Shown piece after piece: positions 1-64,000 of a stretch of 64,000 nucleotides of DNA. The notes under the pieces are model-generated. The model was given only the letters and a program-made list of their open reading frames with translations, was not told the origin of the DNA and did not search any database. The stretch covers positions 19,509-83,508 of the forward strand of contig CAYWPX010000009.1 of the NCBI GenBank assembly GCA_964460615.1, in the 5' to 3' direction. Origin of the DNA: an uncultured Planctomycetia bacterium. Its GTDB lineage: Bacteria > Omnitrophota > Gorgyraeia > CAYWPX01. A program made the position numbers and the translations under genes. Numbering within the stretch: the stretch's first letter is position 1; each line of letters begins with the position of its first letter.

Positions 1-772
1 CCCGCCTGATAGAGTTATGTTTTTTTGTGATACTGCTCTCCCCGATCGTCTGGGTACCATCCTTATGTTCGGCAATTAATATGACTTTCTCCAGAGTTGA
101 TGGTATAACATTGCCTCTAATGGCCAGAACCTTACTGGATTCCTTTACAGCTTTTTCAAAATCCCCCGTTACCTTTGACATTGCAGTTATGAAAAGGTTG
201 CCAAAATTATGGCCCGCCAAACCTGATCCTTCTTCAAATCTGAACTGAAAAAGTTTGCCCATCAAAGGCTCTGCGTCGGCAAGTGCCACAAGGCAGTTTC
301 TAATATCTCCGGGAGGTAGAACATCTAATTCCTGCCTCAATCTACCCGAAGACCCTCCGTCATCTGCAACAGTAACAATAGCGGTAATATTAGTAGTAAA
401 TTGTTTGAGTCCGTGAAGAAGAACAGATAGTCCGGTACCGCCCCCAATTGTTACAATCTTAGGGCCTTGTTCCAAAAATCTTTTTGAATATAAAAGATCA
501 ATAAGCGAGCCTTCTCTTTCGGCAGGTATAAAAGCCGTTGAGAAAGACTTAATAAGCCTGGTTATACCTGTTATCGCTCCGGCTATTCCGAGTATTACTA
601 TGATACTGGCCCATAATCTGTTATTAGAACGTTGTTCCAATATTAAAACTGCAACTCCCATAGAAAACATGATCATGCTGAATGCAGTAAATAATATCCA
701 ACGCTTTACCCTCATACCAGGGTAAAACCATTTTATGGCCTTAACAAGTTTTTTTGAAAAAAATGACGGCAT
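1..772 (-). CDS. YvcK/CofD-like (UPF0052, gluconeogenesis factor family) protein, 3' end truncated by window edge; N-terminal predicted TM segments
   Basis: Reverse-strand translation starting at ATG (rc of 770-772) gives MPSFFSKKL...IVTIGGGTGLSVLLHGL...VADDGGSSGRLR...PPGDIRNCLVALAD...HNFGNLFITAM, the family-typical GGGTGL and DDGGSSGRL motifs. ORF runs off the window start. Adjacent to ptsN as in conserved ptsN/rapZ/yvcK loci. Confidence 0.7.
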   Translation of the reverse strand, partial: MPSFFSKKLVKAIKWFYPGMRVKRWILFTAFSMIMFSMGVAVLILEQRSNNRLWASIIVILGIAGAITGITRLIKSFSTAFIPAEREGSLIDLLYSKRFLEQGPKIVTIGGGTGLSVLLHGLKQFTTNITAIVTVADDGGSSGRLRQELDVLPPGDIRNCLVALADAEPLMGKLFQFRFEEGSGLAGHNFGNLFITAMSKVTGDFEKAVKESSKVLAIRGNVIPSTLEKVILIAEHKDGTQTIGESSITKKHNSIRR

Positions 773-794
773 TATAAATCTCTATATATTTATC

Positions 795-1259
795 TTAACT
801 TTTCTTTTCGTCTTCTTCGGAAACAATCTTAAGAATAGCTTTCTCATCTTTCGCGTCTTTCAGCATTTCGCGAAAATATTTGTCTTTTAGGAGTCTAGCT
901 ATTCGAGCAAGTGCCTTTAAATGCGGTCCTGCCGATTCTTCAGGAGCAACTAAAAGAAAAAAGATATAAACGGGTTCACCGTCGAGAGATTCAAAATCAA
1001 TGCCTTTTTTGGAGAGTCCGAATGCAGCAACTAATTCGGATACGTTCTTTGATTTGCCGTGGGGGATCCCGATCCCCTGACCTATTCCAGTAGAACCAAG
1101 CTTTTCTCTGGAAAGAAGAATATCTACAAGCTCCTCCTTGTCTTTTATCGCACCGGCCTTGTGGAGAAGCCCCACAAGCTCTTTGATCACTCCTTCTTTG
1201 TCAGTAGCCTTGAGACTGGCACTGACAGCTTTAGAGTTTAAAAAATCCATAATTTTCAT
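795..1259 (-). CDS. ptsN: PTS IIA-like nitrogen regulatory protein PtsN (EIIA-Ntr)
   Basis: 154 aa. GIGIPHGKS phospho-His motif, overall EIIA(Fru/Ntr) fold similarity. Confidence 0.8.
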   Translation of the reverse strand: MKIMDFLNSKAVSASLKATDKEGVIKELVGLLHKAGAIKDKEELVDILLSREKLGSTGIGQGIGIPHGKSKNVSELVAAFGLSKKGIDFESLDGEPVYIFFLLVAPEESAGPHLKALARIARLLKDKYFREMLKDAKDEKAILKIVSEEDEKKS

Positions 1260-1445
1260 CTGGTGTACTCCTTATTTTAGACTATCCATTAGTAAGCAAA
1301 AAATCATTTTAATTAGTTTAATTTGCTTTCTTGAATAATTTACTGAATACATTCTTATAAGAAAATTGTTTTCTGAAATTCTTGTTTTAGAATTTCCCTC
1401 CCGAACCCAAAAACTTGATGAGGGAGTACAAATTAATTTCAAATA

Positions 1446-1521
1446 TGGAGCGGGAGGCGGGATTCGAACCCGTGACATCAACCTTGGCAAGGTTGCGCTC
1501 TACCAGCTGAGCTACTCCCGC
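1446..1521 (-). tRNA. tRNA-Gly (anticodon GCC), encoded CCA
   Basis: rc reads GCGGGAGTAGCTCAGCTGGTAGAGCGCAACCTTGCCAAGGTTGATGTCACGGGTTCGAATCCCGCCTCCCGCTCCA. Cloverleaf with anticodon loop TTGCCAA. Confidence 0.85.
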
Positions 1522-1617
1522 GAAACAATCAAATGAACAAAAAAATTAACTTATTTAAGGTCCTTCAGTTGCTCCAGTTTGTCGCAACTTCAGGATCAAA
1601 TCTTGCTTCGCAAGATT

Positions 1618-1702
1618 TGGTGGGCAAGGAGAGAGTTGAACTCTCAAGGGTTACCCCATACGGTCCTAAGCCGTACGCGTATGCCAGTTCCGCCACTTGC
1701 CC
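1618..1702 (-). tRNA. tRNA-Leu (anticodon TAG), long variable arm, encoded CCA
   Basis: rc reads GGGCAAGTGGCGGAACTGGCATACGCGTACGGCTTAGGACCGTATGGGGTAACCCTTGAGAGTTCAACTCTCTCCTTGCCCACCA. Anticodon stem TACGG/CCGTA, loop CTTAGGA. Confidence 0.8.
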
Positions 1703-1763
1703 GATACAGAATTAGATAAAACTACCTTGATTTAATCGGGTAATTACCCTTATTCTCCTACCC

Positions 1764-2012
1764 TATCAAAAAATTTGGTACCCCCAACAGGGGTCGTCTA
1801 CTACGTTTCGCTGATTGCTCAACTGCGTAGACTCACCTCATTTGCTTACGCTCCGTGACTCGGAGCTTATCCTCGCCTGCCGTAAGGCGGCTCGGCGCAA
1901 ATTCGCTTCTGAAATTCTTTTTTTGAATTTCATCCCGAGATTGTTTGATATAAAACAATCGAGGGGGTATTCCTATCAGAATTATCAAATTTGGTACCCC
2001 CAACAGGGGTCG
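1764..2012. repeat. ~30-bp direct repeats (1764-1796 and 1983-2012) = duplicated 3' terminus of tRNA-Lys(CTT), flanking a ~190-bp non-coding insert
   Basis: tatcaaa(aa)atttggtacccccaacaggggtcg occurs twice. The second copy is the genuine tRNA 3' end (T-loop to CCA); the first is followed by unrelated hairpin-rich sequence. Confidence 0.8.
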
Positions 2013-2067
2013 AACCTGTGACACCCTGATTAAGAGTCAGGTGCTCTACCAACTGAGCTATGGGGGC
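1992..2067 (-). tRNA. tRNA-Lys (anticodon CTT), encoded CCA
   Basis: rc reads GCCCCCATAGCTCAGTTGGTAGAGCACCTGACTCTTAATCAGGGTGTCACAGGTTCGACCCCTGTTGGGGGTACCA. Anticodon loop CTCTTAA. Confidence 0.8.
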
Positions 2068-2354
2068 AACTACAAATCAAAAATTCAATTTAAAACATCA
2101 AAAACAGTATAAACTCATTAACCATAGCCCACTTACAATGAATCTTATGGCACAATAAGTATTATGAGCAAATTCCCTTAATAAATTGAAGCTAAATTAT
2201 AACAAAATATTAGATAAGAGTCAACTATGGTTTTAGAAATAATTTTTTGAGCAATTTCTAAATATAATTATAAAGAACAGGCGCTTCTAAGCATTTTTTA
2301 GCCTAATTTATGCCATTATAACTCAGATTCCCGGGTCTAAAGATTAAAAAAGAA

Positions 2355-2536
2355 CATCTTTATTAAATTCTGGCGCGCCCGGCAGCTTGTCCGCCAATGA
2401 ATTGTGGCGGAGAGTCGACATTCTTTACTAATTTCCTTTGAAACATCTAATTCTGGCGCGCCCGGCAGCTTGTCCGCCAATGAATTGTGGCGGAGAGTCG
2501 ACATTCTTTACTAATTTCCTTTGAAACATCTAATTC
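2355..2536. repeat. Tandem 83-bp repeat (2.2 copies); each unit begins with the 3'-terminal 18 nt of tRNA-Arg plus a hairpin (ccgccaatgaattgtggcgg). The last unit runs into the real tRNA.
   Basis: ttctggcgcgcccggcagcttgtccgccaatgaattgtggcggagagtcgacattctttactaatttcctttgaaacatctaa is present at 2368-2450 and 2451-2533, then ttctggcgcgcccggcag continues as tRNA-Arg. Confidence 0.85.
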
Positions 2537-2613
2537 TGGCGCGCCCGGCAGGAGTCGAACCTGCGACCAAGTGGTTCGAAGCCACCTACTCTATCCAGCT
2601 GAGCTACGGGCGC
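2537..2613 (-). tRNA. tRNA-Arg (anticodon TCG), encoded CCA
   Basis: rc reads GCGCCCGTAGCTCAGCTGGATAGAGTAGGTGGCTTCGAACCACTTGGTCGCAGGTTCGACTCCTGCCGGGCGCGCCA. Anticodon loop CTTCGAA. Confidence 0.75.
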
Positions 2614-2663
2614 AAAAATTACACACAAATTAATTTTACTACTCAATTGGATAGTTATACTTT

Positions 2664-2795
2664 AGTAGGTGGCTTAGAGCCACCTACTCCCTGCCTGCCG
2701 GCCCTCTGAAATCTAAAAGATTTCGAGGCCTTTAGTCCCGGAAATGCGTAGCATTTCACGGGGCAGGCAGGTATCCAGCTGAGCTACGGGCGCAA
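2664..2795 (-). pseudogene. tRNA-Arg-derived fragment (5' acceptor/D-arm and anticodon stem-loop, no T-arm) interrupted by an 82-bp palindrome-ended element
   Basis: rc reads GCGCCCGTAGCTCAGCTGGATA + [CCTGCCTGCC...GGCAGGCAGG] + GAGTAGGTGGCTCTAAGCCACCTACT. The first 22 nt are identical to the tRNA-Arg 5' end and no 3' half follows. Confidence 0.6.
2690..2771. mobile_element. MITE-like element: 12-bp terminal inverted repeats CCTGCCTGCCGG / (G)GGGCAGGCAGG enclosing ~58 bp with two internal hairpins; inserted in the pseudo-tRNA
   Basis: Termini match the dispersed 20-bp palindrome found at 47217, 47237, 52923 and 60007. Interior hairpins tgaaatct/agatttca and gaaatgc/gcatttc. Confidence 0.5.
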
Positions 2796-2844
2796 AAACA
2801 TTAAAATTCTATGGTGTTACTTAAAAAGATCCCTGATCCCAAGG

Positions 2845-3954
2845 TTATTGCTGCATTTTTTGCAACTGATTAATTATCTCATCCATAACGGCAAACCCGA
2901 TTGCATATTTGACCTTTGGCCCTATATTGATCGAGGGTTTTTCAACAGGTCCTTTTATTACAAAATCAAAAATTACCTCTCCTCTTCCTGACATAAGGTA
3001 TGGCTTTAGTTTATCCACTGCCACCTGTAAAAAGGTTGTTCCTTCCATCCCTTCTTTGATATCCAGTTCAAGTTTATTAAAGGTCATTGTTGTCAGAGAA
3101 TCTATATTGCCGCTATGCATGGCTATCTTTGTATCGGACCCAAACCTGGCCTCATGCACTAAAAAAGGGATCTTATTCTCAAAATAGGGTAAAAATTTCA
3201 TCAGATCAATATTGCCGGTAGTGATCGTACACTCGGTATCCACTCTATCGTTATGAATAGCCGCATTACCATTTACCAGAACATCACCATCTTCCGGTTC
3301 TTCAATAATATTAAAATTCAAAGAATATACCGTTTGGATAATATCATCGCTACCCAGGGTATTGGAAATTTCTGATGCAACATTTTTGCATATCAATAAA
3401 TCGGTCCCTTTGGCCAGATAATTATCTCTAAAATTTACAATTGAGTCTTTTATAGTGATTTTCTTTATACTTTTTAATGAATTATAAATTGAAGACGCTG
3501 AAGAGAAACCGGACTCCCCGGCATAAGCCAACCTAGACGGGTCTAAATTCAGAAGTTTCATCTTAGATTTATTTTGAACAAAATTAGCAATATTAAACCG
3601 GCCTTTATAATTCCGCTCGACATTCAATACGGCCTTTTGTATCAGAATTTCTTTAATAAAAAGCTTCTTTTCTTTTTCAAATTTTTCTTTATCAAAAGCA
3701 ATTGAACACAATTCTGCATTCAAAAGAGTCTTGTTTTCAAAATCCATCGTATCTGGTATGGTAAAACCCTTAAAATCCACCGTCCCTTTATCGAGGCTAA
3801 ATGAAATACTTTCAAATTTGAGAGGCCTACCCAAAATTTCACTTAATTTATCCTCAATAAGAACCTTTCCATAAAATTTCATATACAAAGCTATAGCCAA
3901 AACAATAGCTATGGCCAAAGCCAAAACTATGATGAAAATTTTTGAGTATTTCAT
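2845..3954 (-). CDS. AsmA-like outer-membrane assembly/biogenesis protein (N-terminal TM anchor)
   Basis: 369 aa. N-terminal hydrophobic anchor, and a C-terminal region (..GPVEKPSINIGPKV..) resembling AsmA-family C-termini. Length is shorter than canonical AsmA. Confidence 0.4.
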   Translation of the reverse strand: MKYSKIFIIVLALAIAIVLAIALYMKFYGKVLIEDKLSEILGRPLKFESISFSLDKGTVDFKGFTIPDTMDFENKTLLNAELCSIAFDKEKFEKEKKLFIKEILIQKAVLNVERNYKGRFNIANFVQNKSKMKLLNLDPSRLAYAGESGFSSASSIYNSLKSIKKITIKDSIVNFRDNYLAKGTDLLICKNVASEISNTLGSDDIIQTVYSLNFNIIEEPEDGDVLVNGNAAIHNDRVDTECTITTGNIDLMKFLPYFENKIPFLVHEARFGSDTKIAMHSGNIDSLTTMTFNKLELDIKEGMEGTTFLQVAVDKLKPYLMSGRGEVIFDFVIKGPVEKPSINIGPKVKYAIGFAVMDEIINQLQKMQQ

Positions 3955-3955
3955 G

Positions 3956-4123
3956 TTAGTTTTTATCGGTGTGGCTAGAAGTGCCGAACGAATAGTGCAT
4001 TAAGGTGTGTTCGATCATCCCCACTTTGTAATAAAGGTCTGACATTATAACACAGCTTCCAACAATATAGACCGCTAAGGCCGCTATAAGGAACTTAATA
4101 AAAATTGGGTTCGTTTTTTTCAT
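3956..4123 (-). CDS. small hydrophobic protein (55 aa), possible membrane peptide upstream of the asmA-like gene
   Basis: MKKTNPIFIKFLIAALAVYIVGSCVIMSDLYYKVGMIEHTLMHYSFGTSSHTDKN. GGAGA RBS 8 nt upstream. Stop is 2 nt before the asmA-like start. Not in the ORF track (<60 aa). Confidence 0.3.
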   Translation of the reverse strand: MKKTNPIFIKFLIAALAVYIVGSCVIMSDLYYKVGMIEHTLMHYSFGTSSHTDKN

Positions 4124-4159
4124 AAATATTCTCCATTAATATCATTTTCCCGTCGTCTA

Positions 4160-4188
4160 ATGTTATAATAAAGGCTATCCTTTGTCAA
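4160..4188 (-). promoter_or_regulatory. putative sigma70 promoter (TTGACA-17-TAACAT) for the small ORF/asmA-like operon
   Basis: rc of 4183-4188 = TTGACA, rc of 4160-4165 = TAACAT, 17-bp spacer, ~35 nt upstream of the ATG at 4123. Confidence 0.35.
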
Positions 4189-4227
4189 GGCAATAGTTAG
4201 TTAAAACCTAGCTTTCAGCAAAAAATA

Positions 4228-4617
4228 CTATTCCGCTTTTTCCTCATGAACCCCCATCTCATCTTCATCCTCGCCTACAGATCTTCCGGCCTCTGTTTCA
4301 GAGTGAACATCCATCTCACTATCGCTTTCCATAACAGATCTGCCCTTTTCCCATTCTGAGTGGCTGGTTATTGGATTTTTCGGCTCGGGGAAGTTCTCCT
4401 CATCCAAAAAGCCTTCTCCGGAGGCATTCTCATCAAGTGCTGCATCGGGGTCTTCTTCGCCTTCGGCTTTAATACCAAAATCATCATTTAAAACATCCGG
4501 AATTTCCGGGCTATCATACTCTGAGTTATCGTTTGAATCATCACAAAAAGAATAACCTGGATAAAACAATAACAAAAAGAGCCCCGCGATCATAAAATAA
4601 AAAAATTTATTTTTCAT
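4228..4617 (-). CDS. secreted acidic protein, hypothetical (signal peptide, Asp/Glu-rich, internal repeat)
   Basis: 129 aa. N-terminal hydrophobic signal peptide, internal repeat S/TE..GRSV.E.DSEMDVHSE. Confidence 0.45.
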   Translation of the reverse strand: MKNKFFYFMIAGLFLLLFYPGYSFCDDSNDNSEYDSPEIPDVLNDDFGIKAEGEEDPDAALDENASGEGFLDEENFPEPKNPITSHSEWEKGRSVMESDSEMDVHSETEAGRSVGEDEDEMGVHEEKAE

Positions 4618-4642
4618 GGCATATCTCCTGAATTTTCCCCTT

Positions 4643-4675
4643 AAAAAAAATACCCAAGCATATTTTGCTTGGGTA
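4643..4675 (-). terminator. rho-independent terminator after ORF 4743-4925
   Basis: Stem tacccaagca/tgcttgggta followed on the minus strand by T8. Confidence 0.7.
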
Positions 4676-4742
4676 ATAACAAATCAACCTGACCAGCTCA
4701 TAGTTTAACCAATAATGTATGCGCATGTAATTAAGGCATTAA

Positions 4743-4925
4743 CTAATTCTGACCTTCAGCACCCGTTTCGAAAACTTTTTGTGCTATCCTTCTTATTCTT
4801 TCAATATCTACATTCTTAAAAACTTCATGAACAGATTCTATAGCGTCTTCGCAATTTGCCTGAAACCAATGTCTTTCAAGCTTAAGCTTTTTTTCTATAT
4901 CCTCATCCGTTATATCATCTTTCAT
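4743..4925 (-). CDS. hypothetical small protein (60 aa)
   Basis: ORF with downstream terminator; no recognisable family. Confidence 0.4.
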   Translation of the reverse strand: MKDDITDEDIEKKLKLERHWFQANCEDAIESVHEVFKNVDIERIRRIAQKVFETGAEGQN

Positions 4926-5010
4926 TTTTCCACCTTTCGGTTTTATAGTTTAAGTATACACTAATTTCTTAGAAAATACACCTAAATTTATACTAATTTC
5001 AAAATTTAGC

Positions 5011-5391
5011 TTAGTATACATCCAAGTCATTCAGGCGTTTATCAGAGATCCCAAAATGATGGGCTATCTCATGCTGGAGAGTATGTTTGATCTCTTCATA
5101 AATGTCCAAAGAATTCTCTTTGCACTCCTTTTCAATATTTTGTTTGAACAGAGTTATCTTATCGGGCAAAACCATACCATAATAATGAGTCCTCTCTTTT
5201 AAAGGAACTCCGTGATATAAACCAAGAATGCGCCCTTTTCGGCTAAGCCCAAGGTCCCTGGCAAGCTTAGCATTAAACCTTTCTTCAATGACAACATCCA
5301 CATTGTCGAGTTTATCTTTATATGCCTTAGGCAGCTCTTCAAGAGCTTTTAAGACCAATTTTTCAAACTCAACACGAGTCATATGATCCAT
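5011..5391 (-). CDS. zincin-like minimal metallopeptidase (DUF1025/COG3824-like)
   Basis: 126 aa with C-terminal HEIAHHFG zinc-binding HExxH motif typical of this small family. Confidence 0.6.
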   Translation of the reverse strand: MDHMTRVEFEKLVLKALEELPKAYKDKLDNVDVVIEERFNAKLARDLGLSRKGRILGLYHGVPLKERTHYYGMVLPDKITLFKQNIEKECKENSLDIYEEIKHTLQHEIAHHFGISDKRLNDLDVY

Positions 5392-5644
5392 CTCATTCCC
5401 ATAAGATCATTAATAAATTTCTTACCTATTTACACTTTTAGGCTTCTCTAGCGTCCCTTATAGCTATTACAGAAAATTTATTTTGCATATACCACAAACC
5501 CCACCACTGATATACGGGGCTTTACAACCCCCCCCACAACCTCTTACGATCCAAGACAAAAACAACTTATCAATGACCGGCAATATTATCTTACGATAAT
5601 ATCATTTGAATGTCAAATCAACTAATGGCAGACTCATACTTAAC

Positions 5645-5690
5645 CAAAAAAAATGGCGCTAGTAAGCAATATCATTGCATACAAGCGCCA
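5645..5690 (-). terminator. rho-independent terminator after ORF 5709-6380
   Basis: GC stem tggcgc...gcgcca with nested hairpin, followed on the minus strand by T9. Confidence 0.7.
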
Positions 5691-5708
5691 CTTTGTATTA
5701 ACTTTAAA

Positions 5709-6380
5709 TTATTTTACCTGTTCGGATAAATCAGTCCAAGGCCAAGTGCTATCAAATGCGTATCCAGGGTTATCTTCCGGATTAGGCAATAAGAACATTG
5801 CCAGATTTCCTACTCCGTACGCTTCTCGGCTCAACCAGAACCACACACCTTTTCCAAACCCAACAAAAGGCTTGTCCTCTTTTGCGCCTTTTATTGCCTG
5901 GCCAGGAAGTTCGGCTATGCCCAAGAATGTATCAGCTGCACCACTAACAAGTTTTTTGCCTACAGGCATTACTAAACCTTCTTTAAGGTCCGGCTTAAAA
6001 ATATCATACTTTGTCCCTTTTTCCCAAGCATACTCTGCATCTAAAGGAACGCCTACGCCTTTATTATCTGCAGGGTTTGCCGTCCAAAATCCAAACAATT
6101 CCAATGCTCCCCAGCCTGTACGTCCGGCAGCATGGCTAATACCGCTAAATATACCGACGATCGCGCCGGTAGTCTTTGACAAAGCTTCATTTTCAATCGG
6201 TTCAATCCCGTTCTCCCAGCCCTTGTAGATCTGGACAGGGAGTTCTACTATGCCTGTCACTAAATTAATAAAACCTCTGACGGCTTTCTTGCCCATTCCC
6301 TGAGCAATAGTATCGTCAGCCGCACTTGCTGTTGATGCTATCATCATAATAGCAATGATGATTACCATTAACTTACGCAT
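5709..6380 (-). CDS. secreted protein with duplicated G-x-x-E-L-P-x-Q-x-x-K-G motif domain (resembles exosortase-associated small secreted protein families)
   Basis: 223 aa. Signal peptide ending SASA, internal duplication RGFINLVTGIVELPVQIYKG / SGAADTFLGIAELPGQAIKG. The overlapping + ORF 5653-6228 was judged spurious. Confidence 0.5.
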   Translation of the reverse strand: MRKLMVIIIAIMMIASTASAADDTIAQGMGKKAVRGFINLVTGIVELPVQIYKGWENGIEPIENEALSKTTGAIVGIFSGISHAAGRTGWGALELFGFWTANPADNKGVGVPLDAEYAWEKGTKYDIFKPDLKEGLVMPVGKKLVSGAADTFLGIAELPGQAIKGAKEDKPFVGFGKGVWFWLSREAYGVGNLAMFLLPNPEDNPGYAFDSTWPWTDLSEQVK

Positions 6381-6515
6381 TTACGCCTCCTTTGTTTTTA
6401 TTAATATATAAAGACTCATAGTATTCCCGTAGTTCCTAACAGAGTAGTTTACATTAGCATTATTTTAATGTCAAGAATTTATAATTTCAGATATAAAATT
6501 GTCATCTCAAAATCC

Positions 6516-6893
6516 TTATTCCCTGATCTCTTCAATTCTAACTTTTATAATGCCGGATTCTAGATCGGCAATTTGTGAAAATGCTGCTTTGCTAAGATCG
6601 ATTATTATACCTTTTTTATAAATGTGGCTCGCTGGGCCGAAATTATTATGCCTTACCACGACGCATTTGTTATTTTCGATATTACAGACTTTATATGATT
6701 TACCGAAATCGGTCTTACGCATTGCGCATGTAAGATCAAGTTCGTTAAATTTCTCCCCTGAAGCCGTTGATGTAGCTGTATACCAGGAAGCCATCCCTGC
6801 TTTGGGATAAGCTCCGGGAAAAGATGTGCTATTTAAACATCCGGAAATGCCTAAAAGATAAACCATAAATAAATTAAATACAATCTTATTCAT
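6516..6893 (-). CDS. rlpA: RlpA-like lipoprotein (double-psi beta-barrel domain)
   Basis: 125 aa. Lipobox LGISGC, and GMASWYTATSTASGEKF...VVVRHNNFGP...IDLSKAAFSQI, matching the RlpA DPBB signature. Confidence 0.7.
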   Translation of the reverse strand: MNKIVFNLFMVYLLGISGCLNSTSFPGAYPKAGMASWYTATSTASGEKFNELDLTCAMRKTDFGKSYKVCNIENNKCVVVRHNNFGPASHIYKKGIIIDLSKAAFSQIADLESGIIKVRIEEIRE

Positions 6894-6909
6894 TAAATTT
6901 TTACAAAAA

Positions 6910-7278
6910 TTATCCGATAAATTTTTTTATTTTAGCTATCAGGTCTTCTGCTTTAAACGGTTTTATCACACAATCGTCCGCGCACATATTCTTAGATTTT
7001 TCGGAAAGCATAAGACTGGAAATATTTGCAGTAAAAAAAATTATCGGTATGGGTTTAAACTTAACGTTACTCTTTAGTATTTTACAAAGCTCTTCACCTT
7101 GCATCCCCGGAAGCCGCAAATCCAATAATATCAGATCAGGCGGGGTTTTTTCTATCAAAGCCAATCCGTCTTCAGCAGTACCTGCCGATATGACTTTGTA
7201 ACCTAATCTTTCCAATCTTACGGTCACAATGATGCACATGTCCGGTTCATCGTCTATAATAAGAATATTTTTCGCCAT
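6910..7278 (-). CDS. single-domain response regulator (REC only)
   Basis: Start taken at MAKNILIIDDEPD (ATG rc 7276-7278) directly after the HK stop. DD...D(LILLD)...T...KPF receiver motifs. The longer ORF-track version overlaps the kinase. Confidence 0.8.
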   Translation of the reverse strand: MAKNILIIDDEPDMCIIVTVRLERLGYKVISAGTAEDGLALIEKTPPDLILLDLRLPGMQGEELCKILKSNVKFKPIPIIFFTANISSLMLSEKSKNMCADDCVIKPFKAEDLIAKIKKFIG

Positions 7279-7279
7279 T

Positions 7280-8725
7280 TTAAGTCCCACTTTTTTTAAT
7301 AGGTAAAGTAAAACTAAAACATGCGCCCTTTTCAAACTCGGATTCAGCCCAGATTTTGCCCTTATGCTTTTCAATGATATCCTTGCAAATAGCAAGCCCC
7401 AGACCAGTACCTCCGGACCTCTTATTGAGCTGAATAAATCTATCAAAAAGCTTAGGCATATCCTCTTTCTTTATCCCGAGACCGGTATCTTTGACGCTAA
7501 CCTTGATAAAACCATTATATAGCGATGTGCTGACTTCTATACTTCCGGATTCGGTAAATTTAAGCGAATTGTCTATCAGATTAACAAGAACCTGGGCGAC
7601 TTTGTCATGGTCAAATACTATCTTAGGCAAATTTTTATCGAGTTTAATCACAAAATCCAAATTTTTTTTCTTCACAAGCGATCCCATCATTTCATATATT
7701 TCACTGATAACATCATTTATATCGTTAATTTTCATCCTGAATTCCATTCTTCCTGACTCAAGCTTCTGAAAATCCAGAACTGCATTTACAAGCCTGGCAA
7801 GCCTGTCCATATTTCTATTGGCCAGACTAAGTAAATTCTTCTGCTCCTCATTTATCTCCCCGGTAACTTCATCAAAAACAATATCAATACCTGCCCTAAT
7901 AGCGGTCAGAGGTGTACGAAGTTCGTGAGAAACCATATCAATAAAATCGGCTTTTATCTTAATTGCCTTCTGCAATTCTTCATTTACCTTAGCCAGGTGT
8001 TCCTGATAACTTTTTAATTTCGCTTCTGTCTTTTTACGTTCTTCGATCTCTATCTGCAATTTCCTTAACGCTACTGCCATATCAGCCCGGGTGGCTTCGT
8101 CGCTTGAAAGAAGATTGTTGATCTCGTTTTCTATCGAACGCTTTGAAGGTTTTATGACAAATTCATCATAAGCATTCCCTTTTGAAACAAATTTCGTCTG
8201 AACTGCCCAGCAATTTGTTTTGAATAATAATGAGAAGTACCCTGCCATTTTCCCGGCCAGCATTCCGCTTCCCCATGAGACCCCTAATGCTTTTTGAAAT
8301 TCTCCCTCCCAGGAGTTCCTTATAGAGACAACTGCTGTTTTCTTTATTTTATCAAGTTTTTTAAGTTTCCAAGCGCCCCATCCGGCAACAGCGGCAATAT
8401 TAGCAATGGCTTTAAAGCCTTCCCTAAAATCCTTGTATTGTGAAATTACCTCCCAGTCATCCTTGCAGCTTGCTCGCCCCTGGCTCTGTTGGGCCAGGAA
8501 AAATCTCTTAGTCCCTACCATGGACTGAACTCCTGACATCAGGCCGGCAAGCGAAGAACCTATCCACATCATAATAACCGGTAGATCTTCAAAAGTCGTT
8601 GTGCCCTCTTTAACATTCCACCTAATATTAACATCTGAAACAATAGCCTTATTAATGCCGGTATTTTTGACTTTATATTTATCCAGACTTGGTTTTATAA
8701 TTTTAGAATATTTATTTGCTGCCAT
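7280..8725 (-). CDS. sensor histidine kinase (HisKA + HATPase_c) with ~220-aa N-terminal domain of unknown family, no obvious TM helices
   Basis: H-box SHELRTPLTAI; N, G1 (DTGLGI) and G2 (GGTGLGL) boxes; coiled-coil linker. Confidence 0.85.
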   Translation of the reverse strand: MAANKYSKIIKPSLDKYKVKNTGINKAIVSDVNIRWNVKEGTTTFEDLPVIMMWIGSSLAGLMSGVQSMVGTKRFFLAQQSQGRASCKDDWEVISQYKDFREGFKAIANIAAVAGWGAWKLKKLDKIKKTAVVSIRNSWEGEFQKALGVSWGSGMLAGKMAGYFSLLFKTNCWAVQTKFVSKGNAYDEFVIKPSKRSIENEINNLLSSDEATRADMAVALRKLQIEIEERKKTEAKLKSYQEHLAKVNEELQKAIKIKADFIDMVSHELRTPLTAIRAGIDIVFDEVTGEINEEQKNLLSLANRNMDRLARLVNAVLDFQKLESGRMEFRMKINDINDVISEIYEMMGSLVKKKNLDFVIKLDKNLPKIVFDHDKVAQVLVNLIDNSLKFTESGSIEVSTSLYNGFIKVSVKDTGLGIKKEDMPKLFDRFIQLNKRSGGTGLGLAICKDIIEKHKGKIWAESEFEKGACFSFTLPIKKSGT

Positions 8726-8755
8726 AACACACCTCTTTCATACGCAAATGATAGT

Positions 8756-8787
8756 TCTAAAAAGAAAACCCCATGCATTACCATGGG
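8756..8787 (-). terminator. hairpin ccccatg/catgggg followed by a T-tract on the minus strand
   Basis: Seen in sequence between the GIY-YIG gene and the HK gene. Confidence 0.45.
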
Positions 8788-8964
8788 GCAACGAAAATAT
8801 TCATCCTCATTCTTAAATAGAAGCCAGATAATTTTATCCTTAAGGAGTTCATAGGCTTATATCATTCTTTTTCAAGCTAATTGCTGCGTAGGAAAATAGG
8901 AGGAAAATAGGGACAGCGACCGTTAATTTTAAATTAAATTAGGCGAGACCCCTTTTTCCTTCAA

Positions 8965-9219
8965 TTAGGCTAATTGTGGACTAAAAAACTTTTCTTTAAT
9001 TCTCCGTCGCCCTGTAGTTGATTTGTAAAATTTTTCCTTCTGTCTAGCTTCCTTAAGCGTTTCGAACTCTTCTGTATGTATTATGTTATACGGTCGATAT
9101 GGGCGTGACGCTTTGACTCTCCCGGCATTATGCAACGCTAATCGCTTATTCACATCATCGGCAACGCCGGTATACGTTCTCGTTTTCCTTTCATTGAGCA
9201 AGATATAGACATAATGCAT
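8965..9219 (-). CDS. GIY-YIG nuclease superfamily protein (UPF0213/YhbQ-like)
   Basis: 84 aa from MHYVYILLNERKTRTYTGVADDVNKRLALHNAG...EEFETLKEA, matching the YhbQ/YazA family. The longer ORF-track version (to 9345) overlaps tRNA-Ser and is rejected. Confidence 0.75.
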   Translation of the reverse strand: MHYVYILLNERKTRTYTGVADDVNKRLALHNAGRVKASRPYRPYNIIHTEEFETLKEARQKEKFYKSTTGRRRIKEKFFSPQLA

Positions 9220-9300
9220 ATCTGTTTCTGTATGGCGGATCCGCCTCGCCAGCTTCGCTGGCAGGCGAGATTTCGCCATCTCGCCAACTTTGTTGGCGGA

Positions 9301-9390
9301 TGGCGGAGAGGGAGAGATTCGAACTCTCGGTACCTTGCGGTACACGCGCTCTCCAAGCGCGCGCCATAAACCGGACTAGGCGACCTCTCC
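9301..9390 (-). tRNA. tRNA-Ser (anticodon GGA), long variable arm, encoded CCA
   Basis: rc reads GGAGAGGTCGCCTAGTCCGGTTTATGGCGCGCGCTTGGAGAGCGCGTGTACCGCAAGGTACCGAGAGTTCGAATCTCTCCCTCTCCGCCA. Anticodon stem CGCGC/GCGCG, loop TTGGAGA. Confidence 0.75.
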
Positions 9391-9858
9391 TAGAAAATTG
9401 TGAAGCAATTTTCACTCTGAATTTTGACGAGAAAAATATCGAAGAAATTTTTCCGTCGTTATAAATTCAGAGTAATTCATAAAATTTCGTTGCATCTCGC
9501 CAAATTTTTGCTCTGGCGCAAAAATAATTAAATTTCATTCGTTATGGCGGCGCCGCTTGCTCCCTGCTCGGCTTGTTAAACTCAAAAGTCTTTTATCAAA
9601 TGAAATCCCGCGTTAGCGGGGTCTCCTCGCCACGGTCGCCAGCGGCATCTCGCCAAATTTTTGCTCTGGCGCAAAAATTTGGCGGAAGGTGAAGGATTCG
9701 AACCCTCGAAGGGATTACTCCCTTAACGGTTTTCAAGACCGCCGCATTCAACCGCTCTGCCAACCTTCCTAGAAATTGTGAAACAATTTCACTCTGAATT
9801 TTGACAAGAAAAATATCGAAGAGATTTTTCTGTCGGTTTAAATTCAGAGTTACCTTAT
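9391..9858. repeat. Tandemly duplicated tRNA-Ser unit: ~90-bp upstream segment with 11-bp inverted repeats (actctgaattt...aaattcagagt) + tRNA + downstream 13-bp-stem palindrome gccaaatttttgc-tctggc-gcaaaaatttggc
   Basis: 9391-9480 ~ 9770-9858 (~85% identity). gcatctcgccaaatttttgctctggcgcaaaaat occurs at 9493-9527 and 9648-9682. A degenerate version lies at 9270-9300. Confidence 0.8.
9680..9769 (-). tRNA. tRNA-Ser (anticodon TGA), encoded CCA
   Basis: rc reads GGAAGGTTGGCAGAGCGGTTGAATGCGGCGGTCTTGAAAACCGTTAAGGGAGTAATCCCTTCGAGGGTTCGAATCCTTCACCTTCCGCCA. Closely resembles canonical bacterial tRNA-Ser(UGA). Confidence 0.85.
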
Positions 9859-10066
9859 AATAAACTATTTTGCGGCTCCGCCGCATTTCCCTGACTCGCT
9901 TCGCTCGCTCCATGGGCGCCTCGCTAACGCTTCGGTAGCAACCGCCCCCTGCATTTTTCTTTCGCAAACCATGCGAAATAAAATAACCGCAGGGGCTCCG
10001 CTTCGCTTCGTCTGCCATTTCCCTATTTGCAAAAGTGTTTTATTATAACCTTAATGCCCTATTATG

Positions 10067-10738
10067 TCAACTGAGCGAAAGAAATTGATTAACAACCAGG
10101 ACATAAATATCTTTAGTCCTAGTATAAGAGTCCACCATAAAATCCTGGAAATTAAAACCATTAAATAGGAGACTTATTAAAAATCCCGTAATTGCCACAT
10201 TTACGGTAACCACAAGAACTGTCGCCAAAACCTGCCCCATACTTACAAGATCAGGCTGCTCAACCTTTAAAGTATCTATTGTCATAACCAGATGCATAGC
10301 AAACGTAAATCCCAACAGTCCCATAAAGATCGTAAGAATGCCGTCTAAGTTAAAAGAGGATATTAAAACAAAATATATTATTGCAAGTATTATAGGGATT
10401 ACCGGAATAAAATAAGGGCTGGTAGAAATAAACAGATTGTTCTTGGTGCCTGTAACGCTACCTCCCTTTTTAGTTACTTTAAACTTCTTCACCTTCCCCA
10501 GGCACAACCATATGGAAATAGCATGCACCAGCTCATGCCCGAATACATACAAATAGGTCGGTTTAAATAAAAATAAGTGCACGATGACATACAATACGAT
10601 ACCTAGGAAAAAAACCCTCTGCCCGGTGCTGTTAAAATCGGTGATATTATTGATCTGATAGATAAAAGCAACTGAGATACCCACGGCTATGGGTATTGCA
10701 ATGATCCCTATGAATAATTTTATAAATTTTCCGAACAT
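10067..10738 (-). CDS. polytopic membrane protein with HExxH motif (putative membrane zinc metalloprotease, DUF3267-like)
   Basis: 223 aa. ~6 hydrophobic segments, and HELVHA at the start of a TM helix. Confidence 0.45.
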   Translation of the reverse strand: MFGKFIKLFIGIIAIPIAVGISVAFIYQINNITDFNSTGQRVFFLGIVLYVIVHLFLFKPTYLYVFGHELVHAISIWLCLGKVKKFKVTKKGGSVTGTKNNLFISTSPYFIPVIPIILAIIYFVLISSFNLDGILTIFMGLLGFTFAMHLVMTIDTLKVEQPDLVSMGQVLATVLVVTVNVAITGFLISLLFNGFNFQDFMVDSYTRTKDIYVLVVNQFLSLS

Positions 10739-12022
10739 TTAAGGCGTTATCTTTTCCTTGCCGTCAAAATACTTCCGAAGCGCTTCCGGGATAGCAATAG
10801 ATCCGTCGATCTGTTGGTAATTTTCCATTATCGCTATCACCAGCCTCGCTAACGCCACTCCGGAAGCATTGAGCGTATGGACATATTCGGTTTTAGGTTT
10901 ACGGTTTTCGGTTTTGGATCTGAATCTAATATTAGCGCGCCTTGCCTGAAAATCTTCAAAGTTTGAACAACTCGAAACTTCCAAATTCATCTGGCTCCCT
11001 GGAGCCCATAACTCCAAGTCATAACATTTCGCAGCTGAAAACCCTATCCCTTGGGTGGAAAGGAGCACCACCCTATACGGAAGATTTAATAACTGTAAAA
11101 CTTTCTCAGCATTTTGTAATAGTTTCTCATGTTCATCATAAGACGTTTCGGGCTTTACAAATTTCACAAGCTCAATCTTATCAAACTGATGAACTCTCGT
11201 CATTCCTCTTGTCTCTTTACCGTAAGAACCGGCTTCTCTTCTGAAGCAGGCCGAATAGGCAGTATAGTAAATGGGTAGCTTTTCTTCATCGAGTATCTCA
11301 TCCCTAAAAATATTTGTTATGGGTACTTCGGCGGTAGGGATCAAAAATAAGTCGTCATATTTAAGGGTATACATATCTTCTTCAAATTTTGGCAGTTGGC
11401 CTGTACCTATCATACTGTTTCTATTTACCAAAAATGGAGGGAAAATTTCCGTATAACCATGCTCAGTTGTATGCAGATCAAGCATGAAGTTAATTAGCGC
11501 CCTTTCCAGCCTTGCTCCCATCCCTTTAAAAAGAATAAAGCTTGATGCAGTTATTTTGGTCGCTCTGGGAAAGTCAATAATATCCAATAACTCAGCTAGC
11601 TCCGTATGCGTCCTAGGCTTAAAGTCAAACTCCCTATGTTTTCCCCATTCCTTAACTACTTTGTTTGCTTCATGTTCTGAACCAATTGGCACAGATGAAT
11701 GCGGAATATTTGGGATAGTATATACAATATTAGCAATATTTTGGTCTAATTCCCCCACTCTTTTATCTAAAATCTCAATATTTTGGGATATCATTTTTAG
11801 ACCTTCTATCTTATCCTTAGCGTTGACCTTTTGAGCCATTAAACGGCCTATCTCTTCACTGGCCTTATTCTTTTGGCTCTTAAGGCTCTCGACCTCGGTT
11901 ACAATTTTACGCCTCTCTGAATCTAAGGATAAAAGCTCATCCAGATCCATTGTATAGTTTCTATTCTTAAGCGCCTCTTTTACTTTATCCGGATTTTCCC
12001 TAATAAATTTTATGTCTAACAT
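10739..12022 (-). CDS. serS: seryl-tRNA synthetase
   Basis: 427 aa. N-terminal coiled-coil arm, class II motifs 2 and 3 (FRRE..., GSGLA-like), full-length SerRS similarity. Confidence 0.95.
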   Translation of the reverse strand: MLDIKFIRENPDKVKEALKNRNYTMDLDELLSLDSERRKIVTEVESLKSQKNKASEEIGRLMAQKVNAKDKIEGLKMISQNIEILDKRVGELDQNIANIVYTIPNIPHSSVPIGSEHEANKVVKEWGKHREFDFKPRTHTELAELLDIIDFPRATKITASSFILFKGMGARLERALINFMLDLHTTEHGYTEIFPPFLVNRNSMIGTGQLPKFEEDMYTLKYDDLFLIPTAEVPITNIFRDEILDEEKLPIYYTAYSACFRREAGSYGKETRGMTRVHQFDKIELVKFVKPETSYDEHEKLLQNAEKVLQLLNLPYRVVLLSTQGIGFSAAKCYDLELWAPGSQMNLEVSSCSNFEDFQARRANIRFRSKTENRKPKTEYVHTLNASGVALARLVIAIMENYQQIDGSIAIPEALRKYFDGKEKITP

Positions 12023-12162
12023 TTACGATCCCCTTTTCAATCTGTACTGCGTCTTGAGTAGAGAGTACTGCGGTATATGCGCAATACACCGTACGCCGTA
12101 CGAAATACTATCCTTTAATCACACCTATTGCCTACCGCCTTTGGCGATACGGCCTGAAGCTA

Positions 12163-13626
12163 TCAACCCTTTATAACTCCTATTGGTCGCATCTTGCAGA
12201 CTCTTTTTGCGAGACCCGCCTCATGGACTACATTAACAACATCATTTACATCTTTATATGCTTCAGGCGCTTCTTCTAGTAATGTTTCTCTGCCTGTAGA
12301 TTTGACTATTATACCTTTATTTTCCAATTCGCGCGAGAGATTTCTTCCTTTTAGACTTCTGATCGCAGCACCCCTCGAAAGCATCCGTCCGGCACCATGA
12401 CAAGTAGAACCAAAGGTTTCATCTTCAGCCTTTTTTGTTCCGACTAATAAATACGAATTTCTACCCATATCTCCCGGTATTATAACCGGTTGGCCTATGG
12501 TTTTGTATTTAAGGGGAATATCAGGATGATTTGGCCCAAAGGACCTCGTCGCACCTTTTCTATGAACACATAATAATTTTTCTTTACCATTTATATTATA
12601 TTTTTCTAATTTAGCAATATTATGAGCAACATCATAAATAAGGTCCATACCAAGATCTCTGGAAGATTTTTTGAAAACTTTTTCAAATACATTTCGCGCT
12701 ATATGCATAAGGCACTGCCTATTGGCCCAGGCATAATTAGCTGCGCATCTCATAGCTCCCAGATATTTCTTTCCTTCCGGTGAATTCACCGGAACTGAGG
12801 CAAGCTGCCTATCGGGAACTTGAATATTGTACTTAGATAGTAAATGGATCATATCTTTAGCATATTCATCGCATATCTGATACCCCAACCCCCTTGAGCC
12901 TGAGTGGATCATTAGAACAACACTTCCGACTTCAATACCAAACACCTTGGCTGCAATTTTATCGAAAATTTCATCAACTACCTGCACTTCCATAAAATGG
13001 TTTCCCGAACCAAGAGTCCCTGACTGGTTCTTTCCTCTTTCGTAGGCTCTATCTGAAACTGCGGACGGATCCGCCCCTTCAATAAATCCGCCCGATTCGG
13101 TATATTCTATATCTTCTTTCCTTCCATAGCCTTTTTTCTCTATAACCCACCTTGAACCCTTTAAAAGAAGCTCCCTTTCTTCGAGCGCAGAGATCCTTAC
13201 ATCTCCTTTAGATCCAACGCCTGCAGGTACGTCGTTAAAAAGCGCATACACCAGATCCTTTAGAACCGGCCTGATATCATCTTCAAACAAATTTGTCCTA
13301 ACTAACCTTACCCCACAATTTATATCATAGCCCACTCCGCCGGGCGAAACTACTCCGCCGTTTTCTATATCTGTTGCAGCGACGCCTCCTATAGGAAAAC
13401 CATACCCCCAATGAATATCAGGCATAGCCAAAGAAGCGTTTACTATTCCGGGCAAAGTGGCTACATTTGCAACCTGCTCCATAGCCTTATCTTTAAAGAT
13501 ATCCTTGAGCATTCCTTCACTTGAATAGATAATACCCGGTACCCGCATGCCTTCTTTATAAGATTTTGGTATACGCCATCTGTAGTCGTCAATCTTTTCT
13601 ATGGGTATGTTTATTGTATCTGGCAT
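12163..13626 (-). CDS. rtcB: RNA-splicing ligase RtcB (3'-phosphate/5'-OH RNA ligase)
   Basis: 487 aa. GGVGYDINCGVR, HSGSRGLG, HNIA and CVHRKGATR motifs. Confidence 0.95.
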   Translation of the reverse strand: MPDTINIPIEKIDDYRWRIPKSYKEGMRVPGIIYSSEGMLKDIFKDKAMEQVANVATLPGIVNASLAMPDIHWGYGFPIGGVAATDIENGGVVSPGGVGYDINCGVRLVRTNLFEDDIRPVLKDLVYALFNDVPAGVGSKGDVRISALEERELLLKGSRWVIEKKGYGRKEDIEYTESGGFIEGADPSAVSDRAYERGKNQSGTLGSGNHFMEVQVVDEIFDKIAAKVFGIEVGSVVLMIHSGSRGLGYQICDEYAKDMIHLLSKYNIQVPDRQLASVPVNSPEGKKYLGAMRCAANYAWANRQCLMHIARNVFEKVFKKSSRDLGMDLIYDVAHNIAKLEKYNINGKEKLLCVHRKGATRSFGPNHPDIPLKYKTIGQPVIIPGDMGRNSYLLVGTKKAEDETFGSTCHGAGRMLSRGAAIRSLKGRNLSRELENKGIIVKSTGRETLLEEAPEAYKDVNDVVNVVHEAGLAKRVCKMRPIGVIKG

Positions 13627-13727
13627 TTTTAAATTCCTTTAGCTATAAGGCAATTAGATAATTGAGTGATTGGTTTAATTTTTTACCTAATCGCATTATA
13701 ACCTAATCACTATTTTTTATATACGAG

Positions 13728-14144
13728 CTACACATCAAAAATAATCTCTGCGCTATACATATCACCGGCCTTTGTTATCTTAAAATCGTGATATGTCACG
13801 CCCTTGACTTCGGCTTTAAGCACATGCCTTCTCTTATCAAAATCGTCACCAACAATTTCGGCAACGATCTCGCAATCAGCCAGTTTTTTTATTTTAATTT
13901 TTTTAATAAGAAATTCTCTGGAGGTATAAAAATAAAGGAGCTCGCTTAAAAAATTTATAAGCAGCTCCTCCAAGTTCGGGGCCTTGATAGAAACTTCTTT
14001 TTTCAAGGCCCCTTTAATTTTTTTTGTATCACTAAGAACATCAAATAAAGCTAAAGCCGAATTAGTAAAAAGCGTTTTAAGGGTTTTCCCATGCGCTCTT
14101 ACGCCTATGTCTGCAGTATGATCAAAATACTCAAAGCGCTTCAT
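13728..14144 (-). CDS. archease (RtcB activator)
   Basis: 138 aa. Signature FEYFDHTADIGVRAHG at the N-terminus; located immediately upstream of rtcB. Confidence 0.85.
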   Translation of the reverse strand: MKRFEYFDHTADIGVRAHGKTLKTLFTNSALALFDVLSDTKKIKGALKKEVSIKAPNLEELLINFLSELLYFYTSREFLIKKIKIKKLADCEIVAEIVGDDFDKRRHVLKAEVKGVTYHDFKITKAGDMYSAEIIFDV

Positions 14145-14155
14145 GAAAATTATTA

Positions 14156-15220
14156 CTAATCCTTTTTGACAATTGACTTAACCGCTTCCATTATCTCTAT
14201 GGGAACTGCAATTACGACTGTGTTTGAAGCTGTGGGCCCAAGGCCGTCAATCGTCTGCAACGTCCTAAGCTGCATAGCTCCCGGGGATTTTAGCATTGTC
14301 TCTGCCGCTGCAGCCAGATTTAAAGCTGCCAATTTATCACCTTCCGCTTTTGTAATTGTGGCGCGCTTTTCTCTTTCGGCGGAGGCCTGCCTTGACATCA
14401 TTTTCTTCAATTCTTCGGGCATATCTATATCCTGGATCTTTATTGTAGTTACCTCCAGGCCCCAGTTTTTGCTCTCTTTTTCCACAATACTCTCTATCTC
14501 TTTACCTATCTGCTCACGTTCGGTAAGAAGCTGATCCAACGACATCCCTCCGACAACGTCCCTTAAAGCAGCGAGAGCGTACTGGCTCATAGCATAAGAA
14601 TAATTTTGCACCTCTATAATAGCATCTTCTACTTTTATTACCTTGAAATATACAACTCCGTTAATAGAAACAGGTACATTATCTTTTGTAATAACCTGCT
14701 GTTTTGGTATATCAAGCGTGAGAACCCTTGTATCAACCATTGCCACATTGTCAACGACCGGAATAATGAAAAATAAACCAGGGCCTTTAATTCCTAAGAA
14801 TTTCCCCAATCTCAATACTATCCCTCTTTCCCACTGCGCAGCTATTCTTACAGCCGAAGAGGCCAAAATAGCCAGTAAAAAAGTTATAACAAAAAATAAA
14901 CCTCCTGTAAAATTATTCACCTGAAAAACCCCGAAGCTGAATATCCCTCCAAGTATCATTACAACAAAAAATATTAGTGTCGGTATACCGCTGAACATGA
15001 ACTCCTCCTTTTTTAATTGAACCTTATTTTTGATTTCATCCAATGAAACGGTTTTCAATAGATCCTGAAAACTACTGTTATCATTTAGGGAATTTTTTAA
15101 ATAATTTCTTATTGATTCATCACTTTCAGAAGCTTGTCGATTCTGGGATTTTGTTTTGGCGCTACTAACCGCTGAAATTATAAATATTACGACTATCAAT
15201 ACAAATATTAGGTCAAACAT
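14156..15220 (-). CDS. SPFH/band-7 (stomatin/HflC-like) membrane protein
   Basis: 354 aa. N-terminal TM segments, then an SPFH core (...YFKVIKVEDAIIEVQNYSYAMSQYALAALRDVVG...) and a coiled-coil tail. Confidence 0.8.
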   Translation of the reverse strand: MFDLIFVLIVVIFIISAVSSAKTKSQNRQASESDESIRNYLKNSLNDNSSFQDLLKTVSLDEIKNKVQLKKEEFMFSGIPTLIFFVVMILGGIFSFGVFQVNNFTGGLFFVITFLLAILASSAVRIAAQWERGIVLRLGKFLGIKGPGLFFIIPVVDNVAMVDTRVLTLDIPKQQVITKDNVPVSINGVVYFKVIKVEDAIIEVQNYSYAMSQYALAALRDVVGGMSLDQLLTEREQIGKEIESIVEKESKNWGLEVTTIKIQDIDMPEELKKMMSRQASAEREKRATITKAEGDKLAALNLAAAAETMLKSPGAMQLRTLQTIDGLGPTASNTVVIAVPIEIMEAVKSIVKKD

Positions 15221-15244
15221 ATTATAGCCAGATCCTTTTTAGGC

Positions 15245-16567
15245 TTATTTAGCCAATTTCGCTTCATCAAGCTCAGACATAAGGTACTTAACCTTTGCCA
15301 CTAAAATATAATAATCCTTGGTAAATTTAAGCAGATTGAACTGAGATCTCATATAGTTAAAATTTGAATCAATAATATCGCTCTGATCAACATCGCCTCT
15401 TTGATAAAGTGTAAATGACATATTAAGCGCCTCGTCTGCATCGCTAAACACAGAGCGCTGGCTTGATAATAATTTCTTTGTCTTCTCCAGATTTGCCGTG
15501 GCTTCTTCAAGGTCAAGTCGGATCTCATCCTTTATAAATCTTTCTACGGTCTCTAAGCGCGAATATTCGGACCTTAGCTGTGAAATTTGGGATGAATTAT
15601 CAAACCCGTCAAACAACGGAAGCTTAAAGTTGAGCACCAAAGACCAGTTATACTCATATGACCCGCCTAGATTAAATTTATTTGAGCTTTCGTAAAATGT
15701 GCTTTTCAAGCTTGCTTGGGGAGCATAACGCGAATACGCGGCATTAAGGGCCTGCTTACCGATCTTACTGGAGAGCTCCGCGACTTTTACGGTTAAATTG
15801 GTATTATAAACTTTATTGGACAGATCTTTTATATCATAATTGGTCATATTCTTCTCTTCGGGACAAACCAACTCCCCGATCACTGAAATTGTTTCGGGGC
15901 CGGGGATCATAAGTAATTTTTTTAATCTAGTTTCAAGGGTCTTTTTCTCCTTTTCAAAATTCAGAGAATCGGATTCAAGATTTTCGACCTCGATCTTTGA
16001 TCTCAGGATCTCGTATTTATGTACCTCCCCGGTCTTACTCATCCCCATAAGGTTGGAAGAGTAGCCTTCCATCCTGTTAATTGCCCTGGCGTTTAATTCC
16101 TCGAGTTTTTCATTCAAAAGAAGCTCATAATAAGTATTGATTATATCGTATATGATCTTGTTGCGCTTCTCATAATAAGCCTGCAGCTCTTTTTCAAGTG
16201 AGAGTCGGGCTTTTAAATAGTTGTAATAACTTTCTCCGCCTTTAAAAAGGTCCTGATTGATCTGGATATTCCCAACACTAGGCGCCTGCAAGAATGTCTC
16301 ATCCGCGACTCTCCCGGCCCCCGGAGAATCAGCCGAAATATAATTATAATTAGCATATATTTTCGGTAAAAATGCCGAAAAATTCTGTAATAGGTAGGCC
16401 CTGGCTTTTTTTACGTTTTCTTTGGCGATCTTAAGATCGGTATTTCTCGATAGCCCGGTTTCAATACATGCTTTCAGATTTAAGGGCTCTTTAAACTCCT
16501 CACCGGATACGGAATTAATTTTTAGAACGAATATAAAAACAACAAAAAATAAAAGGATTTTTTTCAT
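15245..16567 (-). CDS. TolC-like outer membrane efflux/channel protein (OEP family)
   Basis: 440 aa. Signal peptide, two tandem OEP-type repeats with coiled-coil and beta signatures. Confidence 0.6.
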   Translation of the reverse strand: MKKILLFFVVFIFVLKINSVSGEEFKEPLNLKACIETGLSRNTDLKIAKENVKKARAYLLQNFSAFLPKIYANYNYISADSPGAGRVADETFLQAPSVGNIQINQDLFKGGESYYNYLKARLSLEKELQAYYEKRNKIIYDIINTYYELLLNEKLEELNARAINRMEGYSSNLMGMSKTGEVHKYEILRSKIEVENLESDSLNFEKEKKTLETRLKKLLMIPGPETISVIGELVCPEEKNMTNYDIKDLSNKVYNTNLTVKVAELSSKIGKQALNAAYSRYAPQASLKSTFYESSNKFNLGGSYEYNWSLVLNFKLPLFDGFDNSSQISQLRSEYSRLETVERFIKDEIRLDLEEATANLEKTKKLLSSQRSVFSDADEALNMSFTLYQRGDVDQSDIIDSNFNYMRSQFNLLKFTKDYYILVAKVKYLMSELDEAKLAK

Positions 16568-16571
16568 ATTT

Positions 16572-17876
16572 TTATCTATACTCCGGCCTGTTGTCCCAAA
16601 CTTTTTTGGGCAAATAATTACTTCTCAAAAATGACATTCTAAAAAATTCAAGAAGATACGCAAACATACTGACCGCCCTCAAAAATAAGCTGTAGAAAAA
16701 AAAGATCGGGGAATATAATACAAACACCCAGTCCCTGCCCGGATCATCCGAAAGAAGAGCCACAATAGTAAATTGGATAAAATTCATAATAGTATAATAC
16801 AACAGCGTTACTATAACTATAAAAGGAAAAATCTGGGGAAAAAATATTGCTATCAAAATAAAATACAAAGGAAAAATGAATAAAAGCACAAGATTAAAAA
16901 AAAGATCCAAAACGCCTGCGATAAAATCACCTATTTTAAACGAATGAAAATCAAGAAGATTTCTGTGTTTTCTTAAATTTATACTCACATAACATCTGTC
17001 CCAACGTATCCTCTGCTTGGCCAGTCTAATCCACGTATCAGGGACTTCTGTCAACGCTATGGCCTTGGGCGCAAACGCAACTTTAAACCCGAGCTTTCTT
17101 GTCTTTATTGTTAAATCAAGGTCCTCGCCTGTCTCCGGGTCAGCCCCTTTCAGGTCAGTCATTACTTCGCGCCTATAGCTCGAAAAAGCACCTGAGGCGA
17201 TCTGAAGCAAATCCGTAAAAGCAAGCCATCTTCTCGAAATACTAATACACATGCCGTACTCAGCGGCCTGAAGGCGCGTAACAAGATTCTCTTTGTCATT
17301 ATACACCTTCAAATTGCCGCTTACTACACCAACCCTCTTATCTCTAAACGGCTTCACGGCTTCGGATATCGCATTACGATGTACCAGAGTATCGCCGTCA
17401 AAACCCATGATAATTTCTCCTTTAGAGAAATTTAAACCATAATTTATAGCTGAGGGCTTTCCCCCTCTTTCGGTTTTACGGAAAAATTTTATCAATCCCT
17501 TAGACTCAAAATTTCTGCAAATTTCGGGAGTATTATCTTCGGATTTATCATCAACAACAATTATTTCAAAGTTCGGGTAGTCATTCTCTAAAAAAGAATT
17601 TATGGTATTCTTTAGCCTTATACCTTCATTGTAAACGGGCAAAATAACACTCACAAAAGGCTTGTATTCTAACGAGCTCTCTTCATCCTTCTTTTCGCTT
17701 CCGAAAATCTCCAAAAAAAGAATTATTGAATTTCCGATATAATAACGCGTGGTATCAAATAATAGCGCCGGTCCAAAAAGAAAGACTATCTCGAATGGAG
17801 AGCGCGACATAACATTATCTATAGAAAATGCTATGTATTCACCGACCAAATTTATAAAATCAAAAATTATATGCAT
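16572..17876 (-). CDS. processive family-2 glycosyltransferase (PgaC/cellulose/hyaluronan-synthase-like), membrane-embedded
   Basis: 434 aa. VILPVYNEG, VVDDKSED, DGDT and the processive-synthase QRIRW motif. One N-terminal and ~4 C-terminal TM helices. Confidence 0.85.
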   Translation of the reverse strand: MHIIFDFINLVGEYIAFSIDNVMSRSPFEIVFLFGPALLFDTTRYYIGNSIILFLEIFGSEKKDEESSLEYKPFVSVILPVYNEGIRLKNTINSFLENDYPNFEIIVVDDKSEDNTPEICRNFESKGLIKFFRKTERGGKPSAINYGLNFSKGEIIMGFDGDTLVHRNAISEAVKPFRDKRVGVVSGNLKVYNDKENLVTRLQAAEYGMCISISRRWLAFTDLLQIASGAFSSYRREVMTDLKGADPETGEDLDLTIKTRKLGFKVAFAPKAIALTEVPDTWIRLAKQRIRWDRCYVSINLRKHRNLLDFHSFKIGDFIAGVLDLFFNLVLLFIFPLYFILIAIFFPQIFPFIVIVTLLYYTIMNFIQFTIVALLSDDPGRDWVFVLYSPIFFFYSLFLRAVSMFAYLLEFFRMSFLRSNYLPKKVWDNRPEYR

Positions 17877-18595
17877 TATTTAAATATTTTACAGTGGACC
17901 GACATGCCAAACTTAAAATATTTATTAAAATCATCTGATGCATCAAGCGGGAATATCCTGACTTTAAAAACTTTCTCCGGTAAATAATAGTACCTTGAAA
18001 ACATTTTGGGCATTTGATCTATCTCGGCATAAACAAACTCTATCTTACCCTTAATTTTTTTGTCTTTAATGCTCGACCAGACCTCGGCCTCCTGCCCCAC
18101 TCTCACGTTATTGATAAAGCGAGCAGGAACAAATGCATCTATCCAATACCGTTTGGGTTTTGTAACACTATAAATCACATCTCCTTTGTTAACTATATCC
18201 CCAACGGATTTATTTTTTTTGACTATCACCATTTCATAGCTTGCCCTTATGTCTTTGGATAATCCTCCGGCTTCGTCAGAAGCTTTGATGAGAGCAATCG
18301 TACTCCCCTCTTCAACCCTTGCGCCTGTTTCAGCATAAAGCTGGCTTATCTTTCCGTCTATAGGGGAAGTAATGCTAGATAGATCCATATTCTCCATTTC
18401 TAGCTGCATTGGACCCATTACTACACCATTAACAAATAAAGTATCCAATGTCAAAAACCTCCAAACAACAAATGGTGTAGCTAAAAATATTATAAAGAAT
18501 ACAAACTTGACTATTTTCGGCAGACCCTTCTTAGGGCTTTGACGTTCGGCTTGAGCCTTATTTACAGTAAACGCCTCTATCTTTCTTAGTCTCAT
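17876..18595 (-). CDS. HlyD-like periplasmic adaptor / membrane-fusion protein (short form)
   Basis: 239 aa. N-terminal TM anchor, biotin-lipoyl-like SPIDGKISQLYAETGARVEEG and a beta-barrel domain. 1-nt overlap with the GT2 gene. Confidence 0.55.
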   Translation of the reverse strand: MRLRKIEAFTVNKAQAERQSPKKGLPKIVKFVFFIIFLATPFVVWRFLTLDTLFVNGVVMGPMQLEMENMDLSSITSPIDGKISQLYAETGARVEEGSTIALIKASDEAGGLSKDIRASYEMVIVKKNKSVGDIVNKGDVIYSVTKPKRYWIDAFVPARFINNVRVGQEAEVWSSIKDKKIKGKIEFVYAEIDQMPKMFSRYYYLPEKVFKVRIFPLDASDDFNKYFKFGMSVHCKIFK

Positions 18596-20049
18596 ATAGT
18601 TTTCCCTGACATATTAATTAGTTTATTTAATAGCTCTTCATCAGTTCTGCCATCCTCAGGGTAAGAAACTGACGATACTTTAACGTTAATATGCTCCCTA
18701 CTGGTATACTCATTAAGCTTTTTATTTATAAAACGTTCCAGCTCCAGGGCCTTAGATTTATCGGCCTCCGGAAGAAGAGTAATTAAAGCGCTCTTGTCGT
18801 AACGGGCGTGTATGTTTATTTTCCAGAGATTCTCCTTTAGAAGGGTCGCTATGTCATTAAGCATCCTCCTGGCTCCACTAAAACCGGCCTTTTTGGTCAA
18901 TTCATCAAAATTGAGGACATTCACCATAACAATGGAAAAATGCTCTTTGAATTTTTCAGCACGGTCTAACTCCTCATCAAGTCTTTTCTTAAAATACCGG
19001 TTACTATATACCTCAACATCAGTATCAAGCAGTATCTGGTCCATGTTCAAATCTATAAATCTCCCCGACTCTACAACACCAGCCGCATCTTCGGTAATAG
19101 GATATTTAAATATATCCTGCCTCATAGCATTATCGATCTCAAATATTTTTTTGCAATTCCTGCATTGAGCGCTTACATCCGGTTCGGTGAACTTTTCTCC
19201 GTTATCATTACATACGAAACTTTGCCCCGGCTTATCATAATCCACCCCTATCTGCTTTAATTCATGCTCGCATTTTGGGCAGATGTACTGCGTCCCCTTT
19301 TTAAATTCTTCTTCAATGCCGGTATAGCCGCACCTGAAATGGTGGATCATTTCAACTATTGATATATTTGCGCTATGGGTAGTCGGACACGTCTCTCTGA
19401 TATTTATATCGTGATGCATGCAATATGGGCATAGAAGGACCCTGTCAAAAAATCTTTTTTCAAAACACCCTTTATTAACCAAAAATTCGATATGATCTAT
19501 TTCGCTTCCGTCATTGACTTTAAAAAAATTTGCGGCAATTGGATAGCCATAACCGCTCAGGGAATTCATATTATATTCCGGGATCAATTCCTTAATGTTA
19601 TTATCCAGCATACTTTTCAGGAAATCCACTCTCAACTTGTCTTCTTTGGATATGACCGGAGGTTGAGTGGTTTTTTTAGCCCTCCTCAAAACAACTTCTA
19701 TCCTGGCTATAAGCTCCTGGGCATCATAGGGTTTGGTTATGTAATCATCTATACCGAATTTAAAAAATTTTACCTTATCTTCCATACCGGATCTCGCGGT
19801 AAGGGCAATGGCAGGAATAGCTGATTTTTTGGCATCGGCATGCAACTTCTGAAGGACTTCAAATCCATCCATCCCGGGCATCATAATATCAAGGAGTATC
19901 AAATCCGGAGTATTGGTATCCGTATAGAGCAGAGCTTCTTTGCCGCTTAAAACACTATGAACATTGAACCCCGCGTTTTCCAATCTCATAGTTAAAAGCC
20001 GGCTAACATCCGGTTCATCATCTACAATAAGAATATTCCCTTTTGCCAT
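18592..20049 (-). CDS. response regulator: REC + Cys-rich (zinc-ribbon-like) middle domain + degenerate GGDEF domain
   Basis: 485 aa. REC motifs (VDDE, LILLDIMMPGMDG, ALTA, KPY). CPYC..C..C..CPKC..C..CRNC cluster. C-terminal GGDEF fold with RYDKSAL replacing RYGGDEF and no RxxD I-site. Confidence 0.75.
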   Translation of the reverse strand: MAKGNILIVDDEPDVSRLLTMRLENAGFNVHSVLSGKEALLYTDTNTPDLILLDIMMPGMDGFEVLQKLHADAKKSAIPAIALTARSGMEDKVKFFKFGIDDYITKPYDAQELIARIEVVLRRAKKTTQPPVISKEDKLRVDFLKSMLDNNIKELIPEYNMNSLSGYGYPIAANFFKVNDGSEIDHIEFLVNKGCFEKRFFDRVLLCPYCMHHDINIRETCPTTHSANISIVEMIHHFRCGYTGIEEEFKKGTQYICPKCEHELKQIGVDYDKPGQSFVCNDNGEKFTEPDVSAQCRNCKKIFEIDNAMRQDIFKYPITEDAAGVVESGRFIDLNMDQILLDTDVEVYSNRYFKKRLDEELDRAEKFKEHFSIVMVNVLNFDELTKKAGFSGARRMLNDIATLLKENLWKINIHARYDKSALITLLPEADKSKALELERFINKKLNEYTSREHINVKVSSVSYPEDGRTDEELLNKLINMSGKTI

Positions 20050-20070
20050 ATTTTTATCCTCTGGTAAATG

Positions 20071-21456
20071 CTATTGTTTTATATTTAATTCTTCCGGATG
20101 GTTTGTATAATATTTTTTCATTTTAATCAAAATATCATCCATTGAAGTGGAAGGTATAAAATTTAAAATTCTTTCAAGCTTCCTCAGATCAGGAATGCGC
20201 TTTCTTATATCCTCAAAATTGGTCCCATAATATTTTTCGTAATCTTCAAATTTTATTTGCGAAGAACTTCCGGTAATATTTATTATACGCTGGGCAAGGT
20301 CACTTATGGTTATATTATTATTACTTCCGAGATTTATCAGCTGACCGTTTGCATCTTTGGAATTAGCAAGTCTTATGATTATCTCTACGGCGTCTTCAAC
20401 ATATGTAAAACACCTGGACTGTTTCCCGTCCCCGTAAATAACAAGCGGTTTATTATTAAAGGCGTTATAAAAGAATCTCGGTATAACCATTCCAAAATTC
20501 CCGACCTGACCCGGGCCTACTATATTAAAAAGCCTTACCACAACAACCGGGAGATTCCTTTCCTTATGATACGCTATCGTGAGAAATTCATCAAGTAATT
20601 TTGAACAAGCATAGCTCCACCTGTTAACATCAGGGGGCCCGATAACGACATCATTATCCTCTCTAAAAGGAAGCTGGTCGGATTTGCCGTAGACTTCGGA
20701 GGTTGAGGTGAGAAAAACCTTGATATGTTTTTGTGAAGCATATTTCAGGACTAACTCAGTCCCGTAAGTATCATTTATTATGGTATCAAGAGGCCTGTCG
20801 ACAACATTTTTAACTCCTACCGTAGCCGCTAAGTGATATATCATATCGACTTTATCTATCAGTTTACTTATAAGCGCTTCATCAGTAACAGATCCTCTCG
20901 TTAAATTAAAATTTTTTAAACCTGCCATATCCTCAATATTTTTTTCTCTGCCCGTAGAAAAATCATCTAATACATAGACGTTATATTTCATTTTTACAAG
21001 CACCCTTGCCAAATGCGAGCCTATAAAACCGGCCCCACCGGTAACAAGAATATTATTAATGGTATTTTTGGCGGCATCCTTTGACCTTCGTAAGACTGCA
21101 TTAACTCTGCTTATGAATTCCTCTGCCTCAAATGGCTTTGTTATATAATCATCCGCTCCCAGATCAAGGCATTTAACCATGTTTGACGACGATTGATCCG
21201 CCGTAAGCATTATAACCGGGATAAAAGCGGTTTTTCTATCAGAGCGGATCTTTGCCAATAGAGTATACCCGTCCATATCAGGCATCTCGATATCCATAAT
21301 GATAATATCGGGGATCTCTTTTTTTAAATATTCCAGGGCATCAATCCCGCTTGCGACTGCGGAAGCAATAAAGCCGGATTTATTTAAGCGCGGCAGAAGC
21401 ACCTTGCCGACTTCCCTTTCATCATCGATTATTAATACTTTTGGTACTGGCGACAT
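20071..21456 (-). CDS. REC domain fused to NAD-dependent sugar-nucleotide epimerase/dehydratase (extended SDR, UDP-glucuronate decarboxylase/UXS-like)
   Basis: 461 aa. N-terminal REC (IDDE, IIIMDIEMPDMDG, MLTA, KPF), then VTGGAGFIGSH Rossmann, catalytic SxS...YACSK (YxxxK). Confidence 0.85.
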   Translation of the reverse strand: MSPVPKVLIIDDEREVGKVLLPRLNKSGFIASAVASGIDALEYLKKEIPDIIIMDIEMPDMDGYTLLAKIRSDRKTAFIPVIMLTADQSSSNMVKCLDLGADDYITKPFEAEEFISRVNAVLRRSKDAAKNTINNILVTGGAGFIGSHLARVLVKMKYNVYVLDDFSTGREKNIEDMAGLKNFNLTRGSVTDEALISKLIDKVDMIYHLAATVGVKNVVDRPLDTIINDTYGTELVLKYASQKHIKVFLTSTSEVYGKSDQLPFREDNDVVIGPPDVNRWSYACSKLLDEFLTIAYHKERNLPVVVVRLFNIVGPGQVGNFGMVIPRFFYNAFNNKPLVIYGDGKQSRCFTYVEDAVEIIIRLANSKDANGQLINLGSNNNITISDLAQRIINITGSSSQIKFEDYEKYYGTNFEDIRKRIPDLRKLERILNFIPSTSMDDILIKMKKYYTNHPEELNIKQ

Positions 21457-21461
21457 ACGTC

Positions 21462-22802
21462 CTATCTCCTATTCTTTCTATCCAGGATGATCCTTCTGAT
21501 TTCAGCCCTGATCTTATCCGGATCGTGACGGACTACTTCTGTTTCATTTGCTATATCGGCTATAACAATACGAGCTTTAGTAATTTTTTTGATTTCGTTG
21601 ATATCATTAATAAAGACGGGGAATTGATTTTTTTTGGAATATTTTTTTACTGAACTCTTGGATAATTTATTTGTATCGTTTATTAATATATAATCCAAGC
21701 TATCCGATTTAAGATATTTTATAATTTCGCTGATATGATTAGCCGCATCAAACCCGTAAGTTTCACCCGGTTTTGTCATAAGATTGCATATATACACCTT
21801 AACTGCGGGCGAATCTATTATAGCATCTCTTATGGCTTTAACTAATAAATTTGTTATAATACTGGTAAACAGATCTCCCGGGCCGATTGTAACCATATCA
21901 GAATTAATGATCGACGAACAAGCGCCTGTATCGGCTTTCGAAGGAGGCTCGTGCCAGCAATCGATGATCTTCAGGGATTTGTCCCGCCCAACCCCAAGAT
22001 CAATATTGCTTTCGCCTTTAATAACTTTACCATTTTCAAATTTTGCACATAAGGTAGGATTTGTTATTGTGGCAGGATTTACTATCCCTTTAATATTAAG
22101 TATGTCGCCCATGGCCCTGACCGCTTCAGGCATCGAGCCGGTAATATCGGATAAGGCAGTGATAAGCAAATTACCTAAGCTATGACCGCTAAGGCCCGGG
22201 GCCTTTTTAAATCTGTACTGCATTACTTTATCCATTAGATCCGGAGTGGTGGATAGAGCGACCAGATTCCTTCTTATGTCTCCCGCCGGGATCCCGCCAA
22301 AAGCCGCCTTAAGCCTTCCCGACGAACCGCCATCATCACTGGTGCTTACTATGGAGGTCAAAAATACATCATCGAGTTCCTTTAACCCCATTAAGAGATT
22401 AAATAATCCCGTCCCTCCCCCAATAGATGAGACCCTGTACTTTTTTTCAAATACTGCTTTGACTTTTAATAGGATCTCCCTGTGGTTAAAAGGCTTGGAC
22501 AAAAAGTCCTTGGAGCCGTATTTTTGAAAATCAAAGACATCCTCCAGGCTTTCGGAGAGAGAAGAAATAAAAAAAGGGATTTTAGAAACTTCAACAATAT
22601 TAAGGTTTTTTTGGAATAATACAGGATTGCTTTTGTAGGAATCTTTATCAAATACTATAATGTCCGGCGAGAAATCGATCAATGCAGATTTCAAAGTTTC
22701 GAAATCAAATACTCTTTTAACCTCTAAAACAAGTTTTGATAGAAAAGGCTTGATATCTTCTACAAACTTATCGTTTCCAATCAATAAAAATCTTTTATTC
22801 AT
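21462..22802 (-). CDS. REC-like receiver domain fused to YvcK/CofD-like (UPF0052) domain
   Basis: 446 aa. N-terminal ~125 aa with receiver pattern (LIGND, IIVFDKD, FFISS, SKPF), then IGGGTGLFNLL, DDGGSSGRL and PAGDIRRNLVALS motifs of the YvcK family. Confidence 0.75.
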   Translation of the reverse strand: MNKRFLLIGNDKFVEDIKPFLSKLVLEVKRVFDFETLKSALIDFSPDIIVFDKDSYKSNPVLFQKNLNIVEVSKIPFFISSLSESLEDVFDFQKYGSKDFLSKPFNHREILLKVKAVFEKKYRVSSIGGGTGLFNLLMGLKELDDVFLTSIVSTSDDGGSSGRLKAAFGGIPAGDIRRNLVALSTTPDLMDKVMQYRFKKAPGLSGHSLGNLLITALSDITGSMPEAVRAMGDILNIKGIVNPATITNPTLCAKFENGKVIKGESNIDLGVGRDKSLKIIDCWHEPPSKADTGACSSIINSDMVTIGPGDLFTSIITNLLVKAIRDAIIDSPAVKVYICNLMTKPGETYGFDAANHISEIIKYLKSDSLDYILINDTNKLSKSSVKKYSKKNQFPVFINDINEIKKITKARIVIADIANETEVVRHDPDKIRAEIRRIILDRKNRR

Positions 22803-22871
22803 TAAGATTTTTCCTATGAAAATTGTTGTGTAGATGATTGGAGCAAATTTTGCAACTTTTAATCAGATTGA

Positions 22872-22900
22872 AATATTTGCTTTAAGTATTTATCTGTCAA
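22872..22900 (-). promoter_or_regulatory. candidate promoter (TTGACA-17-AATATT) upstream of the REC-fusion operon
   Basis: rc of 22895-22900 = TTGACA; -10-like AATATT at 22872-22877; ~70 nt upstream of the ATG at 22802. Weak -10. Confidence 0.3.
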
Positions 22901-23079
22901 ACAATTATATCATAGGGCATTGATATTTCAATATAAATATAAATGGCCAATAATGACACAAGCTGTAGCTATTTCAATGCATTCAAATGACCCATTTCGG
23001 TCTAAAAACAAAAAAATATGGCAAAGATGCATAGAAGCAAACAAATACTTTTCTTCCAAAATCTTTGCCATTAAAGCTC

Positions 23080-23190
23080 TTATTTTTTACAGACACATTC
23101 ACTCGCTTTCTTTTTGCATCCGCTGCAAACCCCTTTTTCGATTGGCTTGCCACAATTCTTACACGGTGTACACCCGCAAACTTCGCACAT
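23080..23190 (-). CDS. small Cys-rich peptide (36 aa, 11 Cys), metallothionein-like or precursor-peptide-like
   Basis: MCEVCGCTPCKNCGKPIEKGVCSGCKKKASECVCKK. GGGGGTGA Shine-Dalgarno 6 nt upstream. TATAAT-like -10 ~70 nt upstream. Not in the ORF track (<60 aa). Confidence 0.4.
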   Translation of the reverse strand: MCEVCGCTPCKNCGKPIEKGVCSGCKKKASECVCKK

Positions 23191-23411
23191 GTTAATCACC
23201 CCCGCTCTAAGATCTTTCTATATGGAATTGCCAAAAAAATGTTAAAAATTAATATTAATTATACAGCATATTAAAAAAAAGAAAATTGGCAGATTCTATT
23301 ACTATTTGACTTTTTTCTACCTATAGATAATTTAGAATGTTTTGCATATGCTCTTAATAGGGGTAAGCACATATTCTTAAGATATTGTAAAATTCCATAA
23401 TTTTAGAATCC

Positions 23412-23965
23412 AAAATTAAGAAATTTTAGCAACAATCGCATGGACAAAAAATAAACCTCTTATTTTTTTAAGAGGTTTTAATTGAATTTTGCCCCTCGTT
23501 TTGCCTAAATTGCTTCTTCTCGACGCAATTTACGGCAACTCGGGATTGGTGAGCCGCCCGTGACTCTCCCGACGCAATCCTTTGGATAGGTCGGGATTCC
23601 GACTTACCTGTTTTATGGGTAACGTCGGAAGAACACGGCGTATCTACCAATGAATAAAATTGAAAGACTGAGAGGGTATATGTCCATGCGCTTAAAATAG
23701 TACTAAAATTCCTTAATTTTCAAGAACACAAAATTAAGAAATTTTAGTATTAATCGCATGGACAAAAAATAAACCTCTTATTTTTTTAAGAGGTTTTAAT
23801 TGAATTTTGCCCCTCGTTTTGCCTAAATTGCTTCTTCTCGACGCAATTTACGGCAACTCGGGATTGGTGAGCCGCCCGTGACTCTCCCGACGCAATCCTT
23901 TGGATAGGTCGGGATTCCGACTTACCTGTTTTATGGGTAACGTCGGAAGAACACGGTGTATTTGG
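23412..23965. repeat. Two ~232-bp direct repeats (23412-23643 and 23731-23960, period ~319 bp). Each contains a bidirectional terminator hairpin and the 3'-terminal 20 nt of tRNA-Lys(TTT).
   Basis: Near-identical blocks. tggtgagccgcccgtgactc at 23548-23566 and 23865-23884 equals the tRNA 3' end at 24143-24162. ORFs 23468-23650 and 23786-24001 lie inside the repeats and are likely spurious. Confidence 0.85.
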
Positions 23966-24103
23966 TATTAACGGTATCGGGATTGGGGGGCTATTACGCA
24001 CATGCTCTTAAAGAGAAATGCCGATATTCTTAAGATATTGTAAAAATTCCTTAATTTTAATTACAAAATTAAGGAATTTTTACAATAAGAATATGGACCA
24101 AAA

Positions 24104-24142
24104 TAAAAAATCATTCTTAATTTTAAGAATGATTTTTTATTT
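24104..24142. terminator. bidirectional rho-independent terminator abutting the tRNA-Lys(TTT) 3' end
   Basis: aaaaaatcattcttaa-tttt-aagaatgatttttt: perfect 11-bp stem flanked by A- and T-tracts. Confidence 0.7.
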
Positions 24143-24218
24143 TGGTGAGCCGCCCGTGACTCGAACACGGCACAACCACATTAAAAGTGTGGTGCTCTAC
24201 CTGATGAGCTAGCGGCCC
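24143..24218 (-). tRNA. tRNA-Lys (anticodon TTT), encoded CCA
   Basis: rc reads GGGCCGCTAGCTCATCAGGTAGAGCACCACACTTTTAATGTGGTTGTGCCGTGTTCGAGTCACGGGCGGCTCACCA. Anticodon loop CTTTTAA. Confidence 0.85.
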
Positions 24219-24566
24219 ACGTTAAACTTAAATCTAAATTTCAATACTAGGCAATCTGACTGATGTCGCTTTGTTGATGTCCCAAAAAACTTAAGTTTTT
24301 TGGGATGAATTAGCTCTTGATCCTTAAAAACTCGTTTTTCTGCCTGCTGCCTTAGGGCAGTCAGGCAGTAATCATGATCTAATTCTACGGCCCACGTTAA
24401 ACTTAAATCTAAATTTCAATACTAGGCAATCTGACTGATGTCGCTTTGTTGATGTCCCAAAAAACTTAAGTTTTTTGGGATGAATTAGCTCTTGATCCTT
24501 AAAAACTCGTTTTTCTGCCTGCTGCCTTAGGGCAGTCAGGCAGTAATCATGATCTAATTCTACGGC
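24216..24566. repeat. Tandem 175-bp repeat x2 (+ partial third) between frr and tRNA-Lys(TTT). Each unit carries a perfect 24-bp palindrome cccaaaaaacttaagttttttggg and an imperfect GC hairpin ctgcctgctgcc-ttag-ggcagtcaggcag.
   Basis: Units 24216-24390 and 24391-24565 are near-identical; the unit boundary includes the first nt of the tRNA 5' end (cggccc). Confidence 0.85.
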
Positions 24567-24588
24567 CCCCTTTAATTCAAAATCTAAA

Positions 24589-25149
24589 CTATATCGCTGT
24601 TAGTTCTTTTTCTTTTGCAGCTAAAACCTGATCAACTTCTTTTATAGTCTTATCTGTAAGCTTCTGGATATCGTCCTGACCCTTGAAGCTGTCATCTTCT
24701 GTGATGAGGTGGTCTTTTTCACCTTTTTTAATATGTTCATTTGCATCGCGTCTGATCGCCCTAAGAGAAACCCTGGCGTCTTCTGCCAGTTTCTTAACAA
24801 CCTTTGTAAGTTCTTCGCGCCTTTCCTGTGTAAGCTGTGGTATTGAGATCCTTACAACTTTGCCATCATTGATTGGATTAGCTCCGAGATCTGATTTCTG
24901 GATAGCTTTTTCAATCTCTCCTAAAGCATTCAAGTCCCAAGGCTGAATGACAATAAGTTTCGGATCGGGAGCAGAAATATTGCCAAGCTGCTTTATCGGA
25001 GTCATAGTCCCGTAATAATCGACCTTTATGCTTTCAACTAAAGATGCCGACGCCCGGCCGGTACGAACAGTAGATAGATCCCTGTGTAATACTTCCATGG
25101 TCTTTTTCATCTTCATTTCTGTATCGTGGATAATATCTTTTACCGACAT
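24589..25149 (-). CDS. frr: ribosome recycling factor
   Basis: 186 aa, full-length RRF similarity. Confidence 0.95.
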   Translation of the reverse strand: MSVKDIIHDTEMKMKKTMEVLHRDLSTVRTGRASASLVESIKVDYYGTMTPIKQLGNISAPDPKLIVIQPWDLNALGEIEKAIQKSDLGANPINDGKVVRISIPQLTQERREELTKVVKKLAEDARVSLRAIRRDANEHIKKGEKDHLITEDDSFKGQDDIQKLTDKTIKEVDQVLAAKEKELTAI

Positions 25150-25151
25150 AT

Positions 25152-25868
25152 TTACCCCCTCACAAGAGTTCCAATTTTTTCACCGGTTAAAACTTTTTTG
25201 ATATTTCCGTGCTTTGTCAAATTAAACACTATTAACGGCAACCCGTTATCCATACAGAGGCTTATAGCAGTTGAATCCATAACCTTTAAGCCTTTTTTGA
25301 GTACGTCTATATATTTAACCTCTTTAAAAAATTTCGCATTTTTATATTTCATAGGATCCTGTGAGTAAACACCGTCAACCTTTGTCGCTTTAAGTATTAC
25401 ATCGGCATTAATCTCAACAGCCCTTAAAACTGCCGTAGTGTCAGTAGTAAAATAAGGATTGCCTGTTCCGGCTACAAAGATCACTATCCTTCTTTTTTCT
25501 AAATGTCTGATAGCTCTCCGCCTAATATACGGCTCGGCGACCTGCTGAATATTTATTGCAGTCATTACTCTGGTATACGTCCCAAGCTTTTCCAATGAAT
25601 CCTGCAGAGCCAATCCGTTTACAACCGTAGCAAGCATACCCATATAATCCGCAGTAGAACGGTCTATACCGAGCTTTTCAAGTGTTGCGCCTCTGACTAT
25701 ATTGCCGCCGCCAATAACAACCGCAACCTGAATACCAAGGTCATGGACCTCTTTGATCTGCTTACAAATAGAATTAACTGTTTTGGGATCAATTCCGTAA
25801 CCAAGATTTCCCTGGAGGGCTTCACCACTGAGTTTTATTACGATTCTTTTATATGCAGCTTTTGCCAT
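25152..25868 (-). CDS. pyrH: UMP kinase
   Basis: 238 aa. KLSGEAL and GGGNIVRG motifs. Confidence 0.95.
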
Positions 25869-25935
25869 TGATTGTAGCTCATAGTTCAGAGCTCATGGCT
25901 CATAGAAAAATCTACAAGCCATTAGCTTAAGTTTT

Positions 25936-26538
25936 TTATTCGCCTAATTGGAATCTTACAAATCTCTTTATCAGGATATTCTCGCCGATCTTACCTACTA
26001 AGACGCTCAAAAGATCCTTTATTTTAATTGCCTGATCTTTAATAAAAGGCTGCTCTAATAAACAAACCTCTTCATAATATTTTGATAATCTTCCCTGAAC
26101 GATCTTCTCTACAACTGCATCGGGCTTGCCTTTTGCTGCGCCTTCTTTGGCCTGAACCGTCAAGATCTCGATTTCCCGATCAATAGAAGCCTGAGGGACC
26201 TCATCCTTTTTGACATAAAGAGGATTTGCTGCGGCAACCTGCATAGCTACATCTTTGACAAATCTCTTAAAGTCCTCATTTTTTGCAACAAAATCCGTTT
26301 CGCAGTTAACTTCAACCAATACGCCTATTTTCCCGCCAAGGTGTATATAGCTTTCGATTACACCCTGCTTTGCTTCTCGGGTGGCTTTCTTTTCGGCTTT
26401 AGCTGCGCCTTTTTTTCTTAGTATCTCAATAGCCTTCTCTTCATTGCCGCCTGCTTCTTTAAGGGCTTCCTTGCAATCCATCATTCCGGCGCCCGTTCTT
26501 TCTCTTAATTGTTTAACTAAATTTGCATCTATATTCAT
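25936..26538 (-). CDS. tsf: elongation factor Ts
   Basis: 200 aa. LRERTGAGMMDCKEAL signature. Confidence 0.95.
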   Translation of the reverse strand: MNIDANLVKQLRERTGAGMMDCKEALKEAGGNEEKAIEILRKKGAAKAEKKATREAKQGVIESYIHLGGKIGVLVEVNCETDFVAKNEDFKRFVKDVAMQVAAANPLYVKKDEVPQASIDREIEILTVQAKEGAAKGKPDAVVEKIVQGRLSKYYEEVCLLEQPFIKDQAIKIKDLLSVLVGKIGENILIKRFVRFQLGE

Positions 26539-26542
26539 TTTA

Positions 26543-27436
26543 TTACCTCTTTTTAGTTTTTCTGTCCTTTAAAGAAGAATCTGCGGCAGTCTTGACCTTT
26601 TTCTTGCCTTTACCTATCTTCTCCACACCTTCACCTTCGGTCAAATCTGCCCCGATAAGCTTTTCAACAATGGTCTCATCAACATTAATATGAGATTCCT
26701 CTTCCATATCTTTATCTGATTCGATCTGCTCTGAAGACTTAGCAAAGTTGGTTCTGCCTTCCAGTACAGAATCGCTGATCAAAGAAGTGATAAGCTTTAT
26801 TGATTTGATAGCATCATCATTACCCGGTATAGGATAATCAATTATGTCCGGGTCGCTATTGGTATCAACCAGCGCAACTACAGGTATGCCAAGTTTTTTG
26901 GCTTCTTTTACAGCAATCTCTTCATTTTTAGCATCAATTATGAATATAGCGGATGGGAGAGTGGCTATATTCTTAACGCCTTCAAGATTTTTCTTAAGTT
27001 TATTGAGTTCCTTATTTAGCTGGGATTCTTCTTTTTTGGAATAAAGCTTGATTGAACCGTCTTCCTTCATCCCCTCAATTTCCTTCATTCTTTTGATGCT
27101 CTTTCTCACCGTCTGGAAATTAGTTAAAAGGCCTCCGAGCCATCTCTGGTTTACATAGAACATGTTGCATTTCATGGCTTCGGTCTTGATTATTTCCTGA
27201 GACTGTCTTTTGGTGCCTACAAAAAGGATATTGCCGCCTTTACTAGCGACATCCTTTAGAAAATTGCAAGCTTTCATAAGAAGCCCTGTTGTCTTCTGAA
27301 GATCTACTATATATATCCCATTTCGTTCCCCGAAAATGTATGGCTTCATCTTGGGATTCCATTTCTTTGTCTGATGACCAAAATGCACCCCTGCCTCCAG
27401 AAGTTGTTTCATTAGTTCTGTTTCCTGAATATTCAA
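26543..27436 (-). CDS. rpsB: 30S ribosomal protein S2 (with Lys/Glu-rich C-terminal extension)
   Basis: 297 aa. S2 core; the rpsB-tsf-pyrH-frr order is conserved. Confidence 0.95.
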
Positions 27437-27551
27437 CTCTAATCCTCCTTAGTTACTTATCATTATTTGTGATATATCTTTATTCGGCTATTGCCAAATT
27501 TTCATGAATTTCTTATTATACCAAATATTTCTCATATTTCAACTAGTTTTT

Positions 27552-29381
27552 TTAAATTTTATTGTCCATGGCATCGGCAAACTGAATATGATAAAGCTTC
27601 TTGTAAAGCCCCCCTTTTTGGACCAAGTCATCATGAATACCCTCTTCAACAATGGTGCCTCTTTCAAGGACTATTATACGGCTGGCATTTTTGACGGTTG
27701 AAAGCCTATGCGCTATGACAAAGACGGTCCTATTCCTTATCAGTTTATCTATTGCGTCCTGAACCAGCTTCTCTGATTCGCTGTCAAGCTGGCTGGTGGC
27801 CTCGTCGAGGATCAATATAGGAGGATTTTTTAAAAGAGCCCTTGCAATCGCAAGCCTCTGTTTTTCACCCCCGGAAAGCCTGAAACCCCTTTCGCCAATC
27901 ATAGTATCGTAACCTTTTGGAAGTTTAGCTATAAAATCATGCGCATTTGCGGTTTTGGCTGCATTTATTATAGCCTCTATGGGATACTCTCTATTGCCAT
28001 ACGAAATATTCGCTGCGATCGTATCGTTGAACAAGAAGGTATCCTGGGTAACTATGCCTATCTGCCTTCTTAACGACTTTAGGTTCACCTCTTTTACATT
28101 AAACCCATCAACCTCCAGAATACCCTCAGTAACATCATAAAACCTCGGTATCAGATTAACCAGCGTAGTCTTGCCGACTCCGCTTGGCCCTACTATGGCA
28201 ATCACCTCACCGGCTTTTACGTTAAGATTTATATTCTTAAGAACCTCTGTTTTATCATATTTGAAACCTACATTTTTAAATCCCACTTCGCCTTTTATTT
28301 TATCAAGAACCCTGGCGTTATCTTTCTCAACTATAGTAGAAACCTCATCTAAAACTTCATATATCCTAGTACTCGCTGCTGTGGCCATCTCTATAGCCCC
28401 GTATATTTTACTTAAGGCCTTAAAAGGCTTCAATAGGAGCAGTATGGACGTAATTATCGTAACCAAGGCGCCTGCGGTAATAGTATTGTTTATAATTGCC
28501 CTCCCGCCGAACCACACAAGGATCGCTATACAGAATATGGACATTGCTTCAGTAAGGGGGTTTATTGCGGTCATCCTTTTTACGGATTTCATGGTAAGTT
28601 TATAAAAAGCCCTATTCTGATCAGCAAATCTCCTTTCCTCTTCCGTCTCATTCGCAAAGGCCTTAACTATCAGGTTTCCTGCTATGGTCTCATATAGGGT
28701 TGTGTTTATATCTGCCATCTTCTCCTGAGTCTGCTGGCTGATCTTTCTAAGGTGTTTGCCAATTCTTATGACCGGGTACATTATTGCGGGAACAAGCGCG
28801 ATGCTGAATAAAATAAGCCACCATGGGATCGAGTAAAAGTACTTAACGCCTATGACAACAACAATATAGGTGATAATATCTATGGGTTGCTTAAAAAGGT
28901 TCGCTACAGAATCAGAAATAGTGTCTCTGACAAGAGTCGCATCATATGTCACGCGGGAAACCAGTTTTCCAGTAGGATTTTTGGAATAATAGTCAAGAGG
29001 AAGGCTTAAGAGTTTCTTATATATCTTATTTTTTAGGTCCCTTATGACCCTTTCGGAAACGTCTCTCATAAGGTATGTCTGCCAAAAAGTAAAAAATTCC
29101 CTTAAAAATAAGGAAATTATCACAAATAGAAGCATAAAATTCAATAGGTCGAGTTTCGGGATATCATTGATCTTATCAATGAAAGCCACGGCGAACTGGG
29201 GGATCTTGATCGAAGAGCTTATCTCTATCTTGCTGTTAGATACAACCCTGTCCACAAGCGGTATTATGGTCCAGAGTGAAATACCGCTAAAAAGCGAACT
29301 CAAGATCATACACAGAACAGCGCTTAAAAATATACCTATATGGGCCCTAAGAAGGCCTATTAACCTAAAATAATCTTTCAT
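27552..29381 (-). CDS. msbA: ABC transporter permease/ATPase fusion, MsbA-like lipid exporter
   Basis: 609 aa. 6-TM domain + Walker A GPSGVGKT, signature LSGGEKQR, Walker B ILILDEATS. Confidence 0.8.
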   Translation of the reverse strand: MKDYFRLIGLLRAHIGIFLSAVLCMILSSLFSGISLWTIIPLVDRVVSNSKIEISSSIKIPQFAVAFIDKINDIPKLDLLNFMLLFVIISLFLREFFTFWQTYLMRDVSERVIRDLKNKIYKKLLSLPLDYYSKNPTGKLVSRVTYDATLVRDTISDSVANLFKQPIDIITYIVVVIGVKYFYSIPWWLILFSIALVPAIMYPVIRIGKHLRKISQQTQEKMADINTTLYETIAGNLIVKAFANETEEERRFADQNRAFYKLTMKSVKRMTAINPLTEAMSIFCIAILVWFGGRAIINNTITAGALVTIITSILLLLKPFKALSKIYGAIEMATAASTRIYEVLDEVSTIVEKDNARVLDKIKGEVGFKNVGFKYDKTEVLKNINLNVKAGEVIAIVGPSGVGKTTLVNLIPRFYDVTEGILEVDGFNVKEVNLKSLRRQIGIVTQDTFLFNDTIAANISYGNREYPIEAIINAAKTANAHDFIAKLPKGYDTMIGERGFRLSGGEKQRLAIARALLKNPPILILDEATSQLDSESEKLVQDAIDKLIRNRTVFVIAHRLSTVKNASRIIVLERGTIVEEGIHDDLVQKGGLYKKLYHIQFADAMDNKI

Positions 29382-29528
29382 TGTTTTCCTTTTTGTATCT
29401 TAAAGAATACTTATATTAACACAAAATATTACTTCCTACAAGGAAAATTTATCTTGCGAAATCCCCCTTAGAATGCTATAATTTTAAGAATTATATAACT
29501 ATTAATTAAGTACTAAATAAGGAACAAT

Positions 29529-30464
29529 TTGGTGGAAAACAAATTAAGAGTCGGTGTGGTAGGCCTCGGCCACTTGGGCGCCCATCATGCAAGGGTATAT
29601 TCCTTACTTCCTAATGCGAGCCTCGTAGGCTGCTCGGATATAAATCAGGAATTAGCCGAAAATATAGCTAAAAAATTCCATTCAAAGGCATTTACTAACT
29701 ACAAAGATCTATTTGGGAAGGTTGATGCGGTAAGCATCGTTACTCCCACTGCTTTACACTATCAGATAGCTAAAGACTTCCTTGAGGCAGGCATCAATGT
29801 CTTGATCGAAAAACCTATTACCAAATCTCTTGAAGAAGCTGACAAGCTCCTGGAGATCCAAAAAAATAAGAACCTTATTCTCCAGGTCGGGCATATCGAA
29901 AGGTTCAACCCCGCCATTAGCGCAATAGCTGACGTGATAAATGAGCCCATATTTATCGAATGCCACAGGCTTAGCACATATCTAAAAAGAGCTATTGAAG
30001 TGGGCGTAGTACTGGACCTTATGATACATGATATCGATATAATACTCGAACTGATCAACTCCGACGTGGAATCGATAGAAGCAATCGGCGGGAATATACT
30101 CTCTAAGACAGAGGATGTTGCCAATGTAAGGATCAAATTCAAAAATGGCGCCGTGGCCAATATTACTGCCAGCCGCATGGCCTATCAGGCAAAAAGAAAA
30201 ATACGGATCTTTCAAAAAGATGCCTATATCGTACTGGATTATATCAACCAAGGCGCTTATCTGTTCAAAAAAGAAGGCGATAAGATCACAAGGCACAAAC
30301 TAGACGCTGAAAAAATCGAACCTCTCAAAAAAGAACTAGAATCTTTCGTTGACTGTGTAATAAACAAAAAAAGGCCTATTGTTTCCGGCGAAGAAGCCAG
30401 AAAGGCCCTTGCCGTAGCGATCGACATCACAAAAAAGATCCAATCCCTAAAATATGGCAACTAA
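29529..30464 (+). CDS. Gfo/Idh/MocA-family NAD(P)-dependent oxidoreductase
   Basis: 311 aa. N-terminal Rossmann VGVVGLGHLGAHHA, EKP motif; overlaps the lpxB start by 11 nt. Confidence 0.8.
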   Translation: MVENKLRVGVVGLGHLGAHHARVYSLLPNASLVGCSDINQELAENIAKKFHSKAFTNYKDLFGKVDAVSIVTPTALHYQIAKDFLEAGINVLIEKPITKSLEEADKLLEIQKNKNLILQVGHIERFNPAISAIADVINEPIFIECHRLSTYLKRAIEVGVVLDLMIHDIDIILELINSDVESIEAIGGNILSKTEDVANVRIKFKNGAVANITASRMAYQAKRKIRIFQKDAYIVLDYINQGAYLFKKEGDKITRHKLDAEKIEPLKKELESFVDCVINKKRPIVSGEEARKALAVAIDITKKIQSLKYGN

Positions 30465-31593
30465 AAAAATCCTCATAATCGCCCCCGAGCCTTCAGGCGA
30501 TCTTCATGGATCAAATCTTATAATAAATCTTAAAAAAATAATGCCTGAATGTCTTTTTTATGGCATCGGCGGCAAATTGATGAAAAATGCCGGCGTAAAT
30601 ATTCTATTTGAATCCGATATAGCCGTTGTAGGCATATCCGAAATAGCAAAACACATCTTTGAAATAAAACGAGTATTTAAGGGCCTGGTCAAAAGCCTTG
30701 AAGAGTATAAATTCGATCTGGTTATACTTGTTGATTTCCCCGGGTTCAACCTAAAATTTTCTTCGGAAGTCAATAAAAGAAATATACCGCTAATTTATTA
30801 TATCAGCCCTCAGGTCTGGGCCTGGGGGAAAAATAGGATTAAAGTTATCAAAAGGAATGTTGATAAAATTATCGTATTTTTCAAGTTCGAGGAAGAGCTT
30901 TATAAAAAATACGGCATAAACGCAGAATTTGTCGGCCATCCGCTGATCGATGTTGTTAAGCCCAACACAACTAGAATTGAATGGCGGAAAACCAACAACC
31001 TTCCGCTAGATAAGACCCTTATATCGCTATTACCCGGGTCCAGGACCAGGGTAATTGAACATCTTCTCCCTTTAATGCTCAAAAGTGCCGAGCTAATAAA
31101 AAAGGAACTGCCTAACACCGAATTTCTTGTCCTGAAATTCCCTGATATCAACCGGGAACTTTACGATAAATTCATAAATAATTCTTCTCTTAACATTAAG
31201 ATTGTCGAAGGCGATCTTTTTAATGCGCTCAATGCCTCGGATTTTAGCATCGGAGCATCCGGGACCTCAAGCCTCGAAACTGCCATCATAGGTACTCCTA
31301 TGGTTATAACATATAAGTTCTCGAATCTTTCATTTTTACTAATTAGAATAGCGGCGAGAATTAATTTTATCGGGCTTCCGAATATCATAGCTAATAAACT
31401 GATAGTTAAGGAGTTTCTGCAGCTAAACGCAACCCCTCGGAAAATCTCTAAAGAGGTAATAAGCACTCTGAAAGACCCCCAGAAAATCTCGACAATAAAG
31501 AATGACCTCGAGAAAGTACGCCTTAGCCTTGGCGAGCCCGGGGCAAGTGTCAAAGCAGCTAAAGCAATCCAAGCATTCTTAAATAAAAAATAA
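30454..31593 (+). CDS. lpxB: lipid-A-disaccharide synthase
   Basis: 379 aa. Full-length LpxB similarity (APEPSGDLHG, ISPQVWAW). Confidence 0.9.
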   Translation: MATKKILIIAPEPSGDLHGSNLIINLKKIMPECLFYGIGGKLMKNAGVNILFESDIAVVGISEIAKHIFEIKRVFKGLVKSLEEYKFDLVILVDFPGFNLKFSSEVNKRNIPLIYYISPQVWAWGKNRIKVIKRNVDKIIVFFKFEEELYKKYGINAEFVGHPLIDVVKPNTTRIEWRKTNNLPLDKTLISLLPGSRTRVIEHLLPLMLKSAELIKKELPNTEFLVLKFPDINRELYDKFINNSSLNIKIVEGDLFNALNASDFSIGASGTSSLETAIIGTPMVITYKFSNLSFLLIRIAARINFIGLPNIIANKLIVKEFLQLNATPRKISKEVISTLKDPQKISTIKNDLEKVRLSLGEPGASVKAAKAIQAFLNKK

Positions 31594-31755
31594 TGCGATC
31601 ATAATTTCAAATTAATCGCATAATGACAAATAATATAATTATTTAATTGCCTTAAGACAGGCTTTTTTATTCCTAGATTCCCGCCTAATGCTTGCGGGAA
31701 TGACAGCTTTTTTTAAAATTTGGAGTTAACCGAGAGATAAAAGCTTTTGGGATTT

Positions 31756-32562
31756 TTAAATTATTATAACGGAGATATTGTTCTGATCGGCAAGTTTTAT
31801 GAGGGCTTCTTTATCAATAAGGTAGGTCTTCTTTCTCTCAAGCGCAAGCACTGACGCCTTGGCCTGTATAAGGCTTTCTATGGTCTTAATACCGACTAAC
31901 GGAACATCAAAACGCATATCCTGTTTCGGGCGGGCAACTTTAATTATTACGGCTCCAGGGCCGCAAAGACTTCCGCCGCGCTTAATTGTTTCATCGGTGC
32001 CTTCTACTCCTTCGACTGTAACTATAGATTTATTTTTCACCACTATGGTTTGCCCGATATCAAGCCCGGCGACTTTTTTGGCGATCTTATAGCCAAACTT
32101 GATATCACTAAGCTCTTCTTTTGAAGGAATTCTTTTTGTAAGAACTCCTTTTTCTGGAATTAATTCCTTAAGGTAATCGGTAGGTTTTTTTAAATAAAGA
32201 CCGAGCCACCACAACTTATTAGCAGCGCTCTTAAGGAGCGTTTCATCGCGTTTATCGCGGCTAGTTTTTAAAACTTCCTCCGCCAATTTGTCTTTAATTA
32301 TATCTTTGTATAAATGAGTTTTTTTGACCCATCCGAGCATAACAAGATCCCTTACGCCTTCCGATTTAAAGATGTTTATGACCTTCTCGGGCTCTCCGAT
32401 AGAAACCCAGTAAGTCTTATCGGAGACTTTTTCGATCTCAGGAGATGCCATGCCATTAAGTGCAACGGTGATCACATTAATCCCTTTATTTTTTACAATA
32501 TTTGTAAAAATGATCGGAAGATCTCCGCCGCCGGATATTAAACCAATTTTTTTCTTTGACAT
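31756..32562 (-). CDS. lpxI: UDP-2,3-diacylglucosamine hydrolase LpxI (DUF1009)
   Basis: 268 aa. N-terminal IGLISGGGDLP and overall LpxI-family similarity; located in the lipid A cluster. Confidence 0.7.
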   Translation of the reverse strand: MSKKKIGLISGGGDLPIIFTNIVKNKGINVITVALNGMASPEIEKVSDKTYWVSIGEPEKVINIFKSEGVRDLVMLGWVKKTHLYKDIIKDKLAEEVLKTSRDKRDETLLKSAANKLWWLGLYLKKPTDYLKELIPEKGVLTKRIPSKEELSDIKFGYKIAKKVAGLDIGQTIVVKNKSIVTVEGVEGTDETIKRGGSLCGPGAVIIKVARPKQDMRFDVPLVGIKTIESLIQAKASVLALERKKTYLIDKEALIKLADQNNISVIII

Positions 32563-32576
32563 TTTTTATGATTTTA

Positions 32577-33899
32577 TTAGGCTGATACGCCAAACATAAG
32601 CTCAGCTTCAACGACAACCTGTCCGTCAACTTTGCCTTTGGCGCTCACTTGGGCAATTCGTGAACGGGCTTTTAAAATTTCCACTTCCATGATCAGCTGA
32701 TCGCCCGGGAGAACCGGTTTTCTGAATTTTGCTTTATCTATGGCCATGAAAAAAGCGAGTTTTCCGATATTCTCAGTTCTTGATAATAAAAGCAGACCTC
32801 CTACCTGAGCCATAGCTTCTATCATAAGTACGCCGGGCATAATAGGATTGCCGGGAAAATGCCCCTGAAAAAAAGGCTCATTCATGGTAACATTCTTAAC
32901 TCCGACAACTCGTTTTTCTTTTTCTATCTCAATGATCTTATCGACAAGTAAAAAAGGATACCTATGAGGAAGAACTCTTCTGATCTCATTAATGTCAATA
33001 GTCCCTTTGGAAAGATCAAGAGGCCTTGGCCCCTCCTTAAGAAGTCCGGATTGAGCTATAATTTTTTCCACCAATTTCATATTAGTATGATGCCCGCTCT
33101 TAACTGCAATAAAATTACCTTTAAGAGGTGCACCTAAAATATAGAGGTCCCCTAACAGGTCCAAGACCTTGTGCCTTACATATTCGTCGTTAAATCTAAG
33201 AGAATTTTTTATAGGCAGGCCATCTTTACCGATAACAAGGTTATTGTCATAATTACCGCCCTTTCCCATCCCTTTAAGCTGTATCTTCTCTACATCATCA
33301 TCAAAACAAAAGGTCCTGGCCGAAGATATCTCTTTTTCAAAGATCGCTTCCCTATTCTTCAGGTCGCCAAAATCAATACTTAAATACTGAGAGCCGACAT
33401 TATTCCTGTTAAAACTCATCAGATATGAGAGTTTAAAAGTATCAGATGGAAAGGCCTGGATAGTGGCCGTCGGGGTGTCTATAATAAAAGGCTCTTTTAT
33501 CTCTAAGATTTTTTTTGGTTCATCAAATTCTTTTTTTCCGGCCTTCTTTAGGGCTTCAAGGATCTCCTTAGAGCTGCCGTCCATTATGGGGAACTCTTCA
33601 GAATCTATCTCAATAATAATATCATCTATGCCAAATGCCCATAAGGATGCCAATAGATGCTCGATAGTGCTCACTCTAGCGCTATCTTTTACCAGATTTG
33701 TCTGCATGGATTCAAGCTTAAGCTTTTCAACATTTAAAAAACTTAAGTCGACCTCAGTCTTACCCGGCAGGTCTACTCTGATGAATTTTATTCCTGAATT
33801 AACCGTAGCAGGGATCAATTTAACGGATACCTTTTTGCCGCTATGTATTCCTATTCCTTTAAGAAATGCTTCATTTAAAATAGTGGCTCTTTTCTCCAT
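32577..33899 (-). CDS. lpxC: bifunctional UDP-3-O-acyl-GlcNAc deacetylase / 3-hydroxyacyl-ACP dehydratase (LpxC-FabZ fusion)
   Basis: 440 aa. N-terminal LpxC fold (HTNMKL region); C-terminal FabZ hot-dog (RYPFLLVDKI..., GHFPG). Confidence 0.9.
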   Translation of the reverse strand: MEKRATILNEAFLKGIGIHSGKKVSVKLIPATVNSGIKFIRVDLPGKTEVDLSFLNVEKLKLESMQTNLVKDSARVSTIEHLLASLWAFGIDDIIIEIDSEEFPIMDGSSKEILEALKKAGKKEFDEPKKILEIKEPFIIDTPTATIQAFPSDTFKLSYLMSFNRNNVGSQYLSIDFGDLKNREAIFEKEISSARTFCFDDDVEKIQLKGMGKGGNYDNNLVIGKDGLPIKNSLRFNDEYVRHKVLDLLGDLYILGAPLKGNFIAVKSGHHTNMKLVEKIIAQSGLLKEGPRPLDLSKGTIDINEIRRVLPHRYPFLLVDKIIEIEKEKRVVGVKNVTMNEPFFQGHFPGNPIMPGVLMIEAMAQVGGLLLLSRTENIGKLAFFMAIDKAKFRKPVLPGDQLIMEVEILKARSRIAQVSAKGKVDGQVVVEAELMFGVSA

Positions 33900-34936
33900 T
33901 AAACTTTTTCCTCTTCTATCTTTTTGATCCTATCCCTAAGCTCTTTAACCTCTTTATTAAGATCCCCTAATCTCGAGATATAAGCCAATGTCCTTCTGAC
34001 TTCCCCTGCCGGCTTTGCCGGACTCCATAAAACTATCTGATTTGGCTCAAGGGATTTAGTAACACCGGCCTGCGAGCCCACGACTACATTTTCGCCTATT
34101 GTGATATGCCCATTAATGCCTGCCTGGGCAGCTATGATACAATTATCCAGAATCTTTGCGCTTCCGGCAATGCCGGCCTGCCCGATCACAAGACAATTTT
34201 TGCCGATCTTGACATTATGCGCGATCTGGACAAGATTATCTATCTTTGTCCCTCTTCCGATCACAGTCGAATCAAACCGGGCTCTATCGATGCTGACATT
34301 TGAACCGATCTCCACATCGTCCTCGATAATCACTGTGCCGATCTGAGGTATCTTTTTATGCATCCCATCGATCTGCGCATAACCAAACCCGTCACTCCCC
34401 ACCACCGTACCGGAGTGAATAATACAATTATTGCCGATCAAAACATTTTCCCTTATTGTGACATTCGGATAAATTAAAACATTGGCTCCGATTTTTGTAT
34501 TTTTCCCTATGTAGACCAAAGGATAGATAATAGACCCATCACCTACCGCTGCCCCATCTTCAATGATAGAATTTGCCCCCACCGAAACGCTTTTACCAAG
34601 CTTTGCGCCCGGGGAGATAACTGCACTTTTATTTATCCCGTTTACAGGATGATTAAACTGCGCTTTAGCAAACCTCTCCATCACCAGGCTAAAACCCAAT
34701 GAAGGATTCTCGACCTTTAAGAGCGCTGCCTTGGCAGTACCGGTAAAATTCTTGGACACAATAACACAGGCGGCTCCGGTAGTACTAAGGAACGATTCAT
34801 ATCTCGGGTTACCTAAAAAAGTAATTTCATTGGCCCCTGCATCCTCAATACTGGAAGCGCCCTCTATGACAATATTCTCATCGCCAACAATTTCACCGTT
34901 GATCAGATTTGCTATTTCTTTAAGTTTAAAAGACAT
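33899..34936 (-). CDS. lpxD: UDP-3-O-acylglucosamine N-acyltransferase
   Basis: 345 aa. Left-handed beta-helix hexapeptide repeats; LpxD N-terminal domain. Confidence 0.9.
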   Translation of the reverse strand: MSFKLKEIANLINGEIVGDENIVIEGASSIEDAGANEITFLGNPRYESFLSTTGAACVIVSKNFTGTAKAALLKVENPSLGFSLVMERFAKAQFNHPVNGINKSAVISPGAKLGKSVSVGANSIIEDGAAVGDGSIIYPLVYIGKNTKIGANVLIYPNVTIRENVLIGNNCIIHSGTVVGSDGFGYAQIDGMHKKIPQIGTVIIEDDVEIGSNVSIDRARFDSTVIGRGTKIDNLVQIAHNVKIGKNCLVIGQAGIAGSAKILDNCIIAAQAGINGHITIGENVVVGSQAGVTKSLEPNQIVLWSPAKPAGEVRRTLAYISRLGDLNKEVKELRDRIKKIEEEKV

Positions 34937-35484
34937 TATTTTTTAACGTCCTTTTTTGCTTTAGGAAGGCTATTATTTTTATACCCGTCGTTCAATAATT
35001 TAATAACAGGATCCGTAAGATTACCGGCATCGTCCCCATAAAGAAGGGCTTCGGAATCTATGATCATGCTGTAGCCTTGTTTCTTGGCATAATCATTTAT
35101 AACTCCCTCAATATCATCCAGCACTTCGCCGCTCGATGAGCTGCCTTCTTTTGCTATCTCTTCTTTGGTCTTAGTGTCAAATTCCTGCAAAGTTCTTATC
35201 TTATCGTCGATAACGGGGTCCTTCTCGCTTTTTGCCTTATCGCTTAAAAGTTCTGCTTCGTCCTTCAAACGCTTAATGTCATCGACCATTCTTTTTCTTT
35301 CAGAATCTTTAAGCTTGGCCTTATCCTCAAGGCTCTTTTTAAGTTCTTTTGATTTTTCATATTCAAAAAATACTCTTGTCAGATTAACATATCCGACCTT
35401 CTGCTGGCCTTCTGCAAACGTAACCGATATCGGCGCTATCAGGCCTATAACTAATGTTGTTACCAAAATTTTTGCATATTTCAT
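34936..35484 (-). CDS. skp: periplasmic chaperone Skp/OmpH
   Basis: 182 aa. Signal peptide, coiled-coil-rich OmpH family; between bamA and lpxD as usual. Confidence 0.75.
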   Translation of the reverse strand: MKYAKILVTTLVIGLIAPISVTFAEGQQKVGYVNLTRVFFEYEKSKELKKSLEDKAKLKDSERKRMVDDIKRLKDEAELLSDKAKSEKDPVIDDKIRTLQEFDTKTKEEIAKEGSSSSGEVLDDIEGVINDYAKKQGYSMIIDSEALLYGDDAGNLTDPVIKLLNDGYKNNSLPKAKKDVKK

Positions 35485-35570
35485 TGTACTCTCCTTGTAA
35501 TTTTTTATCTTTATTCTATGTACTGTGTACTAAGAACTGTGTACCTGCCTCGCCGGCAGGCGGGCTGCTT

Positions 35571-37997
35571 TTAGAATCCCCTGCTTACGCTAAAATAAAA
35601 TCTCGGCTTCTTCTTTTCTCCTTCAAGATTACTTAAAGGATACCCTAGATCTAGGCTGACCGGGCCGATCGGCGTCTTTACCCTTACGCCAACACCGGTC
35701 CCATATTTTAGGCTCGAGGAAGCAAAGTTGCTGGCCTTTTCCCAGACATTACCGCCGTCAAAAAATACAGCGCCTTTTAAAAGCTTCTCATATATAGGAA
35801 AAGTTACCTCAGCATTTGCTACAAACATAGAATTACCACCAACAAAATCTCCGGTAAGAGGGTCTTTCGGGCCGACGCTTCTTTCCTTATAACCTCTGAT
35901 AGTATACTGGCCTCCGGCAAAAAATCTTTCATAAATAGGAACGTCGTTTGAACCGCTGAATTTATTGGCAAATCCACCTTGCCCTTTAAGCTGGAAAACA
36001 ATCTTTTCAAAAAGGCTGTAGTAGTATTCTCCCGAAGCAAAATATTTATAAAAATTCTTGTCGCCTCCAAGAAAACCTCCGGTCTCCTGAAATGAAGTGG
36101 CCAAATAATAACCTCTTGTGGGATTATATATATTGTCCCTTTTATCATACGACAATGAAGGGATAAGGCTGCTGATAGTATTCTTTCCTTCTTCATTCAA
36201 AAGTGCCTGCGATGCGCCGGAATCTATATCGTTGATATTCACCTCTTCGAGCTTGTACGTCAAATTGCCTCTAAAAGCATCCGTAAACTCCTTACCGAGC
36301 CTTACGTCTCCGCCGGTTGTGGTCTCATTATAGGCATAACCAACTGCCTTATCATGCATTCTTCTATAGGCATCAAAACCAAATTCGTAAGGGAACCCCA
36401 ACACCCAGGGGTCCGTCCAGCTAAGTTCATAATTCTGCCTGACAGTACTTACCTCGGCTCTAATATTCAAGCGCTGTCCGGCTCCGGTAAAGGTAGGGAA
36501 ATTCAATAGATCAAAATTTTTCTGGGCCACTTCAGCAAAACCAAGGAACGCATCCACTGAACTATAGCCACCACCAAAGCTAAATTCACCCGTCTTAGTC
36601 TCTTTTACATTTACTATAAGATTTTTTTTGTTAGGCTCACTGCCTGATTCGGTGTCAAAAGATACCTCGTCAAAATAACCCAGATTATAAAGTCTTTCTT
36701 TAGATCTTCTTATTTTCGAACCGTCAAATTTTTCCCCGGGGAAAAACCTTAATTCACGCCTGACTACGACATCTTTTGTCCTGATGTTACCCTTTATCTT
36801 TATCTTATCGATGTACGTAAGGTCATTCTCAACAACTGAATAAAAGATCTCGATCTTGGCATTGTCTTTATCTACCGCTATGTCAGAGTTCAGCTCACAA
36901 GACATGTAACCCCTGTCATAATAATATTGCTGGAGATAATCAATATCCATTCTCATACCTTCGTTTGAGAAAGGCTTACCCTCTTTCATCTTAATGTGTT
37001 TCCTGATATCTGACTCAGGAAAAATTTTATTTCCGGTAATATTTACTTTTTTGACAGTATATTTTTTGCCTTCCGTCACATTAATAGTTACGAAAAGCAG
37101 GTCCTTTTTTTCATTATATTTTAAGTCAGGGTCTATCATGACATCCAGATACCCGGCGCTTTCATAGAAGGCCTTCAGCTTATCAATATCCGCCTCAAAA
37201 ACCTCTTCTTTGAAGAATCCTGATATCCAAAGCCAATGCGGCCTTGTTGTCATGACCTTTAGAAGTTCTTTGGATCTGATCGCCTTATTCCCTTTGAAAG
37301 TTATTGATTTTACGATAACCTTGGACTTTTCATCAATAATAATATGAATAGCCGCTCTGTTAGTCTCTTCATTTAGTTTAACTTCATAATTTATGTCCGT
37401 AAGCGGAAAACCCTTCTTTTCATATAATTTCTTAAGCTCTATTATGTCTGACTTCAACTTCCCAAGGTCCAACATCTCTTCAGGCGCGGACTTCATCTCT
37501 TTTTTTAAGACCTTCTCCTTTATCGCCCTATTGCCTTCGAACACTATGGAATCAATAACCGGTTTTTCCGTTACCTTAAAAATTACCTTGATACCGTCAT
37601 CAAAATCAGAGACATCTATTGCAATATCCGTAAAATACCCCAAATTATACAACCTTTTAAGGTCATCATTAAGAATGTCCTGTGAAAAAACATCCCCGGG
37701 CCTGATCTTTATTTTTGCTATTATAGTGCTGGAAGAGATAGACTTGTTGCCGTCAACATCGACAACCTTGATGATTTTAACTTGAGGTTTTTTTGTTTCA
37801 ATTAAGTTAGAACTCTCGTTACCATTGGAAGTTGCCTCTGATGAGTTCACAGGCTTAGGGTTATCGGCCTTAGCGCCCAGGTTAATGTCATTAGCACTAT
37901 TATTATTTAATTGCGCTGAATCTTCAGAGAAGGAGTTTGTGCTTAAGCTAAAAAATATGAATATACCTGTTACAATTGCAAAAAACTTTTTTCCCAT
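35571..37997 (-). CDS. bamA: outer membrane protein assembly factor BamA
   Basis: 808 aa. Signal peptide, five POTRA repeats, C-terminal Omp85 beta-barrel ending in aromatic F. Confidence 0.9.
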   Translation of the reverse strand: MGKKFFAIVTGIFIFFSLSTNSFSEDSAQLNNNSANDINLGAKADNPKPVNSSEATSNGNESSNLIETKKPQVKIIKVVDVDGNKSISSSTIIAKIKIRPGDVFSQDILNDDLKRLYNLGYFTDIAIDVSDFDDGIKVIFKVTEKPVIDSIVFEGNRAIKEKVLKKEMKSAPEEMLDLGKLKSDIIELKKLYEKKGFPLTDINYEVKLNEETNRAAIHIIIDEKSKVIVKSITFKGNKAIRSKELLKVMTTRPHWLWISGFFKEEVFEADIDKLKAFYESAGYLDVMIDPDLKYNEKKDLLFVTINVTEGKKYTVKKVNITGNKIFPESDIRKHIKMKEGKPFSNEGMRMDIDYLQQYYYDRGYMSCELNSDIAVDKDNAKIEIFYSVVENDLTYIDKIKIKGNIRTKDVVVRRELRFFPGEKFDGSKIRRSKERLYNLGYFDEVSFDTESGSEPNKKNLIVNVKETKTGEFSFGGGYSSVDAFLGFAEVAQKNFDLLNFPTFTGAGQRLNIRAEVSTVRQNYELSWTDPWVLGFPYEFGFDAYRRMHDKAVGYAYNETTTGGDVRLGKEFTDAFRGNLTYKLEEVNINDIDSGASQALLNEEGKNTISSLIPSLSYDKRDNIYNPTRGYYLATSFQETGGFLGGDKNFYKYFASGEYYYSLFEKIVFQLKGQGGFANKFSGSNDVPIYERFFAGGQYTIRGYKERSVGPKDPLTGDFVGGNSMFVANAEVTFPIYEKLLKGAVFFDGGNVWEKASNFASSSLKYGTGVGVRVKTPIGPVSLDLGYPLSNLEGEKKKPRFYFSVSRGF

Positions 37998-38026
37998 ATT
38001 TTCCTTTGGTAATATTATTAAAAGTC

Positions 38027-39373
38027 TTACATCTCTCTTTTTGAAAGATTCTCAAATCTTGTAAATTCATTTATAAATGCTAATTTTACGGTTCCTACCG
38101 GGCCATTACGCTGTTTTGCTATTATCGCTTCAGCAAGTCCTTTATTCTCTTCGGTAGGATTGTAATACTCTTCTCTTAATAAAAACACTACGAGGTCCGC
38201 ATCCTGTTCAATTGCCCCTGATTCCCTCAGGTCGGAAAGCTGCGGCCTATGACCCTCTCTGGATTCTACGCCTCGTGAAAGCTGGCTTACCGCGATTACC
38301 GGAACTTTGATCTCTCTTGCTAAAGCCTTAAGGGAGCGGGTGATATCGGATATCTCCTGCTGCCTATTTTCGGATCTTTGTTTTCCCTGTAACAACTGCA
38401 AATAGTCAAGGATCAATAACTGAATATCATATTGAGCTTTAAGCCGCCTTGCTTTGGCCCGAAGCTGTAACACTGTTACATTGGAGCTATCGTCAATATA
38501 AATAGGAGCTTCGGAAAGCTTGCCTGCGGCATTGACCAGGCGAGGCCAGTCGGATTGGCTAAGAAAACCGGTCCTGACCTTATGAGCGTTTACTTTCGCA
38601 TGTGAACAGAGCATCCTCTGAACCAGCTGTTCTTTTGACATTTCAAGGCTGAAAAAAGCGATCGGTTTTTTTTCAACAACCCCGGCAAATTCCGCCATGC
38701 ATGTAACAAAAGCTGACTTACCCATGGATGGCCTTCCCGCTACTATCACTAGATCAGATGGTTGTAAGCCGGCTGTCATGATATCAAACTCATGAAAACC
38801 GGTCGCAATACCTGTAATATTTTCTTTTCTCTGGTAAAGATTGTCTATGGACTCAATGCTGTCTTTTATAATATCTTTTATCGAAGCAGCATTATTCTCG
38901 ATGGTGCGACTCGTGATATCAAAGATCATCTGTTCAGCCTTGTCCAAAAGGCCGTCAACCTCTTTCTCCGTCTCAAAAGCATCGGTAACAATCTGCGTGG
39001 CGGTCGAAATTAGGTGTCTAAGGATATATTTTTCTTTGATTATCTGGGCGTAATGCTCAATATTGGCGGCTGTAGGTACGCTGGAGACAAGACTTGTAAG
39101 GTATGAGGCCCCTCCGATATCTTCGAGTGAGCCTGATTTTTTGAGCTCTTCGATAAGAGTAACAAGATCTACTGCTTTGCTTTTTAGATAAAGACTGGTT
39201 ATAGCAAGAAAAATTCTGCGGTGGGCTTCTTTATAGAAAACCTTTTCGTCAATAACCTCTATGGCTTTCCCGATGGCCTCCTCCTCTATGAGCATAGACC
39301 CTAAAACCGCGATCTCTGCCTCAATACTCTGAGGAGGAACTTTATCTAACTTATTTTCTAAAATTGACTCCAT
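38027..39373 (-). CDS. dnaB: replicative DNA helicase
   Basis: 448 aa. Walker A GRPSMGKS, DnaB N-terminal and C-terminal domains. Confidence 0.95.
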   Translation of the reverse strand: MESILENKLDKVPPQSIEAEIAVLGSMLIEEEAIGKAIEVIDEKVFYKEAHRRIFLAITSLYLKSKAVDLVTLIEELKKSGSLEDIGGASYLTSLVSSVPTAANIEHYAQIIKEKYILRHLISTATQIVTDAFETEKEVDGLLDKAEQMIFDITSRTIENNAASIKDIIKDSIESIDNLYQRKENITGIATGFHEFDIMTAGLQPSDLVIVAGRPSMGKSAFVTCMAEFAGVVEKKPIAFFSLEMSKEQLVQRMLCSHAKVNAHKVRTGFLSQSDWPRLVNAAGKLSEAPIYIDDSSNVTVLQLRAKARRLKAQYDIQLLILDYLQLLQGKQRSENRQQEISDITRSLKALAREIKVPVIAVSQLSRGVESREGHRPQLSDLRESGAIEQDADLVVFLLREEYYNPTEENKGLAEAIIAKQRNGPVGTVKLAFINEFTRFENLSKREM

Positions 39374-39432
39374 AGTATTAAAAAAAATTCCTCGAGGGAC
39401 TGGCCTGTTTAACCAAAAAGTTTAAATATCGA

Positions 39433-39876
39433 TCAACCCTTGACTACCCAGAACTTCAAGTCTGCAGTAACTTCAGGATGTAGTTTAATTTTTGCTTCGT
39501 ATTCACCAAGCTTATTTACTGAATCAGGAACGGAGATCTGCTTCTTATCAACTTTGATCCCCTCGCTTAAAAGCGCTTTCGCGATATCATCTGAGGTAAC
39601 AGAACCGTATATCTTATCTTCTTCACCGACACTGGCCTGAATAGTGCAAGAGATGCCGGCCAATTTTGTAACTACTAAAAGCGCGTTCTCTTTTTCCTTG
39701 GCCTTCTGGATGTCTCTTCTTTTCTTTTCAGCTTCAATTACCTTAAGATTTTCAGCGGTCGCAAGCATGGCTAATTTATTAGGAATAAGATAATTTCTGG
39801 CGAAACCATCCTTAACGTCTACTACCTCCCACGCCTTGCCAATGCTTTTTATATCATCTTTTAGAATAACTTTCAT
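39433..39876 (-). CDS. rplI: 50S ribosomal protein L9
   Basis: 147 aa, L9 N-terminal and C-terminal domains. Confidence 0.9.
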   Translation of the reverse strand: MKVILKDDIKSIGKAWEVVDVKDGFARNYLIPNKLAMLATAENLKVIEAEKKRRDIQKAKEKENALLVVTKLAGISCTIQASVGEEDKIYGSVTSDDIAKALLSEGIKVDKKQISVPDSVNKLGEYEAKIKLHPEVTADLKFWVVKG

Positions 39877-39886
39877 GTCTTGCCCC

Positions 39887-40156
39887 CTATTCCGCTACAA
39901 AAGGCAAAAAAGCGACCATTCTTGAGATCTTAATAGCTCGAGCTATCATTCTCTGGTGTTTCGCGCAATTGCCGGAGATTCTCGATGGAAGGATTTTCCC
40001 TCTTTCGGTTACAAACTTCTGGATTCTTGCAGTATCTTTATAGTCAACACTATGTACCTTATCCTGGCAGAATCTGCAGAATTTTTTCTTAAAGACCTTT
40101 TTTTCTCTGGCCTTCTTAAATTTTGTTTTATCTTTAAAATCTTTTTTTACGAACAT
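39887..40156 (-). CDS. rpsR: 30S ribosomal protein S18
   Basis: 89 aa, S18 signature region. Confidence 0.9.
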
Positions 40157-40279
40157 TATTCCTCCATTTTACTTTTACTATTGCCTCTAATTCATTCTAC
40201 TCAACTAGAATACCCTTGATCAAAATCAGGTATCATTTATTTTATCGGCCCCCGCCTCATTTGAAAATTCGCAGGGCCC

Positions 40280-40738
40280 TTAAAAAGGAATTTCATCCTT
40301 AGAGCTATCTTTAGAAGACCCTTCTTCGAGCGGAATATCTTCAGACATGTCAATAGAATCGCTTGAAGCGTCACTTGCTGGCGCTTTTGCTCCCTGCTGA
40401 GCTCCTTGAGCCCTGCCTAAAAATTGGATCCTATCGGCCCTGACCTCAAGAGTGCTCCTTTTTTCACCGTTGGCGCCGTCCCATGCTCTATACATAAGCC
40501 TGCCTTCAATGAATATGGGGCTTCCCTTTGAGAGATACTCTCCGCAAAGCTCAGCAGTCCTGCCCCAAGCAACTACTCTGATAAAACAGGTCTCCTGTTT
40601 CTTCTCACCCTGTTGGGTATTGTAAATGCTGTTGACAGCCAGTCCAAGCGTTGCTACCGCTGTACCGCTGGGCACATAACGAAGCTCAGGGTCTCTGGTT
40701 AAATTTCCGATCAAAAGAACCTTGTTCAAATTAGCCAT
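40280..40738 (-). CDS. ssb: single-stranded DNA-binding protein
   Basis: 152 aa. OB fold, acidic C-terminal tail ending DEIPF. Confidence 0.95.
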   Translation of the reverse strand: MANLNKVLLIGNLTRDPELRYVPSGTAVATLGLAVNSIYNTQQGEKKQETCFIRVVAWGRTAELCGEYLSKGSPIFIEGRLMYRAWDGANGEKRSTLEVRADRIQFLGRAQGAQQGAKAPASDASSDSIDMSEDIPLEEGSSKDSSKDEIPF

Positions 40739-40820
40739 AATACACCTCTTTTTACGAACACAACTATTACTTATCTCAATCTCTATTTATTGTAACAACA
40801 TAAAGAATAGCGATGTAATA

Positions 40821-41117
40821 TTATGCCGTAACTTCTTCTTTAGCTATTATAATAAACCTTATGATATTTATATTAAGGTAGAGCGCTTTCTTCAGCTCCG
40901 CTACTAATGAAGTCTTTGAATCAAACTCTATCCTATAATAATTTCCTTCACGGCATTTTTTGATCTTATAGGCAAGTTTTCTTTTGCCCATCTTCTCGGA
41001 ATTGACTATATTGCCGGAACCTTTTTTAATAAGCTCCATAATCCCGGAGAATATATCATCCGCATCTTTATCATTTAAAGCCGGATTTACGATAAATATT
41101 CCTTCATAAGCTTTCAA
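40821..41117 (-). CDS. rpsF: 30S ribosomal protein S6
   Basis: 98 aa, S6 family. Confidence 0.9.
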   Translation of the reverse strand: MKAYEGIFIVNPALNDKDADDIFSGIMELIKKGSGNIVNSEKMGKRKLAYKIKKCREGNYYRIEFDSKTSLVAELKKALYLNINIIRFIIIAKEEVTA

Positions 41118-41176
41118 CTCTAATCACCTCACTTTTTTATCCTATCACAGAATCCTGTTTCCTGCAATATTAACTA

Positions 41177-41752
41177 TTAGATTTCTATTTTATGGCCGTT
41201 ATACTTGGCCATACTCTCTTTGATCCCCTCTTTGATCCATAAGCTGATCGCATCGGTCGAAACGTCAAGTACGCTATCCAGGATCTTCAGCTCGCTTTTC
41301 TTAAAATTCTCAAGCACAAAATCGCTTAAGTCCATTTTTTCCGGTTTTGGGCCGACTCCGATCCTTAGCCTTGAAAAATCATCACTGCCAATGGTTGCTA
41401 TAACGGACTTTAGCCCGTTATGACCGCCTGCCGAGCCGCTTTCCCTGAGCCTCAAAGTACCGAGCTCAATGTGAATATCATCAGAGATTATAAGAAGGTC
41501 CTCTAAATTTATTCCTTCTTTAACAATAAGCTGCTTAACGGCATTTCCCGATAAGTTCATAAAAGTTAACGGGAAAAGAAGTATAATATCTTCTCCGTCA
41601 AATTTCGTTTTTGCAAAGATCGAATTGTATCTCGTTTTATTTAAAGGTACTTCATAACGTTCGGCAAACCTTGCCACTGCCAAAAAACCAGCGTTGTGCC
41701 TCGTATGCAGATAATCTTTGCCCGGATTTCCTAGGCCTATAAGAGCTTTCAC
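41177..41752 (-). CDS. pth: peptidyl-tRNA hydrolase
   Basis: 191 aa. GLGNPG...HNAGF motifs. Confidence 0.95.
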   Translation of the reverse strand: MKALIGLGNPGKDYLHTRHNAGFLAVARFAERYEVPLNKTRYNSIFAKTKFDGEDIILLFPLTFMNLSGNAVKQLIVKEGINLEDLLIISDDIHIELGTLRLRESGSAGGHNGLKSVIATIGSDDFSRLRIGVGPKPEKMDLSDFVLENFKKSELKILDSVLDVSTDAISLWIKEGIKESMAKYNGHKIEI

Positions 41753-42465
41753 TATTTCTTCTCTTCTTTTGCCTCTGGCTTTTTCTTTTCTTCTTCGCCT
41801 TCTTCGCCTTCTTTAGCAACTTTTTCTTTCCTGATAAGTTCCGGCTCGACTGCGCCCTCGACAACTTCTTCTTTCGGTTTTTCAACGATCGGATGCTCGA
41901 CCATCAATACCCTGATCTCAGGATCATTCAAGATCTTAATTGAATCTTTTACTTTGAGGTCCTTTACAAATATCGAATCACCGATCTTCAATTGAGCTAT
42001 ATCAACTTCTATCTTTTCCGGTATCTCCGTAGGTAAGCATTCAACATGTACTTTCCAAAGCAGTTTCTCGAGTATACCTTTATCCTGAGTGACACCTATC
42101 GCTTCGCCTCTTGTAACAATCGGGACTTCAACCTTGATACGCTCGCTAAGAGATATCTCTATAAAATCCACATGAAGCACCAGGTCCTTAAAAGGATGGC
42201 GCTGTATATCTTTTATAAGAACAGTCTTATCGGCAATTTTACTTTTTGTTTCTTTGGAAGGTTCCAGTTTAAGGTCTATGATCGCATTGGACCCGGCTTT
42301 GGTGTGCGTCACTTTAGCAAAGTCCTTTGGATCAAGTTGAATACTAAGCGCCTCTTCGCCGCCCTTGTAAACAACGGCAGGAATAATATTCTGCGCCCTT
42401 AAGGTCTTGACACCTTTTTTCCCTTTTAGATCACGTACTTCGGCTTTTAATTGCAATCGTTCCAT
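41752..42465 (-). CDS. rplY: 50S ribosomal protein L25 / general stress protein Ctc (with Lys/Glu-rich C-terminal tail)
   Basis: 237 aa. L25 N-terminal beta-barrel + Ctc C-terminal domain. Confidence 0.9.
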   Translation of the reverse strand: MERLQLKAEVRDLKGKKGVKTLRAQNIIPAVVYKGGEEALSIQLDPKDFAKVTHTKAGSNAIIDLKLEPSKETKSKIADKTVLIKDIQRHPFKDLVLHVDFIEISLSERIKVEVPIVTRGEAIGVTQDKGILEKLLWKVHVECLPTEIPEKIEVDIAQLKIGDSIFVKDLKVKDSIKILNDPEIRVLMVEHPIVEKPKEEVVEGAVEPELIRKEKVAKEGEEGEEEKKKPEAKEEKK

Positions 42466-42493
42466 TTAATTTGTTCCTCCAATCAACGTTTCT

Positions 42494-43444
42494 TTAAATA
42501 GATGAATCAAATAAACTGCTTATCGATTCCTCATTATGAATTCTCTTTATCGCCTCACCTAGAAGCGGAGCTATTGAGAGAACTTTTATTTTTGGGTCCT
42601 TTTTTGTATCATCAAGTGGTATGGTATTGCAAACCACGAGTTCTTTTAGGTCTGATTTCCTCACTCTTTCCATCGCAGGCCCGGATAATATCGGGTGAGT
42701 AATAGCGGCATAAATATCTTTGGCGCCGTGTTTTTTCAAGGCAGCAGCAGCCTCTACCAGGGATCCTGCCGTAGCGACGATATCGTCAACTATCACTACG
42801 TTCCTATTTTTCACTTCACCCATAATATTCATTACTTCAATTTCGGCATCATTCATCCTTCTTTTGTCTACGACAGCCAGATCTGATTTAAATTTTTTTG
42901 CAAACGCCCTTGCGGTCTTCACCCCGCCGACATCCGGAGAAACAACTACGAGGTCCTTTAACTGCAGTTTTGAAAAATAATCAAAAAATACATTCGACGC
43001 AAATAGGTGGTCTAATGGTATGTCAAAAAAACCCTGCAACTGCGGGGCATGGAGATCTATCGTTAAAACCCTATGCGCGCCAGCAGCCGTAATAATATTG
43101 GCTACCAATTTCGCCGTTATAGGGACCCTTGGCTGGTCCTTTCTGTCTTGCCTTGCATAACCAAAATACGGGAGCACTGCCGTGATCCTTTTTGCCGACG
43201 CCCTTCTTAAAGCATCGATCATAATAAGGAGCTCCATAATATTTTCATTAACCGGCGGGCATGTCGGCTGTACTAAAAAAACATCCTTGCCTCTTACGTC
43301 CTGATTCAGCTTAACCCTGATCTCTCCCTCGCTAAACCTATCTACCATTGCATCTCCGAGAGGGATACTAAGATAATCGCATAGCTCTTTAGCTAAAGCC
43401 CTGTTTCCATTCCCGCTAAAAACCAATAGTCCGTTAAATTTCAT
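42494..43444 (-). CDS. prs: ribose-phosphate pyrophosphokinase
   Basis: 316 aa. PRPP-binding DLHAPQ and VVSPDVGG motifs. Confidence 0.95.
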   Translation of the reverse strand: MKFNGLLVFSGNGNRALAKELCDYLSIPLGDAMVDRFSEGEIRVKLNQDVRGKDVFLVQPTCPPVNENIMELLIMIDALRRASAKRITAVLPYFGYARQDRKDQPRVPITAKLVANIITAAGAHRVLTIDLHAPQLQGFFDIPLDHLFASNVFFDYFSKLQLKDLVVVSPDVGGVKTARAFAKKFKSDLAVVDKRRMNDAEIEVMNIMGEVKNRNVVIVDDIVATAGSLVEAAAALKKHGAKDIYAAITHPILSGPAMERVRKSDLKELVVCNTIPLDDTKKDPKIKVLSIAPLLGEAIKRIHNEESISSLFDSSI

Positions 43445-43474
43445 AAATTTGTCCTTTTTATTATGGAAAAATTA

Positions 43475-44737
43475 TTATCTCTTTTTTTTAATGGGTTTAG
43501 CGGGTATACCGACTACTATTCCGCCGTTTGGAACATTTTTATTCTTTGTCACAACTGACCCGGCGCCGGTTACGGCACTTTTTCCTATTTTGACCGGCGC
43601 GATCAAAACTGTACCGCTTCCGATGAAAGAATTATCGCCTATTTCTGTTTTGGATTTATTCTTTCCGTCATAATTGGCAACTATAGTCCCGCATCCGATG
43701 TTAACGGAATTCCCGACTTCAGCATCGCCAAGATAGGTATGATGCTTAACTTTTGAATTCTCGCCGACCTTAGTCCTTACAACTTCAACAAAATTTCCTA
43801 TTTCGGAATTATCCGCAATGGATGAGCCCGGCCTGATCCTTGCAAAAGGCCCTATCTTGCAATTTTTCCCTATTATTACTCCCGATTCTATGATGGTATG
43901 AGAATAAATAATGGAATCTATGCCGATCTTAACATTACTGGCGATATAGGTATTAGCCGGATCTTTTATTGTAACACCGCTAAGCATGAAGGAATCGAGG
44001 ACCCTGCGCCTTGTAACGCTCTCTGCCTTTGCTAACTCAATACGCGAATTTATACCTATGATCTCATCAGTATCTTTTGTTGTATATGTCTCGATCTTTT
44101 TACCGGATCTAGCAATTATACCGATAGTATCGGTAAGAAAATATTCGTTCTTTTTATTATTATTTTTAACCATTGAAAGGGCCTTAAATAGGTCCTTTGA
44201 CTTATAAAAATAAGCCCCTACATTTATCTCTTCAATGGCCTTTTCAAAAATAGTTGCGTCTAACTCTTCGGTGATCTTTATAACTCTGCCCTCATCGTCC
44301 CTGACGATCCTCCCGTAGCTGGTAGGATCTTTTAAAAAAGTAGTGAGAATTGTGCAAGAACTTTTGGTTGACCTGTGGGCATTGAGTAATTCTCTGATAG
44401 TCTCTTCTTTTACGAGAGGCGCATCACCGCAAAGAACCAGAACATCCCCATCAAAATCCGACAGCTCCGACTTTGCCTGATTCACGGCATCGCCTGAACC
44501 AAGAAGCGATCTCTGGATTACAAATTTAACATTATCCTTAATGGCCTTTTTTACAACTTCGTGCTTATACCCCAGCACTACAATGGTCTTTGCCGCGCCT
44601 ACAGCCTTAGGAAGATCAAGAACATAATCAATCATCGGACGCTCCAATATCTCATGAAGTATTTTAGGCACTTCCGATCTCATTCTTGTCCCACGTCCGG
44701 CAGCAAGTATTACACAGGCTAAAGTCTTATCGTTCAT
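43475..44737 (-). CDS. glmU: bifunctional GlcNAc-1-P uridyltransferase / GlcN-1-P acetyltransferase GlmU-like
   Basis: 420 aa. N-terminal LAAGRGTRM nucleotidyltransferase + C-terminal hexapeptide LbH; glmU-prs order is conserved. Confidence 0.8.
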   Translation of the reverse strand: MNDKTLACVILAAGRGTRMRSEVPKILHEILERPMIDYVLDLPKAVGAAKTIVVLGYKHEVVKKAIKDNVKFVIQRSLLGSGDAVNQAKSELSDFDGDVLVLCGDAPLVKEETIRELLNAHRSTKSSCTILTTFLKDPTSYGRIVRDDEGRVIKITEELDATIFEKAIEEINVGAYFYKSKDLFKALSMVKNNNKKNEYFLTDTIGIIARSGKKIETYTTKDTDEIIGINSRIELAKAESVTRRRVLDSFMLSGVTIKDPANTYIASNVKIGIDSIIYSHTIIESGVIIGKNCKIGPFARIRPGSSIADNSEIGNFVEVVRTKVGENSKVKHHTYLGDAEVGNSVNIGCGTIVANYDGKNKSKTEIGDNSFIGSGTVLIAPVKIGKSAVTGAGSVVTKNKNVPNGGIVVGIPAKPIKKKR

Positions 44738-44739
44738 AA

Positions 44740-46017
44740 TTAGGCGATCTTTTTCTTTTTATCTTTTTTTACAATCAATTCGATCTTTTTTGTATTATTA
44801 ATGATCTTTTCGTCCACAATGCACTCCGTGATACCGCTCTCAGAAGGAAGTTCATACATGGCCTCCAGCATGATTTCCTCCACGATCGACCTAAGGCCTC
44901 TGGCACCGGTTTCTTTATTAATAGCTTCGGTGGCAATCGCCTCTAGCGCATCATCAGTAAATGAAAGTTTTATATTTTCCATTTCAAAGAATTTCTTATA
45001 CTGAGAAACCAGTGAATTTTTTGGTTCAGTAAGAATCTTTATAAGATCATTTTTAGAAAGCGCGCTGAGGGTAGCTATGACAGGGAATCTTCCGATAAAT
45101 TCCGGGATCATGCCGAACTTTACAACATCCCTCGGGTCAACCTTCAAAAGCGCCTCGGCCTGATCAATTTTTTTATTAAGCGCCTTGGCGCCAAACCCTA
45201 TCTCGCCTTTTCCAAGCCTTTTCTCTACGATCTTGTCCAATCCGTTAAAGGTACCGCCGCATATAAAAAGAATATTAGATGTATCAACCTGAATGTACTC
45301 CGCCTGCGGATGCTTTCTCCCTCCGGTAGGAGGAACATTGGCAGTTGTGCCTTCTATGATCTTTAAAAGAGCCTGCTGAACTCCCTCTCCGGATACGTCT
45401 CTTGTGATTGAGACATTCTCCTGGGTCTTGCCTATCTTATCGATCTCATCTATATAAACAATGCCGATCTCGGCTTTCTTGACATCGTTATCCGCAGCCT
45501 GTAAAAGCCTGAGTATTACATTTTCCACATCCTCCCCGACATATCCAGCCTGGGTAAGACTAGTGGCGTCGCTAATGGCAAACGGCACATTCAATATCTT
45601 GGCTAAAGTTCTGGCTAAAAGTGTTTTCCCTGAGCCTGTAGGGCCGATCAAAAGTATATTGGATTTCTCAAGCTCAACATCATCACCCGATTTAGAAGAC
45701 TTTGAAACGATCCTTTTATAATGATTGTAAACTCCTACGGAAAGCTGTCTTTTCGCCCTGTCCTGCCCGACAATATATTTATCGAGTATATTTTTAATTT
45801 CAGAAGGTTTTGGAACATTAGTAAAAAGCGGCTCGGAATCCTTTTTAAGAGGTTTTTCATCTTTAATGAGGATCTTATTGCATAGCTTTACGCAAGCTTC
45901 GCATATAAGTCCTGATTGGCCCTTAAAAAATTTACCGGCTTCATTTTTTGTTCTTCCGCAGAACGAGCATTTTTCCTGTATCATTTGAATATTTACCTCA
46001 TTTCCCTTAATGTCCAA
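44740..46017 (-). CDS. clpX: ATP-dependent Clp protease ATP-binding subunit ClpX
   Basis: 425 aa. N-terminal C4 zinc finger (CSFCGR...CEAC), Walker [12 protein letters not shown]-like loop region. True start may be the internal Met ([11 protein letters not shown]). Confidence 0.95.
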
Positions 46018-46150
46018 AAATCTTTTCTAGCTTTCTTAGTAGTAAATTTAAAGGTAAATTCGTTCATTGATTGAAGCCATTCAAGTTTTTTCTTTGGAGA
46101 TATTTTCATAAATTTCAATAAGCGTTCTTTTTCACTTGCATCTTTCAAAA

Positions 46151-46648
46151 TCATCTCATTTCCCTTATCTTTTTTATCTTCTTCAAATTTTCAACGTCGA
46201 CTTTGTCAATGAGACGCCCTGTATTTTTCTTCATCAATATAAGATCATCTAACGATATAACCGGTAAAGCAATGTCACCGCTTTTAATAACCAAACTATT
46301 CTTTTTAGCCTTTTCGTAAGAAAGAGGGGATTTTATTATAATATCAACTTCTTTTAATTCATCTTCTTTATAAAAATTAAAAGCTTTTAAATGTTTATTT
46401 TTAATCCAATCTTCCCGTGTTTTTTTATCCGCCAAACCCATAGGTTCAACGGGTTGTTTAACAATATAACCGTTCTTCTTCAGGATAGTTACAACTTTTG
46501 CAAGATTATCATCACTCATTTCTACAAGTATATCCATATCAAGCGTGCTTCTTAAATATCCCAAAAGATTCAGAGCTATGCCCCCCACTAAAACATACTT
46601 TACTTTCTTTTTCTGAAATGCACGTAATATATTTTCGTAGATTATCAC
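46151..46648 (-). CDS. minimal nucleotidyltransferase-fold protein (MNT-like; G-x12-D-x-D)
   Basis: 165 aa. YVLVGGIALNLLGYLRSTLDMDILV matches the Pol-beta-superfamily NTase core of antitoxin-type MNT proteins. Confidence 0.5.
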   Translation of the reverse strand: MIIYENILRAFQKKKVKYVLVGGIALNLLGYLRSTLDMDILVEMSDDNLAKVVTILKKNGYIVKQPVEPMGLADKKTREDWIKNKHLKAFNFYKEDELKEVDIIIKSPLSYEKAKKNSLVIKSGDIALPVISLDDLILMKKNTGRLIDKVDVENLKKIKKIREMR

Positions 46649-46664
46649 AGCTCTTATTCCTCTA

Positions 46665-46976
46665 CTAATTCCTATTTATTTTATCTAATTCAACTCTAAT
46701 TCTAGATAAAACTAAACTTGTTACGGCGCGTATTTTCCTCAGCTCTTCTATTCTAAAAGATATAAGCGAGTTATCGTTCCAATCCTCCTTAGACAAAAGC
46801 AATCCTTGATGTGCAATTTTATTTCTATCTGGTTTGATGTTTTTTAATTCTCTTATTAAACGATCATTATTACTTAATTTCTCAAATTTAGTGATTAATT
46901 GTCCTAAAGAATCCTCTTCTATCCATTTTTGAGTACATTTAAAAGGAACTGCTCCAGAAAGCTTGTTTCTTATCAT
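46665..46976 (-). CDS. HEPN-like small protein (Rx4H motif)
   Basis: 103 aa. PDRNKIAHQG resembles the HEPN/HepT RNxxxH catalytic motif; immediately upstream of the MNT-like gene. Confidence 0.35.
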   Translation of the reverse strand: MIRNKLSGAVPFKCTQKWIEEDSLGQLITKFEKLSNNDRLIRELKNIKPDRNKIAHQGLLLSKEDWNDNSLISFRIEELRKIRAVTSLVLSRIRVELDKINRN

Positions 46977-47216
46977 CTTTATAGCAACTGTTATGTATGT
47001 TTTTAATGCAAATTCTATGAGTTAAAAATTATATAAAGTAGGAATAATTTCATCAATATATTCTTTATAATTGTTTTTTTCATTTTTCCTTATAACAATA
47101 TAACAATTAAAATTTATAAGAACTGTACCTATTTTTGCTTATTCTATTGTTCTATTGCTCAATTTTCAATTGCTCTACCAAAATTTGCCAAAAACAAATT
47201 CTGGTTGCCCGGTAAG

Positions 47217-47256
47217 CCTGCCTGCCGGCAGGCAGGCCTGCCTGCCGGCAGGCAGG
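47217..47256. repeat. two tandem copies of the perfect 20-bp palindrome CCTGCCTGCCGGCAGGCAGG, inserted inside a duplicated copy of the tRNA-Gln 3' end
   Basis: tggttgcccggtaag|PAL|PAL|gattcgg versus the genuine tRNA 3' end tggttgcccggtaaggattcg at 47392-47412. Confidence 0.9.
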
Positions 47257-47391
47257 GATTCGGCGCCCTTCGTACGGCTTCGCTTACGCTACGCCAGTTA
47301 CTACGGGTCGGCCACCCGCCTCATCTACATATTCTCCTTTTCGTCGAATATATGAGGCTCCCTTCGAATCCTTACTTGTAGTTAATAATTT

Positions 47392-47465
47392 TGGTTGCCC
47401 GGTAAGGATTCGAACCTTAACGCTCAGACCCAAATTCTGATGTGCTACCATTACACTACCGGGCA
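47392..47465 (-). tRNA. tRNA-Gln (anticodon TTG), encoded CCA
   Basis: rc reads TGCCCGGTAGTGTAATGGTAGCACATCAGAATTTGGGTCTGAGCGTTAAGGTTCGAATCCTTACCGGGCAACCA. Anticodon stem TCAGA/TCTGA, loop ATTTGGG. Confidence 0.75.
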
Positions 47466-47585
47466 ATAAAGTTTTTTGAATGAGCTTATCTTATTAAGTC
47501 ATGCGATCATGATGATCCATAAAAGATCTGGTTCACCGCACTACCGGGCAATGTCAAGGTTCCTTCACACCAATAATACTATTTC

Positions 47586-47632
47586 AAAAAAAGACATTTT
47601 AGGCAGTACCATGTATCTGATACTGCCTAAAA
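47586..47632 (-). terminator. rho-independent terminator downstream of spoVG
   Basis: 12-bp perfect stem ttttaggcagta/tactgcctaaaa, T-tract 4 nt after the hairpin on the minus strand. Confidence 0.55.
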
Positions 47633-47670
47633 TTTAATTGCTTTTATATTAAAGCTTATAACTTAAAATG

Positions 47671-48135
47671 TTAAAGCTCTATATCGCCTTCTGTATCCAT
47701 CCCATGGTCAACGCTGATAGGCTTATTGCCGATACTAGATTCGCTTTTAGGCTCCTTTTTCTCCTGTTCATATGCATCCAAAACCTTCTTCTGGATGTAT
47801 TCCCTGCATTCAAGAGTAATAGGATGAGCAATATCTTTATGTTCGGACTGTCTGGCCGATTCATCCTGAGCGGTAATATGAGTCTTTTGCTCAATCACCG
47901 GCAGACTTGCGCCGCACTGGTTGCAGAACTTGCTGCGAACAGTATTTTTATAATTACATTTTGGGCATGGCTCTTTAACTTTCCTTGATGGCATAGCTAC
48001 AAAAAGCCCTTTATTGCCTTCGATAACTTTAATATTCCTTACGACGAAAGCATTATCGATAGTTATCGTCGCATAAGCTTTCAATTTTTTATCTGCACCG
48101 CTTTTTAAAAAAACCCTAACTTCCGTAATTTCCAT
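47671..48135 (-). CDS. spoVG: SpoVG-family protein with inserted C4 zinc-ribbon
   Basis: 154 aa. MEITEVRVF...ATITIDNAFVVRNIKVIEGNKGLFVAMPSRK ... DIAHPIT matches the SpoVG core. ~45 aa with CPKC...CNQC inserted between AMPSRK and DIAHPI. Confidence 0.75.
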   Translation of the reverse strand: MEITEVRVFLKSGADKKLKAYATITIDNAFVVRNIKVIEGNKGLFVAMPSRKVKEPCPKCNYKNTVRSKFCNQCGASLPVIEQKTHITAQDESARQSEHKDIAHPITLECREYIQKKVLDAYEQEKKEPKSESSIGNKPISVDHGMDTEGDIEL

Positions 48136-48156
48136 TTGAAAAATACTCCTTTCATT

Positions 48157-49044
48157 CTAAGATGTAACTTTAGTCTTTGCTAATATAAATCTCCAATCGT
48201 CCTGCCTCTTATAGCAAGCCTCGTATCTCTTAATAAGGCTCCTCGCCACCTCCTTGTTTTCAACAATACCAAAAATTGTGGGGCCACTTCCTGTTATCCT
48301 GGCCCCTAAGGTATTTAAAGAAAGCTCTCTAAGAGCCTCCTTAATTTTTGCATCTTCTTTAATAACAACCGATTCCAGATCGTTAAAAAGAGATTTTGCC
48401 AATAGCTTTAGGTCAAATTGTTCTAAATTACGACGTGTTATTTTAACATTGCTACTCTGGTTTGTCAAGCCTAAATTAAGCTTATTATATATATCTTTTG
48501 TAGCCTTTTTTGATGGCCTAAAAAGAAGAATTAGCCAGAATTCCTTGGTACAATTTATCTCTTCTAGCACTTCTCCTATGCCTTTAGCCAATGCATAGGG
48601 TTTGTCATATACAAAAAAAGGAACATCTGCGCCCAATTTGACTGAAATGGAGATTAATTCATCTTTATTGATACCCATTTCAAACAACTTATTGATCCCA
48701 ATTAGCGTTGCAGCCGCATCTGAGCTTCCCCCTCCTAATCCGCTAGCTAAAGGAATGTTCTTTTTTACGAATATATCAACGCCTTTATCTCTGATCCCCT
48801 TTAAATCAAAAAGCATTTTTGCGGCTTTATAGCACAAATTATCTGATATCTCTAAATTATTAAGAGCTTGATCGTTTGAATTAACGGTTATTAATCTATC
48901 ATTTCTAATTTTTAAGGAAATTTCATCGGAAAGGTCAAGTTTGGCAAAAATTGTCTCAATTTCATGATATGAATCGGGCCTTTTGCCTATTACTTTCAGG
49001 CAAAGATTGATTTTGGCGGGAGCGAGTAAGGTAATGCTTTCCAT
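48157..49044 (-). CDS. ispE: 4-diphosphocytidyl-2-C-methyl-D-erythritol kinase
   Basis: 295 aa. PAKINL and PLASGLGGGSSDAAA GHMP-kinase motifs. Confidence 0.9.
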   Translation of the reverse strand: MESITLLAPAKINLCLKVIGKRPDSYHEIETIFAKLDLSDEISLKIRNDRLITVNSNDQALNNLEISDNLCYKAAKMLFDLKGIRDKGVDIFVKKNIPLASGLGGGSSDAAATLIGINKLFEMGINKDELISISVKLGADVPFFVYDKPYALAKGIGEVLEEINCTKEFWLILLFRPSKKATKDIYNKLNLGLTNQSSNVKITRRNLEQFDLKLLAKSLFNDLESVVIKEDAKIKEALRELSLNTLGARITGSGPTIFGIVENKEVARSLIKRYEACYKRQDDWRFILAKTKVTS

Positions 49045-49146
49045 AGTATGAATTAATTTCTTATAGCTTCAGGCTGCGAGCTTCAGGCCGCATACAAAAA
49101 TCATATCCTTAAGGATTTTAGGCTTGAAGCTAGTGGCTTGGAGCCT

Positions 49147-50103
49147 CTAAGTCTTTTTTTCCTTGCCCTTAGTGAGGGCAACCAGTTCTTTGGCTTTATT
49201 GACAATATTTTCTTCAGTGAGATTAAATACCTTGAAAAGTTCTTCAAGTTCTCCGGATTCCCCGCACCTATCTTTGATCCCGATAAATGTCATTGGCACC
49301 GGATAGTTCTGTGATACAACTTCGCTCACGGCACTTCCTAGCCCCCCGTAAACCGTATGCTCTTCACATGTCAAAATGCATCCGGTTTTCTTGGCAGATT
49401 CTAAAATCAATTTTTCATCGAGAGGACGTAGCGTATGAATATTAATGACCCTTGCTTCAATGCCGGACTTAAGAAGCTCTTCTCTGGCCTTAAGCGCATA
49501 GTAACACATATTCCCGCAACTCGTTATCGTAATATCCTTGCCATCAGCAAGTATCGTACCTTTGCCGATCTCAAAATCGTCTTCTTCTTTAGTGATAACA
49601 GGGACATTTGACCTTCCCAGCCTTATATAGACAGGGCCCGGAAATTCCGCCGCTTTAATAGTTGCTTTCTTTGCTTCGATAAAATCGCACGGAACGATCA
49701 TCGTCATATGCGGAAGCGCTCTCATAAGCGCTATCTCTTCTATCGCCTGATGCGTATATCCATCAGGGCCTGTAGCAATGCCGCCATGCGTCCCGATAAT
49801 CTTTACATTTAACTTCATATAAGAAATAGATACTCTTATCTGATCCCAAGCGCGGCCGCTGGCAAAAACGCCAAAAGTGGCAGCAAAGGGAATTTTCCCG
49901 CAAAGAGCCATTCCGGCTGCCGTAGAGAACATATCTTGTTCGGCGACGCCCATCCCGAAAAACCTGTCAGGAAATTCTTTCTGAAACCATGATGCTCTGG
50001 TCGAATCTGTCAAGTCGGCGCACAGCACAACTACGTCTTTATTTTTCTTTGCCGCTTCTATAACTCCTTTTCCAAATCCATCTCTAGTAGGGATCATTTC
50101 CAT
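49147..50103 (-). CDS. tkt: transketolase, C-terminal (pyrimidine-binding) subunit
   Basis: 318 aa; split transketolase. Confidence 0.9.
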   Translation of the reverse strand: MEMIPTRDGFGKGVIEAAKKNKDVVVLCADLTDSTRASWFQKEFPDRFFGMGVAEQDMFSTAAGMALCGKIPFAATFGVFASGRAWDQIRVSISYMKLNVKIIGTHGGIATGPDGYTHQAIEEIALMRALPHMTMIVPCDFIEAKKATIKAAEFPGPVYIRLGRSNVPVITKEEDDFEIGKGTILADGKDITITSCGNMCYYALKAREELLKSGIEARVINIHTLRPLDEKLILESAKKTGCILTCEEHTVYGGLGSAVSEVVSQNYPVPMTFIGIKDRCGESGELEELFKVFNLTEENIVNKAKELVALTKGKEKKT

Positions 50104-50215
50104 GTTATATCCTTTAAATTATGTCTCAAGTCACAGGTCTGCCTGCAAAGCAGGCGATGTCACAGGTTAAATAATCATATAATAACCTGAGACATGCGAC
50201 TTGCAACATGAAACA

Positions 50216-51052
50216 TTACAATTTTTTCTCAGCTTCTTCCAATTCCTTTAAAGCCTTTTCCAATTCATCTTTCTTTGGCGCAATACCGTGCCATTCGGCT
50301 TTGTTTTCAACAAATGATACGCCTTTACCTTTTACAGTATGAGCGATTATTACTGTGGGCTTTCCTTTGATCTCGTCAGCCTTATCCAAAGCAATCATAA
50401 GATCTTTGACGTTATGTCCATCGACTTCGATAGTATGCCATCCGAAAGCCTTCCATTTTTCAGTCATAGAAGTCATATCCTTCACATCGCAGCAAAACCC
50501 GTCTATCTGAAGCCTGTTAAAATCTATGATCCCGCATACATTATCAAGCTTGTAATGACTGGATGTCATAGCAGCTTCCCAGATCTGGCCTTCATTGGTT
50601 TCACCGTCGCCCATAAGGCAATAAACTTTATATTTCAATTTATCAAGCCTGGCTGCAAAAGCCATGCCATTAGCCAGCGATAGACCCTGACCAAGTGATC
50701 CGGTAGATGCTTCAATACCCGGCAGGCCGATATATGGGTGGCCCTGAAGCCTTGAGCCTATCTTTCGAAGCGTTGAAAGCTCCTCTTTTGGAAAAAACCT
50801 TAAGCTAGAAAGCACCGCATAAAGCGCCGGACAGGCATGACCTTTAGATAAAACAAATCTATCCCTGTCGGTCATTTTTGGATTTTTCGGGTCCACGTTC
50901 ATCTTGTAATAATAAAGTGCTATCAATATCTCCACTATAGAAAGCGACCCGCCGGTATGCCCGCTTTTTGCTAAAAATAACATATTAAGGATATCTTTTC
51001 TTATTGAAAAAGCTAAACGCTCAAGATCTTTTATATCAACATTTTTTTTCAT
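50216..51052 (-). CDS. tkt: transketolase, N-terminal (TPP-binding) subunit
   Basis: 278 aa. GHTGGSLS and GDGETNEG TPP-binding motifs. Confidence 0.9.
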   Translation of the reverse strand: MKKNVDIKDLERLAFSIRKDILNMLFLAKSGHTGGSLSIVEILIALYYYKMNVDPKNPKMTDRDRFVLSKGHACPALYAVLSSLRFFPKEELSTLRKIGSRLQGHPYIGLPGIEASTGSLGQGLSLANGMAFAARLDKLKYKVYCLMGDGETNEGQIWEAAMTSSHYKLDNVCGIIDFNRLQIDGFCCDVKDMTSMTEKWKAFGWHTIEVDGHNVKDLMIALDKADEIKGKPTVIIAHTVKGKGVSFVENKAEWHGIAPKKDELEKALKELEEAEKKL

Positions 51053-51068
51053 AAAATATTTTCTTTTT

Positions 51069-52739
51069 TTAAGGCTTTTGGCCTAAAGATTGAAGTTTTT
51101 CCTTAACTTTCAAATTGGTTGGGTCCAGTTTCAAAGACTTTTCCCAGCACTCTTTTGCTTTTATCGGATCACCCTTTTTTAAATATATATCCCCCAGATG
51201 CTCCATTATAACCGGATCATCCATGATTTTTGACGCCTTATCTATTTCAACAAATGCGTCGTCGATCTTATCCATTTTATAATACACCCACCCCAATGAA
51301 TCCAGGTATGCAGCGTTTTGAGGGTCTAGTTGTAATGCCTTCATAATAAATTTAAGAGCTTCGTCCAGATTTTTCCCTTCTTCAGCCCATGCATATCCCA
51401 GATAATTATATGCATCTGCAAAACTCGGGTCAAGTTCAATTACCTTTTTAAAAGTTTGCTCAGATTCTGTTTTCCTATTTAATTTGTCCAACGAAACAGC
51501 TATAAAAAAATATATCCTTGGATCCTCAGGATATTTAAGTTTGCCTTTATTGTATGTATCAAGAGCTGTTTTATCATCTTTAAGGGACGAATAACAATAA
51601 CCCAGCGATAGATATAACGAAGGGTCTTCTAGGCCGTTATTAAGAGCCTGGTTCAATTCCTTTATAGCACCTAGATAATTCTTTTCTTTAATGTATACTT
51701 GAGCAACTCCCACATACCCATTTACAGCCTTTGGATCTAATTTTAGGATAAGTTCGAATGATTTTAAGGCTTCATCTAATCTATCGGTATCATAGTAGAC
51801 CTGGCCCAGCTTTTCATGTATCTTATAATTCAAAGGGTCCATCTCAATAGCCTTTTCGTAAAACTTAATAGCACCCTCCGGATTTTTTTTAGTCTCCTCA
51901 AGAATCCCAAGCGCCAGGTATGCCTCAACATAAGAAGGATCCAGCTTTATAGCTTCATTAAAATATTTGGAAGCTAATTCTATGTTATTAATTTTAGTGT
52001 AAAGGATCCCGAGATTAAACCTTATATCAGCAGAATTGGCATCGAGATCAAGAAGCTTTTCAAAGATCAAAACAGCTTCGCTGTTCTTGTTTTGCACAAC
52101 ATATAAATCAGCAAGAGATCCGAGTGCATCCTTATCGTCAGGATGTTTCTTCAGGACCTCTTTGTATATCTTTACCGCTTCATCGTACTTTTTTTCAGTC
52201 AGATAAGTAAGGGCAATAAGAAAGTCTATTTTTGTATCTTCCGGAGAGATCTTCTTAGCCAGGCCAAACTCTTCGATAGCCTTATCAAACTCCCCTAAAA
52301 CAAGATAGGCTGTCCCTACTTTTGTATGAGGCCTGGGACTCTCGGGATCAAAAAATGAAGCCTTGTAAAATTCACCGACTGCGCTTTTATAATCTCCGGC
52401 ATTTTCATAAAAATTACCCATCAGATAATGACTAATCGCTTTTGAGAGAGTCCTGTCCTTTTGAGTAAAAATATCGGAATCTGACAGATATAATTCTTTG
52501 ATCTGAAGCAGCTCTTCGCTTTTTCTTTGGGCAGGCTTTATAATAAAATCATCTATGGCTTTAGTTACACTCTGACCCGAGGCAGATATTTTGTCAAATA
52601 TCCCCCTAAAAGTACCCGCCAAAGGCATATTTGCCTTTGGCGGAGCTTTTGAAACTATTGCCTTTGCAAGAACACCTGCTAAAATCAATAGCAGGAATAT
52701 CACTGCAATGACTATTGTTTTCTTATTCTTTAACTTCAC
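51069..52739 (-). CDS. TPR-repeat protein with N-terminal TM anchor
   Basis: 556 aa; >10 tetratricopeptide repeats. Confidence 0.8.
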   Translation of the reverse strand: MKLKNKKTIVIAVIFLLLILAGVLAKAIVSKAPPKANMPLAGTFRGIFDKISASGQSVTKAIDDFIIKPAQRKSEELLQIKELYLSDSDIFTQKDRTLSKAISHYLMGNFYENAGDYKSAVGEFYKASFFDPESPRPHTKVGTAYLVLGEFDKAIEEFGLAKKISPEDTKIDFLIALTYLTEKKYDEAVKIYKEVLKKHPDDKDALGSLADLYVVQNKNSEAVLIFEKLLDLDANSADIRFNLGILYTKINNIELASKYFNEAIKLDPSYVEAYLALGILEETKKNPEGAIKFYEKAIEMDPLNYKIHEKLGQVYYDTDRLDEALKSFELILKLDPKAVNGYVGVAQVYIKEKNYLGAIKELNQALNNGLEDPSLYLSLGYCYSSLKDDKTALDTYNKGKLKYPEDPRIYFFIAVSLDKLNRKTESEQTFKKVIELDPSFADAYNYLGYAWAEEGKNLDEALKFIMKALQLDPQNAAYLDSLGWVYYKMDKIDDAFVEIDKASKIMDDPVIMEHLGDIYLKKGDPIKAKECWEKSLKLDPTNLKVKEKLQSLGQKP

Positions 52740-52922
52740 TACTAACCACCTAAAAGCTGTAGATTTTCTTAAAAAATCACTATCTTTCTCTCTTTTTATG
52801 TCTATCTCTTCTCAATCTTTTTTTTCTTTTATGCTTAGCCATTTTTTTGCGTTTTCTTTTTCTTCCGCAAGGCATGCTGTACCCCTTTCTATTTAGCTCT
52901 TGGCTCATAGTTACCTATGAGC

Positions 52923-52942
52923 CCTGCCTGCCGGCAGGCAGG
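52923..52942. repeat. 20-bp perfect palindrome CCTGCCTGCCGGCAGGCAGG flanked by TATGAGC direct repeats; adjacent hairpin ggctcatag-ttac-ctatgagcc
   Basis: Identical to the copies at 47217, 47237 and 60007. Confidence 0.9.
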
Positions 52943-52954
52943 TATGAGCTCGTA

Positions 52955-53827
52955 TTAATCTATAACCTTATTTAACGGATATTCTATTATCCCCTGGGCC
53001 CCGGCTTTCTTGAGACGGGGGATAAGTATCTTAACCTCTTTTTCATCGATAATAGTATCTACATCACACCACTTATCATCCGAAAGATTTGAAATGGTCG
53101 GTTTTTTCATAGCCGGCAATAAGTCAAGTACATCTTTGAGTTTAGATTTTTCGATATTCATTTTAAGCCCGACTTTTGATTCGGATAGAAGCGCCCCTTC
53201 AAGCAAAAGGGCAATGCTGTCAATCTTGAACTTTTTATCCGGATCTTTATACGCTTCATTATTGGCCACCAAACATGTAGATGACTCACAAACAGTTTCA
53301 ACTATCCTGAGTTTGTTTGCCCTTAGCGACCTCCCGGTCTCAGTGAGCTCTACAATAGCATCCACTAACCCCGCGCTGACCTTAACCTCGGTAGCGCCCC
53401 AGCTAAATTCAACCTCAGCCGTAACCCCGTTTTTTTTCAAGAAATCCTTTGTTACCTTTACCAATTCCGTCGCGATCATTTTCCCTTCAAGATCCTTTAC
53501 GAATTTGATGTCGGAGCTTTCGGGAACAGCTATAACCCACTTCACAGAACCAAGGCCCTGTTTAGCATAGTGAAATGTCTTCACCACCGTTACCTTGGAT
53601 CCATTCTCTTTTATCCAGTCTGCCCCGGTTAAACCGCAGTCAAGAGCCCCATGTTCAACATACCTTGACATCTCCTGAGCCCTCAAAAGAATAGGGTCGA
53701 TCTGGTCATCATCAATAGAAGGAAAATAAGACCTATCCCCGACCGATACCTTGAAACCAGCCTTTTTGAACATATTGAACGTAGCTTCCTGAAGGCTGCC
53801 CTTTGGAAGCCCTAATTTTAATTTCAT
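52955..53827 (-). CDS. hisG: ATP phosphoribosyltransferase (long form with C-terminal regulatory domain)
   Basis: 290 aa. [10 protein letters not shown]-terminus and HisG-long architecture. Confidence 0.8.
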
Positions 53828-54025
53828 ACTTTATCCTTTTCACATTAAATTATTAAGTAATGCACTAAATTTTAACTCATTTACCCCTACATTGTCAAGG
53901 CAATTATTAAGGCAAAGTAGCTACAAATTATAAAAATCGATAACAACTTTTGTTTATACATAAAAGAAAATAAGAGCATTATAAGATGAAAAATCTTACT
54001 GCCCATTTTACGGTTTGACAATAGG

Positions 54026-54054
54026 CCTATTTAGTGATATAAAATATAAGGAGG
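54026..54054 (+). promoter_or_regulatory. sigma70-type promoter for rubrerythrin (TTGACA-17-TATAAA)
   Basis: TTGACA at 54026-54031, TATAAA at 54049-54054, ~50 nt upstream of the ATG. Nearby inverted repeat TAAGAT-N5-ATCTTA (53992-54008). Confidence 0.5.
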
Positions 54055-54105
54055 TACTCCTAAACATAAGGTCATCTATTAGCAAGCAAACTATGGGAGA
54101 AATTT

Positions 54106-54750
54106 ATGACTATAAAGAATAACTTTTTGGTAATTTGCGCTGTTTTATTCATGTCTTTATTTCTGATCACCGGAATTTCAGCGGCTCTTAACACAGATGA
54201 GACCACAGAACGATCAGTAACCACTTTGGACAACCTATTGACAGCTTATAACGGCGAAAGCAACGCCCAGCAAAAATATCTTGATTTTGCCAAAAAGGCC
54301 GATGAAGAAGGTTATGGAAAGATTGCCAGCCTCTTTAGAGCGGCAGCACAAGCCGAGCAGGTCCACTTAGAGCGCCACGCCAAAATAATAAAAAAACTGG
54401 GCGGCACGCCAGTTGCCGTAATAGCCCCAACTGAGGTCAGATCAACAAAAGAAAATCTTGAAAACGCGTTTGATGGCGAGACTTACGAAAACACAAAAAT
54501 GTATCCGGAATTTCTTTCCCAAGCAAAAATCGAAAAAGTAACTGATGCTATAGATGCTTTTGAAGATGCCGCGGCTTCTGAGAAAGTCCATGCTCAGCTT
54601 TATGCAGGCGCCCTAAAAGAAATGGGCAGCTGGAAAACAAAAACCGATTTTTATGTATGCCCGGTATGCGGAAATGTTGTTGAAAAGCTTCCAGGCCAAT
54701 TCTGCCCGATATGCATGGCAGAGACATATAAGTTTGTTACTGTAAATTGA
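54106..54750 (+). CDS. rbr: rubrerythrin (ferritin-like diiron domain + C-terminal rubredoxin-like CxxC...CxxC) with N-terminal signal-peptide-like segment
   Basis: 214 aa. E...EXXH diiron ligand pattern; CPVCGNV...CPICMAE. Confidence 0.8.
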   Translation: MTIKNNFLVICAVLFMSLFLITGISAALNTDETTERSVTTLDNLLTAYNGESNAQQKYLDFAKKADEEGYGKIASLFRAAAQAEQVHLERHAKIIKKLGGTPVAVIAPTEVRSTKENLENAFDGETYENTKMYPEFLSQAKIEKVTDAIDAFEDAAASEKVHAQLYAGALKEMGSWKTKTDFYVCPVCGNVVEKLPGQFCPICMAETYKFVTVN

Positions 54751-54773
54751 TCTAATAAAAAATATTTTACATA

Positions 54774-54810
54774 AGAAATGGGCGTTAAATTCACGCCCAT
54801 TTCTTATTTT
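54774..54810 (+). terminator. rho-independent terminator after rubrerythrin
   Basis: gaaatgggcgt-taaattc-acgcccatttc followed by ttatttt. Confidence 0.7.
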
Positions 54811-54895
54811 ATAAGCTTTCATAAACAGTTTGAAAAATAATCCTTAATATACTATAATAAACCGAACCTAAACTTATTTTATAAGGAGTTATGGC

Positions 54896-56806
54896 ATGTT
54901 AAAATTTTTAAGAAACAAAAAGGTAATGAGAAGAGTTTTTTGGGGATTGGCCATCATCATAATACCTGCATTCACTCTCTGGGGCGTCGGTTCTATGGGT
55001 GACAAATCTGAAAGAAAAAGCAAAAATCTTACATACGCCGGTAAAATCTACAACAAAAAAATATCAATTAGAGATTACCAGGATGCTTACCGCGAAACCG
55101 AGATACAGGCAAAGCTGGCTTATGGCGATAAATTTAATGAGGTCCGAAAATTCTTAAATATAGGCGATCAGGCCTGGGATAGGATTCTTCTTCTGGATGA
55201 ATGCCAAAAAAATAAAATTTCTGTTTCGGATAAAGAGTTGTCTCAAAAGATCGCTTCTTTTAAATTCCTTGAAAGAAAAGGTAAATTTGACATTGAAGTT
55301 TATGAAAGGTTTTTGAAATATTTCTTACAGGTTAACGCCCCATTTTTTGAGAATACAATCCGAAACAGCATAAAGATAACAAAACTTCTTGATATGAAAA
55401 AACCGACCGGCGATATCAAAGAAGAAGAACTTAGAAAATTATATAAAGAAGAAAATGAAAAAGCAAAGATCTCCTATATCTTGTACGACACCAATTCTTT
55501 TAAGAACGATATAAAGATTACGGATGATGAGATAAGTAAATACTATGAATTTAACAAAGACGACTACAAAGTCCCGCCACAACTAAGCATAGATTATCTT
55601 GAGTTTAAATTCTCCGATTTTAATAAGGACATAAAGATCACGGATGATGATATTAAATACTATTATGATTCGCATTTAAATGAATTCAAAAAGCCCGAAG
55701 AGGTCCATGCCAGGCATATACTCGTAAAGACCGAAGCAGAAGCCAAAGAGATACTTGATACTATAAAAGCAAAGAAAAGAACTTTTGAAGACCTGGCCAA
55801 AGAGAAATCCGAGGATCCGGGATCTAAAAGCCAGGGCGGGGATCTGGGTTTTTTTGCTAAAGGCCAAATGGTCAAGGAATTTGAAGATGAATCATTCAGG
55901 CTGAAGCCCGGCGAGATTAGCGAACCCATAAAAACCAACTTTGGCTACCATATAATAAAGGTTGAAGAAAAAAAAGATGCATACACCGAAGACCTTAACA
56001 CCGTTAAAGAAAGGATCCGCGGCGAGATTTTAAACGAAAGATCAAGGGAATCGGCAATCAGTAAAGCCAATGAGGTCTCAAATAAGATACAGGAAAACCC
56101 TGATAATTTTGAAGAGGTCATAAAAGAGAACAAGCTGGAGCTTAAAACCGCCGGTCCCTTTTCCAAAGAAGGAGTAATACCCAATTTAGGATACAATCCC
56201 CTTATACAGGAAGAGGCCTTTAAAATGAATGTAGGTACTATAAGCAAGGTGTTAGCTCAAGACGATCCGAAAGCAGGCCAGGCAGCATATATAATAAGGC
56301 TAAAGGAAAAATTCAAACCCAGGATAAAAAACCTTAGCGAAGTAAAAGAAGAAATTAAAAATACGCTTGTTAATAAAAAAGCCAGCGAACTAGCTCACAA
56401 AAAAGCCAGCGATGACTATGAAGCGATCAAGATAATGCTTGAAGATAATAAGCAATTGGATAGTGTCTCTGATGTGCTGGATGTAGAAGTAAAAAAATCC
56501 AATGAGTTTACAAAAAACTCATTTGTTAACGGCCTTGGCATGGCCAGCGAAATATCAGGGGTGGTTTTTTCGCTTAAGGTAGGAGAGCTGTCCAAACCAT
56601 TTGATATAAAAAGAGGCACACTGATTATAACGCTTGATGAGCTTAGCGGCATAGATGAGAAAAAGTTTAAAGAGGAATCCGAAGAATTCAAAAAACGCCA
56701 GCTTCAGACCAGGGAAAATACATTCGTTGAAGATTACCTTAAAGAACTGCGCGGAAAATCTAAGATAGAAATGAATATTACTTCTTTGGAAGAATTATAT
56801 GAATAA
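54896..56806 (+). CDS. ppiD: periplasmic chaperone/peptidyl-prolyl isomerase PpiD-like (N-terminal TM anchor, parvulin domain)
   Basis: 636 aa. SurA-N-like region, parvulin signature HARHILVK...GGDLGFF...FGYHIIKV. Confidence 0.8.
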   Translation: MLKFLRNKKVMRRVFWGLAIIIIPAFTLWGVGSMGDKSERKSKNLTYAGKIYNKKISIRDYQDAYRETEIQAKLAYGDKFNEVRKFLNIGDQAWDRILLLDECQKNKISVSDKELSQKIASFKFLERKGKFDIEVYERFLKYFLQVNAPFFENTIRNSIKITKLLDMKKPTGDIKEEELRKLYKEENEKAKISYILYDTNSFKNDIKITDDEISKYYEFNKDDYKVPPQLSIDYLEFKFSDFNKDIKITDDDIKYYYDSHLNEFKKPEEVHARHILVKTEAEAKEILDTIKAKKRTFEDLAKEKSEDPGSKSQGGDLGFFAKGQMVKEFEDESFRLKPGEISEPIKTNFGYHIIKVEEKKDAYTEDLNTVKERIRGEILNERSRESAISKANEVSNKIQENPDNFEEVIKENKLELKTAGPFSKEGVIPNLGYNPLIQEEAFKMNVGTISKVLAQDDPKAGQAAYIIRLKEKFKPRIKNLSEVKEEIKNTLVNKKASELAHKKASDDYEAIKIMLEDNKQLDSVSDVLDVEVKKSNEFTKNSFVNGLGMASEISGVVFSLKVGELSKPFDIKRGTLIITLDELSGIDEKKFKEESEEFKKRQLQTRENTFVEDYLKELRGKSKIEMNITSLEELYE

Positions 56807-56833
56807 ATTTTAAAATAAGGACCTGAGCTATAT

Positions 56834-56867
56834 AAAAAAAGACGCCTTTATAGAGGCGTCTTTTTTT
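56834..56867. terminator. bidirectional rho-independent terminator between convergent ppiD-like and DUF1189-like genes
   Basis: aaaaaaa-gacgccttta-tagaggcgtc-ttttttt. Confidence 0.8.
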
Positions 56868-56890
56868 ATTAAATATTCTAGGCTGTGTGA

Positions 56891-57664
56891 CTAGGAGGCG
56901 GACATTTCAGATTTGGTATTGGTTATTCCCATAATAATATAGATCATATAAACACCGCAATAAATAATCCAGAAAAATGGAATATACAATTTGAATATTG
57001 TATTTATTACTCCTAATATTATGCTCGGAGTTAAGGCATAAATACCTATATTAAAAAGATTTTTGTACTTAAGATTTGCTCCGACCGAAACATTCATTAT
57101 TAAAGAAAAAAGGCTGACAAGAAAGACTTGAAAAAATTTAGCAACCATTGCTCCGATGTATACCCCTATAAACATAATCAGACATGCTAAAACAAAAAGC
57201 ACATCCTTTAACCTAGTAAAAATAGTTTTGTCTACAACTAAGTGTTCCGTTCTTGAAAGATCATAAGTATTTACCTGCCCGGATTTATCTTTATAATAGA
57301 GCTTATCTTTTGTAAATAATAATCCCCAATCCCCTTCGACTGAACTGGTTTTCCCCGTGGTATCAATACCAAAGGTAAAGCCGTATCTTTGGGTTTGAAA
57401 AGGCTGTGGCTTGTCAAAAACAACCTTCCCTTTTTGGATTTCAATTTTTCCGATAGTCTGATCATACCACTTAATAGAATTATCTATAAATTGGCTAAAA
57501 TCAACACTGTACCTGACTATTAGTAAAAGCGCTACACATAAAATAAGCACAGAAAGATAACCGATGCTCTTTGAAACGGGCTGATTAGATATCTCTTTAT
57601 AAAAACCGAAATTTACGATTGATTTATAAATACTATTAAAAAAACCGATCTTGGCCTGCGACAT
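56891..57664 (-). CDS. polytopic membrane protein (DUF1189-like)
   Basis: 257 aa. Two TM clusters separated by a soluble ~110-aa domain. Confidence 0.4.
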   Translation of the reverse strand: MSQAKIGFFNSIYKSIVNFGFYKEISNQPVSKSIGYLSVLILCVALLLIVRYSVDFSQFIDNSIKWYDQTIGKIEIQKGKVVFDKPQPFQTQRYGFTFGIDTTGKTSSVEGDWGLLFTKDKLYYKDKSGQVNTYDLSRTEHLVVDKTIFTRLKDVLFVLACLIMFIGVYIGAMVAKFFQVFLVSLFSLIMNVSVGANLKYKNLFNIGIYALTPSIILGVINTIFKLYIPFFWIIYCGVYMIYIIMGITNTKSEMSAS

Positions 57665-57679
57665 GTTTCCCTCCTGAAA

Positions 57680-58129
57680 TTAAGTAAGAAGATCCTTTAA
57701 TTCTCTCATGAATTGATTTATATCTTTAAACTGCCTGTATACGGATGCAAACCTGACATAAGCAATCTCATCCAGGTCTGCCAAAGACTTCATAATAAGC
57801 TCCCCTATCGCCTCACTGGGAACTTCCCTGTCATAATTCTTCTGCAAGGCCCTCTCCAGCGAATCAACGAGTTTTTCGATCTTTTCTACGCTGACAGGCC
57901 TCTTTTCGCAGGCCTTCATAAGCCCTGAAACTATTTTATTTCTATCATAAGGTTCACGCCTGCCGTCTTTTTTTATGACCATCAGAGAAACTTTTTCGAC
58001 ATATTCATAAGTGGTAAAACGTTTTTTGCACTTGAGGCATTCCCGTCTGCGACGGATACTGGTATCAGAGGAATTTGACCTTGAATCTACAACCTTATCC
58101 CTACCGGATCCGCAAAAAGGACATTTCAT
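57680..58129 (-). CDS. nrdR: transcriptional repressor NrdR
   Basis: 149 aa. N-terminal CPFC...CLKC zinc ribbon + ATP-cone. Confidence 0.95.
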
Positions 58130-58149
58130 AGGCTATCGTCTCTTTTCTT

Positions 58150-58617
58150 TTATTTCAATACTCTTACTTTTATTCCTGCTTCGTCAAGAAATTCTTCAGC
58201 CATGCTGTCAGGGTAGCAATCCTGGATAATGATCTCTTTTATACCGGCATTTATCAACATCTTTGCGCATATTATACATGGCTGGTTAGTACAATAGATA
58301 ACGGAATCCTTTAAGCTAACACCGTATAAAGACGCCTGAAGCAAAGCATTCTGTTCAGCATGCAGCCCTCTGCACAGCTCATGGCGCTCGCCTGAAGGGA
58401 TTTTTAGCTTAGTCCTGATACATCCAACCTCAGAACAGTGCTTTATATTGGTAGGAGCCCCATTATACCCGGTAGATAAGAGTCTTCTGTCTTTTACTAT
58501 AACTGCTCCGACCTTGCGTCTTAAACATGTAGAACGGCTAGATACAAGTTTTGCTATCTCAAGAAAATATTGGTCCCAACTGGGCCTGGTATCCGAATGT
58601 TTTTTAGGCATTTTCAA
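58150..58617 (-). CDS. dCMP deaminase (ComEB-like cytidine/deoxycytidylate deaminase)
   Basis: 155 aa. HAEQNAL and PCIICAKML zinc-binding motifs. Confidence 0.9.
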
Positions 58618-59929
58618 TTTCCTTTATCAGTTCCTTATAAAGCGGAAATTTATCAGTAAGCTTGTTTATTTCATCTTTTACAAATTCTATTGTGCTTCCA
58701 TCGCTGGGCCTCGTGATAACGGCATCAATTAAGCCCGCTATTTTTTCCATCTCAGCTTCTTTCATACCGCGGCTGGTAACAGCAGGAACACCTATTCTTA
58801 TACCGCTAGTAACAAACGCGCCCCTTTTATCAAAAGGTATAAGGTTCTTATTAACGGTGATACTCGCTATATCAAGCGCCGTTGCAGCGTCACGGCCGGT
58901 AATCCCTTTTTCTGTAAGGTCGACCAGCATAAGATGGTTATCCGTCCCGCCCGAGACTATCCTGTATCCGTGGGATTGCAGGGCAGATGAAAGAGTCTTA
59001 GCATTTTTGATGATCTGCTTCTGGTAGTTTTTGAATTCATTTGTCATAGCCTCTTTAAAACATACCGCTTTTGCGGCGATCACGTGCATCAAAGGCCCGC
59101 CCTGAATACCAGGAAAAATCTCAGAATCTATTTTTTTTGCATATTCCTTTTTAGAAAGTATCATTCCGGCTCTCGGGCCTCTCAGGGTCTTATGAGTAGT
59201 AGTTGTAACAAAATGCGCATACTCGACCGGGTTTGGATGAAGGCCCGCGGCTACCAACCCTGCAAAATGCGCCATATCGACAAATAGATACGCGCCGGAC
59301 TTATCACAGATCTTTCTCAATTTCTCAAAGTCTATTACCCTTGGATAAGCGCTTGCGCCTGCAAGGATCATTTTTGGATGATGCTCTTTGGCTAGGTCGG
59401 CGATCTCATCATAATCCAGGCATTCGTCCTTCCTTGAAACACCGTAAGAAATAACATTAAAATATCTTCCTGAAAAATTATGGCTGTGCCCGTGCGTCAG
59501 ATGCCCCCCGCACGCAAGATCCATAGCCAAAACCGTATCTCCGATACTAAGCATGGCAAAATATACGGCCATATTGGCTGTCGAACCGGAATGAGGCTGG
59601 ACATTGGCATGTTCTGCGCCAAAAAGTTTTTTGGCGCGTTCTATAGCAAGCGTCTCTATCTCATCTACATATTCGCATCCATTATACCAACGCGCTTTGG
59701 GATACCCTTCGGCATATTTATTAGTTAATGATGAACCTTGGGCTTCAAGAATAGCTTCGGAAACAAAATTTTCACTGGCAATAAGCTCAATCTTTGCATT
59801 TTGTCTTTTTGTCTCTTCTAAAATCAAACTAAAAACTTCCGGATCTGTTGCTTTAAGTCGACGCATCCTAGTTCGCTCCTTTAAAATTATCCCAGATTTT
59901 GAAATTAAATCTTTTGTCTGTAGTTCCAT
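58604..59929 (-). CDS. glyA: serine hydroxymethyltransferase
   Basis: 441 aa. PLP site [12 protein letters not shown]. Confidence 0.95.
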
Positions 59930-60006
59930 TTATTTGATTGATATATTAAATTAGAGCTCTAAATTATTTTACTTTTGGTAGTAATGTTTTTTCTTTAGCT
60001 ATGAGC

Positions 60007-60026
60007 CCTGCCTGCCGGCAGGCAGG
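60007..60026. repeat. 20-bp perfect palindrome CCTGCCTGCCGGCAGGCAGG flanked by TATGAGC direct repeats (glyA-rpiB intergenic)
   Basis: gctatgagc|PAL|tatgagctat. Confidence 0.9.
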
Positions 60027-60037
60027 TATGAGCTATT

Positions 60038-60487
60038 TTATTTAAACTCTTTTCTTTCAATATCTTCTATCTGGCTAACTCTTTTTTTATGCCTATCCTC
60101 GGATATATTTGCTTCTAGCCATACATCAACACATTTTTGTGCTTCCTCTAAAGTTATAAAATTCGCTCCAAAAACAATTACATTGCAGTCATTATGTTCT
60201 CGCATTGATCTGGCAACCTCTTCAAATTGGCAAACTGAGGCCCTTATACCCTTAACCTTATTGGCAACTATCGAAAACCCGACTCCGGTTTTGCAGATAA
60301 GAATACCTCTTTCGCATTTACCGTTAGAAACGGCCTTCCCGACCTCGTATCCTATAGGCGGGTAATCACAGCTAAGAGTATTTTTTGTGCCGAAATCCAT
60401 CACATCAATTTTTTTTGATTTAAGATATTCTACCAGTTTTTCCTTAAGCTCAAATCCGCCATGATCGGCTCCGATTGCAATGCGCAT
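60038..60487 (-). CDS. rpiB: ribose-5-phosphate isomerase B
   Basis: Start taken at MRIAIGADHGGF (AAGGAG RBS 7 nt upstream) rather than the longer ORF-track start. RpiB/LacAB family. Confidence 0.9.
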   Translation of the reverse strand: MRIAIGADHGGFELKEKLVEYLKSKKIDVMDFGTKNTLSCDYPPIGYEVGKAVSNGKCERGILICKTGVGFSIVANKVKGIRASVCQFEEVARSMREHNDCNVIVFGANFITLEEAQKCVDVWLEANISEDRHKKRVSQIEDIERKEFK

Positions 60488-60544
60488 CAAAAACTCCTTA
60501 ATATTTTTATGAGGACAACTTTTTTTAAATTTTCTTAGGGTCAA

Positions 60545-61027
60545 TTAGATCTTTATTATTGCAACCAGCTTATCTATATAAGATTTTATCTGGTCAAAAA
60601 TTTTTTTATAAAATTCTACCGAGTGCCCTATCGGATCAGGGATCTCATGAATATTATCTGAAGCAGTTGAAACATATTCGCCGAAAAGATAGACCTTATC
60701 TTTTGTCTCAGGGTAATTCTCCAAGATCTGCATCTTATGCAGATTTGACATAGTAAGGATCAGATCGGCCTTAGATACCAGCTCTTTTGTCAATTCGCTC
60801 GATTTTTCTTTCGAAACATCTATGCCATGCTCTTTCATTACTTCAATAGTCTCTTCAGTGGGAGATAGCCCGTCTACAGCAAGAGTTCCGGCAGAAAGAA
60901 CCTTTATATCCTTTAAACCTGCCTGTGTTAATTCTTTTGATAAGATCCCCTTAGCCATTACGCTTCTGCAGGTATTACCCGTACAGACAAATAAAATTGA
61001 TTTAGGACGTATTTTTTTATGGCTCAT
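60545..61027 (-). CDS. low-molecular-weight protein-tyrosine phosphatase
   Basis: 160 aa. CTGNTCRS P-loop; DP motif near the C-terminus. Confidence 0.9.
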   Translation of the reverse strand: MSHKKIRPKSILFVCTGNTCRSVMAKGILSKELTQAGLKDIKVLSAGTLAVDGLSPTEETIEVMKEHGIDVSKEKSSELTKELVSKADLILTMSNLHKMQILENYPETKDKVYLFGEYVSTASDNIHEIPDPIGHSVEFYKKIFDQIKSYIDKLVAIIKI

Positions 61028-61034
61028 AATGTTA

Positions 61035-61652
61035 TTATGCTCTGGAGCAAATTTCAGCGACCTCGTGCTTTGAAATTGCTCCCTCCCTTAAAATCTTATA
61101 ATCATCAAAAGTAAAGTCCACAACCGTTGATTCTACCCCAAGCTCTGCTTGACCGGCATCTAAAACTACATCTACCTTATCGCCTAAATCCCGTATGGCC
61201 GTTATAGCATCGGTTGGCGGAACCTTGCCTGATAAGTTTGCACTCGGCGCAACGACAGGAACGCCTGATCCTTCAATAAGCTTTAATGCCACATTATGCT
61301 TTGGCATCCTGAACCCGATACTCTCATCGCCTGAGCTTTTAAGCACCACAGTAAGAGGGCCCGGCCAAAATTTTTCTATAAGTCTATCGGCACTAGGCGG
61401 GATGCTGCATCCTAAATGCTTGATCATCCCCAGATCAGAAATATGTACAGTGAGTTTTTTGCTCACAGGCCTTTTTTTAATTTCATAGATTCTTTTTATA
61501 GCAAAATCATCTAGATAATTTGCTCCTAAACCATACACAGTTTCCGTAGGAAAAATAACTAAGCCGCCGTTTCTTATTACCAAGGCTGCAGTTCTAATAA
61601 TCTTATCGTCAGGAAATTCAGGGTCCAGCTTAAAAACCTTTGCACTAGGCAT
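61035..61652 (-). CDS. tsaC: L-threonylcarbamoyladenylate synthase (TsaC/YrdC/Sua5 family)
   Basis: 205 aa. YrdC fold (FPTETVYGLGA, PSAN). Confidence 0.9.
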   Translation of the reverse strand: MPSAKVFKLDPEFPDDKIIRTAALVIRNGGLVIFPTETVYGLGANYLDDFAIKRIYEIKKRPVSKKLTVHISDLGMIKHLGCSIPPSADRLIEKFWPGPLTVVLKSSGDESIGFRMPKHNVALKLIEGSGVPVVAPSANLSGKVPPTDAITAIRDLGDKVDVVLDAGQAELGVESTVVDFTFDDYKILREGAISKHEVAEICSRA

Positions 61653-61656
61653 AATA

Positions 61657-62163
61657 TTATTTGTTTCTTTCTTTCAAAGACCTATTTTTTTCTTTTACAG
61701 AATCCGCCAGAGACTTTTTATAGGATTCAAGCTTGTTTTCCAAGATCTGATTTGATAAAGCAAGAATCTGAGCGGCCAAGATCCCCGCATTTTTAGCTCC
61801 GGCTTTCCCAATAGCCATTGTCGCCACAGGTATCCCTCCGGGCATCTGGACTATTGAAAATAAAGAGTCAAGGCCTTTCAGGGATCCTGATTCCATTGGC
61901 ACGCCAATAACAGGAAGAGTCGTAAGAGATGCCACTACTCCCGCCAGATGGGCGGCCCCTCCGGCACCGGCAATAATGACCTGTACACCTTTTAACTTTG
62001 CCGTTTTAGCGAATTCAGCTGTTTCATTCGGAGATCTGTGGGCGGAAAGAATGCTTATTTCATAGGGCACAGAAAATTCTTCTAATATTTTCGAAGCCTC
62101 TTCCATTACCTCCAGGTCCGAATCACTTCCCATTATGATACTTACTAAAGGTCTTTTTTTCAT
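61657..62163 (-). CDS. purE: N5-carboxyaminoimidazole ribonucleotide mutase
   Basis: 168 aa. IMGSDSD and AGGAAHL motifs. Confidence 0.95.
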
Positions 62164-62180
62164 ATTCTCTTCTCTTATTT

Positions 62181-63464
62181 TTAGCTATGAGCTAGTTTCA
62201 ATCCTTTTTTCCCGATATCAGTCCTGTAATGCATATTTTCAAAACGAATGAGCCCGCAAGCTTTGTAACAATTTTTTATAGCTTGGGCTAGCGTATCGCC
62301 AAAAGCTGTGACATTTAAAACTCTTCCGCCGTTAGTTACAGCTGATCCTGTTTTATCCAATTTTGTCCCGGCGTGGAACACCATAACATCCTTAAGCTTA
62401 AGTGCTTCCTCAAGGCCTTCGATGGCTTTGCCTGTCTCATATTGCCCGGGGTAGCCTCCTGAAGCAAGCACTACTGTAACCGAGGGCCTTTTATCCCAAA
62501 TAAGCGCTTTATTCTCAAGTTTTCCGTCAATACTGTTCAAGATCGCTTCCACAAAATCGCTTTTTAAGCGCGGTAACACAGCCTGGGTTTCAGGGTCGCC
62601 CAGCCTGACATTAAACTCAAGAACCTTAGGCCCGGAAGTCGTCACCATAATTCCGGCATAAAGGATGCCTTTATAAAATTTATTCTCTTTAGACAATCCT
62701 TCCATCATAGGCTTTACGACCGAATTTTCTATCTCTTTAAAAAGGTTCCTATCAATAATGGGTGCCGGTGAATACGCGCCCATGCCTCCCGTATTAGGCC
62801 CTAGATCGTTATCAAAAATCCTCTTATGGTCCTGGCTGGAGTCTAACATTATATAATTTTTACCGTCACAAAGAACCAGTATCGAAGCCTCTTCGCCGAC
62901 AAGCATCTCTTCGATGATCACTTTATCGCTATTTGAGCCAAAGATCTTTTTTACCATCATATCGTTAATAGCTGCTTCAGCCTCTGCATAATTTTTAGCT
63001 ATAACAACTCCCTTGCCGGCACAAAGGCCGTCAGCCTTTACAACAAGAGGAAATTTTGATGTCTTAAGATAATTTTTCGCAGCTTCAGCTTTGTCAAAAA
63101 CTTCAAAAGAAGCCGTAGGGATGTTGAATTTCCTCATCATCTCCTTGGCAAAAAGTTTACTCCCCTCAAGATTAGCCAGTTCTTTAGTAGGGCCGAAAAT
63201 CTTAAGATTATTTTTATTGAATAGGTCCACTATCCCGAGGACCAGGGGGGTCTCGGGGCCCACTATAGTAAGGTCTATTGAATTATTTTTGGCAAATGTT
63301 AAAAGCCCATCTATGTTATCGGCTTTTATATCAATGCATTTGGCTACTTTGCACATCCCGCCATTGCCCGGAGCTGCGAAGATCATATCCACCGATTTGC
63401 TCTTACTGACCTGATCGCATATTGCATGTTCTCTGCCGCCGGAACCGATAACTAATACTTTCAT
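62181..63464 (-). CDS. purD: phosphoribosylamine--glycine ligase
   Basis: 427 aa. ATP-grasp, full-length PurD similarity. Confidence 0.95.
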
Positions 63465-64000
63465 ATGATTAAACTTTTTTTACCTTTTACGACTTTACCG
63501 ATAACATAATTTTCTATCGATAGTCCGTTTAAAGTTTTAGAAACCTCGCCGACAAATTTCGGATCAATTATTAAGGCCATACCGATCCCCATATTAAATG
63601 TCCTGTACATGTCAGTTTCGGGGACGCAACCGGTTTTTTGGATAACACGAAAAATCTGAGGAACCTCCCATGAAGTTTTATCTACCGCTACGCTCAATCC
63701 CTTACCCTTCGGAAGCACTCTCGGAAGTTTATCGTAAAAAGCTCCTCCGGTTATATGAGAAATACCTTTAATGGCTTTGGTCTTTGAATTCAATTTTTCC
63801 AATAAACATAGAACCGGCTTAACATAAATCTTTGTAGGTTTAATAAGTGCCGTCCCAAACTTTTTAAGGCCCCTTTCGCCCAAAACTTTTCTGGCTAAAG
63901 AATATCCGTTTGAATGTAGCCCGGATGAAGCCAGGCCTATAATTATGTCATTGGGCCTAATATCCTTACCATCTACCAGTTTATTTTTGTCAACAACCCC
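63461..64000 (-). CDS. purM: phosphoribosylformylglycinamidine cyclo-ligase (5' end outside window)
   Basis: C-terminal PurM domain (HITGGAF...FNMGIGMALI). ORF is open to the window end. Confidence 0.9.
   Translation of the reverse strand, partial: GVVDKNKLVDGKDIRPNDIIIGLASSGLHSNGYSLARKVLGERGLKKFGTALIKPTKIYVKPVLCLLEKLNSKTKAIKGISHITGGAFYDKLPRVLPKGKGLSVAVDKTSWEVPQIFRVIQKTGCVPETDMYRTFNMGIGMALIIDPKFVGEVSKTLNGLSIENYVIGKVVKGKKSLII

Follow-up and report, generated by a model that had tools for sequence, protein, structure and literature searches.

The closest described counterparts of the locus reported here are the attL/attR arrangements left at tRNA genes by tyrosine integrases of prophages, ICEs and genomic islands, in which the direct repeat corresponds to the 3' part of the tRNA, the tRNA itself stays intact and a displaced copy lies beyond the insert (PMC9897764, which cites Reiter 1989 and Williams 2002 on tRNA gene integration sites). 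The integrative elements known from tRNA genes span 9 kb to more than 100 kb and bring an integrase gene (9-23 kb and 121 kb for those given in PMC9897764), and integration into tRNA genes is known at two symmetric sublocations, the T-loop and the anticodon loop (Williams 2002, cited in PMC9897764). We analysed a 64-kb stretch of Omnitrophota DNA (64,000 nucleotides, the window below) whose tRNA-Gln(UUG) gene shows these same three features, and resembles the integrase sites further in that the repeat boundary lies in the T-loop while 5' fragments stop in the anticodon loop. Unlike at those sites, 60-200 bp of non-coding DNA are enclosed here with no recombinase nearby, the fragments are split by hairpins, and the kb-scale cargo found at the tRNA-Gln site of relatives comes without repeats. 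In addition, 5' and 3' fragments are equally common here, an unusual feature for bacterial integrases.

Comparators for the short palindrome that splits the tRNA copies (P20) are the REP/REPIN and MITE-like repeats of bacteria and the GC clusters and double-hairpin elements of AT-rich fungal mitochondrial DNA. Like REP/REPIN and MITE-like repeats, P20 is short, perfectly palindromic and rich in GC against an AT-rich genomic background, with identical intergenic copies that often sit past stop codons; some copies have short flanking direct repeats, and longer versions with the same termini exist. Unlike them, P20 consists at 20 nt of termini only, is smaller than known MITEs and has flanking repeats of variable length (0-14 nt); REPs are not known to insert repeatedly inside tRNA genes or tRNA fragments. 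Homing endonuclease genes of the free-standing GIY-YIG type are a further comparator, T4 SegB in a phage tRNA gene cluster being an example, and endonuclease-gene insertions in fungal mitochondrial genes are known to duplicate part of the invaded gene. Here, similarly, small GIY-YIG ORFs adjoin tRNA genes and a partial copy of the invaded gene lies across the ORF. In contrast, the window's tRNA-Gln has only a 12-nt shared element end, and the nuclease activity and homing of these ORFs are putative.

Copies of the tRNA-Gln ends

The elements of the locus are the following.

47392-47465, minus strand: intact tRNA-Gln(UUG) gene with encoded CCA (ARAGORN; Rfam tRNA, 59.9 bits)
47257-47262, minus strand: proximal part of the downstream direct copy, tRNA-Gln positions 54-59 (CGAATC, T-loop; read directly)
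47217-47256, no strand assigned: two tandem copies (47217-47236 and 47237-47256) of P20, CCTGCCTGCCGGCAGGCAGG, a 20-nt perfect palindrome; junction present in Logan unitig L082
47202-47216, minus strand: distal part of the downstream direct copy, tRNA-Gln positions 60-74 (CTTACCGGGCAACCA; exact 15-mer, also in L082)
47263-47391, minus strand: non-coding insert between tRNA-Gln and its 3' copy, GC-rich over 47263-47330, folding into a hairpin at 47318-47358 and including an AT-rich linker
47363-47375, minus strand: 13-nt inverted T-arm copy (GTAAGGATTCGAA on the tRNA strand), 17 nt after tRNA-Gln and complementary to tRNA positions 52-64
47539-47552, minus strand: upstream direct copy of the tRNA-Gln 5' end, AT plus positions 1-12 (homologous 5' copies in L011, L025 and L073)
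47527-47538, minus strand: CGGTGAACCAGA, immediately after the upstream 5' copy (sequence comparison)
47596-47633, minus strand: intrinsic terminator of spoVG, which bounds the tRNA-Gln unit upstream (hairpin also in the closest relative, L118)

The arrangement that an earlier note had described from the letters, a tRNA-Gln with duplicated 3' and 5' ends whose 3' duplicate is split by two palindromes, is real and non-random. TGGTTGCCCGGTAAG occurs exactly twice in the 64-kb window (47202-47216 and 47392-47406), an exact 15-mer being expected about 1e-4 times per 64 kb, and chance is no explanation for the duplication of the ends. The downstream copy reads positions 54-59, a 40-nt insert and positions 60-74, which amounts to 21 tRNA bases from the T-loop to CCA. 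The flank of the distal part (47197-47201) is similar as well, giving a 20-nt repeat at 95%, and the copy together with its flank (AATTC/AATTT) comes to 26 bases with one mismatch. Its separation from the gene by 175 bases (190 start to start) and its splitting by tandem elements were described correctly. The boundary at position 54 recurs in L011 and L015, where the 21-nt block (positions 54-74) is uninterrupted and lies 125-139 nt downstream of tRNA-Gln.

At the other end of the gene, CACTACCGGGCAAT (14 bases) is found at 47454-47467 and again 85 bases upstream at 47539-47552, one base away from the 47538-47551 given before; Logan unitig L001 carries this upstream copy too. The inverted T-arm copy, which the earlier note overlooked, has equivalents 11-43 nt downstream of tRNA-Gln in L011, L015, L017, L028 and L120. 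Logan unitig L082 (SRR12487046) reads ggttgcccggtaag followed by P20 and cctgcctgcc; because this independent unitig shows both the tRNA-copy/P20 junction and the start of the tandem, neither is the artefact of a single assembly.

The 301-nt region at tRNA-Gln folds far better than its shuffles (z-score -6.7), and the hairpin of the insert has a z-score of -5. Across 46900-47700, Rfam returned tRNA only, at the gathering score and at E<=10; the best non-tRNA match, 27 bits to a miRNA model, falls on the palindrome and simply reflects it. No ORF with family similarity was found in the insert, and its 129 nt of GC-rich filler have no local template. A core (AGGGATTCGAAGC...GCGCCGA...GGAAAAG) is conserved downstream of tRNA-Gln in L011, L015 and L028, in the last without a direct repeat, and the window's insert has only short motifs in common with it. 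RNAalifold on the four sequences sharing GGATTCGAAG...GAAAAG gave no supported consensus structure (-3.6 kcal/mol). The exact tRNA-Gln att block TTCGAATCCTTACCGGGCAACCA, as an attP-like sequence, had zero matches in IMG/VR viral contigs, and a metagenome scan for the block returned three loci, every one of them chromosomal, with no free form. As a decayed GIY-YIG gene the insert is not detectable: a profile of six GIY-YIG proteins scored 3.1 bits, antisense, which 11 of 500 shuffles equalled (p ~0.02), and we do not count this match as evidence.

Gene order around tRNA-Gln

Downstream of tRNA-Gln lie three genes on the same strand.

46665-46976, minus strand: 103-aa ORF with an RNKIAH (Rx4H) HEPN-type motif, the first gene of a low-GC islet (motif; GC ~0.30)
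46151-46648, minus strand: 165-aa nucleotidyltransferase-fold ORF, MNT-like (DUF6036, 25.8 bits, cut-off 23.6)
44740-46017, minus strand: clpX, a housekeeping gene conserved in the clade and outside any island (NCBIfam ClpX equivalog, 629 bits vs cut-off 359)

The earlier note took the tRNA-end repeats for att sites of an island that had brought the HEPN-like gene, the MNT-like gene and clpX into spoVG-glmU synteny at the point marked by tRNA-Gln. The gene order of relatives argues otherwise. tRNA-Gln directly follows spoVG in 70 of 71 Omnitrophota loci and is thus part of the conserved order rather than the mark of its interruption. clpX, of normal GC in the window, lies between tRNA-Gln and glmU in 15 other species (64-75% identity), and so is a true housekeeping gene, not cargo; clpX between spoVG and glmU in relatives is the first half of what the earlier note had named as refuting its reading. 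The repeats themselves enclose 175 bp of non-coding DNA, which excludes all three genes, and no further copy that could delimit a larger island was found within 4 mismatches in 44000-48500 or near clpX.

In favour of an island speak the att-like character of the tRNA-end repeats, the low GC of the HEPN-motif/nucleotidyltransferase pair (0.24-0.33 in 45900-47100 vs ~0.40 in the flanks) and the variability of the site downstream of tRNA-Gln, which was rightly suspected and which holds different cargo in relatives: a restriction-modification pair and genes for Fic, HicB-like and 23S-IVS proteins. This kb-scale cargo, however, has no tRNA direct repeats. The island bounded by tRNA repeats is largely refuted and very improbable; what stands of it is the 1.2-kb low-GC pair, which looks inserted.

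The 103-aa ORF matches no Pfam or NCBIfam (HEPN) model. Its partner scores 29.5 bits against NTP_transf_5, slightly under the cut-off, and has homologues at the same site in L018 and L020. The pair resembles HEPN-MNT toxin-antitoxin systems in that an NTase-fold ORF stands beside a small Rx4H-motif ORF, at low GC and at a variable site. It differs from them in the lack of a HEPN model match, in the HEPN-like gene coming first, in the DUF6036 type of the NTase and in lying outside the repeats.

In most relatives 13-90 nt separate tRNA-Gln from the next gene, without insert or copies. L120 and L122, of another lineage, have the same tRNA-Gln 3' end with glmU 17-37 nt away, a candidate empty site. 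In the closest relative, L118 (85% SpoVG), the contig stops inside a tRNA-Gln of different sequence type and offers no empty-site control.

End copies, hairpins and GIY-YIG genes at other tRNAs

Of 84 tRNAs, 11 (4 of 8 from the window, 7 of 76 from relatives) have end copies of at least 13 bases, vs 0-0.1 in reversed or shuffled controls, and GC-rich hairpins frequently interrupt these copies. At +113 to +196, related 3' copies are present in L027, L031, L062 and at the window's tRNA-Lys(ctt). The boundaries of 3' copies cluster in the T-loop (window's tRNA-Gln and tRNA-Lys(ctt), L011, L015) and those of 5' copies in the anticodon loop, the 5' tRNA-Gln copies of L025 and L073 stopping at positions 35/36. 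In every lineage the 3' copy matches that lineage's own tRNA end exactly, which calls for gene conversion or events of recent date. In L011 the distal copy is followed by a TIR element, and one of the same kind stands directly past the tRNA CCA in L031 and L121; this fits a distal copy that was once the 3' end of the gene.

The 3' copies of tRNA-Gln and tRNA-Arg are split by two unrelated hairpins at the same structural position, past the first base of the 3' T-stem strand, which random secondary insertion does not predict. Perfect tandem units are present at tRNA-Arg (83 nt, twice) and at tRNA-Lys(ttt) (175 nt, twice, and 318 nt, twice), and also in L015 and L025. Among the GC-rich fillers of different tRNAs we found no common family, P20 termini being all that they have in common. 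Retro-copying of tRNA 3' fragments was considered and set aside: three 3' copies run 5 nt past CCA into the gene flank (tRNA-Arg, tRNA-Lys(ctt)), indicating copying at the DNA level. In the literature searched, hairpin-split tRNA fragments in bacteria are not described.

Further P20 copies and a GIY-YIG gene lie elsewhere in the window.

52923-52942, no strand assigned: exact P20 copy with TATGAGC on either flank, 12 nt past the hisG stop codon
60007-60026, no strand assigned: exact P20 copy, again between TATGAGC flanks, at a distance of 11 nt from the rpiB stop codon
2690-2771, no strand assigned: 82-nt element with P20 termini (CCTGCCTGCC...GGCAGGCAGG), inserted between positions 22 and 23 of a tRNA-Arg 5' copy that lies upstream
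8992-9219: GIY-YIG ORF at tRNA-Ser(gga) (Pfam, 4.9e-15)

In total the window has four exact P20 copies and one 82-nt variant, vs none in window shuffles. The pair at 47217-47256 forms one 40-nt palindrome overall; as single-stranded DNA a single copy folds with -8 kcal/mol and the pair, as one 18-bp hairpin, with -26.5 kcal/mol, and the 82-nt element reaches -27.5 kcal/mol (z-score -7.3). The 40-nt unit around the copy at 60007-60026 is 98% identical to 52911-52950, and the 7-nt flanking duplication is the same sequence at both sites. Flanking direct repeats of 7, 8 and 14 nt are present in L101, L085 and L091 and absent at the tRNA copies. Exact P20 copies are found in three other Omnitrophota species and in 35 stretches of IMG/VR, diverged variants in L050, L063 and L041, and some copies have internal cargo. 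For the copies in high-GC viral contigs convergence is conceivable, given the low complexity of the sequence, (CCTG)n joined to (CAGG)n. P20-type hairpins sit inside other tRNA fragments or tRNAs in L114, L125, L107 and L084. The positions that recur are the D-loop/D-stem junction (window's tRNA-Arg copy, L114), the variable loop (L107, L084) and the T stem (tRNA-Gln locus). In L107, ARAGORN accepted a tRNA-Met with P20 as an extra arm. No convincing insertion-site consensus emerged from about 45 copies, and no RAYT or transposase gene for P20 was among the ORFs scanned in the 64-kb window.

The upstream 5' copy of tRNA-Gln provides a link to the GIY-YIG genes. The element end CCGTGAACCAGA follows the 5' tRNA-Gln fragments (positions 1-35/36) of L025 and L073, and the end common to these two and the window is C(C/G)GTGAACCAGA, 12 nt; the L073 element with this CCGTGAACCAGA end carries a GIY-YIG ORF. 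Small GIY-YIG ORFs lie at most 115 nt from a tRNA gene or tRNA fragment in all six cases, and a partial copy of the invaded tRNA gene is present on the far side of the ORF in L073, L114, L125 and L123. The proteins, of about 76 aa, consist of the catalytic domain alone (Pfam GIY-YIG), with no recognisable DNA-binding domain. No such ORF adjoins the window's tRNA-Gln; the segment between the repeats, its borders and the surroundings of the other tRNA clusters examined contain no integrase, transposase or GIY-YIG gene. GIY-YIG/tRNA adjacency in bacteria is undescribed in the literature searched.

Origin and meaning of the duplicated ends

We give an even chance to the reading that the locus consists of layered scars of miniature tRNA-targeting insertions, without evident present function; tRNA-Gln would then be both a fixed landmark and a recombination hotspot in Omnitrophota. 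The demonstrated starting state is tRNA-Gln(UUG) as the ancestral neighbour of spoVG, followed in this clade by clpX-glmU. The low-GC HEPN-motif/nucleotidyltransferase pair would have settled downstream of tRNA-Gln. Judging from the anatomy, a GC-rich non-coding segment of about 175 bp would next have entered the T-loop of the tRNA-Gln gene, supplying its own T-loop-to-CCA end, so that tRNA-Gln stayed intact and the original 21-nt end was displaced downstream along with the islet behind it. The geometry would be that of attL/attR at a T-loop integration site, in miniature; since the recombinase gene is absent, either an enzyme acting in trans or an illegitimate event has to be assumed. The displaced 21-nt end was probably split later by the two P20 copies, P20 being a dispersed, REP/MITE-like hairpin in this genome; this order is suggested by the P20 copies elsewhere and by the unbroken 21-nt copies in relatives. 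Finally, the upstream 12-14-nt 5' copy may be the stump of a second kind of insertion, which in relatives would take the form of a cassette with a tRNA fragment from the 5' side, hairpins, the gene for a small GIY-YIG nuclease and, lastly, the intact tRNA. Several observations are counted against the layered scars: the heterogeneous fillers between the repeats argue against one element family, the perfect tandem units (L015, tRNA-Arg, tRNA-Lys(ttt)) could arise by simple duplication, and the segment has no recombinase or GIY-YIG gene, no detectable GIY-YIG remnant and no attP-like copy in viral contigs. The exact match of each 3' copy to its own lineage's tRNA end, and the hairpins at one structural position in the 3' copies of both tRNA-Gln and tRNA-Arg, weigh on this side too.

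A bolder reading, possible and rather doubtful in our view, sees an undescribed class of miniature tRNA-targeting selfish cassettes at tRNA genes of Omnitrophota and of some phage-like contigs. Its complete form would join a target tRNA fragment, split by a P20-type GC hairpin, to the gene for the ~76-aa GIY-YIG nuclease and to an intact copy of the tRNA. Rather than a later passenger, the hairpin would belong to the working element; it might stabilise the mRNA of the nuclease, or insulate the duplicated target or make it immune. The tRNA-Gln locus would be a gene-less derivative with scars on its 5' and 3' sides, and the fixed hairpin positions would reflect structure-specific targeting of tRNA genes.

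Two rival explanations concern the origin or role of the copies. Replication stalling at tRNA genes and GC-rich hairpins, with template switching and slippage at the quasi-palindromic T arm, would need no mobile element at all, the palindromes being by-products or passengers. We regard it as unlikely. It would yield the order direct (in the tRNA), inverted (T-arm), direct, which is seen in the window and in minimal form in L017 (7 nt from inverted to direct), together with the perfect tandem units and the short flanking duplications of varying length (7-14 nt) at several P20 copies, and the inverted copy follows each lineage's T-arm sequence, as quasi-palindrome correction would predict. On the other hand, the flank past the distal copy is unrelated to the sequence past tRNA-Gln, which excludes a simple tandem duplication, the untemplated filler and the identical P20 at unlinked sites and in other species are left unaccounted for, and block boundaries are clustered instead of random. 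Still less probable is a functional RNA, in which the inverted T-arm copy, the structured insert and the 3'-end mimic act as terminator, processing signal (for RNase P, RNase Z or the CCA-adding enzyme) or decoy, e.g. for the neighbouring HEPN-type RNase, and thereby control tRNA-Gln maturation or the expression of downstream genes. The strong folding, the conserved insert core, present in L028 even without a direct repeat, the constant identity of 3' copy and cognate tRNA end, and the placement of P20 copies 6-12 nt past stop codons, which resembles terminators or 3' stabilisers, agree with such a role. Against it weigh the missing Rfam family and consensus structure, the mere short motifs that link the window's insert to the core, the lack of any of these pieces in most relatives, and the same pattern at four different tRNAs with unrelated fillers; an acceptor/T minihelix is impossible because no 5' strand is adjacent.

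That a metagenome assembler made the palindromes, their tandem arrangement and the perfect tandem units is extremely improbable. The source is indeed a metagenome-assembled genome, perfect tandem repeats are error-prone in short-read assemblies and both Logan unitigs break exactly at P20 copies. Nevertheless, L082 independently holds the tRNA-copy/P20 and P20/P20 junctions, which speaks for the junctions and not for the copy number of the array, and P20 recurs in many unrelated assemblies, with diverged variants and internal cargo.

If the layered-scar reading is true, its value is mainly corrective: the repeats mark no island, clpX is native, and tRNA-fragment repeats about 100-200 bp apart are unsuitable for delimiting islands in these genomes, of which many complete Omnitrophota examples are now being reported, according to a recent preprint (10.64898/2026.06.07.730766). 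The wider pattern, with end copies at half of the window's tRNAs, hairpin splits at recurring positions and GIY-YIG adjacency, points to tRNA-directed mobility on the scale of tens to hundreds of bases, which integrase-centred island finders and tRNA annotators would miss or mis-call.

Gene order at tRNA-Gln

The source of the window is an uncultured Candidatus Omnitrophota; the best-named homologues of the SpoVG encoded beside tRNA-Gln come from Omnitrophota MAGs. For comparison we used 80 related loci from species-representative genomes (L-numbered handles denote related loci or contigs); all 80 are Omnitrophota or mislabelled 'Planctomycetia' MAGs of identical gene order. The window proteins and tRNAs were mapped onto these loci, and the order at tRNA-Gln was scored in the 71 with room for the tRNA. 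The results show that tRNA-Gln follows spoVG in 70/71 loci and therefore belongs to the conserved order, contrary to the earlier note, which took it to mark an island (HEPN-like, MNT-like, clpX) interrupting the spoVG-glmU synteny. glmU comes directly after tRNA-Gln in 46 loci (median gap 86 nt), and in 15 loci clpX lies between the two, with 64–75% identity to the window clpX. Because of this shared position, and because the window gene encodes a full ClpX equivalog of ordinary GC, clpX is native to this clade and is not island cargo, as had been proposed.

The genes of the split transketolase, tktN and tktC (window 49147–51052), stand side by side here and also in the 15 clpX-bearing loci, whereas in the other clade (loci such as L003, L004 and L008) they lie about 2.7 kb apart. 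SpoVG itself (window 47671–48135, minus strand) has a C4 zinc-ribbon insert (Pfam Zn_Ribbon_1/DZR) whose four cysteines are invariant in 21 Omnitrophota homologues (alignment A1).

The extra sequence between the tRNA and clpX amounts to 1375 nt, made up of a 175-bp repeat-bounded insert with palindromes and a 1.2-kb stretch (GC 0.24–0.33), the islet. The low-GC stretch contains:

ORF of 103 aa with an RNKIAH motif, no family match
DUF6036 nucleotidyltransferase
ORF of 53 aa

L018 and L020 have homologues of the nucleotidyltransferase in the equivalent position. Elsewhere the tRNA-Gln flank carries a methylase (N6/N4) with an MjaI-type endonuclease (L033), Fic proteins (L044, L056), a 23S-IVS (23S-rRNA-IVS) protein (L048) or a HicB-like pair (L079). 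With cargo that differs so from species to species, the spot downstream of tRNA-Gln is a hotspot at which small defence or addiction modules accumulate. In L049 the cargo is a LAGLIDADG-like ORF upstream of the tRNA. In L018 (10591–11115), downstream of tRNA-Gln, the C-terminal half of the MNT-like nucleotidyltransferase is joined in frame to a GIY-YIG domain, which looks like a recent insertion of the cassette into that gene.

Copies of tRNA ends

Read along the tRNA strand, the tRNA-Gln site is arranged as follows:

47633–47596, spoVG terminator (most upstream)
47552–47539, 14-nt upstream copy of the tRNA 5' end (AT plus positions 1–12)
73-nt spacer between the 5' copy and the intact tRNA, starting CGGTGAACCAGA
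47392–47465, minus strand, intact tRNA-Gln(UUG) gene
16-nt linker directly downstream of the intact tRNA
47375–47363, 13-nt inverted T-arm copy
47358–47318, hairpin, then GC-rich filler
CGAATC, tRNA positions 54–59, after the filler
the perfect palindrome CCTGCCTGCCGGCAGGCAGG (P20, 20 nt), twice in tandem, between the copies of positions 54–59 and 60–74
CTTACCGGGCAACCA, tRNA positions 60–74, distal to the palindromes, with a flank resembling the tRNA's own

The duplicates and palindromes are as the earlier note described them, except that it placed the 5' copy one base off and overlooked the inverted T-arm copy. The palindrome was absent from every shuffle of the window. We also searched 84 tRNA genes for self-copies of at least 13 nt within 700 nt: 11 of the 84 had such copies, against averages of 0 and 0.1 for reversed and shuffled tRNA sequences.

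A whole-window repeat search and direct reading of the sequences revealed related structures at other tRNAs. After tRNA-Arg(tcg) come two perfect 83-nt tandem units (100% identical; window 2366–2531), each ending in the tRNA 3' end. A 26-nt insert (22-nt hairpin plus CAAG) breaks this end just past the first base of the 3' T-stem strand, and the tRNA-Gln copy is split at the matching structural position. Upstream (window 2678–2798) lie an inverted copy of the anticodon-stem strand and a 34-nt copy of the 5' part, split between positions 22 and 23 by an 82-nt element (2690–2771) whose termini, CCTGCCTGCC...GGCAGGCAGG, are those of P20. A 21-nt 3' copy, starting from the T-loop, lies 196 nt downstream of tRNA-Lys(ctt). 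Downstream of tRNA-Lys(ttt), two repeats of about 240 nt (97% identical; window 23405–23961) contain the T arm and 3' end, the T-loop being split by a double hairpin, and a perfect 175-nt tandem pair across its 5' end (window 24213–24562) includes a P20-like hairpin (CTGCCTGCTGCC..GGCAGTCAGGCAG).

Among the relatives, unbroken copies of tRNA-Gln positions 54–74 lie 125–139 nt downstream in L011 and L015, with similar 3' copies in L027, L031 and L062 and 5' copies in L011, L025 and L073. The enclosed segments consistently measure 60–200 nt and are not a random sample of decayed islands. The tRNA itself has 64 distinct sequences among 73 loci, suggesting replacement of tRNA parts and not slow drift. 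In the relative nearest by SpoVG (85%), L118, the tRNA-Gln acceptor stem is quite unlike the window's (TGGGATGTCGTCC... at 2600–2640 vs TGCCCGGTAGTG... at window 47440–47465).

The P20 hairpin and GIY-YIG genes

Four P20 copies in the window are exact. Two of these, at 52923 and 60007, have a 40-nt unit in common, with TATGAGC on each side, and sit 6–12 nt past the stop codons of hisG and rpiB. Exact copies occur at non-orthologous intergenic sites in three other Omnitrophota species, and variants (substitutions or internal sequence) in several more, some directly after tRNA-Gln. Within IMG/VR, exact P20 was found in 35 stretches, many in high-GC phage-like contigs, where this low-complexity sequence may have arisen independently. 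In L114 (IMG/VR) it splits a tRNA-Lys 5' fragment at GGTA^GAGC, the D-loop/D-stem junction also split by the 82-nt element in the window tRNA-Arg copy. Two further IMG/VR contigs, L107 (2239–2330) and L084 (near 8616), carry P20 in the variable loop of tRNA-Met(CAT); the L107 gene passes ARAGORN as a tRNA of 92 nt with P20 standing as a long extra arm, and in L084 the T arm has P20 in place of its 5' half. P20 thus behaves as a dispersed hairpin of the REP/MITE-like kind, notably prone to landing in tRNA sequences. No target consensus could be derived from its sites; some lack flanking repeats, and others have them at up to 14 nt.

Just past the Omp85/BamA stop codon (window 35534–35574), a P20-like hairpin (CCTGCCTCGCCGGCAGGCGGG) with a T-run looks like a terminator version of the motif. 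A 70–100-nt element with terminal inverted repeats TTCT(A/G)CTT(C/T)GC...GCGAAG(T/C)AG stands directly after the CCA of tRNA-Gln or its copy:

L011, 10838–10916
L031, 10656–10752, with a 16-nt tRNA-end direct repeat on either side
L121, after tRNA-Gln

A search with six GIY-YIG proteins over the window and all comparison DNA found six distinct GIY-YIG genes, every one (6/6) no more than 115 nt away from a tRNA gene or tRNA fragment:

8992–9219, minus strand, window ORF encoding a 76-aa catalytic domain (Pfam GIY-YIG, 4.9e-15)
L018, L073, L114, L123 and L125, one gene each

The window ORF lies 82 nt downstream of tRNA-Ser(gga), with GC-rich hairpins and an 8-nt tRNA-end copy between. In L073, a tRNA-Gln 5' fragment (positions 1–36) leads into CCGTGAACCAGA and hairpins, and then into a small GIY-YIG ORF, which stops 32 nt before the intact tRNA-Gln. 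The 5' fragment of L025 runs into the same element end; in the window, CGGTGAACCAGA directly follows the 12-nt 5' stump. The L123 gene is bracketed by 128-nt repeats containing a tRNA 3' part, and the fragment that lies before the GIY-YIG ORF in L114 and L125 is interrupted by P20 or a hairpin resembling it. L114 (480–1140) continues from its split fragment and GIY-YIG ORF into a second tRNA-Lys start, whose anticodon loop is broken by a long insert with an ORF that, judged by eye, may be HNH-like; the insert may be an intron or another invader.

A proposed several-event history

We propose that an old islet was set downstream of tRNA-Gln, that a small non-coding segment would then have entered the T-loop, bringing a replacement 3' end, and that the displaced 3' end would later have been invaded by P20; the upstream side would be a decayed GIY-YIG-type cassette. 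This history fits in that the islet sits beyond the distal copy, the L011 distal copy is followed by the terminal-inverted-repeat element that elsewhere abuts the tRNA, and candidate empty sites exist in another lineage. Since no recombinase turned up and the fillers are not of one kind, we hold it to be about evenly balanced between right and wrong. Plain tandem units make up some of the repeats. The history accounts neither for the exact match between the copy in each lineage and that lineage's own tRNA end, nor for the splitting of the Gln and Arg copies at one structural position by unrelated hairpins. Replication template-switching around hairpins is an alternative that we consider unlikely, though it is the strongest of the rivals.

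A functional RNA is a still more doubtful reading; the local feature at tRNA-Gln is probably inert. The island model of the earlier note, with the repeats as its att sites, is very improbable: the repeats enclose 175 bp only, no third tRNA-end copy was found near clpX in the window, and the kb-scale cargo of relatives (L033, L044, L056, L048, L049, L079) showed neither tRNA direct repeats nor an integrase, so the repeats do not delimit the islet. We give slightly less credence still to an assembly artefact, as an independent Logan unitig from SRR12487046 contains the copy/palindrome and palindrome/palindrome junctions and supports the structure.

Integrating elements are well known to leave partial tRNA duplications (PMC9897764). 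The arrangement here differs from these in its miniature, gene-less size, in its hairpin-split fragments and frequent 5' fragments, and in its association with minimal GIY-YIG genes, a combination for which we found no description in the literature searched. The phylum-wide pattern of tRNA-end copies deserves a systematic survey.

Follow-up and report, generated by a model that had tools for sequence, protein, structure and literature searches.

What is a perfect 20-bp palindrome doing at separate places of one bacterial chromosome, and what put it there? The question was raised by a 64,000-nt stretch of DNA from an uncultured bacterium of the Omnitrophota, to which its protein neighbours also assign it (contig CAYWPX010000009.1), here called the window, which is a piece of a 39% G+C chromosome with the majority of its genes on the minus strand. 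The palindrome, CCTGCCTGCCGGCAGGCAGG (PAL), is made of two 10-bp inverted halves, and an earlier note on this DNA had taken it for a dispersed, REP- or MITE-like family. Our results confirm that PAL is a dispersed and inserted element, and they point to a different kind of partner gene. We propose, from the comparison of sequences, that PAL is probably the cis-acting hallmark of a selfish mini-cassette of very wide distribution, which would spread by nuclease-triggered, homology-guided copying.

Four exact copies of PAL are present in the window, an abutting pair and two solo copies, all at the positions where the earlier note had placed them (Table 1). No extra match was found in the window at up to three mismatches, and 100 dinucleotide shuffles gave none, with 0 expected. 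The 82-bp element, described before as a longer version with the same termini, has 10-bp ends identical to those of PAL; it encloses two internal hairpins and folds into a three-way junction (-28.4 kcal/mol, z = -8.3). The degenerate copy exists too, two bases to the left of the 35546-35566 first reported, and a variant similar to it is found in the GIY-YIG locus L200. It is true that all copies are intergenic, but two of the loci lie inside truncated tRNA gene copies; none of the window copies has a neighbouring nuclease ORF. The direct repeat TATGAGC does bracket both solo copies (52916-52922 and 52943-52949 beside hisG, 60000-60006 and 60027-60033 beside rpiB), and the flanks that these two sites have in common in fact extend to 8+8 bp (CTATGAGC / TATGAGCT). 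As for the related hairpins said to recur nearby, the one at 52902-52922, which precedes the hisG copy, is real, while 25873-25905 is a direct-repeat stutter of GCTCATRG and 62185-62193 falls in the last codons of an ORF. GCTCATA occurs 17 times in the window versus 8.3 expected.

Table 1. Palindrome copies, tRNA genes with their partial copies, and the nuclease gene of the window
Feature	Position	Strand	Remarks
Abutting PAL pair (47217-47236, 47237-47256)	47217..47256		T-loop of the tRNA-Gln 3' orphan, where tRNA positions 59 and 60 meet
tRNA-Gln 3' orphan	47202..47262	-	Aligned to the intact gene (score 42), spanning the PAL point; 47257-47262 = tRNA positions 54-59, 47202-47216 = positions 60-74, PAL pair between
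Intact tRNA-Gln(TTG)	47392..47465	-	135 bp upstream of its orphan
82-bp element	2690..2771		Precise insertion between tRNA positions 22 and 23 (between GGATA and GAGT) of the tRNA-Arg 5' orphan
tRNA-Arg(TCG) 5' orphan	2664..2793	-	2772-2793 = positions 1-22; 2664-2689 = position 23 onward
Intact tRNA-Arg(TCG)	2537..2613	-	50 bp downstream of its 5' orphan, no ORF between
tRNA-Lys(CTT) 3' orphan with PAL-like hairpin	1771..1890	-	Orphan 1771-1796; hairpin 1870-1890, within the 195-bp gap to intact tRNA-Lys(CTT), 1992-2067
83-bp tandem units 3' of tRNA-Arg	2390..2494	-	Each a copy of the tRNA 3' end plus a TCCGCC...GGCGGA hairpin; orphan 2454-2468, hairpins 2390-2411 and 2473-2494
GIY-YIG gene, 84 aa, the sole one in the window	8965..9219	-	PF01541, E = 7e-15
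Solo PAL	52923..52942		12 bp 3' of the hisG stop
Solo PAL	60007..60026		11 bp 3' of the rpiB stop, upstream of glyA
Degenerate PAL variant, 21 bp, CCTGCCTCGCCGGCAGGCGGG	35544..35564		6 bp 3' of the bamA stop

Since PAL is a stable hairpin and its window copies lie 6-12 bp after stop codons, it could be thought a host regulatory hairpin (a terminator or mRNA stabiliser) that has arisen repeatedly, or else an assembly or sequencing artefact. We give this explanation next to no credence. PAL has no T tail and its flanks are without T runs, and an intrinsic terminator scan made no call on it, none of the 18 terminator-like sites in 46500-60500 being a PAL. The rpiB-glyA spacer of the nearest relative (68% RpiB identity) is devoid of PAL, which speaks both against a conserved terminator and for an inserted element, and, with control palindromes giving 0 matches, it is not credible that PAL arose repeatedly with exactly these 20 bases. 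Against an artefact, independent assemblies contain PAL, as do finished genomes of isolates. Two independent Logan contigs from the same sample terminate exactly at PAL plus its flank, as is expected for a repeat exceeding the assembler k-mer. One of them, ending at the rpiB copy (L238), has as bases 1-30 the inside of the 3' end of a tRNA, which suggests that another repeated tRNA piece lies a few kb beyond the high end of the window.

PAL is not confined to the window. In a scan for the exact 20-mer in one genome per species, with figures taken from the matches listed, identical PAL was found in at least 120 species-representative genomes of about ten phyla, nearly all stretches coming from different genomes. 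Among the matches listed there are about 36 Patescibacteria, 38 Bacteroidota (seven of them isolates), 10 Omnitrophota, 8 Planctomycetota/PVC and 12 genomes labelled Gammaproteobacteria or Pseudomonadota, besides others, and in IMG/VR PAL is present in 35 viral contig stretches. The control palindromes, the permuted GGCAGGCAGGCCTGCCTGCC and a composition-matched one, gave 0 matches each. PAL flanks are unrelated from genome to genome: common k-mers reach only a few bases past PAL, and there is no conserved motif, with a bias at position -1 only (A 41%, T 9%). Together, the cross-phylum identity, the zeros of the controls and the unrelated flanks rule out chance, convergence and a species-specific REP family. 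TATGAGC, once considered a possible part of the mobile unit, is not part of it, as 160 other sites have unrelated flanks.

The same data bear on the proposal of the earlier note that PAL belongs to a REP or REPIN-type family mobilised by a RAYT, that is, by an IS200/IS605-like Y1 transposase. Such a family would account for an intergenic palindrome just 3' of genes and for insertion without target duplication, as in IS200/IS605, but we consider it very improbable. REPs are lineage-specific, whereas PAL recurs unchanged in phages and in about ten phyla; its palindrome is perfect and is accompanied by no conserved asymmetric flank; and most genomes hold only one or two copies, counted on the stretches returned. 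Neither a Y1 transposase cluster nor any other transposase family recurs near PAL, no transposase-like cluster being found within 1.5 kb of it at 155 loci. The Pfam census of the window covered the best 25 of 145 families. The gene that does recur with PAL codes for a GIY-YIG nuclease.

Several observations from the survey stand by themselves. A viral contig (L155) ends, at 3926-4142, in at least 10 tandem 21-bp units ccatgcctaccGGCAGGCAGG, each of them a mutated PAL. In a phage tRNA-Met (L146, 2239-2330) PAL sits in the variable loop and the gene is still called by ARAGORN (92 nt); in a related contig (L123, 8560-8650) part of the T-arm that follows PAL has been deleted. Another GC-rich palindrome, TCCGCCAGCTGGCGGA, was present in 7 of 120 genome loci from different phyla (L011, L016 and five more); its TCCGCC-N3-GGCGGA relatives stand in place of PAL in two GIY-YIG cassettes (L158, L162), and a long-loop form of this type of hairpin adjoins the tRNA-Arg 3' orphans of the window. 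At five loci, L050 and L108 among them, small ORFs for four-helix bundles lie within about 1.3 kb of PAL; by sequence they are of the kind annotated as 23S rRNA intervening-sequence protein.

Where the window copies are not solo, they lead to tRNA genes, and to what we call orphans, redundant partial copies of a tRNA. The abutting pair and the 82-bp element each interrupt an orphan lying close to its intact gene, and related hairpins and further orphans are found around tRNA-Lys(CTT), tRNA-Arg (3' side) and tRNA-Lys(TTT). The tRNA-Arg 5' orphan has a mutated anticodon loop and its 3' half is missing; the loop is CUA-like, and an amber-suppressor tRNA was considered and discarded, a copy without its 3' half being a pseudogene. 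Searches of the gaps between the window tRNAs and their orphans gave no ORF remnants (E of 1 or higher), and Rfam at gathering thresholds returned only tRNAs for the window.

Upstream of tRNA-Lys(TTT) there are two 176-bp tandem units (24213-24565), each opening with the first tRNA bases and having one PAL-like hairpin (at about 24340-24370 and 24516-24546, respectively), and a copy of the tRNA 3' end lies ~260 bp downstream (23868-23886). AT-rich palindromes of sequence unrelated to PAL surround the same gene (24036-24087, 24097-24146 and 23698-23752); they are perfect or near-perfect, with 23-24-nt arms. At 47671-48135 the window codes for a SpoVG homologue with a zinc-ribbon segment inside the SpoVG domain (Pfam PF04026 and PF13240).

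The only GIY-YIG gene of the window is found 81 bp downstream of tRNA-Ser(GGA) (9301-9390), behind GC-rich hairpins, and does not adjoin any PAL. Its product scores 83 bits against an HMM of the 80 PAL-type proteins described below and, judged by this score, is a divergent member of the PAL-linked family. Between tRNA-Ser(GGA) and this ORF (9220-9300) the tRNA 3' end, TCCGCCA, is present in three copies placed about ~60 bp of hairpin-rich sequence, and after tRNA-Ser(TGA), at 9500-9690, a related repeat, GCGCCAGAGCAAAAATTTGGCGAGATG, occurs twice.

The link between palindrome, nuclease gene and tRNA was approached from both sides. From the PAL side, 18 of 171 sites are within 300 bp of a called tRNA, several sit inside tRNA-like sequence, in the D-loop, anticodon loop or variable loop, and four loci (L037, L106, L118 and L153) have one and the same order: a tRNA 5' fragment with PAL, a small ORF for a GIY-YIG domain protein, and an intact tRNA with the same 5' part. 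From the gene side, 80 metagenome loci were fetched by protein homology alone (peptide pattern REKYLKSG); these are the closest relatives of one PAL-linked protein, a subset of the UPF0213 family. Somewhere in the locus, 60 of these 80 carry PAL or a copy with at most four substitutions. In the 110 bp upstream of the ORF an exact PAL is present at 30 loci, a copy with up to two substitutions at 42 and with up to four at 51, and an exact PAL lies just downstream of the ORF at 3 of the 80. The density of PAL is 3.37 per kb beside the ORF versus 0.035 per kb in the remainder of the same loci. An intact tRNA is directly adjacent to the ORF in 69 of the 80 loci (58 downstream, 18 upstream), and more than 20 isoacceptors are represented. 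PAL, nuclease gene and tRNA orphan are found together.

The architecture is precise. PAL lies across the ORF from the intact tRNA, and always in the redundant copy, be this on the 5' or on the 3' side. The flanks could be aligned to the tRNA at 42 loci; at 32 of these the left one breaks off after position d and d+1 is where the right one takes over, with neither duplication nor loss. The values of d are 9/10, 14-16, 20-24 and 39, and the PAL of 3' orphans is in the T-loop. The orphan continues for 7-35 nt past PAL, a spacer of 1-40 nt leads to the ATG, and the ORF extends up to position +1 of the intact tRNA or into it. A coding role of PAL, read as 'PACRQAG' in the frame of the nuclease, was considered and rejected, the PAL-to-ATG distances falling in all three frames. 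The insert is about 240 bp long and has no recombinase, the ORF being naked and the tRNA duplicate that goes with it measuring 30-75 bp. Units of orphan, PAL and ORF may be in tandem (L177, L221, L236, L172), and a finished isolate genome, that of Croceiramulus getboli (CP123444.1, 339170-342433), carries the unit twice in identical form ahead of tRNA-Arg(TCG), its PAL bordered by GCTGAATA and GAGCAC; the tRNA and the insertion point are those of the tRNA-Arg orphan of the window. Related cassettes are homologous only from the orphan to the tRNA end and their flanks are unrelated (L171/L218, L187/L195, L197/L228). Two minor nuclease clades have other hairpins, TCCGCC-N3-GGCGGA in one and CA(C/T)CGCG...CGCG(G/A)TG, with a compensatory change, in the other. 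The same cassette layout was seen within an hsdS-like gene (L060, 3861-4145), and PAL in a 5S rRNA gene fragment beside the intact copy (L093, 927-1050), so the targets are not tRNA genes alone.

The partner protein is a stand-alone GIY-YIG nuclease of 75-90 aa, of the UPF0213/Slx1-like kind, and PF01541 was the sole Pfam match in 8 of 8 tested ORFs. The 80 proteins, 68-109 aa long with a median of about 80, comprise only the catalytic domain, with no separate DNA-binding domain; Y, G, R, H and E are invariant, and the conserved Tyr, Arg and Glu of the GIY-YIG catalytic domain are present. Of the solved structures, those of the UPF0213 proteins EF2693 (1YWL) and BH0048 (1ZG2) come closest, with E about 1e-10, and SLX1 structure-specific nucleases are next. 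Databases name these proteins 'GIY-YIG nuclease family protein' or 'putative endonuclease', and no NCBIfam model matches the nuclease. Nuclease clades track tRNA identity, and all five pairs at 80% identity or more have the same tRNA. In a cultured-phage collection relatives were found at 47% identity at most, and in the sole region inspected, that of Rhizobium phage RHph_TM30, the relative is not beside a tRNA.

Seen from the palindrome, the nuclease gene is rarely near: a gene of the family lies within 8-15 kb at only 10 of 155 loci, 6-7 of these adjoining PAL, so that about 95% of PAL copies are solo. Solo copies must therefore spread in trans or be relics. Besides those of the window, orphans that have no ORF and still hold PAL occur at L001, L030 and L083, and at L078 and L109 a solo PAL is in one copy of a tandem duplication that is not of a tRNA. 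The direct repeats that abut PAL have a sharp 7-bp mode, at 13 of 160 sites (8%) versus 0.3 expected, the TATGAGC of the window included.

The presence and absence of a solo copy could be compared in the orthologous spacer between lysM and a crp-like gene of four closely related Flagellimonas genomes. Two genomes have PAL there; a third, about 96% identical to both, and the outgroup do not, and the alignment shows a clean gap of 20 bp that is exactly PAL. This is the kind of occupied and empty pair that the earlier note had called for. The empty sites already have the 8-9-bp flanking repeat in tandem, and hence the 20 bp itself is the unit of gain or loss and no target is duplicated. A 7-bp target-site duplication as the product of insertion is accordingly rejected on this one testable pair in spite of the enrichment, the repeat being older than the insertion. 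In the two occupied sites PAL has kept 20 of 20 bases while about 7 of 30 neighbouring bases differ. The GCTCATRG array of the window at 25873-25905 is an instance of the degenerate 7-8-bp tandem 'stutter' arrays seen beside or near PAL, also at L101, L082, L045, L058 and L050, whose unit differs from genome to genome. As a general feature of PAL flanks such stutter was discarded: strong 7-8-bp periodicity is present in 1.5-7% of flanks versus 0.4-3% in controls, an enrichment that is real but minor.

The abundance of solo copies could mean that PAL moves independently, as a miniature transposon made up essentially of two 10-bp inverted ends set against each other and mobilised by some other enzyme, and that it is found beside cassettes because orphan tRNA pieces are neutral, hairpin-rich landing sites. 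Nested and tandem copies, longer elements of 44-175 bp that share the PAL ends, and the 7-bp repeats would all fit. We nevertheless judge this unlikely, as 64-75% occupancy beside the ORF and a 100-fold local enrichment are far above chance for genomes with one or two copies, no transposase accompanies PAL, and the sole occupied and empty pair has no duplication.

Likewise improbable is that PAL takes no part in movement and acts as a structural lock in the orphan, splitting the direct repeat against deletion of the cassette or blocking the folding of a truncated tRNA transcript, with solo copies as leftovers of lost cassettes. The constant seat of PAL in the redundant copy on either side of the ORF, the substitution of other hairpins for it, and the orphans with PAL and no ORF are all in line with such a role. 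Any hairpin would do for it, yet all 20 bases stay the same from phylum to phylum; a duplicated flank nearby is the exception among solo copies (15 of 169); and the clean 20-bp gain or loss in Flagellimonas took place in a spacer that is not tRNA.

We favour the mini-cassette. Its sole gene is that of the GIY-YIG nuclease, and it is seated in a tRNA gene, with the intact tRNA abutting the ORF and with PAL inserted base-exactly in the orphan, where stem and loop of the D-, anticodon- or T-arm meet. Its most likely working would be as follows. Like its Slx1 relatives, the nuclease would break hairpin-prone DNA, and repair would use a copy that has the cassette as template, the highly conserved tRNA sequence providing homology that is portable. 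Repair would copy PAL, the ORF and part of the tRNA, PAL being the outer end of the copied segment; and by occupying the break point of the orphan, PAL would keep the orphan from being re-cut or recombined away. The location of PAL at the loop junction of the orphan is compatible with cutting of the cassette-free allele, and is no proof of it. The intact tRNA copy retains the presumed cut site, which makes a simple 'immunity' logic incomplete, and a blocking role alone fails to explain 20 invariant bases beside ORFs that are only 45-55% identical. It also weighs against the model that an 80-aa protein has no obvious reading head, that the GIY-YIG gene of the window is divergent and away from any PAL, and that most PAL copies are far from a nuclease gene. 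PAL would in addition be read sequence-specifically, from which its invariance would follow, and PAL alone could be placed in trans as an exact 20-bp insertion with no target duplication.

More tentatively, and with less expectation of being right than for the cassette as such, the 80-residue Slx1-like nuclease and PAL might by themselves make up a previously unrecognised minimal mobile system that crosses phyla and phages. The nuclease would then read PAL by its sequence, as a dimer on the palindrome or on its hairpin or cruciform. It would put PAL, or a copy of it, into the stem-loop junctions of hairpin-prone DNA, its own gene travelling along or staying behind, with no duplication of the target and with tRNA sequence as cross-species homology.

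What would follow if this is true? A large share of the 'GIY-YIG nuclease family protein' entries of Patescibacteria, Bacteroidota, Omnitrophota and other phyla would be selfish remodellers of tRNA loci, not repair enzymes. There would be an explanation for the truncated tRNAs that disturb annotation in these genomes, and for the breaks of metagenome assemblies at PAL sites. Twenty bases kept letter-perfect across phyla would imply a very small sequence-specific protein-DNA pair, easily tested and a potential tool. Our search of the open-access literature found no description of the 20-mer or of the arrangement of GIY-YIG gene, tRNA and palindrome, and such a partnership, in which a minimal GIY-YIG nuclease gene and an unvarying palindrome invade tRNA genes, is apparently new to it.

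Which known systems does this one resemble? With REP and REPIN elements PAL shares being a short extragenic palindrome, often just 3' of genes, the lack of target duplication and the existence of non-autonomous copies. REP/REPIN elements are imperfect and lineage-specific, number tens to hundreds per genome and depend on a Y1 HUH transposase, whereas PAL is a perfect palindrome that does not differ between phyla, its copies usually number one or two, and its partner is a GIY-YIG gene; it neither forms a lineage-specific high-copy family nor has the asymmetric head (such as GTAG) of an imperfect palindrome. With MITEs it has terminal inverted repeats in common. The fixed-length target-site duplication of MITEs is absent, 32 of 42 tRNA insertions being exact and the 7-bp class making up 8% of sites, and no ORF-bearing autonomous element bounded by PAL halves was found at 156 loci.

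The GC clusters and hairpin elements of fungal and sponge mitochondria, as far as the available parts of two reports describe them, are GC-rich palindromes in AT-rich spacers that show presence/absence polymorphism and nested or tandem copies, and whose mover is not known (PMC4478555, PMC2800124). On that partial description, they have in common with PAL that they are scattered, GC-rich, polymorphic, nested and tandem, and differ in being organellar and lineage-restricted with no linked nuclease gene, while PAL is found in bacteria and phages of many phyla and has a partner gene.

Integrative elements that target tRNA genes by means of tyrosine integrases leave, as PAL cassettes do, a partial tRNA copy beside the intact gene. 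They encode an integrase, their cargo runs to kilobases, and it is the 3' part of the tRNA that they duplicate; in contrast, the PAL cassette has about 240 bp and no recombinase, duplicates either the 5' or the 3' part, and has a palindrome in the orphan.

The free-standing GIY-YIG homing genes of the T4 Seg type, such as SegB in a tRNA gene cluster, resemble PAL cassettes in being selfish, intron-free, located beside tRNA genes, patchy and locally amplifying. To our knowledge, neither a partial duplicate of the target gene nor an invariant palindrome is known for Seg genes. The cassette has the catalytic domain of GIY-YIG homing genes, adjoins its target gene, is patchy in distribution and shows homology limited to the unit; what it lacks is a separate domain for binding DNA, through which a long recognition site is read. 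Such a domain is present in Seg and I-TevI-type enzymes, which belong to a UvrC-like branch (PMC1564403), and the PAL-linked protein differs from them in being a bare Slx1-like domain of 75-90 aa. Its family by sequence is that of the stand-alone UPF0213/Slx1-like proteins, EF2693 and BH0048 among them. The 2006 survey of the GIY-YIG superfamily, which makes no mention of tRNA linkage or of a palindrome, counted the stand-alone Slx1-like proteins of bacteria among repair factors that are inherited vertically (PMC1564403); unlike these, the PAL-linked subfamily behaves as a mobile cassette of tRNA genes.
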